A DNA stretch of 62,000 bases, the filler included, from Diploschistes diacapsis (lineage: Eukaryota), in the NCBI GenBank assembly GCA_023645945.1. It is 14 parts of 14 records of this genome, joined end to end, with 100 filler letters (N's around TTAATTAATTAA, not from the genome) between each part and the next. Parts side by side here need not be neighbours in the genome. Positions count along the whole stretch, not along the records: positions 1 to 2,737 come from JALAIB010002094.1; 13 more parts are not named here. One strand, given 5' to 3'. Below, one piece after another: positions 1 to 62,000 of this stretch; within the stretch, counting starts at the first letter, position 1; every line of letters begins with the position of its first letter. The translations under genes were made by a program, and so were the position numbers. The notes beneath the pieces are model-generated. The model saw nothing but the letters and a program-made list of their open reading frames with translations. It was not told the origin of the DNA and did no database searches.

Positions 1-304
1 GTAGATCTTAACTATCTCAAAAAATATATTTAATAATAAAAAATATTTATTTCGTATACCATAGATCTATCGTTAAAAATAATATAAATCTAAATATATT
101 AAAATTTATAAAAGCTATAACGGCGTCGTTTTTATACCCGACGACGCCCTGACTAAATAACTAAATAATTAAATAATAAATATAATAACTGAATAGCTTT
201 TTAAAAAATATATAGTTATTTTCACGTGACCCGTGTCACCGTAATTAGTCCTATATATAAGGAATGGCTGGGACGTGATAAGGTGGGAACCTCGGATCGT
301 AACA
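1..304 (-). mobile_element. LTR of chromovirus family A (truncated at window start)
   Basis: Minus strand begins TGTTACGATC at 304. It shares the TCACGTGACCCGTGTCACC...CTATATATAAGGAA block with the LTR at 748-1201, and ACGTCCCAGCCAT/GGGTCACGTGA with the LTR at 15456. Confidence 0.8.
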
Positions 305-747
305 CGATACCGCTGATAAGTTTTTTAAATATCTTGCTTTATAGTCGCCCTATTATCCAGATCCAGTCCCTTTAAAAAAAGAAGAAGAATTCGGTATAGA
401 AGCCGACTGTTATAGCAGAGGTTCTTATCTTGAATCCTAGAATTACTGGTTCCTCCGCCGTATCCGAAGGACCCCTATTGAATGATTCTAGACATTTAGA
501 ACGCCATCTCGATAAAGTAGTTACATATTTTTTAAAATTCTTTTACGGCAGTCTGAATTTTCCTCTTTAAAACCTGTAATGCTTAGTAATAAGTTTAAAG
601 CAGAAGGGGAAAGTTCGATATATCCTAGATAAACATATAAAAATATATATATATCACGTGTAAATGCTGAACTTTGGTACAGCCGCAGGAATACAGGACT
701 TATTTTTCTTAATATAAACATAACTTATAGACTATCAGCCTACACTG

Positions 748-2737
748 TATTATGATCTCTATCTATACAAGGTATACATAAATAGGATCAAGGTAGGTTT
801 GGTCTCTGGTAGAAGAGGAGTGTGGCAGGAGAAGAAGATAGAGCAGTTACAGGTCTTAGACTGTCTCTGGAAAGAAGGCTCTCTAAAGATAAAAAGTAAC
901 GAATATAAATTGATCTCGAGCAATAACTAGAGATATTTATAAAAATGAACACGCCTTAAATTTATAAAGACTATAACAGCGTTCTTATATAGCCAACGGC
1001 TCCCTAATAGAGTAAATAAATAAATAAATAAAACTACCGTTCTTCTCTTTTATTTATAATAGGGTAGAATGGTCCTTAAAACCTTTTATTCATCACGTGA
1101 CCCGTGTCACCCTGATTGGACTATATATAAGGAATAATTAGGAAATGCCCGACTAATCGTTGCGTGTTAAGTACTATCGTTTAATATTTTAGATCGTAAT
1201 ATTATCCCTTTTTTTTAGTTTTGTCGGCCCGACAAGCGCCGAAGGATTAATATAAGTATTAAATAAAAGAAAATCCTAAATCGTGGGACAGCGATATCTT
1301 CTTTATTTTCGATATAAAAGAAACGTTTAAACTTTATTATCCGTTTTCGAGATTTCTTGAATATATTACCTTATAACCATTGTTTATTTTCTCACGATTG
1401 CATTAAGATATCTTTAGTCTTAATAAAGTGCGCTCGCTATATTAAATCCGGTAAAAAGGATTGCGTCTCTATTACCTAAAAGATAGTTAAACGGACTATC
1501 CTTTCGAAAAAAAACGAAATCGAAAAGGATAAGAAGCTTATTGATAAAAATAATGAATAAGAGGAGGAACTAAAAAAGCAATTTCGTGAAATTAAGGATC
1601 GTCGTTTTTAACGCAAACGTCGCATCCGTCGCAATCGAAAAATCCTTAAGCTAACGAAAGGTCGTGCCGATGCGCAAGTAAGATATTTAACGAAAAAACT
1701 GGACCTAAAGTCGTCTAAGACGTACGCGAACGCCTAAGAAGGTATGTCCTTAAAGTTTAATCTAGAATTATTAAAGTTAGCCGCGATATCGCCGGTTCAG
1801 TTAAACTGGTCTCTAAGGGATAAAATTTTTATCCCTTTAAATTAATTAATAAGTCTACGGTACTTCCTTATCTTATTTTTGTAATTATTTAGGTTCTTTA
1901 AGGATTCTTATATGTTTTATTCCGATAGGTATCCTTTTTATTTAATAAAGAATCCGTTAGGGCTATTATTTAGAATCTTTTCGACTTCGTATTCATTTTC
2001 GTTATCAATTTCGAAATAAAAGGTTTTTTATAGCGGTATATCTAGATATGCCGGTTCGAGATATCGGGAGTAAAACATTAAATAGACTTTCGCGTTTTTA
2101 AGCAGTTTAAGTCGATAACTAACTCGTTGGCTTTTATCTAATATAATAAATTATTTATCGATAAAGAAGGGTTCGATTTTGACGTAATCGAGCTTTTTAA
2201 AAGGTCTACGTGTCCTAAAATTATCTGCGTATAGATAAACCTTATGTTCTTTTTTTAGCTAAGGATTCTTCTTTAAGATTTTAATTTTATTAGTATTATC
2301 CAGTACCTTATCGGTTAATGATTACGTATTTTGAATTCTTTTGACTTTTCTATGCCTGTTGTTAAGGTAGTATTCAGCGTTTAATAATAATTCAATCCAA
2401 TTGTCCATATTTTAGTTAATATAATGTCGTAAATACTGTTCAAGAATCTGATTTATTTTTTCTGTTTAATCGTTTGTCTGTGGGTAATAAATATTCGAAT
2501 ACTTTAATTTCGTGCCGAATACTTTTATTATAATTTTTTAATATTTTAAGGTAAAGAACCTATTTCTGTCGTTAATGATCCTCTTTGGATATCCATATAT
2601 TTTCATAATTCGATTTATTTATATATGATGTAACTGTTTTGCATTATAATCTTTCCTAAAAGGTATGCAATGTGGTTTGTTGTTAAATTTGTTTACTATA
2701 ATTTAAATGCTGTTATATAGAACGCCTATTATTAAAT
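748..2737 (-). mobile_element. RIP-degraded Ty3/Gypsy chromovirus (family A), 3' part: integrase, chromodomain, antisense ORF, PPT and 3' LTR (748-1201)
   Basis: Minus-strand YYPQTND*TEKINQILEQYLRHY (integrase) and ENEYEVEKIL...KGY (chromodomain). A purine tract abuts the LTR start TATTACGATC at 1201; LTR end GATCATAATA at 748 (RIP-altered TG...CA). Confidence 0.88.
1290..1860 (+). pseudogene. Antisense accessory ORF of the chromovirus: Zn2Cys6-like cluster plus basic coiled coil (RIP-inactivated)
   Basis: 1372-1464 translates YNHCLFSHDCIKISLVLIKCARYIKSGKKDC (four intact Cys, two TAT at Cys positions), followed by a K/E/R-rich helical segment with TAA stops. Homologous segments at 7500-7800 and 14720-15365. 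Ends approximate. Confidence 0.65.
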
Positions 2738-2837
2738 NNNNNNNNNNNNNNNNNNNNNNNNNNNNNNNNNNNNNNNNNNNNTTAATTAATTAANNNNNNN
2801 NNNNNNNNNNNNNNNNNNNNNNNNNNNNNNNNNNNNN
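2738..2837. other. Artificial contig spacer (N44-TTAATTAATTAA-N44). Identical spacers at 5571, 8403, 11227, 14050, 16869, 42362, 45174, 47986, 50791, 53596, 56398 and 59200
   Basis: The same 100-nt block with a six-frame stop linker occurs 13 times and the flanking sequences are unrelated. Confidence 0.98.
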
Positions 2838-4314
2838 ATCATATTTTTACGATCATTTTTCACGATCATTTCTCACGATTATTTTATTTTATCCGAAGCT
2901 TTATATTACCGTAAAGATATAATATTTTATCCTTTATTTCCTATTACTTTTTTTTAGAATGTTATAATTCTGTATACTATCGCGTAAACGGAGAATGAGG
3001 GAAGTAAACGATCTTATATCTTATCGCATAATCTAAAAACGGGGAAAAAAAACGGTCTTATATATTACCGCGTAAACGAAGAACGATAAAAGAAAGGAAT
3101 TCTATATAACGTCATCGATAATAAAAGTTACTCGATTATAAAAAAAAAGTTTTTTGTATAAAGTTCTTATTTATTATCCGTGATAAACTAATTCTTTTTA
3201 AATTCGGATTTTTAATCGACCCGAATAGTCCGTTGTTATTATTTTCTCGACCTTAAAATTTAATATCTTACATACCTGATCGACTATTTAATTAATATTA
3301 TAACAATTAATAAATCGTCGTTAATCTTTAAGAACTTTAAATTCTCGTTAAATTATTAAACGTTATCTTAATTCTTTTTTAAATTTAGTAAACGAATTCC
3401 TTTATATTTAATACTTATTTCCGAACGTATTTATAAACGATCCTTTCTCGACATCATCTTTCGAAAGAAAAGCCTACGAAAGCGCAATAATTACAGAAAG
3501 TAAAGGTCGCCGTTATATAATTTATCCTTCTGAAGCTATAGCCGATTCTACGCCCGATAAAACGATAGTTTTTTAAACCCAATTCATTTCATAATAAAAA
3601 AATATAAAGTTCGGTTCCGGCGAGTTAGTTTTAGCATGTTCAACGCCGGGTAAACGGGGCTATATTCTCGAATTAACAAACCTCTGGTCAATAAGAAAAA
3701 GAATGGAAATATAAGATATATTTCGCCAAATCGCAACGCTGAGTGATAGAGATCTTAAAGTCTAATGCATAATTTGTTATTAAGTTTTCCAGCATCTCAG
3801 AGCTTCTATATAGGGCAGTGAAGGAATATTTAGACATAAAGAAAAGCAACATAACGTTCTATCTCAAATTAATTCTGAATCCAATCGCGCGAATTAACGA
3901 ACCATTTCTTAATATCTTTTTTCGGTAAATAGGTCGTAAGAAATAAACGTGAGAAATTAATCGAAACATAAATTAATATAAGGTCTTATAAGAGGATTCT
4001 TCCCGTAACTTGGCAATACGAACAACGAATAAAAACGAGAAATATAATATAACTCGTGATTTATTAATATTCGGATTAAATCTAAATCTTTCATTTCGTT
4101 GAACGGAAAATTTTATTATAAAAAAGCTATTCAGAAGTTTCGGGTTCAACATTTAACTGCTAAAACGAACTAAAATGAGATAAGAATTAAATAAACTATT
4201 TAACGACGTATAAACTCGATATATTAATACGTTTAAATCGGATAATAAGATTAGTATTACGGTTGATTATTAAACGTCAATTAATTATTTACATTTTTTG
4301 GCAATTATGGTTTA
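2838..4314 (+). mobile_element. RIP-degraded hAT transposon, 5' part (subterminal repeats, BED finger, start of catalytic domain), interrupted by a Copia-type LTR
   Basis: Tandem ACGATCATTT motifs at 2838-2885. BED-like V*CIICY*VFQH...IFRHKEKQH near 3760-3850. KISITVDY*TSINYLHFLAIMVY at 4246-4314 matches the hAT ISxTxDxWTSxN..FLAI motif. Confidence 0.75.
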
Positions 4315-5570
4315 TGTTGAGCAGACAGGCAGAAGGCATGGCTGGGAGTTCGACTGAGTTCCAGTCGGGGGTTCAGTTCAGCTGAACCTCCTGGAACTCT
4401 GACTAGACCGATCGGGAGTAATATTGATAATAAAGCTTAGCGGATCCCGTAAGATATAAAAATCTACGCAGTAAAATATCTTCATAGGATAAGACCTCTA
4501 GACTTCAATATATCCATTACGTTGCCAAACAGGTTATGAGCCCGGGTTAGCCTACTTGAACCCCATCGATCATCTTGTCAATCCTCGAAACCCAGCAGAA
4601 TCGCTATCTTCGCTGCTGGACCCTTTCGACCTTATCCATTATCGAGAATCAGTTAAACCACGCTAAACCATCTCGATATTTCCGACAATAATCGACATTC
4701 AGCTGAACCACGCTGAACCTTCTCGATCATCTCGTTAATCTTCGACATCTAATAATACCGTTATTTATACTATTGAATCCAGTCGAACCTCTCGTTAATA
4801 ATCGAAGTTTAGTTAAACCTACGCTAAATCTTATTGATCATCTCGACAACGATCGATATCCAGCTTTACCGTTATTAAACCGATTCGATCTCTCGTTAAC
4901 CCTCGATATCTAATAAAACCGTTATTTACGCTACTAGATCTAGTCGAGAACCTCATTAATTATCGAAATTTAACTAAATTCTTATTAAGCTTAATCGACA
5001 TCTATTAACCATCGATACCCAACTAAATCTATTATTAGACCGACTCGATACTTCCGACAACCTTCGACATCTAACAAGACCGTTATTTACGCTGCTAGAT
5101 CTAGTCGAATCTCTTATCAATTATCGAAGTTCAATTAAATTATTACTAAACCGCTTCGACACCGATAATAATTAATATCCAGCCTTACCGCCGCTGAACC
5201 GATTCGATCTTTCGATAATCATCGATATTCAGCTTATCGCCGCTAAATTATCTCGATATCTTCGACAATCATCGAGATCCAGCCGAACTACTTCTAGATT
5301 TATTCGATTACTCGTTAATCATCGAAATTTAGTTAAACCGTTATTAAATCCAATCGATTACTTTCGTTTTTATTATAAAGGATTATGTTTTGTATTATTA
5401 TTAAAATATTAACTATTAGTTATTTATTTAAGAAGCGTGTTACTTTTATTCTAAAGAAAAAGAATCAACAGTAATAATTCGAATATATAATTTAAAAGTA
5501 AAGAAGTGAATTACCGTTCTTAATAATTAGCCACCGTCGTTTATTATAGTTATTCTAGATGACTCTATAT
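4315..5570 (+). mobile_element. 5' end of a Copia-type LTR element: LTR 4315-4531, PBS 4532-4543, repetitive leader
   Basis: TGTTG...AAACA followed directly by GGTTATGAGCCC (Copia-type internal tRNA-iMet PBS). The LTR is homologous to the minus-strand LTR at ~51023-51242. Confidence 0.8.
4560..5365 (+). repeat. Degenerate tandem array (~40-bp units, ~160-bp higher-order period)
   Basis: CCGTTATTTA(C/T)(G/A)CT...GATC(C/T)AGTCGA recurs at ~4759, ~4919 and ~5081. Shorter TCGACA/GCTGAACC-like units recur throughout. Confidence 0.65.
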
Positions 5571-5670
5571 NNNNNNNNNNNNNNNNNNNNNNNNNNNNNN
5601 NNNNNNNNNNNNNNTTAATTAATTAANNNNNNNNNNNNNNNNNNNNNNNNNNNNNNNNNNNNNNNNNNNN

Positions 5671-7196
5671 TAATTATTATATCTAATAAAAGGATTTAGT
5701 TCGTTAATTAATTATAATAATATTTATATAATATATTATATATCCGTTTTAAGTTATCGACGGTTTTTTATTTTTAAACGAACGGTTAGACCGAAAATAT
5801 TAATAAGGAAATAGAACGGTATCTGCGAACCTTCGTCTATTATTCGTAAAAGGATTGGGAACGATTGCTACCTATGGCAGAATTCGCTATCAACGCGGCT
5901 AAATCGGAATTAATAAAATATTCGTCATTCTTCGTTACCCGGGGATACGAATTTCGGATATCTTTCAATACCGACAGAATAACGGAACAAAAAGCTACTA
6001 CCCGCGAAAAAATAAATAATCGAAATATTAATACCATCGTCGAAATTATATAAAATATCTAGAACTTCGTTAAAAGACATATAATATTAACGTAATAACG
6101 ATAAAAGCGATACGCGGACGAATACCGACGTCTCGTTAAAAAGATTAACTTCGACAACTCAATTTAATTAAATATACGTAATATTAAAATCACCCAAGCT
6201 TATAAGAAATTAAATAATAAATAAAACGACCTTTACAACGTTTTACAAAAAATAAGCGATATAGATTTCGAGCTGGACCTATTAACGTCAATAAAATAAT
6301 TTAAAACCTTTCATTCGTCTTTACTTTCGAAAGACCCGCAAGACTTTTTAGAAAGATAGACGCATCCTAGACCACCCTCGGTAAAGACGGAAGGCGGAAA
6401 AGAATAAAAGATCGAGAAAATCCTCGACGCCAAGAAAAACCCCGGACGAGGAATAAACGTTTAATACAGGATACGTTAGATAAGATAATCCATCGACGAT
6501 AACTAATATCTCGCCGTTAACTTTAAAAATACCTTCGAAATCCTACGAGAATTTTATTAATTAAATCCCGAAAAAATAAAAACCCCGTGATTAATAATAC
6601 CCGAAAACAAACAATTAACGTCAATAAAAATTATAAACGGAAACGAATTATTAAAATAAAGCGGTATCAATTATCACGACGATCATATTCTTTTATAAAA
6701 TTTAAAAACGTATTTAATTAAAAACGACGTTAAAAAAGATTTAAAAAAACGGAAACATCTATTACGAAAAAATAACGGGTATCTTTTAAATAAATTAAAA
6801 AAAGGGGTGAAGATCGAGGTGAAGATTGACTAAAAAAAGAACATCGCGCTTATAAGAGACACAAGCATCTAAAGAGGGGGGTAGTGAGACAGCCCAGCCC
6901 AGGGGCCTGCCAAGCCACGGCAGGGTTAGTGCCCAGGGGCTTGCCAAGCCACGGCAGGGTTAATGCCCAGTTGCTTGCCAAGACACGGCAGGGTCAGGGG
7001 GTGGCTGTGTAGTCCCCGAACCCCGGTAGGCCTGGTACCCACACTACTTAACGGTGCCCTCCTCCCATCTAGATAGTTTCTTCTTCAGCTTTTCGAATCG
7101 AGACCTTTTACCTGCAGATGCCCAAGCTACACCTAATCCTTCCGGATCAGGCCCAGCCCCCGGTGGAGTAGCATCCTTTCCTGCGCTGGCGTTTCA
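5671..7196 (+). mobile_element. RIP-degraded Ty3/Gypsy chromovirus (family B), 3' part: integrase, chromodomain, PPT, 3' LTR 6885-7196
   Basis: TNG*TENINKEIERYLRTFV...W..LLPMAEFAIN integrase motif; KIEKILDAK chromodomain start; AAAGAGGGGGGTAG PPT followed by TGAGACA...GTTTCA. Confidence 0.85.
6898..6995 (+). repeat. Three 34-bp tandem repeats inside the family B LTR
   Basis: Unit CCCAGGGGC(C/T)TGCCAAGCCACGGCAGGGTTA(G/A)TG. Also present inverted at ~7817-7930. Confidence 0.9.
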
Positions 7197-7800
7197 TAGA
7201 TTTTTTAAAAAACTCGATCATGTTAAGGTCGAACCTTTTTTTATCGATAAATAACCCGTCATACCGGACGAAATCAAGCGAGTTAATTATCGACTTAAGT
7301 TACTAAAGGACGCGAAAGTTTATCCAGTGTTCCATTCCCGGTACCTCGAATTAGTACATCTAGATACATCGTTATAAGAAACCTTCTATTTCGAACCAAA
7401 CAACGAGAACGAATACGAAGTCGAAAGGATTCTGGATAGTAGTCCCAGGGGATTCCTTGTCAAGTGGAAAGGATATCCATCGGAACAAAATACACTCATT
7501 TAACCTGGAGGGATAAGAGCCTTATCCCCTAAAGACTAATTCAACTGAGCCGGCGACATTGCGGCTAGTTTTGACAATTCTAGACCAAACTCCGAAGGTA
7601 CGTCTTTTTAAGCGTTCGTATACGTTTCGGACGATTCTAAGTTTAATTCTTCCGTTAAATATCTTACTTGCGTATTCGTACGGTTTTCCGTTAGTTTAAG
7701 AACTTTTCGGTTACGATGAATGCGACGTTTACGTTAAAGACGACGATTTTTAATTTCACGAAATTATTTTTTTAATTCCTTTTCTTATTTATTATTTTCT
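7197..7800 (+). mobile_element. Fragment of chromovirus family A (integrase end, chromodomain, C-terminal part of the antisense ORF)
   Basis: Aligns by eye with 14350-14620 and with the reverse complement of 1550-2200; ENEYEVERILDS..GFLVKWKGY. Confidence 0.85.
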
Positions 7801-7942
7801 CTACACAGCCACCCCCTGACCCTGCCGTGTCTTGGCAAGCACCTGGGCATTGACCCTGCCGTGGCTTGGCAAGCACCTGGGCATTGACCCTGCCGTGGCT
7901 TGGCAGGCCCAGCTTGGCAGGCCCCTGGGCTGGGCTGTCTCA
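7801..7942 (-). mobile_element. Truncated inverted copy of the family B LTR
   Basis: Reverse complement of 6885-7012 with one short extra duplication. Confidence 0.9.
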
Positions 7943-8502
7943 ACGATAGTAGATATATACGTTTAGGAATCTTCTAATTTGTGTGATATTTCTAGGAATT
8001 GGCCAATCCATTATCTTTAAGATCTTCTTTGTTTCTAGAAAGCGTCCTTCGGGGGTGTAAAGATGTCCACTATCTTTAACTTTTCAACGTCTTATTATAA
8101 CTTTTTTTTTAAGATAACTACATCGGCTATTTTTATTGTATATAGGGCCTAATCGATATTTTGAATATGTTTAAGTATATATCTCCGTTTTTTAAATAAA
8201 GCTTATTTTCTATTATAGATGTATTTAGGGTCCTTAATTCTAAAATCGTTAAAAAAGGGTTAAACGATATAAAAAAGATCGATAAAAATGATTATTATTA
8301 TTCGTATAAACTATCCGATCGAATTAATGCCTCTTTATAATAAAGTAATATTCCTTAATAGATTTAAAGGAATCGATAAGGCCGTAAAATTATAACATCT
8401 TTNNNNNNNNNNNNNNNNNNNNNNNNNNNNNNNNNNNNNNNNNNNNTTAATTAATTAANNNNNNNNNNNNNNNNNNNNNNNNNNNNNNNNNNNNNNNNNN
8501 NN

Positions 8503-11226
8503 GAATAATAAAAAATTTTAAAAACATAGTTTTAAACGCGTAAATTAATTATACGCTCGTGATTAGCAGTTTATATCGGCCCTTTATTCTTAAAGCGCTT
8601 TATTTAGTATTTATTAGGCTCTATTAGCCTCAAACAATTCGTCCTTTTCTAACTTAATTTAATTAGAATAGATAATCCTAGGATATTATGCTCAATCGAG
8701 GCTTTATAACCTGTTACTTCTGCTAGGAAGATGGTTATTATAAGGTACGTTACCCATTATTACAGCCGTTTTTCCAGAATGGGGACATCTATATGTAAGA
8801 AAACAAGATCTTCGTTGGTCCGAATAACCATTTATAAGCATAACAGACCAACCTTTATGGGCAGGGCACGATGATTAAAAAGCTTATATCTTAGATTAAT
8901 AACTAAAAAAAGATTTATAGGAATAAAGTTCTTTCGAACCCTCGCTCTCTACAGCAGATCTAAATTAGGTCCTTATATTAAATGTTAGCCTATAATGTGG
9001 TTAATACTAAATTTAGGCCTAAAGATTTCGAAGAAGAGGAAAGTGACGAAAAGATGATGAAGCGTTTTTTTATTTAATCATACGAGGCCAATTATTAGGA
9101 TATATATGAAACTAATACGGCAATTAAAGGACGCCCTATTAAACAGTAGAAAGATACATTTGAACGGAAAAACCTTTTAAATCCGAAATTTAACGAGCGT
9201 CGCCGGGTCCTGAAAGAAAAAACGATCGAAGAACAACGATTCCCATAGAACAAGAACGTTAAAAAAGAAAGGTATATACGGCCTACTATTGTTATTTTAT
9301 AGCTTGCTATACTTAATAATACGGAAAGACGAGAGCCGGATATATAGGAAATTATTATAAAAGATGTCGAAAAATCTAAAGAAGTAGGTCGGGAAGTATA
9401 GATAATTTTACCTAGCGGAAATACACCGGGAAGGATTTTAATAAATCGTCCCCGCGTTTCCGCCGTCCGAAAGCTAAGGATCTCAGGAAAAGCAGCCACT
9501 AATCTGTTAAGAGAATGGGCTCTCAAGATTGTTAAAGGAACTGAAATCAAGATTATTTTAAAAGAGGTTTTTTAGATAGGAATCATACGTTTACTTTAAG
9601 AAGAGTTAAAGAATTATGCGGTCGAAGAGAATGCTTATATAAAAGATTCAGAACCGAAAAAGTTTATTTATTCTACGCATAACCTATCCGCCAGACAATT
9701 TAACAGGTATAGTATTAATTCGAAACAGCTGATCGATATAATAAATTTATAATTATAAGATATTATGTATTCGGTTACTTATCCGGAAGTAATAATTATA
9801 ATCGAGAATTATTAGATTCGTATACTGCTTGATAGTAGTTCAGAAATAAATATGATGGAGAAATGTATAGTAGATTAATTGAACTTAACGATCACTCCTT
9901 ACAAAGAGATCTCGTTGATGGATACCAATTCAGGAAAAATTATTATAGTGGATATCGTGGAAAATATTATTGTATCGGTCGGAGCTGTTACGGTTCTATA
10001 GTCCTTCTTGGTGGTGACTCGGACCAGCAAGCCGCTTATCTTAAGAACCCTTTATATATCAATAATTACTATATAGGCCAGCTATAAAAAGGATAAATCT
10101 ATTAAGATCACGATTACAGACCTAGTATCGAAAAGATAAGCAATTTTTATTAAAACATACGGGTCTAATAAGCGGATTAAGAAATTATCCGACATCCCGA
10201 ATAATAAATAGTCTAAAATTAAGATTCATAATTAGAAAAACGAGTCGTAAAGATTTTAACCGAGGAAGGTCCTCTTCTTTCATATCCCGAAGAACGGAAA
10301 TTAACGATAGAAATTTTTTATTTATTTTGTTCTTATAGTTTTCATTTATCAGGTTCAAAATCGAAAGACAGATAATCTTTACTATCAAAAGATCCTAAAG
10401 GTCCATATTTTACTATCATTATAGAAAAAACATAACAGAAGTTTAATAGGGCCTATTATAAAAGTTTATATATCTTTCAACTAAAATCATTATAAGGACA
10501 GATTCCTTATTCCTTTCGTATATCGAGAAAGTTCGATATTAAATACGATGTTTTAAAATACTCATTAATACCGCATATAAAAAGATAGATCAGAAGATAC
10601 GTCTTAACGATAAACCTAACCTAAATATTAATATTACGCTAAGAGACTCGTCTATATAAAGAAAAGCGGAATTATAAAGGATGATTTCAGCCGCAAAAAT
10701 AACATTAAACGACGAATATTTTGGTCTTATTATCCTAAAGTTTTTATAAATGGTTAAAGGGGAACGCATTACGAAAAAACGGAAACAGATTTTAAAGATA
10801 AATAAATAACTTATTAAAGAAGAAAAAATTTTATTAATAAAAGTATTATAAAATCGGGAAATAATTTTAATCTAAAATTTCTCTTATATGGGACGTATAC
10901 GCCTAGAGATTGCGCCGTTTTAGGAAATAAATACTATCGATCACGAAGCTTAATAAATAAAATCCTTTCGTATTTCAAAAGCTTTAGAGCCGGTAATAAT
11001 TAAGATGCTTTAAGAAAGAGTCGATGTTGGGATATTAAAATACTATTAAGGACCGTATAAGAATCTATAGTTTTTAATAATCAAGACTGATCTTAAAAAA
11101 TATAAAATAATAAATACGACGATATATATTAATAAAATAACTCGTCGGGACGTCAATTTATTCCTTAACACGAATAATTTTATAAAATCTTTCGCAGCAC
11201 AGGCCGTGGATTTCTTAATAAACATG
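8503..11226 (+). mobile_element. RIP-degraded Ty3/Gypsy gag-protease-RT fragment
   Basis: CYFC*EDGYYKVRY zinc knuckle near 8712; LLDSSSEIN protease motif near 9824; YKNL*FLIIK and TRRDVNL RT N-terminal motifs at 11055-11160. Confidence 0.82.
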
Positions 11227-11326
11227 NNNNNNNNNNNNNNNNNNNNNNNNNNNNNNNNNNNNNNNNNNNNTTAATTAATTAANNNNNNNNNNNNNNNNNN
11301 NNNNNNNNNNNNNNNNNNNNNNNNNN

Positions 11327-14049
11327 ATCTTGAACCGGTCGAGCATCTTTTTAACGTAAGCTTTTTAATCGAGGTTCAGCTGAATTATTCCCTGGCGTTA
11401 TCGCTAAACTCTTATTTCTAAAATCTTTTTAATCTCTTCTAGATTCTTGATCTTATAGCGTTCAGCGAGGATTTTCTTAAACTAATTCACGTCTCGTAAT
11501 TTAAATACTATTACGATAATATCGTCGACGTATAAATTAATCAATAGCTTTCGATCTTATAAAATAAAAACATAAAGATCGGCGTCGCATCTTTTAAATC
11601 CTAAATTCAGAATTATATTATCGTATTTCTCGTACCAGTCTTTTACTGCCTACTTTAATCCGTATAAGCTCTTATTAATTTTCAAGATAATATTCCTAGA
11701 GACGCTATATCCTTTAAATAACGTTATATAGATCTAATACGTTAATGACGTTTTCGTAAACGCGTTATTAACGTTTATTTAATAATATTCTAGATCTTTT
11801 ACTGCGATGACCGTTAATAGGATGCGTAGAGAATCCGCTCGAATAATAAGAACAAATATCTCGTTAAAGTCGATTCTTTTTTACTGCGAGAACCTTTTTA
11901 CAATTAATCTAGCTTTAAATCTCTTAATGTCGTCATTGAGATTATATTTCACGTCGAATATTTATCTTAAGTTTACTATGTTGGTATTTTTTGGTTCAGG
12001 TAGTTCAGTCTAGGTCTAGTTTAGAAGTAAGGAATCGATTTCTTTTTTTATTGTTTTTTTTTATTCTTTTCTAACGATTGGGTTATTAACGGCATTTCTA
12101 TAGATCTTTGGAATGATGATTCGAGATAATCTTGGTTTAACGTCGCTGGTTATTTTCTGCTTGCTGGCGACTAGTGCGATATGGCTCCTTAAGGTTTTAA
12201 TCGATAAGTATCCTTTATTGTCCCGTTCTCGTTTGTTAATAACAGGGGTCGTGTTAAACAGCTTTTTGTCTTAATGCGTAATTATTGTTATTGATACATT
12301 ATTCACGTTTATCTTGGTTGATTTAGGTTCAGAGTCGAGTTTAGGTTTAATGTTTTTTTTTAGAATTTTTACTCGTAAGAACTTTTTGACTGAAGTATCG
12401 GCTCCTAAGGTGCTATGATCTGCAACCGATTTAAATGATTTAGTATCTTCTGTCTGGCTTTTTGGAGTATAGGTTTTTAGGGTGTTATATTTTACCGCTG
12501 GTTTAGATGGTTTAGTATATTCGTTTTAAATTCCTTATTTTTGCATTATTGATGCCCTATTATCGTCCGTGGTTGACGTATTATTGCCGTTTGTTATTGA
12601 CGAGGTATTTATTCCTTTAATATTATATACTGGGTTAGCGGTTGGTCGTCCTATTAGCTTTCGGATAAGTATTACGTTATCGCTTTTTTTATAGTTTTCG
12701 GGAAGTTTCAACTTTTAAAGAATAAATGTTTTATTTTCTTTAAATCTGACCGAGCTCGTTCTAATTATTTTTTAAAGATCTGGTATTTAGATCTTATATT
12801 GTTTATCGGTGTCGATATATTTAATTAATATATAGAACCTTGTTCTGTCTATTAGCTTATTTTGTCGTTTAAGTAGTAATTTTGGATTTATGTAGCTATA
12901 GTATCTTAATCTTTAGACGCGGAAGTGGTTTATTGACGGCTTTTTTTCTGTTTAATATTCCTTAAGTATTATAATTGAATCGTTTAATTCAGGTTTAGTT
13001 ATGATTATATTTTTAATATAACATTAAGCTATCGTTATATAATTTTAAAAGACGTATCCTTGTTTCGTTTTCTTTAATATGGCTCGGATATTTATTTTAA
13101 TAATTTATATAGATTTTTTTATAGTTTTATTTTGACTTAATATATAGGATATTATAGATTCTAATTAAATTCTTAAATTTCTCCTTTAATTTTTAATGGT
13201 GGATATTAGTTCAGATATATTGTCGAGACGTATTGCTTTAAGTTGTCTATTATTTTAGAGTTTTACGTTCATTTTCTAGTGTTGTATAATGCGAACGGCT
13301 TCTTTTCGGGTTTTGTATGGGATAGTTTAGGTCCTACGCGAGTAGTTATCTACGATTTTTATGAAGTATTGGTTGTTTTTAATGGATTTTAGAAATGGAC
13401 CGCAGATGTCGATGTTTATTAGGTCTAGTAAATTATGCTTATATTTAACGAGTGTATGGTTTATTTACTGCCTAGCTTTGGTCAGCTGGCATATCTTACA
13501 GGTATGTGGTATAACTCGGATCGGATTAATAAGCGTTGTTATTTTATAGAGATATTAAAGCCTTTTAGGTTTTATATGGGCAATACGTGCATGCTATAGT
13601 TAATAACTGGTTTTGTTTAATTGAATTTTTAGGTTCAGTTTAGGTTCAGTTATTTTTGTTAAGTACGCTTTTGCAGCATATGTATGTTCTTTTTTGGCAA
13701 TTTTGCTTGTGTAATAACTTCTATTCTTCTTTTTGTACGTAAGAATGATCCGTTCTTCGTTATTATGTAAATATAAGCCATCTTGATCAAAACTTTCCCG
13801 GAAGTTTACTTTATATAACTTTTATTTCGATATACGGTTCGCTTTTAATCCTAAAATATACATAATATATCTTAAATATAAAATATTATTACTATATTTC
13901 ACCCTAATCATCTCAGCGTAGTCTAAATATAGTATTCTTCCCCCGATTTTGATTCGTCGTCTTTAAATAGAAGTCAATTTTCTAAACAGATGCAGCTGAT
14001 TAGTCATGTAAAGGATGAAATGCAGTAGTGTGATAGTAATGGTTATAGT
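11327..14049 (-). mobile_element. RIP-degraded Ty1/Copia pol (GAG-pre-integrase, integrase, RT)
   Basis: Minus strand: L*HARIAHI, CKICQLTKA, INIDICGPF, LYGLK*AVKDWY, NLYVDDI, in Copia domain order. Confidence 0.93.
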
Positions 14050-14149
14050 NNNNNNNNNNNNNNNNNNNNNNNNNNNNNNNNNNNNNNNNNNNNTTAATTA
14101 ATTAANNNNNNNNNNNNNNNNNNNNNNNNNNNNNNNNNNNNNNNNNNNN

Positions 14150-15920
14150 TAGGTTAAATTGTTATTATAAGCCGAATACTATCTTAATAATAAATATAAA
14201 GAAATCAAGAAAATTTAAAATATATAATTATTAAATAACGAGATATTGAATGATGTTAGGAGACTTAGAGTCTTAAGGAAGAATCCTTAACTAAAAAAGG
14301 AGGATAAGGTCTACTTATATATAAATAATTTTAGAATACGCAAACCCTTTAAAAAGTTAGATCACGTTAAAATCGGACTCTTTTTTATCGATAAACAACC
14401 CGTTATACCGGACGAAATCAAGCGAGTCAGTTATCGACTTAAGTTATTAAAAGATGTTAAAGTATATTTAATGTTTTATTTTAGATATCTCGAATTAATA
14501 TATCTAGATATATCTTTATAAAAAACCTTTTACTTTGAATTAAATAACGAGAACGAGTACGAAGTCGAAGCAGTCGTGTATTGTAAAGATAACAAGTATT
14601 TGGTTAAGTGGAAAGGATATCTAGAGTCAGACATGACATGGGAGCCTAAGGAAAACCTAGGGAATTGTAAGGGAAAGTTAATAAAGTTTTATAAAGTCAA
14701 TGGATCTTCTATAAAGGATAACTGAGACTAGGGTTGGAAAGTTTAGAATATTTACGTACACTTGATTTAATTCGAAGAAGCAGCGGCTCCCTCTTGCGAA
14801 GGAGATACTGAAAGTTTACCGGGTCAAATAGAATGTTCTAGCTTGCATCCGTATTTTTAGGAACTTTAATAGTAGGTTAGGGACCGAATAATTCTGCTTA
14901 AAAATCCGTCGATGCGAGAGTATCTTTTGTTAACAGATTTTCGTTATTATCCTTTAGTTGTTAAGTAAGGTAACGAGTTTTCGTGATCGTTTCCTTCTGC
15001 GTTAATTTCTGAACCTTACGTTCTCTATCAATTCTTATTTGTATCTCAGAAAGTTCTTTAAATTTCTAATCGCGATCCCGTTTTAAAGACAACAATTTCG
15101 CAGCTTATTAATTACGGATCTTGTCCAACGAAAATTACGAGCGAAAGGAATAAGGCCTCTTTAAACGGATATATTTAAAATATTTATTAGAACCAACGTT
15201 AATATTAAAAGGAATTATGAAATAAAAATGATCGGAAATTAGATAAGAATTATAGACTATCTTAGGGAAGTATCGAAGGGATTTAATTTCGTCGGCGAGA
15301 CGGAAACGTTCCTTTCTTCTATTGCAGTGTGTGACTTTACGTTGACGACGAGTTGAAGAATCCATTGTCGAGAAACGGGAGGGAGATTAATTTTATTTAT
15401 ATAATTAGACCTTTCGGTTTATTGTCGGGCCGATAATTCCGAAGAAAGGGGATAGTATTACGATCTAAATTATTAACCTATCACGTCCCAGCCATTTATT
15501 AAGGAATATTTATTGACGTTCGGGTCACGTGAGTTGTTAGAACGAGCGGCGCCGCTCTATACGTTCTATGAAAGCAATAGGCAGCGCTTCTTCTGTTTTA
15601 TAGGAGCCATCGCCGGCGCTTTTTTCGTTTTAATAAAATATAAGGAGCTGATACTGGTGCTTTATAAAAGATTTAGATATATAATCTTTCTTTTAAATAT
15701 ATCTTTATTCGGTATATTCACTTTTATAAATATTCTTAATTATTATTCGGGATTAATTTATATTCATTATTTTTATTATTAAAGAGCTTTCTTTTTAGAA
15801 ATAATCTAAGATCTATAATTATTCTATCTTTTTCTCTTACTTGCACTTTTCTTCTAAACGAGACTAAACCTACCTTGATCAATACCTCGTGTCTACATTA
15901 TAGAAATAGAGATCATAACA
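14150..15920 (+). mobile_element. RIP-degraded chromovirus family A-related 3' part with chromodomain, antisense ORF, PPT and LTR 15456-15920
   Basis: ENEYEVEAVV...YLVKWKGY.ESDMTWEPKENLGNC chromodomain; GAAGAAAGGGGATAG PPT; LTR TATTACGATC...GATCATAACA homologous to 748-1201. Confidence 0.9.
14720..15365 (-). pseudogene. Antisense accessory ORF (Zn2Cys6-like plus coiled coil), RIP-inactivated
   Basis: ATG at 15365. Six TAT codons at 15150-15254 are spaced Y-x2-Y-x6-Y-x13-Y-x2-Y-x6-Y, which becomes a binuclear zinc cluster if TAT derives from TGT. 3' end approximate. Confidence 0.65.
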
Positions 15921-16163
15921 TTCGAACGGTCGTTGATTTTTACGTGTTTTATTAGGTTTAAGGAACTAATATTATCGCCGAATAAATTAATAATATATAA
16001 AGATAATCTTATAAGATCAGAATAATTAATATTTTTTAAAAATATTGAGCATTATAAGGCTTATTTGGCGGCGTGAGATAAATTAATATATTTAATTTTT
16101 ATAATTGACGTTAAAACTAAGTTTTGTTTTTTGTTTATTTAGGACATTGATCCACCGTATAAC
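15921..16163 (-). mobile_element. Copia RNase H remnant between two LTR insertions
   Basis: KQNLVLTSIIKIKYINLSHAAK*A and LFGDNISSLNL...INDRS resemble the KQxxVAxSTxEAEY and DNxSA...RSKH motifs. Confidence 0.7.
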
Positions 16164-16868
16164 TGTAAGGCCAAGCAAGGAGCATGCCAAGAGTCGGACA
16201 AGCGGCACTCAGGGTCTTGGCTTGCGGGTACTTGAAGGGGGATTTTGCCCTTTTTACTCTCTCCTCTTCTTTAATAATTAGTTCTAGCATAAATCTACCC
16301 TACGTACAACCATCTTGTTATATTGTCGTATTTAATTTTTTTATAGTTCTAATTACTTTACCTTTCATAAGGACGACGATTCGACAAGATAACACGTTCT
16401 TCGTAACGTATACGTAAAGTAAACCCACGCAACTAAATTAAAATAAAAGAAAGTGAAAGAAGAAAAAGAAATAAACGATCTAGAATTATTTTACTTAATA
16501 AAAAGGATTTAGATCATACCGAGCAATAAGAATAAAACTCGTAGTCTAAAGATAAAGCATTAGTAGGCGAATCGTTAAAGCAAAAAGATAATTTCGAATC
16601 TATATTAAAGGATATATTAAAAACAGTAAAAAACATACAATTAAAAATAAAATAAGATATAAAGTTTAAAGAAAATTAAATAATAAAAGCGAGAAAAGAT
16701 ACCGTCGTCGAGAAAATAAAAAGAATTGTTATTAAAACAGTATTAACAGCCGAGATAAGGTATAAGGGATAATTAAATTAAGATCATCTAAATACCATAA
16801 ATAGCTACCGCGATATTAAATTAAATAAATTATTACTTTTCTATAGAAAAATTGTTCAGGAATATAAT
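16164..16868 (+). mobile_element. LTR (16164-16367) and RIP-degraded downstream gag-like region
   Basis: TGTAAGG...CCTTTCA imperfect terminal inverted repeat, followed by AT-rich degenerate coding-like sequence. Confidence 0.5.
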
Positions 16869-17099
16869 NNNNNNNNNNNNNNNNNNNNNNNNNNNNNNNN
16901 NNNNNNNNNNNNTTAATTAATTAANNNNNNNNNNNNNNNNNNNNNNNNNNNNNNNNNNNNNNNNNNNNAGATGGGAAAGAGGGGAGATGGGGGAAAGAGG
17001 AGCAGTTGGTTGGACCCACAGCTGCACCCCGGCATATTACAGCTGATCTGAGACAAACAGTTAAGTCCGTGCATAACATAATTATGCAAGTTTAATGAC

Positions 17100-17791
17100 T
17101 TCACATCGCCTCCGCCAAGAACTTAACGAACTCTGTCTGGGAAGCAAGTCTCCACAGCGAAACCTTGATTAGGGATATCACAAAGAGCTTCGACGTCGAA
17201 CGTAAGATACTAGAGAAGTTGGGGGAGCATCCAAGGATTGTGAAGTCCGCCCCACAGATTATTTGCATGATGATGCTGAACTGAAACACGTCATTAGGTA
17301 CCTTGGAGAAGCTTATCCTCCTCTCACTGGGCTTCTTCTCGCCGAGGCTAATCAAGGTAATCTGCAGGACTACATCGAGAACAATAGAATCATTGAGCTA
17401 TCTCTGCGAAAGAAGTGGTGTCGACAAGCTGCTGAGGCGATTGATTATATCCATGCGCACGGCGTGATACATTCCGATCTTCGTCCTGGGAACTTCCTTG
17501 TCCATGCAACGTCCCAACATCAAAAGAGCTATGGCTGTGCGACTTTGGGGGCTCTATGTGTAAAGAGTTAAATCTGGACGGAGGACATTTACCAGACAGA
17601 TCATCTGCTCCCTTCCCATCGATGGAGGAGATGGATGAATAAGGCGAAATGGTGAACAAGTGCTTCGAAGAGCGCCATTTTCCGAACACGCAAAGCATAC
17701 TGGAGGCCATGTCATCCACGGCTGCTGGACAAAGCAATATGCTACAATGAAAGAAGTCGTTACGGCTCTTGAAAAGACATTCCTGGCATGA
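17100..17791 (+). pseudogene. Protein kinase pseudogene
   Basis: FDVERKILEKLGEHPRIVK / YLG...LLLAEANQGNLQDYI / IHSDLRPGNFLV. WLCDFGGS follows in another frame, then stops and an apparent internal deletion. Confidence 0.8.
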
Positions 17792-20700
17792 GCGAGATCA
17801 TTACGCAGCTCAGATAGAAGAATGATATTTATCTCAGTCCTGAGAATCTTCCGTTCCTCAACATGACATCCTTCAAGGTGCCTTATCTATAAGTTAGAGC
17901 TATCAGCGATATTATGACCGATTAAGTATTTACCTTGAGTCTACGGATTTCGACAGTTAACCTTGCCACATCTCTCGAAATGTACATCTTGTATCTCAAT
18001 ATCGCCCCACCGATAGAATTTTTGGAGACCATTTTCTTACACATGCTTGCTCCTTTAAAGCCAATCCAACAGGCTGTATCTTGAGGATATGCCTACTGTA
18101 CTAGAGAAGGCTTTTGGTGAAGTAATTCAGTATTGGCTTTGACAGTGGGCAGTGTATAGATGATGGACATAATAGGCAACATTTTCTGCCTACGTTACCT
18201 CCCTCTACCACATGACGCCACCGGCCCTTATGTTCACCCGCGGGGTATGCGGTACGCGGAATCACATGACCAAATAGACGGGATATCTACGAAATTGAAT
18301 CATCTACGTTTCCAAATTATCCGTGTCAACCGTGTATTCGTTATCATATAACAAGCCGGGACATCGAAGACAAGACCTTCGGATTCCAGACGCACGAGAT
18401 CTAGTAACGTTAATAGTGTATCAGAACGACGCTACCCTAGCTACTCAGAACGCCCAAATACATGGGAAAACTTTGGTCTTTACCCAACATAATGCTCCGA
18501 TATAAATACCGCACAAAAGCCCCTAACACATAGGGATCTAAGATAGGCCTCAATTGCATTGATCTTACTATAAGACCTTACATTAACATATTATTATAAA
18601 TAACTCTTAATGTAAGCGAACTCTCCTAAACCGATCCATAATCATAGTGCTACCATTTTGTTCTTTACGTGGCTCTATGCAATACAGTGCTTTTCCTCTT
18701 GGGTATTGATGAGTTGTTATGTTGATACATAAAATTCTGGTTGTTCCTTGCACTGCCTAAAGCTAACAATATGGATGTAAGTGAGTGAACGTTCTTATTC
18801 GAGAAAATCCTGTCCTATATTGGTAGACGTGCATTCTGTCCTAGAGAATTCCAGAGATATCGCGCCTGAGCGTCGAGAGCTTTTAAACTTATCCTCCATT
18901 ATTCCTAACAGTGTTCATTTGCGACCCTTACTGTTACTCTCGAGGATGCCTATGCAAAAGCTCAATTGATGGCCTTTGCTCCCTAGAAAATGTTTTGTGC
19001 TAAAAGCATATTTTCTATCACCAGGGGTTCCGCTTCTGAGAAAGGAAGATGTAAGATGAATTCCCTGCCACGTAGTACAACCTGCTTATCTACTATTTTG
19101 CCACATAGTAACTCGTGCCATAGAAGCTACTATTAACACTACTATAGCATAGCGACATTTCCGACCCCGACAGCTTCCTATAACACTCGGTTCCCTCAAT
19201 CTACGCCTCAATCTACGCTTCAATCTACTTCTCCAGCCTTTATTGGACTTCAATACTTTCTTTGCCTATGATCCATACCCGCCAGCTCATGCTCCCATGC
19301 TATGCTCAAGTTCTGCATCATCTTATGATGACATAAGCTCACCCACTGCTCAGGTAATAACTTGCCTATCTATATAGCTGTCGCTTCTATGATCAAATCA
19401 CATGATAGTTATACCATTAGAATACCAAGCAGTATCCATCACCAAGAGACACAACTAAGCTGGCCTCCTATGCAGATATTGATCGAAGCCTGTTGAAATC
19501 TTTTTGAACCTGTCTTCCGAAGCAAACAGATCATGTGCAAAGCTGTGTACTTATTGCAACCCTGACTTGCTTCCACAAAGACTGGATCGTGAATTGATAA
19601 AACCGCCACTGAGAGCACTGGCCTACGCCATCCTGGTCATAGTAACGATACAGCACGACTCCTGCGTTCCATATCACAAGGTTCTTTGAGCTTTGGCGCG
19701 GGAAGTCCCAGGATAAGATGGCAGCCTAGATTGTATGTAAGACATACAGTGATAGAATGCTGTGCTAAGGTCGACTTCTTTTTCATTTTAGATCCCTTGA
19801 GTGATGCTTAAGTAGCCTAACAGTAGAAAGTTCGTGCTTGGAATTACTTTTCCGAAAATCGGCGGAAACCATGATGGTTTCCAAACTGTCACTTGCAAGG
19901 CGCTATCTTTTTCAATATCCCTACATCCCACTGCTCTTGGTAATAGCGTTTACCAGAATAAAGCAACAACTAAGTCCTTTTCTCTTTGGTCAGTTTATTC
20001 AAGGAACATTATTCTTCGCTTTTGTTATCCATCCAAGCGATCAGTTCTCTTGTAATGAACCAACTGCCTAAAGTAGGGGATGTCATCATGAAGTCTTAGA
20101 GAATCTGTGTAGTATTACTTAAGTACATAAGGTAATTGCACTAGACCTGAAACGTGGGCCCTCGGATATGATGCTCTTATAATTATCGGTATCCACTCCC
20201 TAAGCACCGGTTCTACCAGCTGTCGATGTTTCGCTGATATCTCTCGGACGCTAGAAAGCCATTATAAGGGGCCTTTCCAAGGTAGGGAGTCCGATTATAG
20301 ATGCTGTTTCCTGTGGTTTTTTTTGATCGGTCTTCGCGCCATCTCAAGTTCCTTGTTGCCTCTCTTCATTACCTTTGATCTCAAGTGCTGAAAGCTGCTC
20401 CTTTGCCACATGGAGTTCCAGGTTGTGGAAGTCGTCTCGATCCGGGGGGCACCGTCTTCTGGGCTGTAGAAAGACATATGCTGGGTCCCTGAGAGTAGCC
20501 ATTGGGACTACGGACAAAACCCAAGTCTGCTTGCGGTCGAGCACCCGAAGCCTAGAATTCTAAAACATCACAGTTATTAGCTCTCGTGACTCGAAGCCAG
20601 GACGGGTACGCAGAAGATCTCTGAAGCGATTGACCATAGTCCCGGGGTCGGCCACACAACATAATATTTCTTTCTAAGGCTGTTGAATCTGCGGCACCAT

Positions 20701-23249
20701 ATACTCTCTGTTTTTATTAGGCCTAGACCTGGGCCTTTCTGTACGCTTTCAATAGTGCTTCTCCTCGCAATATCGGTCGAGCTGTTTTCATTGTATCATG
20801 TAAGGCATGAGATCTTTGAGGCTATTGAATAATACCCGAGAAAATAATAAAGGGCTCGACGGTTTCCAATTCTCGCAGACCTAGGAGTCTTCATTCGTTC
20901 CATTTTGGTTTCCCCGAATTGTCTCCTAGATCCATCTGTCGTTGTTGAAGGGGGTGGGAATGCCTACCAGTTACAATGCACTGGGGAGTGTTTTTCTCTG
21001 AAATTGGTAAAGTTAAAACTGTCAGATCCAGCTGCCTAGATGTCTTTTTAAATTTCTGAACAATTGCCTGAATAGATGTATTCTAGTACTGCAAGAAATA
21101 TTTGTAATCTCATAGCTGAACCTGAGCTCTTCTTTCCACCATTTTAATAGGTAGCCCCCCTTCCAAATACGCGCCACAGATCTTTGTTCCAAAAGCAATA
21201 AGCCACCAGCTGCAAGACCAGGCCATACAATCTGCCATGCCCCAAAATGTGCTGGACATTCAGTTCGGTAGAATGGCGAACCTCTTCATAACCTCGAGAT
21301 TGGCTTGCCCTTGCACAACGTGGCAAAGACGATGCTACGATGAAACGCTCACAGAAAACAAGTCTTGACGGAAGTCGAACGGTAGGAATTCCTCAAGGTT
21401 GATTGAGTTCTGTGATGTTTCAAATGACAAAAATCGATCGTCGTAAGGAAAGAAACCCTTTAGATTATTACTAAAGCAAGATGTGGAGCATTAGTTGTTG
21501 AGAACGGAAGTGTCCTGTAATTCTTCTACAGAATTTGAAGTCACACTCCAAGTAGTGGACTCATATTCATTCCACACCAGAAGGTTTGAATGCCAAGGAG
21601 GCATATGAGACTATCCTCCTCGAATCAAAAAAAAAGGTTATTCCGAGGTTTTGAATCATTTCTCAGATGGGGGTTCTTTGCATGGTTAACGGATTCGGAC
21701 CAGTTCCCCATATATCAACAGACTTTACTTTTTATGGATGCATGAATGATTCCTGAAACACTCGAGCCTTGGATTAGACCAACATCAGCGCGGTATCGAA
21801 AGACAATGGAGTGAAATGCAGCCTGCAGGAGCCACGACCCAGTACAGCTTATTTTACCAACACAATGTTCACCATAATGAAGGCCAAGGGGCTCTCGAAT
21901 ATGTTTCTTTTCATTACTTAAGCTTCTCCTTCCTAAGCACTCGAGCACACATAGGGGTGATTGCAGAGGCCGTAGAGGTCGAGTCCTATGCACCTATAGA
22001 AAATTGTATTAGGAGCATATCTGGTGCATCCCGGCCTTGTATTAGTAGTGAACTTCTTGTAGTATATTATCCGCGTTTCGGTTGAAAGGTCCTATGAATT
22101 TGAGTTAAGTCTAAAGGAGAGTTAGTGGACAGTTTTATTAATTTAACCTAATAAGCTTATTTTGAGACCGTGGTTGCTGCATATGACTTCGCGAGGTAAA
22201 GATTCACCGGCCTGTAATGGTAATTGTACGTTGGGGATCGGGAATTGACTGTTCATTAATATCTTAATTTATATTTTATGCTGCAATAGTTTTGAGCCGA
22301 GGTATCTTAACTTAACGGATATTTGCCCTGAGCTCTCTTATATGGTTCATACGGGAGAAAGGGGGGGTGTAGGCAGGCTCCTTTCCGCTTGAGCTTCAAA
22401 TATGCCTGAAGGCCGTGAGTGCAGTCGTTCTTGTCGAACCTATTAAGCCATTCTTCTGTGTCTGGTTCATCTTGATCCTTACGCGCTTTGCAGTTCTTGA
22501 AGATAATCTGCCTGAGGTAAGATGTTTCTCAGCGGCTTCTTAGTTGAAGTACAGCCTAGCGTCCTTCCATAATTCTGATATTTTTATTTTGTGAGGTGTA
22601 TTTCTGGTGGATTTTTAGTCCCTTTTATCTCTTTAGTTGTTAGAGGAGTGCCTGATTGAATTCTAGTGTTGCTCGAACAAGTAGTAGGTATGGACAATAG
22701 TTTTGAACTATACATCGGGTTGATATTGGACGGGGAGCCTGGTAAGAATCAGCTTTGTTATATCTTGGTACACGCCGAGCATAGCTAGCAGGCTGGATAA
22801 TCCATATGCCTGGCAAGTCAGGGACAAGCTCTTGTCAGAGTTTTTATTCCTCAGACATTTATGCCCGCCGTATTCAGGGCTCTCGCTTCGACTTGAGACT
22901 CCATGGTAAGTTGTCGAAAGCGCCCAGTTATCCTTCACTCCGGTATTTACAGTTTTCGAGACACAGTCCCTATTCTCAAGACTCGATGTAGGCGCACGAC
23001 GATGCATGCTTGTAACACTTGAGATAGTCGCGCACAGATTGCGGCCTCATTAGACTAAAGGCCCATTGCGATTCAACGAAAAATTAGCCTGCCATTTTTT
23101 CTGCATCTGCTTGATCACATAAGTCAAAAGAAACAGAAATTGCTCCTCAGTCTTACTCATTCGCTAAGATAAAGAATCTAATTACTCATCAGAAGTCCCC
23201 AAGGATTTCTCGGTCCCAGTTAGCGTATTATTATTCCGCATAACAGAGG

Positions 23250-23990
23250 AGAGGGCTTGATTGAAGCCGCCTAGGTTGCGCATGCGTTGATGATATTTAT
23301 CTCCCTCTGCCGTATGTCGAAGAGGAGCGAGGTCCACTAGCCTGTTTCCTTTGAAGTCATTCTATATATCGGTCGTCCGGAATAAACTCCCTCGCTGTTC
23401 TGGCTCCTGCTAGTTACGACAGTCAAGATGTCTCGATTAGATATAGATTAACTTCCGAGGGAAGTTAAGACCTGGGTCGTGACGTTATCGGGGTGTAACG
23501 AGGGCGAGCCCCTGAAAGTTTCTTTAAGCTTCTTTATTAAAAGCCTTTTGTTCTTCCATCTGTGCAATGCTTTGCTGATGCCTTGTAAATCGGTATCCTA
23601 GTGGTATACCAGCCTGGCGGGCAGCGGTCGGAAGAACCTGTCGAACTCTTACCGCGATCTGTCCTTGCGCGAAGCGTCTTGATGTTAGGAGGTAAAAGCC
23701 CACCTATCCAGTACTGACAAGAGTATCCAGAAGCTTAGTTCATTATTCGGGTTTTGCAACACCCAGGGCGCCCTAAAATTGCCTAGGCGAGGTTTCTCCA
23801 AGTATATATGCGCCTCCCGGAGCTAATACTGACGTTGTCCATGGTTCGACTTGTTTTATATGACAAGCGAGAAGTGATAGTTCGCAAAGATTCCTGGATC
23901 CATCGCAAATAGGTTGTAAACGGGAAACAAAGACTACCTAGACAAATCATTCCATTTATATTCGCCTCTCGGGAGTAATGTGCTGTTGCC
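23250..23990 (-). pseudogene. Decayed ORF of unknown family
   Basis: One minus-strand frame reads as protein-like for over 200 codons (AMDPGIFANYHFSL...ELSFWILLSVLDRWAF...WTSLLFDIRQREINII), interrupted by TAA/TAG stops. Confidence 0.4.
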
Positions 23991-25399
23991 GAGTCCAACA
24001 GCCTATCACTACCGCCTTTTAGTTCTGAACTGAGCTCTGCAGCATCTGTAGATTAGGATTGGCTGATTGTTGGTTACTTGCGGGATGGCCAAAGCCCCTG
24101 ATGAGGTTTCTTTCCGTTTTGTTCGAGTAGGTATAAATATTAAAGCGTCACCTAGGGAGAAGACCTCTTCTAAGTCGGGGACAGCCATTCTCCCAGGTAT
24201 TTCACCTGGAAGTTGTTGAGCGAGCTTCACACGAATCGAGATGGCATTAGTTCGGTTTTGCCGAGCCATATATGGATGCTGTCAGAACTTCTTTCTTAGG
24301 GTCGATAGGAGTAGTAGAGGCACTCCTGCGCATAACAGCTGGTGTTGAATCTCCCTTGATTCTCTATTCTAGTATATATGGTGCATGATGTAGTTGTCAA
24401 GTTCACCACAATGTACCTATGTCGCTATCTGTCGGCTATCCTTCTTCTCCTCAAACGATATTCTTGTTCAGTCCTGTCCTTTCTGGTGGATTCGAAGTAC
24501 TTTCGATATATTTGCTGAGAAGGAGGTTCTGCACGGCACCGCAACGTGCTCCTCGCTTGATGTAGAGAGATGTTAAATCAGTGAATTAATCTCTCTGGCT
24601 TTATGCAATTGAGTCGGGAGCTATTGCGGAACTTCCTAGAGAAGCCGCCGAATGCGGTTTCCCTAGGTTCTGTTTAGAGCCACAACGCTGCGAACCTAAA
24701 CATCTTGTCTAGACCATGTTGTGAAAATCTCTAGACACCAGAGACATCGCAAGTGGTTTGTATCCTCCCCATTCGATAAAGGTTTCTCATAGTGAGTTCA
24801 CACATTAGATGCGGTACAGAATCAAAAAGTCAAAACACCTGCCTTTTTCTGAGTACTCGTACTCTTTTGCCAGATTCCTTAGAATGAACTTCTTTTTTAT
24901 TTCTGGAGGTACTTATGTTAGAGCGCTACTGATACTCCCAAAGATGAAGCAACCGGCCGCGCGTCTTGCATGTTAGAAGTTTCTAAGTTCGCGAATCAGA
25001 CCCTATGGGCGACTGTCATAGAAAAGGAGCAGCATGTTTATCAACCGCGATAGCTCTCAGTAGGATTCCACCAAGATTATGCTATGGTTATTGGTATCCG
25101 TTGCTTGGTGCGAGCCTATCCATATTCGGAGCTCAGCTGAGATACCATTCAGGCGTGGGTAGGTAGTTCCGCGCCCTAAATCGCTTTTATATATCGATCT
25201 TCGTAGCCAAGATGGGAGGCAACAAGTCCTTGGGTCGCTTGTCTTGTGTCTCAAATCGCCGGTTGAATCTGCAACAACAGGTTCCTGAGCGCAAGAGAGT
25301 GTGCAGTAAAAGCAGCTTTTTTTCATTACAGGACACGACAGTCTTTTGTATCCTCCAGCGATAGTTTCTTCCCTCATAGTCGGAGGACTATTCCTACGC

Positions 25400-25990
25400 T
25401 TATAAGGGAAAGCGCCGAGAGACGAGTTCCTGATCTCGCTCACCCACCCGTGGTCCTGCCTGCGCTACGCAGACCTTTTGACGCGGCGTAGCGGGCGGCT
25501 TCGATACCGACCCGCCGGAAGACACTGGCCGATCATTCGCACTTTCGGCCGCTTTAAAGATTCGGCACATGAGCGAAACGACGTCCCTCTCGTTCAACCG
25601 TTCGAACAGGGCCGGATCTGGGGAGAAGAGCGAGTCGGCTGCGACGATCTAAAGGGTAAGCTCGTTGCCAACCCTCGCAAGGGGTACGTTTACCTATGCG
25701 AAGGATTCGCTGGTGAGCGCTGAGGGCATCAGTTTCGCTTTCTTCGAGGTCTGGTCCGTGATGAGTCCGTCCGGTCATTCGACGCGCAAAGAAATCTTTA
25801 CGTGCTCGCCCTGGTGGTTCTTCACTCGTTTCCCTTCCAGGGTGACGTCAGCAGGGGTAGTAACGGAGCGGCTACTGAAAAAAAGAAGGGGCGGACGCAC
25901 TGATCGGCCAGAGCCGGTGCAGTACGGACCACGTCCTCTGACGTCTCGGGGCAGGAACGACATGCCTCTGCGAACTGCAAGTTCAACCCT
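25400..25990 (-). pseudogene. GC-rich decayed gene fragment, unknown fungal family
   Basis: In-frame KISLRVE*PDGLITDQ...ELTL*IVAADSLFSPD...VVSLMCRIFKAAESANDRPV with three internal stops. Intron-like GTGCGT...GCTGAC...AAG upstream. Confidence 0.45.
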
Positions 25991-28900
25991 GAAAGTTTTA
26001 TGCCAGTATTTGATTGCTCGGTGTTTCTTTACCTACCAGGCTTGTCAGTAAAGCATATTCGTTATTTGAGAATATGTTTTCCTTAGCTGCGAACCGTTAT
26101 GTTTAGGTATCTTTATTCCGCTCGTGGAATTCATTCTAGGAGACATCCCAAGAGACATATCCGAAGGGGATAGGCTGCGGTATCGGAGTCATTCAAAAAG
26201 AACCAAATGTCAAGTCCTGAGACTCGATGTTCGAAGGTACTTATGCTATTCTATTCACCGACAGAAGCTCGAGAATAGGTACCTGTGGACCTCAAATGGG
26301 CCTTCAAACTCTGCAAGCCAGATCCTAGCAGAATTGTGAGTTTTTCCATATCATCCAATGTCTTTGATGGAAGAGGAAAGTTCTGTTGTTGGTGGAACAT
26401 ATTAAGTATTATGAGCCCGGTAGCCACGTACGTAGTCCCGTGGATGACGGCGCAAACAGTCGATATTAATGATGCTGCAGCAGCGGTAATGAGATGCCCG
26501 GTAAACCAGTACCTAAGTCTTGCACCCCGGAGTTTATCTGTTCTTTCTTGTCCTTTCCTATCTCGAGAAAACCAGAAGCAAGCGCCCCACCCACTCATGG
26601 ACGTTGCCCACCGCTCATCTCATATAGTCTTCCAAGAAGTCACGACTCACTCGTTATACTCCTTTTGCATTTAGCATTCTGTGTACTCCTCTGCCACTCT
26701 TAATGTTGCAAGTTTTCTTTCCTAGCGGTATCCTAGGCGCTGCCAGATGAAAGAACTTTTAAGTCTCATTTCTGGTGGAGGGTTTCTTATCTTTGGAGAG
26801 TAGATGAGAGACCTGAGCATTGTTCTATGGGCCATCGGTGAAGAAGCCTTGTTAGGCATCCAACTGTCCAGAGAGGAACATGAAGATGTGTAATCATGAA
26901 GGTCATAAACCAAGCAGATCGTAAACGTTGAATTGAGACAGGGCAAGCATGCCGTGAACAGCAGGTTCTCTTCATTCATCAGAAAAGTTTATCTAATGGG
27001 TCTACCCAACGTTTGACTCATGATTAGTAAGAAGCATTAATAGATGAATACAATACAGCTTGCTATAGAGCAGAACTTGGTTGCGTATGGTTTTTGGTAA
27101 ATTGTTTGGTAGACCGACAAAATGCGTAAGCTTGGTGCTTTTGTCTAGTGTTTCTTATAAAACCAAATTTCATAGCGTATCTTAGTAGCTAGTGGGCCTA
27201 AGAGATCTCCCTAAATTTGGGAGAGACATGATTGGGGGTGCCATGTTTCTGAACCTTTTTAACTAGTATGTGTCGAAGTAGTTTTAGCTTGCAATCCGTC
27301 GCCAGTCTTGTCTCCATCTTGTGCTTCCTATCAAGAAGCTCGGGCCATTTCGATCTATCTGGATCGGCTTTCTCCCACAACTTAAATACTGCTGGCCATC
27401 GTGAGAAGGTCTCCGAACATATAGCGAAAATAAAGGTGTTCAATCCGGACTTGCAAACAATCCGGTACATTCTTAACTCTCAAATTTCGTGGACTATAGT
27501 GTAGCGATGTCTTGCGGTATGAGAGCCTACGCCCATGATCTGCCAATCAGTCAGAATGGGTGGATGCTGTCATAAGCATTGGCTAAGTATAGATCCAAAA
27601 CGCTTCCCTCTGTCATATATGCCACAAGCTAATAAAATGTCGACCAGTTTTCTATGGTCGTGGTTGCTGTCTTAAGTAAGTAATTGATCCCTGGCTTCTT
27701 TAATAAGGTAGAGATAATACACAGACCCAACGGCTTTCTTGCCTTCATCAATGATTTCGTAAGATCAAGTGGGCGAAGTTGCGACGCGCAACGCTCAATA
27801 AACTTTCCCAAACGGTATCCACAAGATTGTCCACGTAAACTGTTCAAATAGCTAGACGAGATTTATTGTAGCTCATCATTATGATGAATAGACGGGAGCT
27901 AGCCTTCCACAGGTGGTCAAGATGGCCAGACCGTACTCAGTTTGGAAGCAAGCGCAGAACTGCTTCTTTTACAGACTGTACGGATTCCACTTCAGTATTG
28001 GATACGCGCGTCAACTCGATAGGCCAGCTGTTATCTTGAGACGGCTTCACTTTCTCCATGTAATCGTCTTGATCCTGCAGTTGGGATGCATCATATATAT
28101 ACACAGCCCCAGGAAGAAATTACCTGCGTCCAGAGCTGCGGAGAGTGAGTAGATCACGAACCTACTCGCCAAGTGAATAGGCTTGTAACCTAATGAGCTC
28201 ATGCAGAGTCAAATCAAACAGGTAGTGCTTCGCTGTTAGCTTGATTTCGCAGTTATGCCAGCCTCCAACATTCCAGGCCGCAGAAATGTCAACGATGAAG
28301 CGCCTGCCCTTTAGGGTCTCGCTTATAGGTTAGTCCTAACTTCAGCCAAGAAGGCTTGTGTTCTTGCCTCAAAGATCTGGTAGCCAGGTCAAAGACTTTA
28401 TGAATCTGGTTTCTGTATACTAGTTACGTGAAATGTAAAGGCCAAGCCCTCCCTAACAAAAGACGAATAAATACCTTTTGCGGAGTTATAAAAGTTCCTC
28501 CCCGACTTGGAAGAGCCGCTCACCCTAATGATCATTGAATTCAAAGGATGCGCAGCCCACCTGGCTGACAAGAGAGACTTCTTGGCCCTGTGTGGCTATC
28601 ATCTGATGTTTCAGCCATCTAGTAAGCTTAGTTCTTCACTCTTTTTGTTAACCATCGGTTGGTACCGAAGGGCATTCTCCATCCTGATTATGTTATACAG
28701 TGTAGTAATAATCTGACCTCGATATCGCTCATGTTTGTTCCTTTGAACCTTCTCTGCTCATAACGATTAGTGTTAATACATCCCAGACAAGTTGAGGTTG
28801 AAGGGTAGATCCAGCCTCGCAGGGTATAGGAGGTTTCCCTCGGTCAATTGCATAGTGTAGCCACCTTCTCATGGATTCAGTAAATAGCGGGAAGATGGTA

Positions 28901-31440
28901 GCCAGCTTGCCACTGCGACCGAGCAAAACCCAGAGATAAGGTGATTCCCAGAGCCTATTATCTCTGTTTCCTTCCATCTGCCGATATCTGAGACTTGGGC
29001 ATACGCAAGCCGGCATTTGTCCCGCCTGCGAGTATTGATTTGTCAGGTGTAGTTGGCATCTAAGCCTCGGCCGTTAGTATACTAAGAGAACTTCGACTCG
29101 ATTGATAATTAGGTTGTTCTTAAGACCTTCCTCCGCTTTATACTCCCCAGGAGAGATGCTCCCTGCTTCCGTAATTTGTCTCTAGTTCCTGTTTGACTGT
29201 ATTATGATGTACTATTATGCAGTCCAAATTCGTGATCCTCTTTGAGGGCCTAGGAATAGATGTGCATTCTCTTAAGTAGCCACAAAGACTGTTCCTATGG
29301 GCTTCCATAGTTTCTTCTGCATTCGATTGATCGAAATGCTCTTGTCTTTACCCTAGTTCCTTATAACTCTTTCGCACGGCCTTGCGTTTGGTATATATCG
29401 AAACCATCCGTGGACTCTTCTATGGGCTCAGCACAGGTAGATTCAGCCGCTCGGGTATTGTATACAAGCCGGTAAAGATATCCTGTAAAAAAGGGAATAG
29501 GCGGTTCCGCAGCTTCCCTCTCACTTCCAGCGTAGTTCCGAAAGATCCGTATGAACACTGTCTTAGTACTTGCGTGTGTTCGTTTGTACCGAAGAAACCT
29601 AAGGCTCTTTCTAATTGAGGGATGACTGCAAAAGTTCCTTTCTGATACCTTTGATTTGTGCCAGGATCGTATGCGGTTCTCAATCGAGCACGCTCTGCTC
29701 AAACCGCACTAACTTCACTGTGGGTTGGACGGCCTGATTGGGATATCGAGTATCTTTGTTAGCAGACAAGGCAGAGCAGTCCCCAGCTGTTCCGTGACGA
29801 GCTCTGGAACGAAGAAAGGAACGGCACGAAGCTTTTGCACATCTTTCGAGTTTCTGCTAAATATACGCACAAAGCAACAGCGCACATCCCAACGCAAGCG
29901 GATGAGCACAAGGTTACCACAAAGCCCCTGAGGTACTTGTCCAGTGCGCCAGACAAAGCGTGCTTCGATTTTTGAACTTATTCATTGTACAATATTAAGA
30001 TATGTAGATATAGCACCACATAACAGGATTCAAAGTACCTAAGTATAGGAATGAGGGTGAGGAAGAAAGACCGAGGATTGTGGAGGGAAGGTGGGAATTT
30101 ATATCTAGGTTGTTTGCTCGCGCTCGGACTTTCGTTGCGCTTTTCGATTCAATGCCAGGGTACGAGCTTGACTCATACTTGGAGTGAATATAGTGTTTTG
30201 CGTCATCGGGGAGAATCTCTTCCTCCTTAATCTCAACCTGTGGATGGTCCCTAGGAATGACCATGGAGCTCCCTTAGCTCCTTTGTCCCGATATATGTCG
30301 TTCGAGTTACAGAACCCGGCCGTTGCCATACTCAGCCGGAAACCTGATGATCTGTATCTCCCTAAGAAACGTGGGCAATTTGGGCGTAAGCGCCTGAGAT
30401 ATGCTAAACACTGGCAGCGGCTGAGCGTCAGGATTGGACCTTTTGATGAGGTGACCATGTAGAGTAGCACACATGCAACTTCATCGCAGCTCAAAGGGGT
30501 CATGACAAAATGCATTTGGGGGGACCTTAGACTAGATGTAAGTGCTTGAACGCATGGTTTAAAATTAACACTCTCAAGATGTTTGACCATACAAGGGTTC
30601 CGAAAAAGTAGGACAAGATTTCTAGCCACATTCAACCAACGGAGGGGCCACGAAAGGTGCGAAATACAGAAAACCCCATCTGTGATACGCTTCCAATCAC
30701 CTATGAGCCAACTGGCATTGTGTGATACGGTAGTTTGACAGGTTCTTGCCTGGCCCTCAGTGAGGCCGACGTGATGCCCGATAAGGCCAACGTGAAGAAA
30801 TGATTGTAGCCTCATGTAGTATAGGTCTGTCACGTGTCAGGGTCTTCACTGCCTTTATACTGAGCTAAGCGAAAGTCATTCGAGTTTCATGACTCTCCGA
30901 CGGCCTGTGGTTGGAGTATACTGCTCTCTGCCCTGTTGCCTTGATATTGGTCCTTTCCGGAAAGCGACAGACCTCTCGCTCTTTGCGTGGCAGGGCTTAA
31001 TTACCCAGAGGCAGATCCGGCTGAAAGAAAATATTTTGAGACTAATCTAGGTACACTGACAGGATTTTCTCAATCAGGTTATTAATGTACATGATAGCGA
31101 ACATAATTACATGAGTTTTTGTAGATGAGCTATGCAACATGCGAAGGCGACTGTAGACTCGAAGACATAAGAAACATGAGAATGAGCGAACATTCAACGG
31201 CAACCAAGCAACATCACACAGCTCTGAGCGCTCCGCTGGGTCTCCCGCCATACCCGGAAAGCCATAACCAACATATGAGACAAGAAGCCCAAACAATCAG
31301 TAGCATCAAAAATTCAAGAGCATCTGTTGCACCGAATCTTCCCCCTTGCATTACTTTTGAGACTCCCGGCATTGACTGTCGCCATAGCACCTTTTCTAAC
31401 TTCGTCGGCTTCAATATGCACCCTTCACCGGCTTCTCGCC

Positions 31441-34400
31441 TCATTGGACCGTCTCTTCCTTTTCTCCACTCCCGAGTAAAGAGCGAAACCCCCACGATGC
31501 TCTCGCACGCTCGTATGCCGTCGGCCTTTTTTTCTGGTGCACATTCTCCTTCTGTACGACCTCTGGCGTCTTCTTCTCGACAATCTCCCACTTCGCCGGC
31601 GTCGTAAAGGTACCCAGCGAGTCGGTCGCACCGTTCTTAGGCCAGCGGTCAATGTGGCCTACGCTCTGTAGCTTACCGGAGTATTGTTTACTAAGCTCTT
31701 CGTAGAGGGTGCGGTATGTGTCGGCACTCTTGTCAAACTCGCCGAGACGCTGGTAGGAGCGCTTGAGCAGCTCGAGGTGAAGACGAGCGGTTTCGCCGAG
31801 GTCATGGTCGGCGTCGACACCGTCTTCTTCGTCGCCGTACAGGACTAGACGGAGGATCTCCTCGTGCAGACCCATTGCATCACGGTAACGCTTGGCACCT
31901 GTGTAAAGTTGAGAGAGGATGAGGTACATCGAGAGCGTGTGCTTGTCGAGCGAGCCGAGGGTGCGGCGCAAGTTATACGCAATGTCTTCGGCAAGATGGA
32001 TGGCGGAGTCGTGGTGACCGTGGGCAAAGCGGGCGATGACGAGTGAGCGGCCAACTTGAATGAGGGTGTCGCGGGACCACGTCTTCTGGACTGTGCGAGA
32101 AGACCAAAGTGAAGCAAGCAGGGTCTGTGGGATATGTAAGCAATGTCAAATTGGGGGGTTGAGATTCATAAAGACTCACCTCGAGGTTCTGATAGTTCTG
32201 CTGTTCGCCTAGGAGGCCAACGAGGGCGTCCAGATCCTCCATGGTGAGCTGCACAAAGTTGATGTTGTGCTCGCGGCAAGCATCGAAGACCTCTTGGATG
32301 ACGGAGCGCGAGAGCTCAAGCATTTCCTTCTGAAGCTTATTCTCGCCCTTGCCGTGCACATCACGACCGGCAAGGTAGAGAGACAGCTTGAAGCCATACC
32401 CAATATTGTGCAGATGCCGGTAGGCACCTTGGGAAGAAAGGAATTGGAAGGCACAAAGAGCCACTTCATAGGCCTGGCGGTACTGACCGGCCTCTACCAG
32501 GGATTTGACCCTATTGTTACTGGCAAGGCAGGCAGCGTCCACTATATGATGCTGATGTCGACTTCCTCTACCCAGTTCTTCGAGCAATAGCTCGTAGAAT
32601 ACAAAGGTAGTTTCGCGCTTGGTCTTGAGGTGGGTTCCGTATCTCTTAAGGAAAACCTCGAAGAGTTGATCGTCCAACATTTTGATTTGCTGATCACGCT
32701 TCCGAGTGACCAAGAACGTCCGCAGCTGAGATCCGAACTTGAAGGTCGTTTCGAAGCGATCAGTCTTGACGACTTTGATGTACTGCTCGTAGAGAAATGT
32801 CTCGGTGAGCAAGTCAACCATGATCTCCGTGTAAGAAACTCGTTCCTTGCGTAGCAAACTCTCCTCGAAGGCCACCAGAAAAACGTAGGAAATCTTCCCA
32901 ACCTCGTGGTCAAGACTGAAGCTGCACCCAGAGTTATCCTTGTAAATGATCTGACGGCGAAGCATTCGCAAAAGCTCAAATCCATGCTCAGGTAGCTCGC
33001 AAGTTAGATAGATACCCGCTAGAGAAACGGCCGCCTGGAACAAGCGCTCGGAGACAGTCTCCTTGGAGATGATCTCCACCGCATGACTCTGTAAAGAACG
33101 GACAACCACTGCATGCGACTCTTGGGTATTCTGCTTTCTGTAAAGCAGCATCAATTCACGAAGCTCCGTCAAAGTGGTTTCGTGCCAATATCCGTACTGC
33201 ATCTTTAGCTCATCGAAGCGTTCCTTGACCAATCCAATGCCGCGTTCAGCAATAGCCGGAGACTTTGACTTCCCGGAATTGATGACCTTAATATACGTGC
33301 GACTAAGGCGCTTTCTAACTTCGTTGATGACTGTAGTAGTTACTGTCACGGTCGTGACGGTTGTGGTAGTCTTAGTCGTCGTTGTCTTCTTGATCACTTC
33401 TTCATACCGGCGAATAGCTTCTTCGTGATGGCTCTCATGTCGTTCGCATACCTTGGCAAGGGAGATCATTGCAGTGATGGTTAGCGTGGAGGATTCACCA
33501 AAAACCTTAACAACCGTTTCATGATACTGGACGGTGATCTTATAGAGCAGCGAGTATTCCGCCCTCGAATGATGATCGAGGACATAGACATAATTCTCGT
33601 AGATGGTGATGATGAGTTCCTCTGAGAATTTGTACTCGCTGGAATGATGTACGAATGACTCCCAGAGAGTCTCACAGATGGCCTTCAGCTCGGTCCAGCG
33701 CTGCTCCTCGCGATAGTGCTTGCAAAGGATGGCTGCAGCCTCGAATGCTTCTTTGTGACAATGCTTGTGGCCCTTGTTGAGAACAGTGACGATTTCTTGG
33801 TAGTAGTCGTAGCCGCCCTTCATGCCGTATGCGACGCAAAGAGCACCAAGGGCGTACAGAGTGCGAATAGTAAGTTTATGAGTGGCTCCTAGATTCTTCT
33901 TGTACCCTTCCAGAAGCTCGACGTAAATGGAGATAGCTTTGTCGTGTCGATGATAGTCTTCATAGAAGCGTATCAAGATTAAAGCTGCGTTCGTTACCCG
34001 CTCATCGTCGATCTTCAACGTGGTAATGCAAGAGCGAAAGATGCGTGAGTATATGCGTTCCGACTTCTCGTATGACTCTAATTTCCGGTAGGAGAGCGCC
34101 AGATGATAAGCGATTTCGATGGATTCCAAGACACCTTCACTTGGTAAAGATAACTTGCCTTCGCCTGTTATGAGAGTACCCCATGTGAGTTCCAGAGTCT
34201 TGGTGATAGTCTCGACAGCAAGGGTCCAATTCTCTTCGTGGACATACAAAGATGCCAGAGCTGTTGTCGCTTTGATGAGCTCTGTGTAGATCTTGGACGT
34301 CTTGCACCGCTCATAGGTGACTTCATAGACTTCACGAACAGTAGCAGTCGAGACTTTTGTTATTGTCGTGGTCTTGGTTTCAGTCGTGGTTTTCTTAGTC

Positions 34401-37400
34401 ACCGTTCTTCTGACCTCTTCTTCAACCGTCTCGGAAATCAAAACAGTAGTTGACTTGGCCTCTTTGTCGTCGATTCTGCCGCTCTTCTTGTACCAGCCCC
34501 ATACAGCTGTGAAGACAGAGATTGCGACGGCCAGAAGTCCAACGGCCTTCATGGTTTCTCCAATCTTCTTCAAGCGAATAGCGATTACTTCGGAACCGTG
34601 CATTTCATGCCCATACTCACTCCAGATAACCATCAGGATGTTGGAAGCCTCCTCAATGCGGCTATGCCTTCTTAGAAACTCGACGTACGAGAGCGCCATG
34701 TCGATCTTGAGCACGTGCATGTCAACAGTACGCTTTGAGCGGCAAACTTCTGTGACTCTCCGCCAGAGGGTCACATAAATCTCTTCGGCCTCAAAGGTCT
34801 TTCCACGAGCAGCAAAAGCTTCCGCTTGTCTTATCGTTAGCTGGATCCGCTTCCTATCCCAGACCTCAAGCGTTTCTTCGGCAGTTTCGAAAATTGAGGT
34901 GGTATACCTCTCAACATCCTCGGACTTTCCATCCTTGTTGATCACGACAGTAAGCTCCTCAGAGACTTCCCTAGCTTGCTCTGAGGATTTGCCGTACTTC
35001 TTGATTGTGAGCTCATAGACCTCATGGTACATCTTCGCGGCCTTGCTTTCCTCGTGAATAGCCAAGTACAACGCCGCGAGGGCTTTGCAATGCTTGATGA
35101 CGATCTCACTCTGGTGTCCATGCTGGTGCTTGTGAACCTCAATTATGTATCTGAGCATTTCCTCCTTGAAGGTCACGAGTTCCGTTCTTGATGTGAACGT
35201 GAAAGATTCGACGCAAGCCAGGAAGAGCTTAGTACACTGGACAGTAATGATGCTGTACTCGCGAAGGACCAGCTGTCCAATCTTAGATGCTCGATAATAG
35301 CAGACACCGGCTTCACGTTTCTGGGCCAGCTTATCGTGGAATAGGGCCACGATAATCAGAGACTGGAGAACATCTTCATGTTTGTCGCCAAGTATGCTTT
35401 GGCGGATGCGTAGAACAAGGTCATGTAGGTGGAATGCCTCCATAATCGAGGTTTGAGATTCCCAACAAGCCCATTCTAAAAGAGCAAAGAATGTTGACTC
35501 AGGGTAAACGTGCTTGAGCTCGACTGTAGTAGTGATTCCACCTTTGCTATCGATCCAGGACGACTGGCGGAAATGAGAGGCCCAGTACCGTACCGCATAC
35601 TCGAGAAGCTGATGGTTCTGAAAGACCTCATCCACCGTGGTTTTGTCCAGGCTTTCAAACGAGGGCTCGGAAGGTTTCGCGAGGCGAAGCTTTACATAGA
35701 GTAGCAGCTTCAGGACCAGCTCTTTGTGAGCATCGATCAAGCGTATCGATTTACCTTCACGGGCTTTCTTCATGAAAAAGTCTCGGATGGTGGAGTGCCG
35801 AAAACGTAGGATGCCATTTCGGATGACCACTGCGGGACCGCACATCTCCTCAATGTGCTTATGACCATGGGTATGTGTCTCGATAGATCCCTTAGCAACA
35901 TCAATCTTGAGGAGATCTTGTACTTCAACCAAAGTTAGAGGCCTTTCGGCAATCAACAGCCAGGAGAACAAATGCTTAACATCGGGCTTCGTAAAGTCAA
36001 TGCTGGAGAATAGCTTTTCCATGAGACTGATTTGATCTGTAGGCGCCTTCATAACAACTTTAATGTCATTCTTCTGGATGGCTTCAGCCTTTGAGGTTCT
36101 CCAAGCAAGTTGTGCCCACACGAAAGAGGCTTTGGCATTATCAAGAATCCAGTCAAGGATCTGATCTTTCTCAACAGCGTTCAAGGTAGAGTATTGTTGG
36201 ACGACTTCGAGCTCTGCCCGAACAAACCTATGGATGTCATCGCGGACAAGGTCAGGCTTTAGATTAAGAACGCGTCGGCCCTTTGCGGTACTCGGGGGCC
36301 ACGGCAAGGGCTGACTAAACACGATTGACCGGGCATTCCCAGACTTTGTGGAGATCTCATTCAAGCGCTCGCAGATGCGTGTCTGCACAGGCTCTCCACC
36401 AGCAATTTCATTCAGACCATCGATGATAAGAACCAAATTAAAGTCCTTGGACTTTGTCACGGTCTGGATGCCTGTTCGCAGAGCATGCCACAGCTCGTCC
36501 TCGACCTCGGATCCCGTCTTCGAAGTGTAAGAGATTTGATAGGCCCGGACAAGGTGATTGTAAAGATGTGCATCACCAGCATCGCGTTCTACTAGTTGGA
36601 TTAACAAGCCCTTGATGAAAGCTAAGGAGGTCCTCATGCTAGGAACGTCGGCTTCTAGGGTACTTCATTAGCTCCGTGGATGACAAAAATAGCCAATATA
36701 CTTTACCAAACGTGAACGAAATGGTCTCATACGACTTCCTCCCAAGCGGTCTCTGTAGTCTTTCCTCAGCCCAGCCTGAAAGAACCGACTTTCCACTTCC
36801 TGCAGCACCGTCAATGGACATGATATGATCGTTGCTGCGGAAGAATTCAAGTAGATGCCTTTGCAGCCACTCGCAGGAATACTCTGCTCGGACTGTCTTG
36901 GCAGCCGCGCCATCGGAAACAATCAACTGCAGCGTGTTGTCACGAGGTCCAAGCCAACTTCGGATCGCAGCAATGTCAACGGCTGCGAGTATGGGTCAGC
37001 AGGCAACCTATGATAGGAGACAAAGCAGGACTAACATTGCTCAACCTTGTTTAAGCTGTGACTCCAGAGGATGTCCACAATGATTGTCTTATGCCGGTTG
37101 AAGTTCTCCATCTTGCGGCCAAAGAGACCCGAAAAGTCCACGGAGACCGAACCCGATGATAGCTCTAGGGAGAACTTAGTCTCAGTCACTGCGTGGGCAA
37201 CACTCCGGGCTTACCGCCAGTTCGTTTCCTGTAGTAAACAGCAACGTCCCCAACGAGGGATGTCAGATCGGAGTAGGCATGAGCCAATTCGTCTCGGACC
37301 TTGCTGCTTATATGATGCAGCCGCTTGTTGCGCAAGAAGAACGATATGGACAATCCTAGCTTGTAAAAGACGCCGAAGGAAGCCTCCAGAGCCTTGGCAT

Positions 37401-37919
37401 TTTCTGCGCCCAACTGGCAGAGATTTAGTAAGCGGCAACAAGCGCGACGGTGGCAAAACCTACATCAAGCAAGAGACGGCAACAGCCTAGTGTAAAGTGT
37501 AAGGCTTGCTCACTGTCCCGAGCGAATTTGCGGACCAGCTCCTGGTATGATGATAACTGAAGAGCAAAGTACTCGGCCGATTTCAAGACTTTGTCCCACC
37601 TCCCGCCTCGATGAGGCATGTTTGTCAGGCGTTCATTACTAATGTACTCCATGAAGGTATCGATGTCGATGTCTCGGAAGACGCCATTGTCGACTTCGCT
37701 GCCGAGAGCGCTTTTGACCCTATGGCGACTTTGCTTCCATGAGTTAGAGACAATTGACACCTCAGAGAATGTTGAGCTGGATGTCGTGTTTGAGCTGGAT
37801 GTCGTGGTTTTGTGGACGATGGAGCCGTTCGTTTGACCGTCTTGCACGCCCTTCATCGTGCCTGATGTCGGCCGTTGTGAGTCAGTCCCTGCGGGCGAGC
37901 CATTGCTAATAGTAGCCAT
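31441..37919 (-). CDS. Large NACHT/STAND NTPase with helical N-terminal domain and long TPR-like array (fungal NLR-like), ~2072 aa, 6 exons
   Basis: Exons 37919-37464, 37413-37215, 37164-37036, 36982-36707, 36654-32180 and 32124-31441 with GT-AG introns join in frame (6219 nt). Walker A DGAAGSGKS, Walker B LIIDGLNE, WHD-like AERPLT...FRHSTIRDF and LLEYAVRYW, repeated (L/Y/F)G..H..T..L TPR motifs. Confidence 0.92.
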
Positions 37920-40552
37920 AGGATTTTCCTTGGTTTTCTGGGGAGATTCCGGAGGAGTATCAGTCTTGAGAATAGAGCTGGAGCTTGGAGTCCGCCGAGC
38001 TATTTAAGAGAATTGTTAAGATTTGGCACGTGCTCAAAGGGGAGAGTAGTAATTCACCTAGCGGACCATTACGAAACCCGAGCATACTCATTATGGCTAG
38101 CGGTACAGTGCAACAAGATCTAGCAGAGATGTTACTTCTCGCCCACCAAGTTGGAGACATCTGGAAATGAAGGGCATTGTTCGAGTCTTATACCTGGAGC
38201 TCTTTGCCAGTCATCCAAGTCCAGTAAGCGGGCACCGAACGGCAGGTAGCCATACTGGCATGTTAAAGGACCGCGAACGAACCTGGTCGGTCGCCACGGC
38301 GGGGTTTGGGAAGAGGCGTGGGACGGGCGTGAGACAGAACCATAACCTAAAGGAGAATATTGGATCTCTGTAACCAGCCGCTTGCCATCTCACAGGAGAA
38401 TTTTGGCGGAACTGCCCGGTTTGTAGAGCCGATTGGATCGGCAGGGATCACGGCGAGCGAGGGAAATATGATGGCCAAGCAAGAGAACGAATTGAAGAGA
38501 GGAAAAGAATGGTCTAGAGCATGTGCAGTACGCGTAGAGGATGTATGAGTGGCATATGCATTCGGAAAACACGTTACTGAGGATGGTTAGAGCATAGCTA
38601 TGGCTCGAGCGATCAGTAGCCTGATCCCGATCCTTGGAAAGCAGTGAGACTCGGAGGTGTCTAGACTAAAGACTAGTAGCAGGTAAGTCATATTTTCGAC
38701 AGCACAAACAGTGTCCAGGCATCGAGCAACAACACGACACATGGCATGGCAGCATCAAGGGCATATTGTGAGGATAAGAGGTAGGACAGACTAGTAGAGA
38801 CGGAGAGTTTGTGGTTTGGCAGTACTCGAAAGGAAGATATAGGACTAGACAGAAAAGGGAAATGGAGAATAACAAGCAACAAAAGTCAGCCAGCCACGAT
38901 CTGGCAACCTCTTCCTGAAAGGGGTACTCACTAACTTGAAAGGGCTATGGGCCTATGGCGCTGGTTCTGGACCCCTTCTGGCTGACGAGTGGCTGGCTGA
39001 ATTGACCAATTCGGAAGTGACAGGTTGCTCGGTGCAGGGAGCATTTCCGTGTATTTATTTACTACTATGCATGCCATGCCATGCCATGCGAGGGTTCAAA
39101 AGCCTGCGGAAGCTAAAGGCCGGATATCCATCCTCCTAACGGATCATGGAATTGGGGCGCTTTGTCCGAACCTTCTTTGAAGTGTGCATAGCAGCGGAAT
39201 GGATATGGCTCTCCCTCTTTGCATGAAGCAACACTATGGGCGGTGACGGAGGCATTTCCGATATTCAAAGGTCCCGCAAAGCAAAAACTAGTCAGAAGCT
39301 TCAGTCAGAAAGTAATCGTCAGCTATCACGAAGCGCGAGTTGCACAAGTGTCTTTAGGTCTGAGACAGGGAGGAGGTAGTATTTCTGATGGTGGTGGAGG
39401 TGAGTCTGTGTTTTGGTGCGCTAATCAATACATAGTTAGATACGGCATAAATTTATAAAACCTTGCATAAAGCAATTATATATAATTATATATAATTCCC
39501 ATAACTTTCATAAATTTTTATGCAAGGCATAATTTATCCTTTATTTTTATAGAATATCCCCGCTGAAACTAATGAGGCGTGTGTGTAACTTCTGCCCTGT
39601 CACACACTTCTATGAATGCAACAACATTCTCTCTCAGCTTGGTTAATCGTCAAGTTAATCTCCGCATTTTCAGCAGCTGCGAGCATACTACATTAATCAC
39701 GAGGAGACTCCCAGAAACAAAGGTTAGCGCTGATTCGTGCGGCGCCACACAAGCATAGGTCTTTTAGCTCTTTTAGCATATATCTTCAGTGAGAGGTCAC
39801 TTCGTAGCTAATCAATATCGTGATAGGTAGTCTCAATTTTAGCTATCTAATGTGACACCAAACCTGACCATCTCTTACATTTCCTCTACTAAACACTACG
39901 AAAAGCTTATGAACTTAGCAATCCATCTCACCTCAACCAGGTTCGCTCTATCCAAGAGACCGTCACGACGGACCGGATATCTTCACAATAAATGCTTGAG
40001 TGGCTCCACCAGCAATCATCCCATCTCCTGCGAAGCTAGCTGCCCCGGAGAGGTTTTCAACATATCTGCACTCTTACAACCGGGAGGAAACCTAAGATTA
40101 CCTCGCACAAAGTCTCCGCAACCCAGCCATCCTTGTCTTGGAATGGCTGTGTGTATACAATTCACAGTAGCGGTGATGTCGAACATTCATAGAAATTAAC
40201 GTGGGTGTAGCATCTGCTCTCTCCGTATGGAGTTTCCCATAATCAGTAACCACGGACTCAACGCTCGGCCCAAGTAATCAGCGAAGCAAGGACGATAAAG
40301 CTTGATCCCGTCGTTGAGCGTCCGAATTTCCTGCATGGTGCAGATACTAACCCAATACACAGCGAGAACCAGTGAGCAAGAAGGACTTGTATCTACAAGC
40401 TAATCTGACCATGACAACAGGCGAAGCAACCACAAAACGCCAAAAACCTATGCCCTCAAATGAGCACGAATGAGAGGTTTGGACCTCTCCCAATAGCAGT
40501 GGACTGTTGACTCCAGCTCATATTAACCGCTATCTACCTAAGCTTTTACCAC

Positions 40553-41146
40553 TCAAACACGGACACAACATCTAAATTCCTCCGCCATGGCATCAACGTC
40601 GACCATCTGTCTCGCCGCCTCCCTAGCGACTACCTCATCAGAGTTAAAGAAAAGCCTAGTTCCCGTTGAAGTACCAGATCCACTGCTCCCGGAATCTGCT
40701 GGCCCAAGGTAAGCATCTTGAAGCTTCCCCGCCATGGATATCCTCTCAGTGTTTCCGTCGTCCTGTTCCGCCTCCCCATCCTTACCGATCTCCAACTCCT
40801 GCCCCTCATTCCCCGCGTTGACCCACTTCGCCCACTCATCCCACGACCCTCCCAAAATCTCCAGTACGCCAACAGCCGGCGACTGGCAAGAGTTCTGCAT
40901 GATTTCTTGTTCGTCGTTGTCGGCGGCCACGCTCCATAGCAGTATCTCTGCTATCTCGCGCACTTGCCTGTCCGTGAAACAGTTCAGCGGTTTGGGTGTG
41001 CAGTAGGCGCAATCGGCTACGTATCCCTTTTGGAAAGTCTCAAGTGGGCAGGCTTTGAGGTAGCTGAAAAAGCTGCAGCGGCGGAAAACATCCTTCGAGA
41101 GGTGAGTAGAGCACTGGACGCAGATTTTGAGGGTTTGGAGGCACAT
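40553..41146 (-). CDS. Hypothetical protein with Cys/His-rich N-terminus and acidic C-terminus (197 aa)
   Basis: Single ATG-initiated ORF: MC-x6-CxxCxxH-x8-C-x8-C-x12-CxxC. No family recognised. Confidence 0.5.
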   Translation of the reverse strand: MCLQTLKICVQCSTHLSKDVFRRCSFFSYLKACPLETFQKGYVADCAYCTPKPLNCFTDRQVREIAEILLWSVAADNDEQEIMQNSCQSPAVGVLEILGGSWDEWAKWVNAGNEGQELEIGKDGEAEQDDGNTERISMAGKLQDAYLGPADSGSSGSGTSTGTRLFFNSDEVVAREAARQMVDVDAMAEEFRCCVRV

Positions 41147-42461
41147 CAGAGGTCGGCTGTGAAGTAAGTGATTAGTCGGCAGGAAAACGCTTGTTGCTGT
41201 ACTGGAGCTTCAGTAAGGAGAGAAACATCTTCCCCCAGAGGCACTGATATACTGCGCCTACTCTAAACAAGGTAAGGTCCCTCTTTTCTTTGTTCGTTTG
41301 ACAATGCCCTTTGACCACAGCGCCCCTGTTGGGTGCAATAAGCCACTATGATTGTTGCCTATGTTGCTGTTCAAAGCCTTTGTGTCCGTCAATATCGAAA
41401 CAAGGACCGCTTGCCTTTCCTCACAAACGGATCGCTCACCGCCTCGGGTATGCTTGCTAGCCTTGGTTGCCAGTAACTGTGCGGGATATCTTTGCAGCCT
41501 GCTGATCGTAAGAGGCATATTATTATTTTCTTGGCCAGCTTCTTGCTGCCGATGGGCCATGCCCACGGCGTATCTGGCGTCCTTGGGAGTTTTTGGGCCA
41601 GTCCACCGTTTACAGCACGGCTTCAACAGCCAGCAGCAAAGAGATGGATGCTCTGCGACGATCAAAATGCCCGCCAAGCGATCATGGCATTTACAGCTGG
41701 TTTATGGGCCATATTGGGTCTGATCAGCCAATATCCCCAAACCCAAAAAAAGCGTCGGTATCCTGTTCGTAACTATGATAGCATTAAGTCATGACTATTT
41801 ATGGCCTCTGGCGCCGTCTACCGTTCCGAATACTATTATTGTCATGAGCTTAAACATCAAGCAGTGCAATGCTTTTTCCCGGAATGGATTGACTCGTTGA
41901 TCGAACCTATTCTACATATCGTAATGGGAATGAAAGAGCACCACGCGATTTCCATACCATGGAATCAACCTTGCGTGCGACTCCTCCGGTCATTGACGCG
42001 CGCAAGTGCCTTATCATGAACGGCTGGCCTATCGCGCAAGAATAGTCCACGCGGGAGGTGAGAAGCCAAGGTGATCGATGCTGGAGCCGTCAGAAGTCCC
42101 GGACAATCGAAAAGTGAAACCAAGGGCAAATAAAGCTGCGTGGCTCGAAGAGAAGAAAGTTTTGATTAACCAGAGGCATCCATGTCGCCCGCCGAAACCC
42201 AGTCAGCAAGTGCGTCCGCCCCACCGAACCACGAATCCCATGCAGAGGCATGAGGATAGGGAACGAGCAACGTAATACGACGGGACAGCGAGGCAGCCTC
42301 TCTCGCCACCCACTCTCTCACCCGCAAAAAACCCCACTGTTCTCCTCCCTCTCCCTCCGCCNNNNNNNNNNNNNNNNNNNNNNNNNNNNNNNNNNNNNNN
42401 NNNNNTTAATTAATTAANNNNNNNNNNNNNNNNNNNNNNNNNNNNNNNNNNNNNNNNNNNN

Positions 42462-43220
42462 AAATATTACTTTTTAATCAATTATCTATCATATGTAAAA
42501 AGTGCAGATTGATTACGGCAGTAGATAATTTTTTTAAGCGAATTAAAAATAAGGACTCGAAAAAGCGGATTATTGAATCTTTTAAAATCTGCTTTAACCA
42601 ACTTAAAAATATTTTATTTAAATGAGCTATTATAAGAGGTTCTATGCGTAGATTTCATTAAAAATATAAAAAAGCATTTTTTCGACGTTATACTGTTGTT
42701 GTGTGACCTTTTTCAGCATTTTTCAGGCATTTTAGAAAATTTAGATTAAGCGAAAACTAGCCGTTGTATGGCCAAATTATACAAAATTTTTCGGATTTTG
42801 AAGAATAAAGCCACACAACGACTGTATAATGTCGAAAAGATATTGATTTATAGTTTTAATGAAATCTACGCATAAAACCGCTCATAATAGATCATTTAAA
42901 TAAATTATTTTTTGCTTGGTTAAAGCAGATTTAAAAGATTCAAAAGTCCACTTTTTCGAGTCGTTATTTTAATTCGCTTAAAAAACTTAACTGATGACGT
43001 AATCAATGTACACTTTTTACATATGATAAATAATTGCTTGAAAAGTAGTACTTTAAAAAAAAATTAAAAAACGATTAATTTTGAAGAATTATTGAAGATT
43101 TAAACTATTTCTTGGCAAAAGTGGCCGGAATCCCCGTGAAACACGTTAAAGTTAAAAACATGTAGAATGGGGGGTAGGTGGGCGGATGATTTGTGTGGGC
43201 GGATGATTTATGAAAGACGT
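42462..43220. mobile_element. AT-rich foldback element with a pogo/Fot1-type terminus (left end lost at contig edge)
   Basis: Imperfect inverted arms ~42462-42710 and ~42805-43055. Right end GGGTAGGTGGGCGGATGATTTGTGTGGGCGGATGATTTATGAAAGACGT followed by TA, with an internal direct repeat in the TIR. Confidence 0.75.
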
Positions 43221-43222
43221 TA

Positions 43223-43431
43223 ACGTCTTTCCATAGGAAACGGAACACCCCACGAAGCGGAACACTACATTATAATGTAATTACGCTAGATAGTTTTAAG
43301 CGAGCTTTTGAGCCCCACAACCACACATGAAATTATTTGTACGAAACTAAATCTGTTTTCAACTACATTATACGAAGGTGCAGGGATTGTGTTCCGCTTC
43401 GTTGGGTGTTCCGTTTCCTGGGGAAAGACGT
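43223..43431. mobile_element. Complete 209-bp pogo/Fot1-type MITE with TA target duplication
   Basis: TA|ACGTCTTTCCATAGGAAACGGAACACCCCACGAAGCGGAACAC ... GTGTTCCGCTTCGTTGGGTGTTCCGTTTCCTGGGGAAAGACGT|TA; ~43-bp TIRs with three mismatches. Confidence 0.9.
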
Positions 43432-43669
43432 TATTAACTCTCGCTTAATAATAGAGCTCTAAGAGCCATCGATTACCCCTAGTACGAATTGTTTTATGAC
43501 TTCTGTGGGTTCGGGGATGTCATAAGCACGTGGGCTGATGGTCCTCGTTCAAGTATATAGTTGTTTTCTCAATAGAGGTTGTTTGCTATTGGCTTGCTAT
43601 CAATCAAAATCTTTGCTAGTTATTAGGCGACTGTGATCTGTCATGAAGCTGCGTTAAGCACGCGGTGAG

Positions 43670-44690
43670 GTCGCGCCGAGCCTGTAGCTCGCAACTCTCA
43701 TCCAACGCATGATAGTGCACGGTAATGATGGTTGCAAGGCCATGAGAGATTGTACCTTTAAAGGAAAGGTCAGTTAAGAATCGAGGCCTACGCAGGCAGT
43801 CTTGTACTGGATTTTAAGATCCTTGAAAGGATATCAAAGGGTTGTGGACTTAAAAGAGGCTTTTATCCTGGCAGTGCTTTCGATACGGGCGTTTGCCCCA
43901 ATAGCGGAACTCTGAATCACCCCATATGGGCCTTTTAAAACCAAGCAGCCCTGTAATATGTGTCCCGTTCGACGTATCCTCAATCAGGACATCCTGGGAG
44001 TCGCCGAATCCGATGATAACTAAGCGGGCCACTGTTACGTCTTCTAGAAAGGAGCCTGCATGGACTACAGCCTCTCGAATGGTAGAGTACGGCAGATTCA
44101 AATAAGCGTCCTCACCATCCTTGAGCAGTGATTCTAGCATGGCTCCAAACGCCGCTCGCCAATGCTAATGACCCTTGCCTCTAGAGACCTGTGCCATAAG
44201 TCCGAATGAAGGCACTTTAATGGCTGAAATTTTCGATTCGAACGAGAGGAGCTGCGCAGCCATTCCTTCATGATGGATCTGGAGTAGGCTCCAGCAGCTT
44301 GGACTGGGGATCCTTCCGATACAACGCTCCTGAGGAGGAAAGGAGTACCAAGAACAGTGCAAGTCGGATCATGCTGAACGACTGTGGGAACAGGTAGCCT
44401 GAGAGAAGATAAAAGGGCCAGAGTCAATGCCTCGTTTTCTAGAGCAAAGTGCTTGTGGCGGAGGCCAGGCCTTGAACTCGTAGTTGAAGTCTGGAGATAG
44501 AGCTGTGTCGAGTCTGCTAATGTGCGTCGTGGATGTTATTGAGACGGGAAGCTACGAGCTCTATATGCTGCAAACTCGATCCTCACTGTTCAACTAAACC
44601 AGACAATTTGGAAAGCTGAAAACAGGTCTGTAACCCCAGAAAGTAGCGACTGCTTGGGTCAGGGTGAAGACAAGGTAGATGCATTGAACC
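43670..44690 (-). pseudogene. Aminoglycoside phosphotransferase-like (APH/choline kinase fold) pseudogene
   Basis: LPVPTVVQHD...LGTPFLL, then a frameshift, an in-frame TAG, WRAAFGAMLESLLKDGEDAYLNLPY and ITGLLGFKRPIWGD. Ends approximate. Confidence 0.65.
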
Positions 44691-45063
44691 TCAAGGAGCG
44701 GAATCTTGACTAATAGGATAAGAAAGCAGTGGAGGATCGGTCAGACACTAGGAATACGCTGCTCGTATTCCAGGAAACGGTCGAATCGGTCCCAAAGATC
44801 CCAGTTGACAACGATTAGATTCTGGAGAATGTCTCTTTAAAACAGGGTCAGAAGGAATATCTTAGGAATGAAGTGATAATCCGAGCCTATACTAGGCGAA
44901 GGACAAGAGGAGACTTTGACGACATCTATTCACACCAATTCACACGCGGCATGTAGAGATTGGCATTTGCAGCAATCAAATGCTCGAGAGGAGCGTTCAG
45001 CGGTTAGCCAGCCATATCTAAGCGAGAATCGGAAGCATTCTCGTAGATGTTATGTGATTAAAC

Positions 45064-45173
45064 GGGCAAGTCTTATTCTGCCTACTATACACATAAATTA
45101 CATGATAAGTATTATGGTTCTTAAGATACTTTCTCAATCATGTTAATTTATATATAATCATAAGTATTTATAA
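45064..45173 (+). mobile_element. Terminus of a DNA-transposon-like repeat (GGGCAAGTCTTATTCTGCC), RIP-mutated copy
   Basis: Matches the reverse complement of 45306-45415; the differences are transitions, mostly toward A/T in this copy. Confidence 0.75.
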
Positions 45174-45273
45174 NNNNNNNNNNNNNNNNNNNNNNNNNNN
45201 NNNNNNNNNNNNNNNNNTTAATTAATTAANNNNNNNNNNNNNNNNNNNNNNNNNNNNNNNNNNNNNNNNNNNN

Positions 45274-45415
45274 ATAAACAAATGTGGCTGGAGGGAACGC
45301 TAGTTCCATAGATACTTGTGGCTGCATACAAATTAGTATGACTGAGAAAGTATCTTGAGAACCATGGTACTTATCATGTAATTTATGTGTACAGTAGGCA
45401 GAATAAGACTTGCCC
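45274..45415 (-). mobile_element. Terminus of the same GGGCAAG repeat, less mutated copy
   Basis: See 45064-45173. It lies at a contig edge about 200 bp upstream of BCP1. Confidence 0.75.
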
Positions 45416-45616
45416 CTTTGTGCGGGGAACTATCTACTTCAACGTTTCGCTTAATTACTTTGGTGATAGCATCCCGTCGGTTTAGAGATTCTGCATATGT
45501 TTCTTAACAAATAATCATCAGAATTCAGTTTGCTTGGAACTGTATCCAGAATTTCTACACCCGCTGTTTAGAGATCAACTCAAAGAAGCGTACTGCTAAG
45601 TGCAACTGTCGGCAAG

Positions 45617-46521
45617 ATGGGAAAGCGCAAAACCCGCTCTTCTAAGAAGGTCGATGAGGATAGTTCGAGCGGATCGGTCTGCTCTTGACTTATTATTTCG
45701 AGACGGAGAGTACTGATGTCTAACAGGACGACGAAATACTCGATGTTGACTTTGAATTCTTCGATCCCCAGCCAAACGTTGATTTTCACGGACTGAAGTC
45801 GCTTGTACGGCAACTTTTCGATGTTGATGCCGAATTAATTGACATCAGCGCTCTTGTGGAACTTATACTAGCTCAGCCGCTCCTGGGATCGACTGTTAAA
45901 TGCGATGGAAACGAGTCGGACCCCTATGCCTTTCTTTCGGTGCTCAACCTACGCGAGCATAAGGACAAGCCGGAAATACAGAAGCTGAAGCAATATATAC
46001 TTCAACAGACTTCGAAGAACCCAACACTGTCACCGGTAGCCGAAGCCTTAGAGGGGCCAAACACTGTTGGGCTCATTCTTACCGAAAGGTTAGTCAACGT
46101 CCCTGTGGAAGTGATACCGCCAATGTACAAGATGCTTGAAGAGGAAATGGATTGGGCCATTGAGGAGAAAGAGCCCTATACATTCACACACTATCTGATC
46201 ATCTCCAAAACTTACTGCGAGGTGGAGTCGCAGTTAGATCAGGAAGAGGACAGGCCGCAAAAGAAAAAAAAGAAGGGAAGTGGCAAAACGGAGGTCTTCA
46301 ATTTTCATCCGGAAGACACCATCATTCAGCGCTCCGCAACTGTATTCGGTGACTACCATTACGTCAAAGAGGGCTCGGAAGGCGATGCCGACTCGAGAAG
46401 AGCTTTCCAAGATCTTGGCATCAAGCCTCAAGGACATATGATGCTAATTGAAGCTTCGAAGTACAAATCCATGGTTGAAGCTCTGGAGCAAGCGCTGCAG
46501 CCTATCCCTGGAGTAGGCTGA
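45617..46521 (+). CDS. BCP1: Bcp1/BCCIP family protein (60S biogenesis, Mss4 export), one intron near the 5' end
   Basis: MGKRK..., intron, then DVDFEFFDPQPNVDFHGLKSLVRQLFDVDA, GSTVKCDG.ESDPYAFLSVLNL, LILTERLVNVP.EVIPPMY, FHPED. Confidence 0.95.
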
Positions 46522-46555
46522 AATAAAGATAGCGAATGAGAAAGCTAGATATGAA

Positions 46556-47458
46556 CTATTCCCACTCTGTTCCCCGGAGGCGCTGTAGGAGGTACTCAAC
46601 CTCTACAACCTTCGTTAGGGGTATTACAATTTCCTGGTTGCGTCAGCATTTCCAAACCAAAGCATTACGGCCCAGCTCACCTTGTACATCATTACAACGG
46701 CACCGACGTTGATCTTTTCCTGACCTTTGATATCTGAGCTTGGATCTGTGCCATATGTCTTCGCTTTTAGCCTCAGTCTCTCGAGGACCTTTTTCTCGAC
46801 CGCTGCGTTAGTGATGGCACCATCTATTCCCTCGCGGTCTTTCGCTTTGATCAACTTGATGAATCTCTCCGTTTCCGTTCGGAACTTGGATTCGGCGACA
46901 AATTTGCCGAAGTGTATCCGCCGGGACAAGGCTTGCAAGCACGCAACATCACACACTGCCGTCGAACCATAGTTCTCCCTTTGTTCGCCTCGGTCTTCTC
47001 TACCAAAATGTGGGCATGCTTGGGGAAGAATCTGGTTAATATACGCTTGTTTGATATCACCATTAACATTGACTGTATTTGGATGCAGAATGTCGGGGTA
47101 GCTCAAGGGTGCCAGTATTGGCTCCAGAAGGGATTCAGGGAAGAATGGATATTCGTCCGGAGCTTGGTAGCGGCGAACAACCGAGTGCGTGCGCTCGGTC
47201 TCCCTGAGCATCCAATCCAGGAGACTGAGTTTTGGATCAGGGCCTTTGACAGCGCCTGGTTCATAGATAGTCTTATTCAAAGGAAATTGAACCCGCTCAA
47301 TCAGATGGAAGGTAATTGTGTCTTCTAAGCGACTAGTATGTCAGTAAGCAGTCATGCTGGGTACAAGATGGGGCAGCCATATCTGACATGAGTTGGAAAC
47401 GAATGTTTGATAAGTCCAGAGCCTTGGAGGCATCGGAAAGGTCAATGGCTGAATCCAT
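46556..47458 (-). CDS. ARO7: Chorismate mutase (AroQ, eukaryotic type), two introns
   Basis: [86 protein letters not shown]. Confidence 0.97.
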
Positions 47459-48085
47459 GCCTTGCTATTAGCTGCTGCAAAAGCTGGATGTAACCCTATC
47501 TTGCAAGAAGGTCTAGAGAGTGCTCTATACGGCGGTTGTTGGTCCAGATGTCATTTGCAAGCACTTCCAGATTCCCGATTGAAGTCGGCTTCAACAAACA
47601 ACAGAAGGTATTTCTGCTATATGAATATTAAAGTATCTACCAAACTAGCATGGCGCGCTGCACCTTCTGATACCTCCCCCTTCTACTCAAGAATGAGCGC
47701 TCAGGAACTTGGCTTCAATATTTCGCTAGAACTAGCAAATCCGGCTAGGCTACTTTCAAAACCCCTGCGTCACCCCGCCGTCATACCCGTTGCGGAAGCA
47801 CCATCCCGTTTTCTACTTACCTCTCACCATAGTTCCACGCCACAACAAGATGTAGTGCAGGGCCATTCCACCAGCATCGCTCAAGGCGACCGTGCTCTAC
47901 TTTTCCACCCCAATATTCTACAACACCGGCGACACCGTCTCCAACCCCATCACCCTTTCCTCCCACCCCCGCACCAATGTTCGCCNNNNNNNNNNNNNNN
48001 NNNNNNNNNNNNNNNNNNNNNNNNNNNNNTTAATTAATTAANNNNNNNNNNNNNNNNNNNNNNNNNNNNNNNNNNNNNNNNNNNN

Positions 48086-48231
48086 ATGATTCTGATTCGA
48101 ATGGTGATATTTGTTTTGAAGGAGCGTGGGTGTAAAAAAACTTATAATAAACATCACTTGAAAGACCCGCAAAAAGGGCGTAAAGGCTAATGGTAAAATA
48201 TATATTTATTTCGGTCACAATAACTGTTCTG
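48086..48231 (-). mobile_element. Terminus of a young CAGAG/CAGAA-ended repeat (hAT-like), copy 1
   Basis: Near-identical to 53696-53834 and to the reverse complement of 59054-59199. Similarity stops sharply at CTG. Confidence 0.85.
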
Positions 48232-48686
48232 AGAAGGATTGGCCGACTCAGTCACTGGCCTGGCGAAGTGATGACAGTAATGGGGCAGTGGAATCTCATC
48301 CAGCAGCTGTTCGCGTAGAAGAAGCACGCGATGTCCACGGACCAGATGCTGCCATATTGTAGCTACTCCAGAGCACAGATACTTTCTTTCATCATAGATA
48401 AGGTTCCCTAGGAGCAGAAAATCCAAAGCTTAGTATGCAATAGGCAGACTGATCCGTCCTACGCGGCAAACTATGTCTAGTTCAATTGACGTCTTTCCAC
48501 TACGTCCTCACCCCCGCACTTGCTCCGAGCAGCAGTTGCAGCAGTAGCTTGAGCTGCGAGCTCTAGGTATGAAACACTACAAAGATAGCTGTATTTTAGC
48601 TATATGGTGGGCACAAGCTCGTACATGGTTTGCTTTCCTTCTCGTTGATTGCTTGCGCTGTTGCGGTGAAGAGCTGTTCTGACACA

Positions 48687-50790
48687 ATGTGGCTGCTTAC
48701 TATATCCTATCTCTTTCTTTCCTTGTTGGTTGTCTCCAATAGAGCCCAAAAAGCCTCCTCGGCAGACGTCCTGCAGTTTGTGGATCAGCTGATTGGCTCG
48801 AACAATGGCGGCAATGTATTCGCGGGTGCAAGCCTGCCGTACAGCATGGCAAAGGCCAGCCCCGATGTCAATGGCGAGAACACGGGCGGATTCGCTACGG
48901 ATGGAAGCAACGTGACTGGATTCTCCCATATGCATGACAGCGGAACAGGAGGCAATCCATCCCAAGGCCAATTTCCCTTGTTTCCCCAAATATGCCCGGG
49001 CGACGTGGTCGACAACTGCAACTTCCGGATCGAAGACAGGTCGGTACCTTACGAGAATGGCTCTGTGCAAGCCAGTCCAGGCTACTTTGCACTTTCGCTT
49101 GCAAGCGGAATCCACGCGGAGATGACAGTCACCCAGCACACGGCATTGTACAACTTTCAGTTCCCGGGCGGAGGAAATGGCAATGGAAGCGCGAGCCCGC
49201 TCATCTTGCTTGACCTGACCGACCTCTGGCAGTCGCGCCAAAATGCAACTACAGCCGTTGACGGCAATGGCCGGATTAGAGGCAATGGTACCTTCTTACC
49301 TAGCTTTGGCAGCGGATATTACTTGGCCTATTTTTGCGCAGATTTCTTTGGAGCGTCTGTGCGTGACACTGGCACTTGGGTCAACAGCCGTGCTGGAACA
49401 GAGCCCAAGGAGATCTTTATCACCAGAGGTATCAATGCGTTCTACCTGGAAGGCGGGAGTTGGGTGAGATTTAATCATCCATCTAATTCCACAATCACTG
49501 CTCGCGTTGGCGTTAGTTTCGTCAGCACAGATCAAGCTTGCAGCAATGCTGAGACAGAGATTCCCGATCCCCTGGGGTCATTTAACACGCTCAAGTCAAA
49601 TGCCGCAAACGCCTGGAGAGAAAAGCTGGGCGTCGTGTCAATCAACGCAGGAGGAGCCAACAAGTCTTTGCAGACTAATTTCTACAGCGCCATGTACAGG
49701 ACGATGATGAGCCCGCAAAATTACACTGGAGAGAATCCTCTGTGGCATAGTACCGAGCCGTACTTTGACTCGTTCTACTGGTACGCCTGCCTTTGAGACC
49801 AACGAATGGATGCTAAAGCCAAGCTAGTATTTGGGATTCTTTCCGGTCTCAGTTTCCATTCCTTTCAATAGTCGACCCACTTTCAGTGTCGCAGATGGCA
49901 AGAAGCCTGCTTGACACCTACAAGCATGTCGGATGGCTGCCGGATTGCCGTATGACCCTGTGTAAGGGGTTCACGCAAGGCGGGTCCAACGCCGACAATG
50001 TCTTTGGTGACATTTACGTAAAGAACTCAACCACCGGAATCGACTGGAATCTGGCCTGGGAGGCCGTGACAAACGACGCCGAAAACGAGCCAATAGACTG
50101 GTCCAACGAAGGTCGCGGCGGCCTCATGAGCTGGCATTCCCTCGATTACATACCGTATCTAGACTACGACTACCTCGGCTTTGGGACCAATTCACGGAGC
50201 ATATCTCGCACGGTGGAGTACGCTTACAACGATTTCTGCGTCTCGGAAATCGGCAAAGGCTTGGGCAAGAACTACACGACCTACCTCGCGAGATCGAACG
50301 CCTGGAAGAACATCTTCAAAGCGGACCAGACGTCCTTCATCAATGGCACCGACACCGGGTTCACAGGCTTTTTCCAGCCCAAGTTCCTGAACGGGACATG
50401 GGGCTACCAGGATCCCATACTCTGTTCTCCAATCGACTCCTTTTGCTCCCTTACCGACAATCCGCAAGAGACTTTTGAAGATAGTATATGGGAGTACCAA
50501 TTGCAAGTCCCCTACTTCCCCTCTCTTCCGCCCTGCCACTACCGGCCCTCGAACCCACCCATCCGGGCCCATCGCTAATCCTTGACTAGCTTTGTCCCCC
50601 ACGACCAAGCTTCACTGATCGCCCTCCTCGGTGGCCCCGAAGCCTTCATCAAGCGGCTCGACTACCTCCACAATTCCGGGCTGCAGGACATTGGGAACGA
50701 GCCCTCGTTCCTAAACTGCTACCTCTACCACTGTACGCCAAGCTTCCCTTTAACCACTCCCCCTTCCAACCCACCCCTCCCACCTCTAAC
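48687..50790 (+). CDS. Secreted glycoside hydrolase family 92 alpha-1,2-mannosidase (3' truncated by contig end)
   Basis: Signal peptide; GNVFAGASLPYSMAKASPD, GFSHMHDSGTGG, GENPLW.STEPYFDSFY, GWLPDCRM..CKGFTQGGSNAD, SRTVEYAYNDF, DIGNEPSF. Confidence 0.95.
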
Positions 50791-50890
50791 NNNNNNNNNN
50801 NNNNNNNNNNNNNNNNNNNNNNNNNNNNNNNNNNTTAATTAATTAANNNNNNNNNNNNNNNNNNNNNNNNNNNNNNNNNNNNNNNNNNNN

Positions 50891-51020
50891 ACATAACATA
50901 TCCTAAATATAAAATATTACTACCATATTTTACCTTAATTTTCCTAACGTAGTCTAAATAAAGTATTCTTTCCCCGACTTTAATTCGTCGTTTTCGAATA
51001 AGAATCAATTTTTTAAATAA
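50891..51020 (-). mobile_element. Copia fragment of the same family as 11327-14049
   Basis: Aligns by eye with 13860-13990. Confidence 0.75.
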
Positions 51021-51022
51021 AT

Positions 51023-51242
51023 TTTTGGGCAACGCATGTATTGAAGTCTGGATATCTAGAGATCTAACTAGAAGGAAGAGTCTACATGCAAGCTCTTATA
51101 CCAATAGGATCCACTAAGCCCTATAAACTTGCACTACTCCCGATTAGGATTAGTAGGAACCCTAGTAGGTTCAGCTGAACTGAACCTGAACCTGAGGTTT
51201 AGTTGAACTTCCCAGCCATGTATTCTATATACCTGTTCAACA
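51023..51242 (-). mobile_element. LTR related to 4315-4531
   Basis: Reverse complement TGTTGAACAGG...CATGGCTGGGA...GTTCAGTTCAGCTGAACC...AGACTTCAATA...CGTTGCC matches the 4315 LTR. Confidence 0.8.
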
Positions 51243-51899
51243 CTCTTCTACGGGCGGAATCATCGGCATATTCTGTAGTAGCTATAGTGCTACTAGGGAG
51301 AGTCGCTTGTTCTTGCTGGGCTCGCTTGTCCCTGCCCTCGCTGGCGTAGCCTGTGACGCCATGGGACATGATGCCATTGGGCATCCACCCGCTTAATAGC
51401 TATAATAATAGCTATAAAGAGCTCGATGGTAGTTATAGCTTTTAGAATGCATCTTCACTTCATAAATTAATTTAAATTAATACTAATAAATAGTAACAAC
51501 GAATTAGACGATCAATTCTTAGAACAATCCTAGCTCCAGTAGTTTCTACACCTAGTTCATGTACTAAACCAGAGTTCGTAGCAAAGCTTCGGCCTTATAG
51601 AACTTTCTCCTTCCCCTTAATCTGCAGTTACTAGAGCTTGTTTTATATATTACTTTATCTTCCTTTCCTTTCTCTAATTAAGTTATAATTAAGTTCTAAT
51701 TACATATATCGATCTCGTCCTTAATCAACCTATAATTAGTTTAAAACTAATTTTGATTTATTAACTATTAACTAATATCTGAGAAAGCACCTTTGGTTAA
51801 GATTTCCTGGATCTGCCTACACCTGAAAGAAACGAGCATCGAGTACAAATTGCTCACCAACCTAAAGCGAACCTTGATCGGAAAGCAGCTTTCTAGACC

Positions 51900-53595
51900 A
51901 GCTGTCTCGATAAGAAGTCTTTATGTTAGAATTATTGATTAAGGAACAGCGAGACAACTTCTTTCTAAGAACGTTATAACTATTATACTATACGTAAGCT
52001 AAAAACCAGTTCCGGGGTTCGGAAAACTATTTATTTATCTTTTAATAAATCGTCCGTAATCAAGAGCATCCTTTATTAATAGTTAAAAGATAATAAAAGT
52101 TTAATCGAAAACATTCTATTATCGGAAAGAAGGAGTTTAAAAATAATACTCAACCCAAATTAATTAAAGAAGAGCGTCGATTAACGCCATTCTTTTTAGA
52201 ATAAATAACCGATAAATCTTTTATTTAAATCGAAGTCAAGATTTTTTATGTAACGCCCAAAGGTGCGCCCTGGGGTTCAGGTCCCCCTGCTGCCACAGCC
52301 ACGCACCTACATATAGTATAATAGGGAAACAGTGCTTCGGGGTTCCTGAAAGCATTGTATTAATCTTTTGGCTTAATAGGATAGCGTTATCTTATTAGGC
52401 ACTATTCCCGTTATTATAGTTATACTTTCATTCCTTAAGTCGTTGGTTCGAGCACGAGCGTAAATAATACGTCGAGTTTATTACGTTACGGTTAAACGTG
52501 CGATTTTACGAGATTGACGTTATATAAAAACATGCGGTTAATTTTAAGTACGGCTGAGTTATCTCGCCTCTAAATCCATAACGTAGATATTAGAAACGGT
52601 TTAAAATATTTAACATACTCGGGGCGCTATATGAGACGTGGCAGATGCTAAGAGCCAGCACTATAAGGAAAGAAGATAGCTGTAACGCCCAAAGATGCGC
52701 CCTGGGGTTCAGGTCCCCCTACTACCACAGCCACGCACCTACATATAATATAATAGAGAAACAGTGCTTCGGGGTTCCTGAAAGCATTGTGTTAATCTTT
52801 TGGCTCAGTGGGATAGCGCTACCCTATTAGGCACTACCCCCGCTGTTACATTTTATTAAGGAGTATTCAGTATAAATATTTAACTTATTTTTTAATAACG
52901 TCTTATCTAGTAAACCCGGATCCGCTTATTATCAGCGAGCTCGATCTCAACTTTTAAACACTATTAACGAAGGATTTAGATCAAGTTTATCGTTTTAGTA
53001 GTCTCGGTATACATCTTTAAATTAATCGAAAGAGTTTATATTTATTTCGTTTTTAACAGCTTTAAGAATTATAATTATATTTAATAAGTAGCCATTAAGG
53101 ATATCTATTATCGAAAAATAGTAGGGTATAACGCCTATTTAGAAAAACGATATCTTACGATCGTTAAGAAAGTAGATAAAAGAAATCTTTTAAAAAAAGA
53201 TAGATAATTTATTAAATAATTACGAGCGTCGACGAAATCGACGATCATAAAATTTATAAAAAGATTTTCTCGAAGACGATCCGCCTACGATTATGATAAA
53301 GCGCCAATTTAATACCCGCACGGTCGGATACTTCGACCCAAATTAGAATGTTTCCGCCGTCGAAGTTAAAGACAAAGTATAACGTGTATCACGATCCTTA
53401 CGCCTTTGTCGAAAGACTTTAAGTAAAGCTGGTAATAGAAATTAACAAATTCTTAATATAGAATCTAGATACTTATCTGTTGAAAGTTACGAATCGATAA
53501 TATATAAAAAAAATTAATAAAGTTATAAACATCGGATTTCGCGTTAACGATTTCGAGATATAATGCGATAGTTTAATTATTCGTTTCAAGTAAAG
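51900..53595 (+). mobile_element. Heavily RIP-degraded probable Gypsy pol remnant hosting a TRIM
   Basis: AT-rich, CpG-retaining composition; weak DF...YNAIV integrase-start-like motif at 53535-53595. Confidence 0.4.
52249..52850 (+). mobile_element. Complete TRIM (miniature non-autonomous LTR element), 602 bp
   Basis: 170-bp direct repeats at 52249-52418 and 52681-52850 (TGTAAC...GTTACA), 262-bp non-coding core, purine tract AAGGAAAGAAGATAG before the 3' LTR, and TTTTA 5-bp TSD on both sides. Confidence 0.92.
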
Positions 53596-53695
53596 NNNNN
53601 NNNNNNNNNNNNNNNNNNNNNNNNNNNNNNNNNNNNNNNTTAATTAATTAANNNNNNNNNNNNNNNNNNNNNNNNNNNNNNNNNNNNNNNNNNNN

Positions 53696-53834
53696 TGATT
53701 CGAATGGTGATATTTGTTTTAAAGGAGCGTGGGTGTAAAAAAACTTATAATAAACATCACTTGAAAGACCCGCAAAAAGGGCGTAAAGGCTAATGGTAAA
53801 ATATATATTTATTTCGGTCACAATAACTGCTCTG
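53696..53834 (-). mobile_element. Terminus of the CAGAG-ended repeat, copy 2
   Basis: Near-identical to 48086-48231. Confidence 0.85.
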
Positions 53835-54074
53835 ATATCCCGCTGATCTTCCTGATCTTGTTTTGATCATCTGAATCTTTGGTCTCCGCCTTGGTCTTGA
53901 TCGTTGATGGTTCAATATGTCTTTATCAGGATCAGCCCTTGAGCTTGCTTTTCCTCCCTAAAGGTTCTGAGGTGCGCTACTGCCAGCGAAAGCGTTCCTG
54001 TAGAAGCAGCATGCTATTAGCTCCAGAGAGCAGATGAGCAATATCAACACCACGTTCTCGACAAGTCCCTAATT

Positions 54075-56397
54075 ATGAACGACCCCGGTTTGGACGAGCC
54101 CATTAGCAACAATGCAAAGGACTTTGAAAATGGCCCTTACGAGGATGATAGCAACAATGACGAGGCCGAGGACGATCAAGCCTTCCTTAAGCCAAGGTAG
54201 ATTTTGACGCTATCGCCAAGCAGCTGGCCATACTAACATGTCATACCTAGTCGATGGTGGTTCGCGTCAACGGCTTTTCCCTTGATCGCTGTACGTACAT
54301 TGCTGCTTCAGAGATTACATCAACTAATATTTGCGGATAGGGTACCTTTGGACCTATGGCCAGTGCTTTCAACGTCTGCGCCCTCGCTTCGCATTGGCGA
54401 GTTTCGGTGGCACCTGGATTGAGTGAAAACAACGGTAACGACGTACCGGATCCTGAATGGTATGCAACCTGATCGGACATGTCCCCGCGTAGCTGGAGCT
54501 AAAGGCTACTATAGGCTTACCGCTATCAACGCCATCTCCTTCATCATAGCCGTCATTGCAAATATGGCCCTGCTCCTCAACATGGCCCGAAGACTACCGT
54601 TTTCGGTAGCACAACCGATCACAATCGTTGGGTGGTACATCTCTGGCTTTATCCTGATCGGGCTCGTGGCCGCTGCCGCGTATGCTCCGAGCATGCAGCT
54701 TCCGCCAGAAGAGAATGAATACCTTACGCAAGCGTTCTACTACGCCATCCTGGCTGCTGGACTTTACCTCATCGTAGCAAGCATGATGGTAGCTACTGTC
54801 GTTGGTGCATATAAAAAACATTACCCCAAGGACTTCAACCTCACAATGAGCCAGAGAACGTTGATGCTGCAGACAATCACGTATCTGGTATATCTCTTAG
54901 GCGGCGCCGCAGTTTTTGCGCATATCGAGAACTGGTTGTTCCTAAATGGAGTATGGTGGGCGAACTTCACACTTTTGACGATAGGAATTGGTGATTACTA
55001 CCCCATTACTCATCTTGGCCAAGGCCTTTTGTTTCCCTATGCGATAGGCGGCGTTGTCATTCTTGGCCTAGTCATTGGCTCAATTCGATCTCTGGTCCTA
55101 GAACGTGGCGAAAAGAAAATAGCGGCCCGTATGGTTGAGAAGCAACGCGAGCAAGTGGTCTCCCAGCTCGACAAGGGTGGAAAAGACAAGAAAATCCGTA
55201 TGGGTTTCTCCCCCAGGTTCCACTCCAAGCCCCAAGGCAAATCCGAGTATCAACGACGCGGTGAAGAATTCCGACTCATGCGCAAGATACAAGAGCATGC
55301 AGAATCGCGCCGCAAGTGGTTTGCCCTCTTTTTGTCCGGCATTACGACCCTAGCCCTGTGGCTCGTTGGTGCCGCCATCTTTTGGGTAGCGGAGCGCGAC
55401 AAGCAAGGCATGACTTACTTCGAGGCCATCTACTTCGCCTACACTTCCTTACTGACCATCGGCTATGGCGACTATACGCTCGTTTCCAACTCCGCCAAGC
55501 CTGTCTTTGTGTTCTGGTCCTTTATCGCTGTTCCCACGCTCACCATCCTAATTTCCAACATGGGCAACACCGTGGTGAAAGGTGTCCGCGATGCTACACT
55601 GTGGCTAGGCGAAGTCACCGTCCTCCCTGGTGAGGGATCCACGCTACAAAAGGTAAAGAAGAGCGCCACGCTCATCAAAGAAGGGAAGATACCAGGCCTG
55701 TCTGGAAGTGGACCCACCGAAGAGACTCCAGGCGGCGTCTTCATGAGCGAAACGAACCGTGCCGCAGGTAAGGACCGGGGCGGGGCCGGGGCGTCGCAGC
55801 AGCAAGCGAGCCCGGAACAGGCGATTACGAACAGGCTAGGGCGGGAGTTTGAGGACGAGGAGCTGGAGGACGCGGTCATCGCGAAGGAGCACGGCGACAA
55901 GCTGAGCGCGGACGTGCACCTGTACCACCACCTCCTCGTGAAAGAGATCCGGAACGTGATGAAGGACGTGAGCGAGAACCCGGAGAAGAAGTACAGCTAC
56001 CACGAGTGGGCCTGGTTCCTGCGCCTGCTGGGCGAGGACGAAAACGACCCCGAGCTCCACCGCGAGCCCAAGACGGAAGCCGAAAAGAAGGAGATCCAGC
56101 AGGGCGGCACCGAGGGCGCGCGGCAGCCGGGCAGCCGCAGCCAGGAGGCGAAGGAGAGCGGCAGCAACGGCGTCGGCGGCAGAGAACGGGAAGGCGCGGA
56201 GGGGACGGCGGACGGCCAACTGCCGCGCACGGTGGGCGAGTCCTCGGGGGAGGGGGATAACGAGAAGAGCACGCCGTGGTCGTGGGTCGGCATTCGGAGC
56301 CCACTGCTCGGCGAGACGGAGGAGGCGGAGTGGGTGCTGGAGCGCCTGAGCGACAAGCTGGAGAGCGAGCTGAGGGAGCAGAGGAGGAGGGGGAGGG
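54075..56397 (+). CDS. TOK1: TOK1-like tandem-pore outward-rectifying K+ channel (three 5' introns; 3' truncated)
   Basis: MNDPGLDEPI..., RWWFASTAFPLIA, GTFGPMASAFNVCAL, LTMSQRTLMLQT, pore motifs TIGIGD and TIGYGD. Confidence 0.92.
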
Positions 56398-56497
56398 NNN
56401 NNNNNNNNNNNNNNNNNNNNNNNNNNNNNNNNNNNNNNNNNTTAATTAATTAANNNNNNNNNNNNNNNNNNNNNNNNNNNNNNNNNNNNNNNNNNNN

Positions 56498-57978
56498 CCC
56501 ACATCGAACACCGCCAGCACGCTCTTCAAAAACACATCCCCGATGATACTGAACCCCTGCCCCGCGCCCGCCACCCCGCTGATACAGCTCCCGTCCGCCT
56601 CCCCACCGTCCAGCACCAGGTCCGCGGCATCGAGCGCGAAGCCGGTGCCGTTGACCACGATGTGCAAGCCCGCGGGGACCGCGTCGCACGCAACGGCGTA
56701 CACCCCTTCCTCGGCGTCGTATTGCGCCGGCGGGTCCCACAGCGCGTTGAACTCCGCCGCGAGCGCGTCCGGCAGGTACAGCAGCGTGGTGCCGGAGTCG
56801 ACGATGGCCTGGAAGACGCGGGGTTTGCGGGCGCGGCGCACGGGGTCGAAAGCACCGCTCTCGAAAACGGAAGAGGACGGGGACGAGGAGGAGCTTTCGT
56901 CGCCCGGCGGCAGCGACACCACGGCGCTCACGTCGATGGTGTAGAACTGGTAGGACGTCGCGGCGTGGCCGTCGACTTTCAGGTACCGGAAGGGGGCGGA
57001 GGCGTTGGGCTGCGTCAGGTCGAGGCCCGGCGGGGTGCCGCCGATGGCGAGCACGCCGGTGCCGTTGTTGCGGTCGAGGGCGACGGAGAAGAGCGCCGGG
57101 ACCGAGCCCTCCGTGTACATGTTTGTGAAGAGGGGGTTGTAGAGGACCTGCGTTGCGGGGCTGTCGGCCGCCGGGTCCGTGCCGGAGAAGGCGGAGGTGA
57201 TGTTGGGGAAGGCCAGGCCGACGAGGCCCGAGGTCACGCCGTCGCCCTCCCAGCCGGCGAAGGTGACGGCGGCGACTTGCTGGTTGCTGACGGTGATGTT
57301 GGCGAGGGTCACGGAGTCGTGGCCGAAGGTGCCGGTGAGGAATTCGCCGTCGGCGTAGGTTACTGTATTGTGCGTTAGAGAGGGGGAGCAGAGAAGGAAT
57401 GGGGCGGGGGGACAAGAAAAAGGAAGCGAAGATATGAAGCGGAAAGACAAAGTGGAGGCAAAGAAAACGGAAGAACATACTATTGAAGTTCTCGTTGGCG
57501 ATGGGCTGGAAGCTTGAGCCCGGCGTGAAGAGGGGGCCGAATTGACATTCAGATTGAGGGGCCGCGGTGCCTGTGGTGACATTAACGCACTGGAAGTTCG
57601 AAGTGGCGAGCCAGGTGTCGCTGCTTCCTGTGTCCTACTACTAGTAAGTCAAAAGAATGTTGAATCTCGAAGGCCACATCATACAAGGATGACCTCGAAT
57701 TTCTGGTCGGCAAACTCGATGTTGGTTACGAACTCCTGGCCATAGTCCACTGAATATACCGGATCGGTGCCATAAGTCCCTTGGACGGGGCTCGTGGTCC
57801 GAATGGTCCTCAGGTATGCAGCACTTCTTGAGCCCTTCTTCCTCGACAATAGAACAGCATTATCGGTTTCCACCCAGTCGTTCCTGGATGTGATGGCACT
57901 TGGCCTTTCAGCGTGCAGCGAGAACTTGGCTGAAGCGCCAGCAAGGAGTGAAACCAAAGATAAACCGAGAGCCCACAT
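56498..57978 (-). CDS. Secreted A1 (pepsin-like) aspartic protease (3' truncated)
   Basis: Signal peptide MWALGLSLVSLLAGASA; DTGSSDTW after intron 1; YADGE flap; SGLVGLAF; IVDSGTT; IIGDVFLKS. Confidence 0.95.
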
Positions 57979-59053
57979 ATTGTCTACAGAAACTCACTTC
58001 ACCGAAACAGTTCTCAGGAGTAAAACAAACAATTGCCAAGGAATGACAGAGATAGTGGCTCGAAGAGGGTTTTGTAGCGAAACACTACCCAAATGCGCGT
58101 AATCGGCAGAATCGGCAAGGATCGTCAAGAAAGCAACAAAGAACGTGAACCTACCTTACCAAAGAGGGGGTGAATTCGATCTTCTGGATGGACAAAATCG
58201 TCACACAAGCATGCCTTTTGAGCCGCCGAATACCATTGGCAGATAAGGAGTAGGACTGTTCATAGACCCTTCCTGTCAAAATACCGCTGCGAGGCTCTTT
58301 GGACCAGTGGCATGCTGACAAGCCAACACCAGAGGATCATAGAGTAGGCCGTTCGGGAAGAGGCCACTGGTAGATTGGGCAAAGCTGCATTTCTTAGATA
58401 TGCACATCTTGCATTCTCTAGCCATGTTCGACTGTCAGTGCGCTCTAACGCTTTTTTATTTCGTTCCCCAGAAAGGAGCGGGGAGTGCTCTAATGGTCGC
58501 ACACGGCTAGAGGTTGCATATCTTGATATGCTCTCTACCAATCCAGAGAAGCAAGAGCCGGGGGTGAAACCCTACCGAGATGCCTGGATGGCGAAGTTGT
58601 GCAGCTAGAAAGATCAAAGAGTCATCGATGTTGCAATGCATATCTGAAATCGGGGGGGGGGCCGAGCGTTTCTCTTGAGAGCGCAGTTCGCCCGTAACCA
58701 TTGAATTTCTGAGCTGCAGTTGCAGCATGTTTATCCTCGTAAATAAGAGAACGCATTCATAATCAAGGGAGGGTTCTTATGGACTTCTCTTGGAAGCCTA
58801 TACCCTAGGTCGTGGCTGCATCCAGCATTACAGCGTCGCGAATGTCATGCTCTCAAGGCTGCATGTCTGGATAGAGCAAGGCTTGTAGAGGTGAAATCGC
58901 CGACATGATTTCTTTTGAAAGATACGGACAACAAAGTAAAGTGCGGGCCAGAAACGGAAGGTCTATAGAGGATGACGCGTATATCAAAGAAGGAAAAAGA
59001 AATATGAATGGCGCATCAGGAACAAATCGGTCCTACTGCATCCTGGAGAATAG

Positions 59054-59199
59054 CAGAGCAGTTATTGTGACCGAAATAAATATATATTTTACCATTAGCC
59101 TTTACGCCCTTTTTGCGGGTCTTTCAAGTGATGTTTATTATAAGTTTTTTTACACCCACGCTCCTTCAAAACAAATATCACCATTCGAATCAGAATCAT
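59054..59199 (+). mobile_element. Terminus of the CAGAG-ended repeat, copy 3
   Basis: CAGAGCAGTTATTGTGACCGAAAT... is the reverse complement of 48086-48231. Confidence 0.85.
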
Positions 59200-59336
59200 N
59201 NNNNNNNNNNNNNNNNNNNNNNNNNNNNNNNNNNNNNNNNNNNTTAATTAATTAANNNNNNNNNNNNNNNNNNNNNNNNNNNNNNNNNNNNNNNNNNNNG
59301 CAAGGAACAAGCGGCTGGTTTTGCCCCGGAACATAC

Positions 59337-59588
59337 CTTCTTCGTGATCTTGCTCTGTCCCCGCTTCTGGCCTCGCGGTAGCGGTCCTCTCTGCTCGTGG
59401 ATATGCACACCCCGGTCAGCCTACTGCTCTGTTCTTCCGAAGTAGCCGGGTTCACCCCCTCCCCCTTCCCCCCTCGTCGCGGATGTGCCGCAGCACAAGG
59501 GGGGGAGGGCAGAGGAGGGGAGAACAGCATAGCGTCAGGGAGGCTCGGGACGTACGGTGGCGGTCTTGGTGCCGTGCGTGGGACCCAT
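59337..59588 (-). CDS. 5' exons of a small basic protein, probably 60S ribosomal protein eL22
   Basis: ATG at 59588: MGPTHGTKTAT, intron (GTACGT...GCTGAC...CAG), RGPLPRGQKRGQSKITKK, then a GTATGT donor. Resembles the KxTKK stretch before the conserved eL22 core, which is beyond the contig end. Confidence 0.45.
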
Positions 59589-60122
59589 TTCGATGAGAGA
59601 CGGATGGACGGACGAACGGACGGACGCAAAGAGGTGGATATCCTGCGCCTTTTAATTGTTTTGGGAGGGTTTTGGGATTTGAGGTTCGCAGTTGGGTATG
59701 GGCGACGGGATTGAACTCTGCTGGTGGTTTCGAGATGCGGGTTTTTTTCTTGGGTGAGAGGGATCAGGGAGCGATTAGGGCTGGTTAAGCGAGGGCTTGT
59801 TTTTTGGCTACTACTACTAGTACTAGTCCTGAATCGCACGAAATGGCTCCCGCGCTGTTCGATGCGGAGTTTAAATGAATGGATTTTGTATTGTGAGCAT
59901 ATTCTCTTCTTTACTCCTTGGGAGAGCCATGCGGAGCAAAGTGCGATACTTGTCATGTTGCTCGCTTTTTCTAGAACATGAGCCTGTACGGGGCCTTCGG
60001 ACCATAACTAGTATCCACAGCTTGGTGCACATTCCCTGTTTCTACGGTCTCCCTCGAAAACTCCAGGCACGCCCACTTTCTGACCACAAATTTTCTTCTG
60101 ACCCTGCACGGCGGTCTTTCTC

Positions 60123-61356
60123 CTACGCTTCTCGCTCTGCTTCTCTATGCAGTAACTTGAACCACTGCCCAACTATCGTCGTCAAAACCCAGACCCAAAC
60201 GATAAAGATCCACGATCTCAAATGGACGTTGACCTGCCTCTGCCCCTTTTCCCAAGCTTCTCGTGCCTCACTAAACTTCTCTGGATCGTCTGTGATGACA
60301 CCATCGACGCAGTGCTCAATAAGCCAGCGCATCGTCTCCTCGTCGTTTACTGTCCAAGCGTAGACGGGCCGATCTTCCGCGTGCGCATCGGCGATAAATC
60401 TAGGTCCTGCCAAGGGTACCATGAGGATTGAGTAAAACATGTTGAAGCCAACGTTGGGCGTCTTCGAGGTCAGGAACATACGGGCGTATGTGGTGGAGAA
60501 GCCGATATGACTTATTGCAAAATCCGGGAGATGGGCTGCGCAAGGCGCTAGATACTTGAGCTACAACGGAAAGCAAAGAGTTAGCATTAAGCTTTCCCGG
60601 AAGATGCCAAGAAGGCTATGCTGGAAGGTGAAATTTAATGGTGATCTGCAAAAAAAAGGTGACTATACCGCCCAAACACCCAAGACTATCCGCCTGTTCC
60701 ACGGCCTCTTCGGGGATGGAGAAACGGAGGCGATGGCGGAGGCGAGGCAAGTCATCATCAGATCAGGGTCATCATCCATCTAATTCGCTTGTAAGCTCCC
60801 ATACCCTTGAATGTTCAAGAGTTGTTTCCAGACCTTGATATCGAGCAAGACCCAGACATCTTCCAGTCCCGGCTCGGCGAGGTACCGCAGGAGATCTACC
60901 AGGCGCGGCATAGACTCATGCGGAGGCGCTATCGTTCGGAGAGTACTAATGTACTCCCATTCATGATCTGCGATAAGCTGATTCTTGCCAAAACACCTTT
61001 TGAGACTGGAGTCCTGCCCGGGGGGTCAGCTCCAGAGACACCTGAAAAGCATGGATGACCCGACATGCGAAAGCACGGCCACGTTATCTTTCGTTAGATG
61101 CATGTCCGTCTCGATCGCCTCTGCGCCAGCGGCGACCGCCGATCGAAACGAAAGCATGGTGTTCTCGGGGTACTGCGCTCTGAAGCCGCGATGGGCTATG
61201 ATTTGGGGCAATGCGGACCCGTCCTTGTTCTTCTTTGCCATTGTCCATGTAGCTGTAGGCCGTGGTCAGCGACGAACATGGGCTGCTTTCTCCATACCCA
61301 TTTTACACACGTCGAGGGGAAGGCTTTGTCGCCGCCAAGGGGCTGGATTGGGACAT
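60123..61356 (-). CDS. Glycerophosphodiester phosphodiesterase (Pgc1-like) with C-terminal membrane anchor, several introns
   Basis: PQIIAHRGFRAQYPENTMLSFRSAVAAGAEAIETDMHLTKD, WVLLDIK, VYAWTVND, VDGVITDDP, hydrophobic tail. Start codon uncertain. Confidence 0.9.
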
Positions 61357-62000
61357 CTTTTTGTGAAGATTGCGATTGGTCACAAATCTAGGAATGACAT
61401 GTTGATGTAATTTATCACTGACGGCAGTGAGGTCCATGGTGTAGTGTTTGTGCTTGATGATATAAAAAAAACAATTCAGTACTTCTCCCTCCAACTGGAG
61501 ATCTGGAGGGATATTGCAGGGTCAATCAAGGGTAGCTAGGACAAGCGATGCCAAGGCAACATGTCAGATCAAAAGCGCCAAGCCTCAAGAAGTTCGCACG
61601 CTTGGATGACGGCTACTAGTCCAGCGGTCAGAAAGTGGCCAAGAGGAGAGAGAGAAAGAGAGAGAGGTTGCCTAGGTGGTCAAAGTTGAATACAGAAAAA
61701 AAAAAAAGAGGTCTACAGGGACTGCTAGATTTGTAGCACCCCCCCATGTGATGGTAGGTATATATACAGTACTAGGCCAAAAGTAGTTAGGTACACCATA
61801 AGCGGCAGTAAATAAACAGTCCAACTCTTGCTATTATTCTTACAACTATGCCTCCCCAACGCCGTTTGAAGCCATTCGAGCGCTCTGGGATCCTCCGCGT
61901 TCTCTACAGCGTCAATACTTTCAAAAATGCCGCCCAAAAGCTCAATATTCCCTATTTTACAGCCCAATATACGAAAGCAAAAGCTTCAGAACGAGACGAT

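Follow-up and report, generated by a model that had tools for sequence, protein, structure and literature searches.

The fungal chromodomain element Boty carries an antisense gene, brtn, between pol and the 3' LTR (Zhao 2011, Virology 417:248, as cited in PMC8365987, PMC7264820, PMC4227169 and PMC5987419); the passages citing it mention neither a six-cysteine motif nor a long helix for the BRTN protein, and the word 'brtn' is absent from the text supplements of PMC8365987. Antisense ORFs are also reported, again between pol and 3' LTR, for the plant LTR retrotransposons Grande1, RIRE2, Retand and PvRetro13 in the relevant part of PMC7264820, according to which they are conserved within element families. 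They share place and orientation with the gene described here and, as far as that part goes, likewise have no assigned function, whereas they belong to plant lineages, mostly non-chromovirus, and a sequence relation is not expected. The view that the coding capacity of canonical chromoviruses is limited to gag and pol, from which the preliminary description of this locus had started, overlooks brtn of Boty-like elements, as presented in excerpts of PMC8365987 and PMC7264820. A zinc-cluster gene within a fungal retrotransposon is not described in the excerpts of the literature matches listed.

The window, i.e. the whole stretch of 62,000 nucleotides from Diploschistes diacapsis that was analysed, filler included, consists of small separate contigs chained by N44-TTAATTAATTAA-N44 linkers. 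It contains the remains of a chromovirus whose 3' part, here called copy 1, comprises the following features:

930..1204, minus strand: 3' LTR of the copy 1 element, limits approximate (direct repeats and pairwise alignment)
1206..1216, minus strand: putative polypurine tract, A8GGG in the sense orientation of the element (read from the sequence)
1294..1845, plus strand: copy 1 of the antisense accessory gene (phmmer and family profile; probable start, taken from the alignment)
1372..1464, plus strand: six-cysteine motif of copy 1, present as Y-x2-C-x5-C-x9-C-x2-Y-x7-C (aligned columns of relatives are Cys in 5/5 to 8/8)
1477..1740, plus strand: counterpart of the long helix, first half acidic and second half basic (AF2 helix of relatives, alignment and charges)
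1842..2737, minus strand: 3' part of pol, integrase C-terminus with an SH3-like part followed by a chromodomain-like end (tblastn and translation)

The stretch 1294-1845 is a dead, RIP-inactivated copy of a small accessory gene, which one ascomycete Ty3/gypsy chromovirus lineage carries opposite gag-pol, between the chromodomain end and the PPT/3' LTR. Read from 1291 (+), the frame gives ...LPYNHCLFSHDCIKISLVLIKCARYIKSGKKDCVSIT*, followed by a charged, K/E/R-rich tail that ends with a TAA at 1843-1845. It is interrupted by five internal stops, every one of them TAA, has ATA at the position of the relatives' start Met, and both tyrosines at motif positions 1 and 5 are coded by TAT. Nothing functional remains in this window. 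The preliminary description had placed an opposite-strand frame with this motif and a charged tail after the chromodomain end of pol and before the PPT/3' LTR; the translation confirms both motif and tail, and the frame indeed lies there, stop-riddled and tail to tail with pol. The start of the gene points toward the LTR, with the A8GGG run in between, and its tail toward pol. A second LTR-like copy is located at ~95-300, the direct repeats being 102-126/958-982, 151-174/1010-1033 and 222-246/1093-1117.

The pol frame of copy 1 runs on the minus strand from 2737 to 1845, reads YEVEKILN...FFIKxKGYLSE and is RIP-degraded and truncated by the contig end. A Pfam search gave SH3_Tf2-1 (E 0.033) as its sole match and no Chromo match, and its chromodomain is placed by similarity only, as positions 2396-1851 are 55% identical to the pol end of copy 2 (tblastn, E 2e-56). 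Pol terminates at 1844-1842 (-), with a stop codon that shares positions with the antisense stop at 1843-1845 (+), and any two transcripts of these genes must therefore overlap as well.

Two further copies are found in the window:

7204..7503, plus strand: pol 3' end of copy 3 with the start of a chromodomain, tail to tail with the antisense piece (Chromo 26.4 bits, cut-off 25.1; tblastn)
7524..7805, minus strand: copy 3, the half of the copy 1 gene that comprises helix and C-terminus (family profile, 92.5 bits, iE 6.6e-30)
14153..14725, plus strand: pol 3' end of copy 2, with chromodomain (Chromo 45.1 bits, E 9.5e-12)
14709..15365, minus strand: copy 2, antisense frame of the diverged element with nine stops (translation; weak profile match)

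By tblastn the window contains three pol 3' ends, on three separate contigs, and since the contigs are joined by linkers the copies are not chromosomal neighbours. Each of the three pol ends stops before the antisense region and is followed tail to tail by an antisense frame, the matches to the family profile being strong in two cases and weak in one. All three thus have the brtn-like position opposite pol and before the 3' LTR of a Ty3/gypsy chromodomain element, with Chromo above the cut-off for the pol ends of copies 2 and 3 and copy 1 placed by similarity alone. In this window the gene goes with a retroelement, as had been proposed. The layout itself is already known from brtn of Boty, a resemblance of arrangement, in a host that is apparently no relative of Botrytis, and the window copy is a dead new family member with that layout.

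Copies 1 and 2 represent two diverged element lineages. The motif of copy 2, Y-x2-Y-x6-Y-x13-Y-x2-Y-x6-Y at 15254-15150 on the minus strand, is present in the place and orientation originally reported, behind the 45.1-bit Chromo pol end, and each of its six tyrosines is encoded by TAT. Its similarity to the family is weak, with 6.3 bits (iE 0.0018) at 14898-15041 against the family profile and a probability of 6% (E 0.0061, 30 columns) in hhalign, and copy 2 as query in a protein search yielded no relative at E<=0.01. Homology of copy 2 to the family of copy 1 may be suggested by these sequence matches, but is weakly supported. The third partial copy that had been noted at 7500-7800 is present (7805-7524, minus strand) and 77.7% identical in nucleotides to 1547-1836; it is, however, enclosed in an inverted-repeat-bounded unit and not part of an intact element. 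One arm of the inverted repeat cuts off its upstream part, and it carries fewer mutations than copy 1; its protein search with 'longer' lengths returned no match. The loose pattern [YC]x2[YC]x5-6[YC]x5-13[YC]x2[YC]x6-8[YC] occurs in the six frames of 1-16868 only at the motifs of copies 1 and 2, and in dinucleotide shuffles its mean count was 0.175, a count of two being reached in 5 of 200.

To find intact versions of the protein we used the stop-masked copy 1 frame as phmmer query against 1.84e9 representative proteins, which resulted in 13 matches at E<=0.001, eight of them at <=1e-10. The best match, P0005, is an intact protein of 183 aa that is 43% identical to the query (E 3.3e-35) and colinear with it, query residues 7-171 aligning with protein residues 6-170; a profile of the family scores 182 bits on copy 1 at 1306-1821. 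The antisense frame is hence what is left of a genuine, conserved protein-coding gene. Open frame and cysteine content were judged on these natural intact relatives in place of a de-RIPed consensus. The relatives are open across 180-201 aa at a mutual identity of 42-66%, and the gene is intron-free in this lineage. In the intact proteins a basic N-terminal arm is followed by the six-cysteine motif, a helix of ~88 residues and a short conserved tail, FGPEL..LA..SP. The net charge of the arm is +3 to +6 in the four relatives of alignment A3 that have it, and 0 in P0010, which lacks the arm. The motif is C-x2-C-x5-C-x9-C-x2-C-x7-C in 6/6 relatives with an N-terminal part. That the spacing of the cysteines is kept, as the preliminary description had stated, therefore holds among the relatives (x2/x5/x9/x2/x7), but not between the two lineages in the window, where it differs (5/9/7 versus 6/13/6). 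An open frame and invariant cysteines at only 42-66% identity indicate selection on the protein and not only on the transcript.

The members of the family, among them P0005, P0006, P0008 and P0018, share a length of ~180-200 aa, six cysteines and the long helix and bear no family name, and a function sought by family, structure and protein name was given by none of these. Each of the 10 relatives looked up is a singleton, with ENA, Logan or JGI as its source, and one is titled 'hypothetical protein'; neither an NCBI protein nor a BRTN-named protein was among the relatives found. Scans of viral and prokaryote genomes with the family found nothing, and a metagenome scan with P0008 alone gave no relative. 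One metagenome locus, L001, obtained with alignment A3, was rejected as a chance match of 52 residues among bacterial-looking ORFs. The tie of the family to retroelements comes from this window and from the contigs of 6155, 6215 and 6783 bases on which three relatives lie.

The alignment also allows the decay of copy 1 to be followed. Y28 (TAT) aligns with Cys in 5/5 relatives and Y50 (TAT) in 8/8, which bears out the proposal that the TAT tyrosines were formerly cysteines, and Y132 (TAT at 1684) aligns with Cys in seven of nine. Stop 63 falls on a column that is Trp in 8/8 relatives and stop 149 on one that is Trp in 3/5. In the six small contigs the RIP indices are 0.98-1.13 for TpA/ApT and 0.62-0.70 for (CpA+TpG)/(ApC+GpT); the corresponding values of the 25-kb genic contig are 0.82 and 1.23. 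Copies 1 and 3 differ almost exclusively by transitions (66/67), and in look-alike contigs of sequencing run X1 transitions make up 465 of the 487 variant places, including a G>A change in the codon of Cys2 at 1382; runs X3 and X4 yielded nothing. Skipping joints in run X1 were discounted, as they concern single contigs, a likeness of 80% and a high-copy repeat.

The tail had been described as being of the coiled-coil type, and AF2 models show it as one long helix (residues 62-149 in P0005, 62-148 in P0018) with a pLDDT of 81-98, whereas the pLDDT of the six-cysteine region is 42-60 in the two models. In 5/5 relatives the net charge of the first half of the helix is -7 to -10 and that of the second half +9 to +11. 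Modelling two copies of P0005 with four zinc ions gave a homodimer with a score of 0.47, the best of three controls reaching 0.22. The best contacts, 76:111, 93:93 and 69:121, are antiparallel, and between runs the contacts agreed to at least 76%, with a partner pLDDT of at least 74. In the calibration of the dimer mark on microbes the mark was reached by 21/30 solved same-chain pairs and by 0/23 solved single chains; on eukaryotes the numbers were 17/29 and 0/30, and among eukaryote proteins without an older solved relative only one of seven reached it. The P0005 job differed from the calibration in that zinc was included and the custom alignment was not used. Such scores express model confidence and are not a measurement, and the homodimer is a predicted one.

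Gal4-type factors have the Zn2Cys6 consensus C-x2-C-x6-C-x5-12-C-x2-C-x6-8-C, in which basic residues between Cys2 and Cys3 contact DNA, and a parallel coiled-coil dimerisation element follows the cluster. The protein described here is similar in that its six cysteines form two halves of the type CX2C...C, after which comes a long helix modelled to dimerise, and in being confined to fungi. It differs in its x5 first loop without basic residues, the lack of a profile match and the antiparallel dimer model, as well as in its length of ~180 aa without a regulatory or activation domain and in being encoded by a mobile element.

We asked if the protein could still be a true Gal4-type Zn(II)2Cys6 factor, which would form a parallel coiled-coil dimer and have CGG-like half sites, e.g. 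in the LTR, as its targets. The two like halves of the motif, CX2C...C and CX2C...C, and the position of the long helix after the cysteine cluster would fit, and the second half (C-A-R-C-x7-C, containing a Gly), together with a short helix (47-52) starting from Cys4, resembles one lobe of a zinc cluster as it is generally known. Copy 2 with Cys for TAT would read x2/x6/x13/x2/x6, its middle loop being one residue beyond the x5-12 range. Moreover, among the three ESM Atlas clusters closest to the protein, one (score 0.91, 206/256 features, 77 members, Ascomycota) is auto-named 'Zn(2)-C6 fungal-type domain-containing protein', though it has no common Pfam family. Against this reading, PF00172 had no match at E<=10 in three window readings and seven relatives, seven proteins of the family are without any precomputed Pfam domain, and the consensus spacing is fitted by 0/14 relatives, the first loop being x5 in 6/6. 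The loops between Cys2 and Cys3 (AFEFP, LFEHT, FPEHE, LSDFQ, LFDHP and LFDYF) are hydrophobic or acidic and contain no basic DNA-contact residues. A profile search of the PDB returned no Zn2Cys6 chain among its matches at E<=10, the best (E 0.16) and the others being only coiled-coil-like pieces, and Zn_clus is not among the nearest named Atlas clusters for the N-terminal 72 residues. Finally, the homodimer is predicted to be antiparallel and not parallel. The Gal4-type architecture originally suggested is thus not borne out, and we consider it rather unlikely.

The reading we favour, with a probability of about 70%, is that of a RIP-killed chromovirus accessory gene whose intact product would be a zinc-binding, antiparallel-pairing protein that targets nucleic acid in the nucleus to regulate or assist its own element. 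The six cysteines would bind zinc, possibly as a two-zinc cluster since the motif has two like halves. As suggested by the model, two chains may pair through the helix in head-to-tail fashion, the acidic half of each lying against the basic half of the other; either end of the resulting rod would then carry a single cysteine domain and a single basic arm. As a best guess, an antisense promoter within or next to the 3' LTR would drive expression of the protein, whose targets would be LTR DNA, cDNA or RNA of the element itself. Auto-regulation, targeting and anti-silencing, suggested in the preliminary description, would be candidate roles. That the frame derives from a host fragment captured once, or is open by chance or on the wrong strand with no underlying gene, would be compatible with copy 3 lying in an inverted-repeat-bounded unit instead of an intact element, with copy 2 having no significant likeness, and with the intact relatives being seen as proteins and not in their DNA context. 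The 13 relatives, with E values as low as 3e-35 and conserved columns of Cys and Trp, argue against it, as do the constant place and orientation behind 3/3 pol ends, which lie on separate contigs and belong to two diverged lineages, the pol stop preceding the region in every copy, and a pattern count that few shuffles (5/200) reach. The captured-fragment explanation is largely refuted, and a fragment or chance frame of either kind appears very improbable.

A different alternative concerns the role of the gene and not its existence. The protein might be of minor importance or not bind DNA, acting as an adaptor, a particle component or an RNA-binding helper, or the main effect might come from the antisense transcript, which would converge with the 3' end of pol, overlap it and, via dsRNA, feed or modulate small-RNA silencing of the element. 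Since the stops overlap at 1842-1845, any two transcripts must do so too, and Botrytis LTR retrotransposons are major small-RNA sources according to an excerpt of PMC8365987. Further, the relatives match no DNA-binding family, and the acidic and basic halves of the helix may neutralise each other; if the basic half is buried on the acidic half, it would not be free for nucleic-acid binding. On the other hand, a frame that stayed open with invariant cysteines among relatives only 42-66% identical speaks against a transcript or a minor protein as the main effect, and the basic N-terminal arm fits nucleic-acid binding or nuclear import, so that we regard this alternative as doubtful next to the zinc-binding, nuclear accessory protein.

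A more far-reaching version of the accessory-gene reading, which we offer tentatively and think has a minor chance of being correct, is that a widespread ascomycete chromovirus lineage encodes a new small zinc-binding factor, an antiparallel charge-zippered helical rod with a non-canonical six-cysteine cluster and a basic arm at either end, expressed antisense from the 3' LTR, that could bridge two nucleic-acid sites, such as two LTRs or cDNA ends. If so, these elements would be 'complex' retrotransposons, comparable to complex retroviruses.

The copies in the window are dead and ordinary and by themselves of little weight. The family is of moderate interest, as a conserved third gene in some fungal chromoviruses with a metal-binding-like motif and a pairing helix. 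For annotation it means that RIP, as well as gene callers looking for nothing but gag-pol, conceals such frames, and that they should not be labelled as host Zn2Cys6 transcription factors. If the protein regulates or targets its element, it would provide a handle on the self-control of fungal retrotransposons or on their response to host silencing.

The antisense frame that the preliminary description had placed between pol and the LTR is present in copy 1, where the plus strand from 1291 reads RLNFIIRFRDFLNILPYNHCLFSHDCIKISLVLIKCARYIKSGKKDCVSIT followed by a charged tail, with five internal stops, all TAA, and TAT as the codon of both motif tyrosines. The opposing pol end has 55% protein identity to that of copy 2 (tblastn), and a Pfam Chromo match is absent from it, its frame being too decayed. 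The two present stop codons overlap at 1842-1845, so that any transcripts of pol and the antisense gene would also overlap at their 3' ends. The features around copy 1 are:

1291-1845, plus strand: copy 1 antisense frame, TAA end at 1843-1845
2737 to stop at 1844-1842, minus strand: 3' part of pol, integrase end and chromodomain-like frame
1206-1216, read on the minus strand: A8GGG run, left of the copy 1 frame
95-300 and 930-1204: LTR-like repeats about 860 bases apart on one contig, left of copy 1

Both LTR-like copies contain the box TCACGTGACCCGTGTCACC, at 222 and 1093, and the extra copy is read as a solo or neighbouring LTR next to the 3' LTR of the element.

With the stop-masked copy 1 frame as query, phmmer returned 13 matches at E ≤ 0.001 from a set of 1.84 billion representative proteins, the top one being P0005, an intact relative of 183 aa (E 3.3e-35, 43% identity, colinear over residues 7-171); a further relative, P0018, came from a profile search. 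Open over 180-201 aa, the relatives have a mutual identity of only 42-66%, and C-x2-C-x5-C-x9-C-x2-C-x7-C is present in all six that have the N-terminal part. By these comparisons copy 1 is the dead remnant of a real gene, one of an antisense family carried by retrotransposons.

The TAT tyrosines had been proposed to be cysteines changed by RIP, and the aligned columns bear this out, being Cys in 5/5 relatives at motif position 1 and in 8/8 at position 5. For a third TAT, at 1684, the column is Cys in 7/9 relatives. Stop 63 falls on a Trp column (8/8 relatives), stop 149 corresponds to Trp in three of five, the columns of the remaining stops include Gln or Arg, and the start Met of the relatives is ATA in copy 1. 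As judged from the alignment, the changes in copy 1 are G-to-A or C-to-T, the type expected of RIP. Of the 67 changes that separate copy 1 from copy 3, 66 are transitions. One public run contains thousands of similar contigs, and 465 of the 487 sites at which these vary show transitions, including a G>A at 1382 in the second cysteine codon of copy 1. The element family (1150-2737 compared) is highly repeated, with 5543 and 19854 contigs of at least 80% likeness in the public DNA runs X1 and X2; nearly all variants in these contigs are transitions. One of the two runs, labelled lichen metagenome, contains a fraction of 0.45 of the sampled words and may be where the window itself comes from.

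Linkers of 44 N, TTAATTAATTAA and 44 N interrupt the window at intervals of 2.8 kb, and the pieces become gradually shorter, from 2833 down to 2802 bases. The window is therefore made up of small, separate contigs joined in a row and not a single chromosome stretch, and its adjacent pieces are without physical linkage:

2738-2837, 5571-5670, 8403-8502, 11227-11326, 14050-14149, 16869-16968, 42362-42461, on to 59200-59299: linkers
1-2737: piece with copy 1
5671-8402: piece with copy 3
14150-16868: piece with copy 2, the diverged element
16969-42361: large contig of 25 kb

The six small left-hand pieces are AT-rich (GC 0.30-0.37), with RIP-like dinucleotide indices of 0.98-1.13 for TpA/ApT and 0.62-0.70 for (CpA+TpG)/(ApC+GpT), compared with 0.82 and 1.23 in the 25-kb contig. 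An open frame of 1563 aa at 31973-36664 (minus strand) has a TPR_12 match of 58.9 bits and a weak match to the GPI inositol-deacylase winged helix, suggesting an NLR-type protein of fungi.

The six-tyrosine pattern described for copy 2, Y-x2-Y-x6-Y-x13-Y-x2-Y-x6-Y, was recovered at 15254-15150 (minus strand) with TAT for 6/6 Y, behind a pol end whose chromodomain match is clear (45.1 bits), as was the third partial copy (7805-7524, minus strand), which retains the second half of the frame and adjoins a pol end with a Chromo match of 26.4 bits. When all six frames of 1-16868 were searched for a loose Y/C pattern spaced in these ways, the places of copies 1 and 2 were the only matches, and just 5 of 200 dinucleotide shuffles gave as many as two. 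Scored with a profile built from the relatives, 1306-1821 reaches 182 bits and 7524-7805 reaches 92.5 bits, but copy 2 reaches only 6.3 bits (iE 0.0018), at 14898-15041; the hhalign probability for copy 2 is 6%, with 30 columns aligned. Copy 2 lies where the family lies and points the same way, and it also has the six-Tyr pattern and a stretch RYLT/RCL in common with it; it is a candidate member of doubtful homology. The tie to retroelements holds within the window, as tblastn found three pol 3' ends and an antisense frame behind each, that of copy 2 being weakly alike; outside it the tie is tentative, suggested by the length of about 6 kb of the contigs of three relatives.

The piece with copy 3 and its pol end, about 790 bases with a GC content above its surroundings, lies within 6885-7942, which resembles a foldback or MITE-like unit bearing a retrotransposon fragment:

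6903-7012 and 7801-7910: inverted repeats enclosing the piece, 110 nt, 95% complementary, made of 34-nt tandem units
6885-6915 and 7912-7942: outer arms, 31 nt, perfect

The layout of the family is already in print. Four papers, citing Zhao et al. 2011, present brtn as an 'additional antisense gene' that Boty-like Ty3/gypsy elements of Botrytis cinerea and Sclerotinia sclerotiorum carry after pol and before the 3' LTR, and report a CHROMO domain in Boty gag-pol (PMC8365987, PMC7264820, PMC4227169, PMC5987419). Given brtn, the statement that canonical chromoviruses encode only gag and pol is out of date for fungi. The likeness to brtn is one of layout, and the present family may be brtn itself or a second gene in that position. 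Among the papers listed by our literature searches, none was seen to describe a gene for a cysteine cluster carried by a fungal retrotransposon.

AlphaFold2 models of P0005 and P0018 (alignments of 11 and 13 rows) both contain a single helix from 62 to about 149 (pLDDT 81-98), the cysteine region having a pLDDT of 42-60. In 5/5 relatives the helix carries a net charge of -7 to -10 in its first half and +9 to +11 in its second; the N-terminal arm is basic. A homodimer job with two P0005 copies and four zinc, run without the alignment built here, scored 0.47 versus 0.22 for the best of three controls. In calibration with microbial proteins the mark was reached by 21/30 proteins solved as one-chain pairs and 0/23 single chains; with eukaryotic ones by 17/29 pairs, though by only 1 of the 7 that lack an older solved relative, and by 0/30 single chains. 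At least 76% of contacts agreed between runs, with a partner pLDDT of at least 74, and the predicted contacts include residues 76 with 111, 93 with 93 and 69 with 121. The modelled P0005 pair is antiparallel, which fits the acidic-on-basic charge pattern of the helix.

The earlier assignment to the Gal4 type (Zn2Cys6) did not hold up. PF00172 was unmatched at E ≤ 10 in three window readings and seven relatives, and the usual spacing is fitted by 0/14 relatives, the first loop being five residues long. This loop is hydrophobic or acidic, whereas Gal4-type clusters carry basic DNA-contact residues there. A PDB profile search returned no zinc-cluster chain, and no Zn_clus cluster was among the nearest named Atlas clusters of the N-terminal 72 residues. 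True membership nevertheless has some points in its favour, namely the two-halves pattern of the cysteines, a short helix that opens with Cys4 and the automatic name 'Zn(2)-C6 fungal-type domain-containing protein' of one nearby Atlas cluster, albeit one without a common Pfam family; with the antiparallel arrangement of the predicted dimer also speaking against it, we consider it unlikely. By these tests the family lies outside the Gal4 type, yet it may have a related way of working, and our best guess is that its protein is a small, putative zinc-binding dimer that would act on the element's own nucleic acid.
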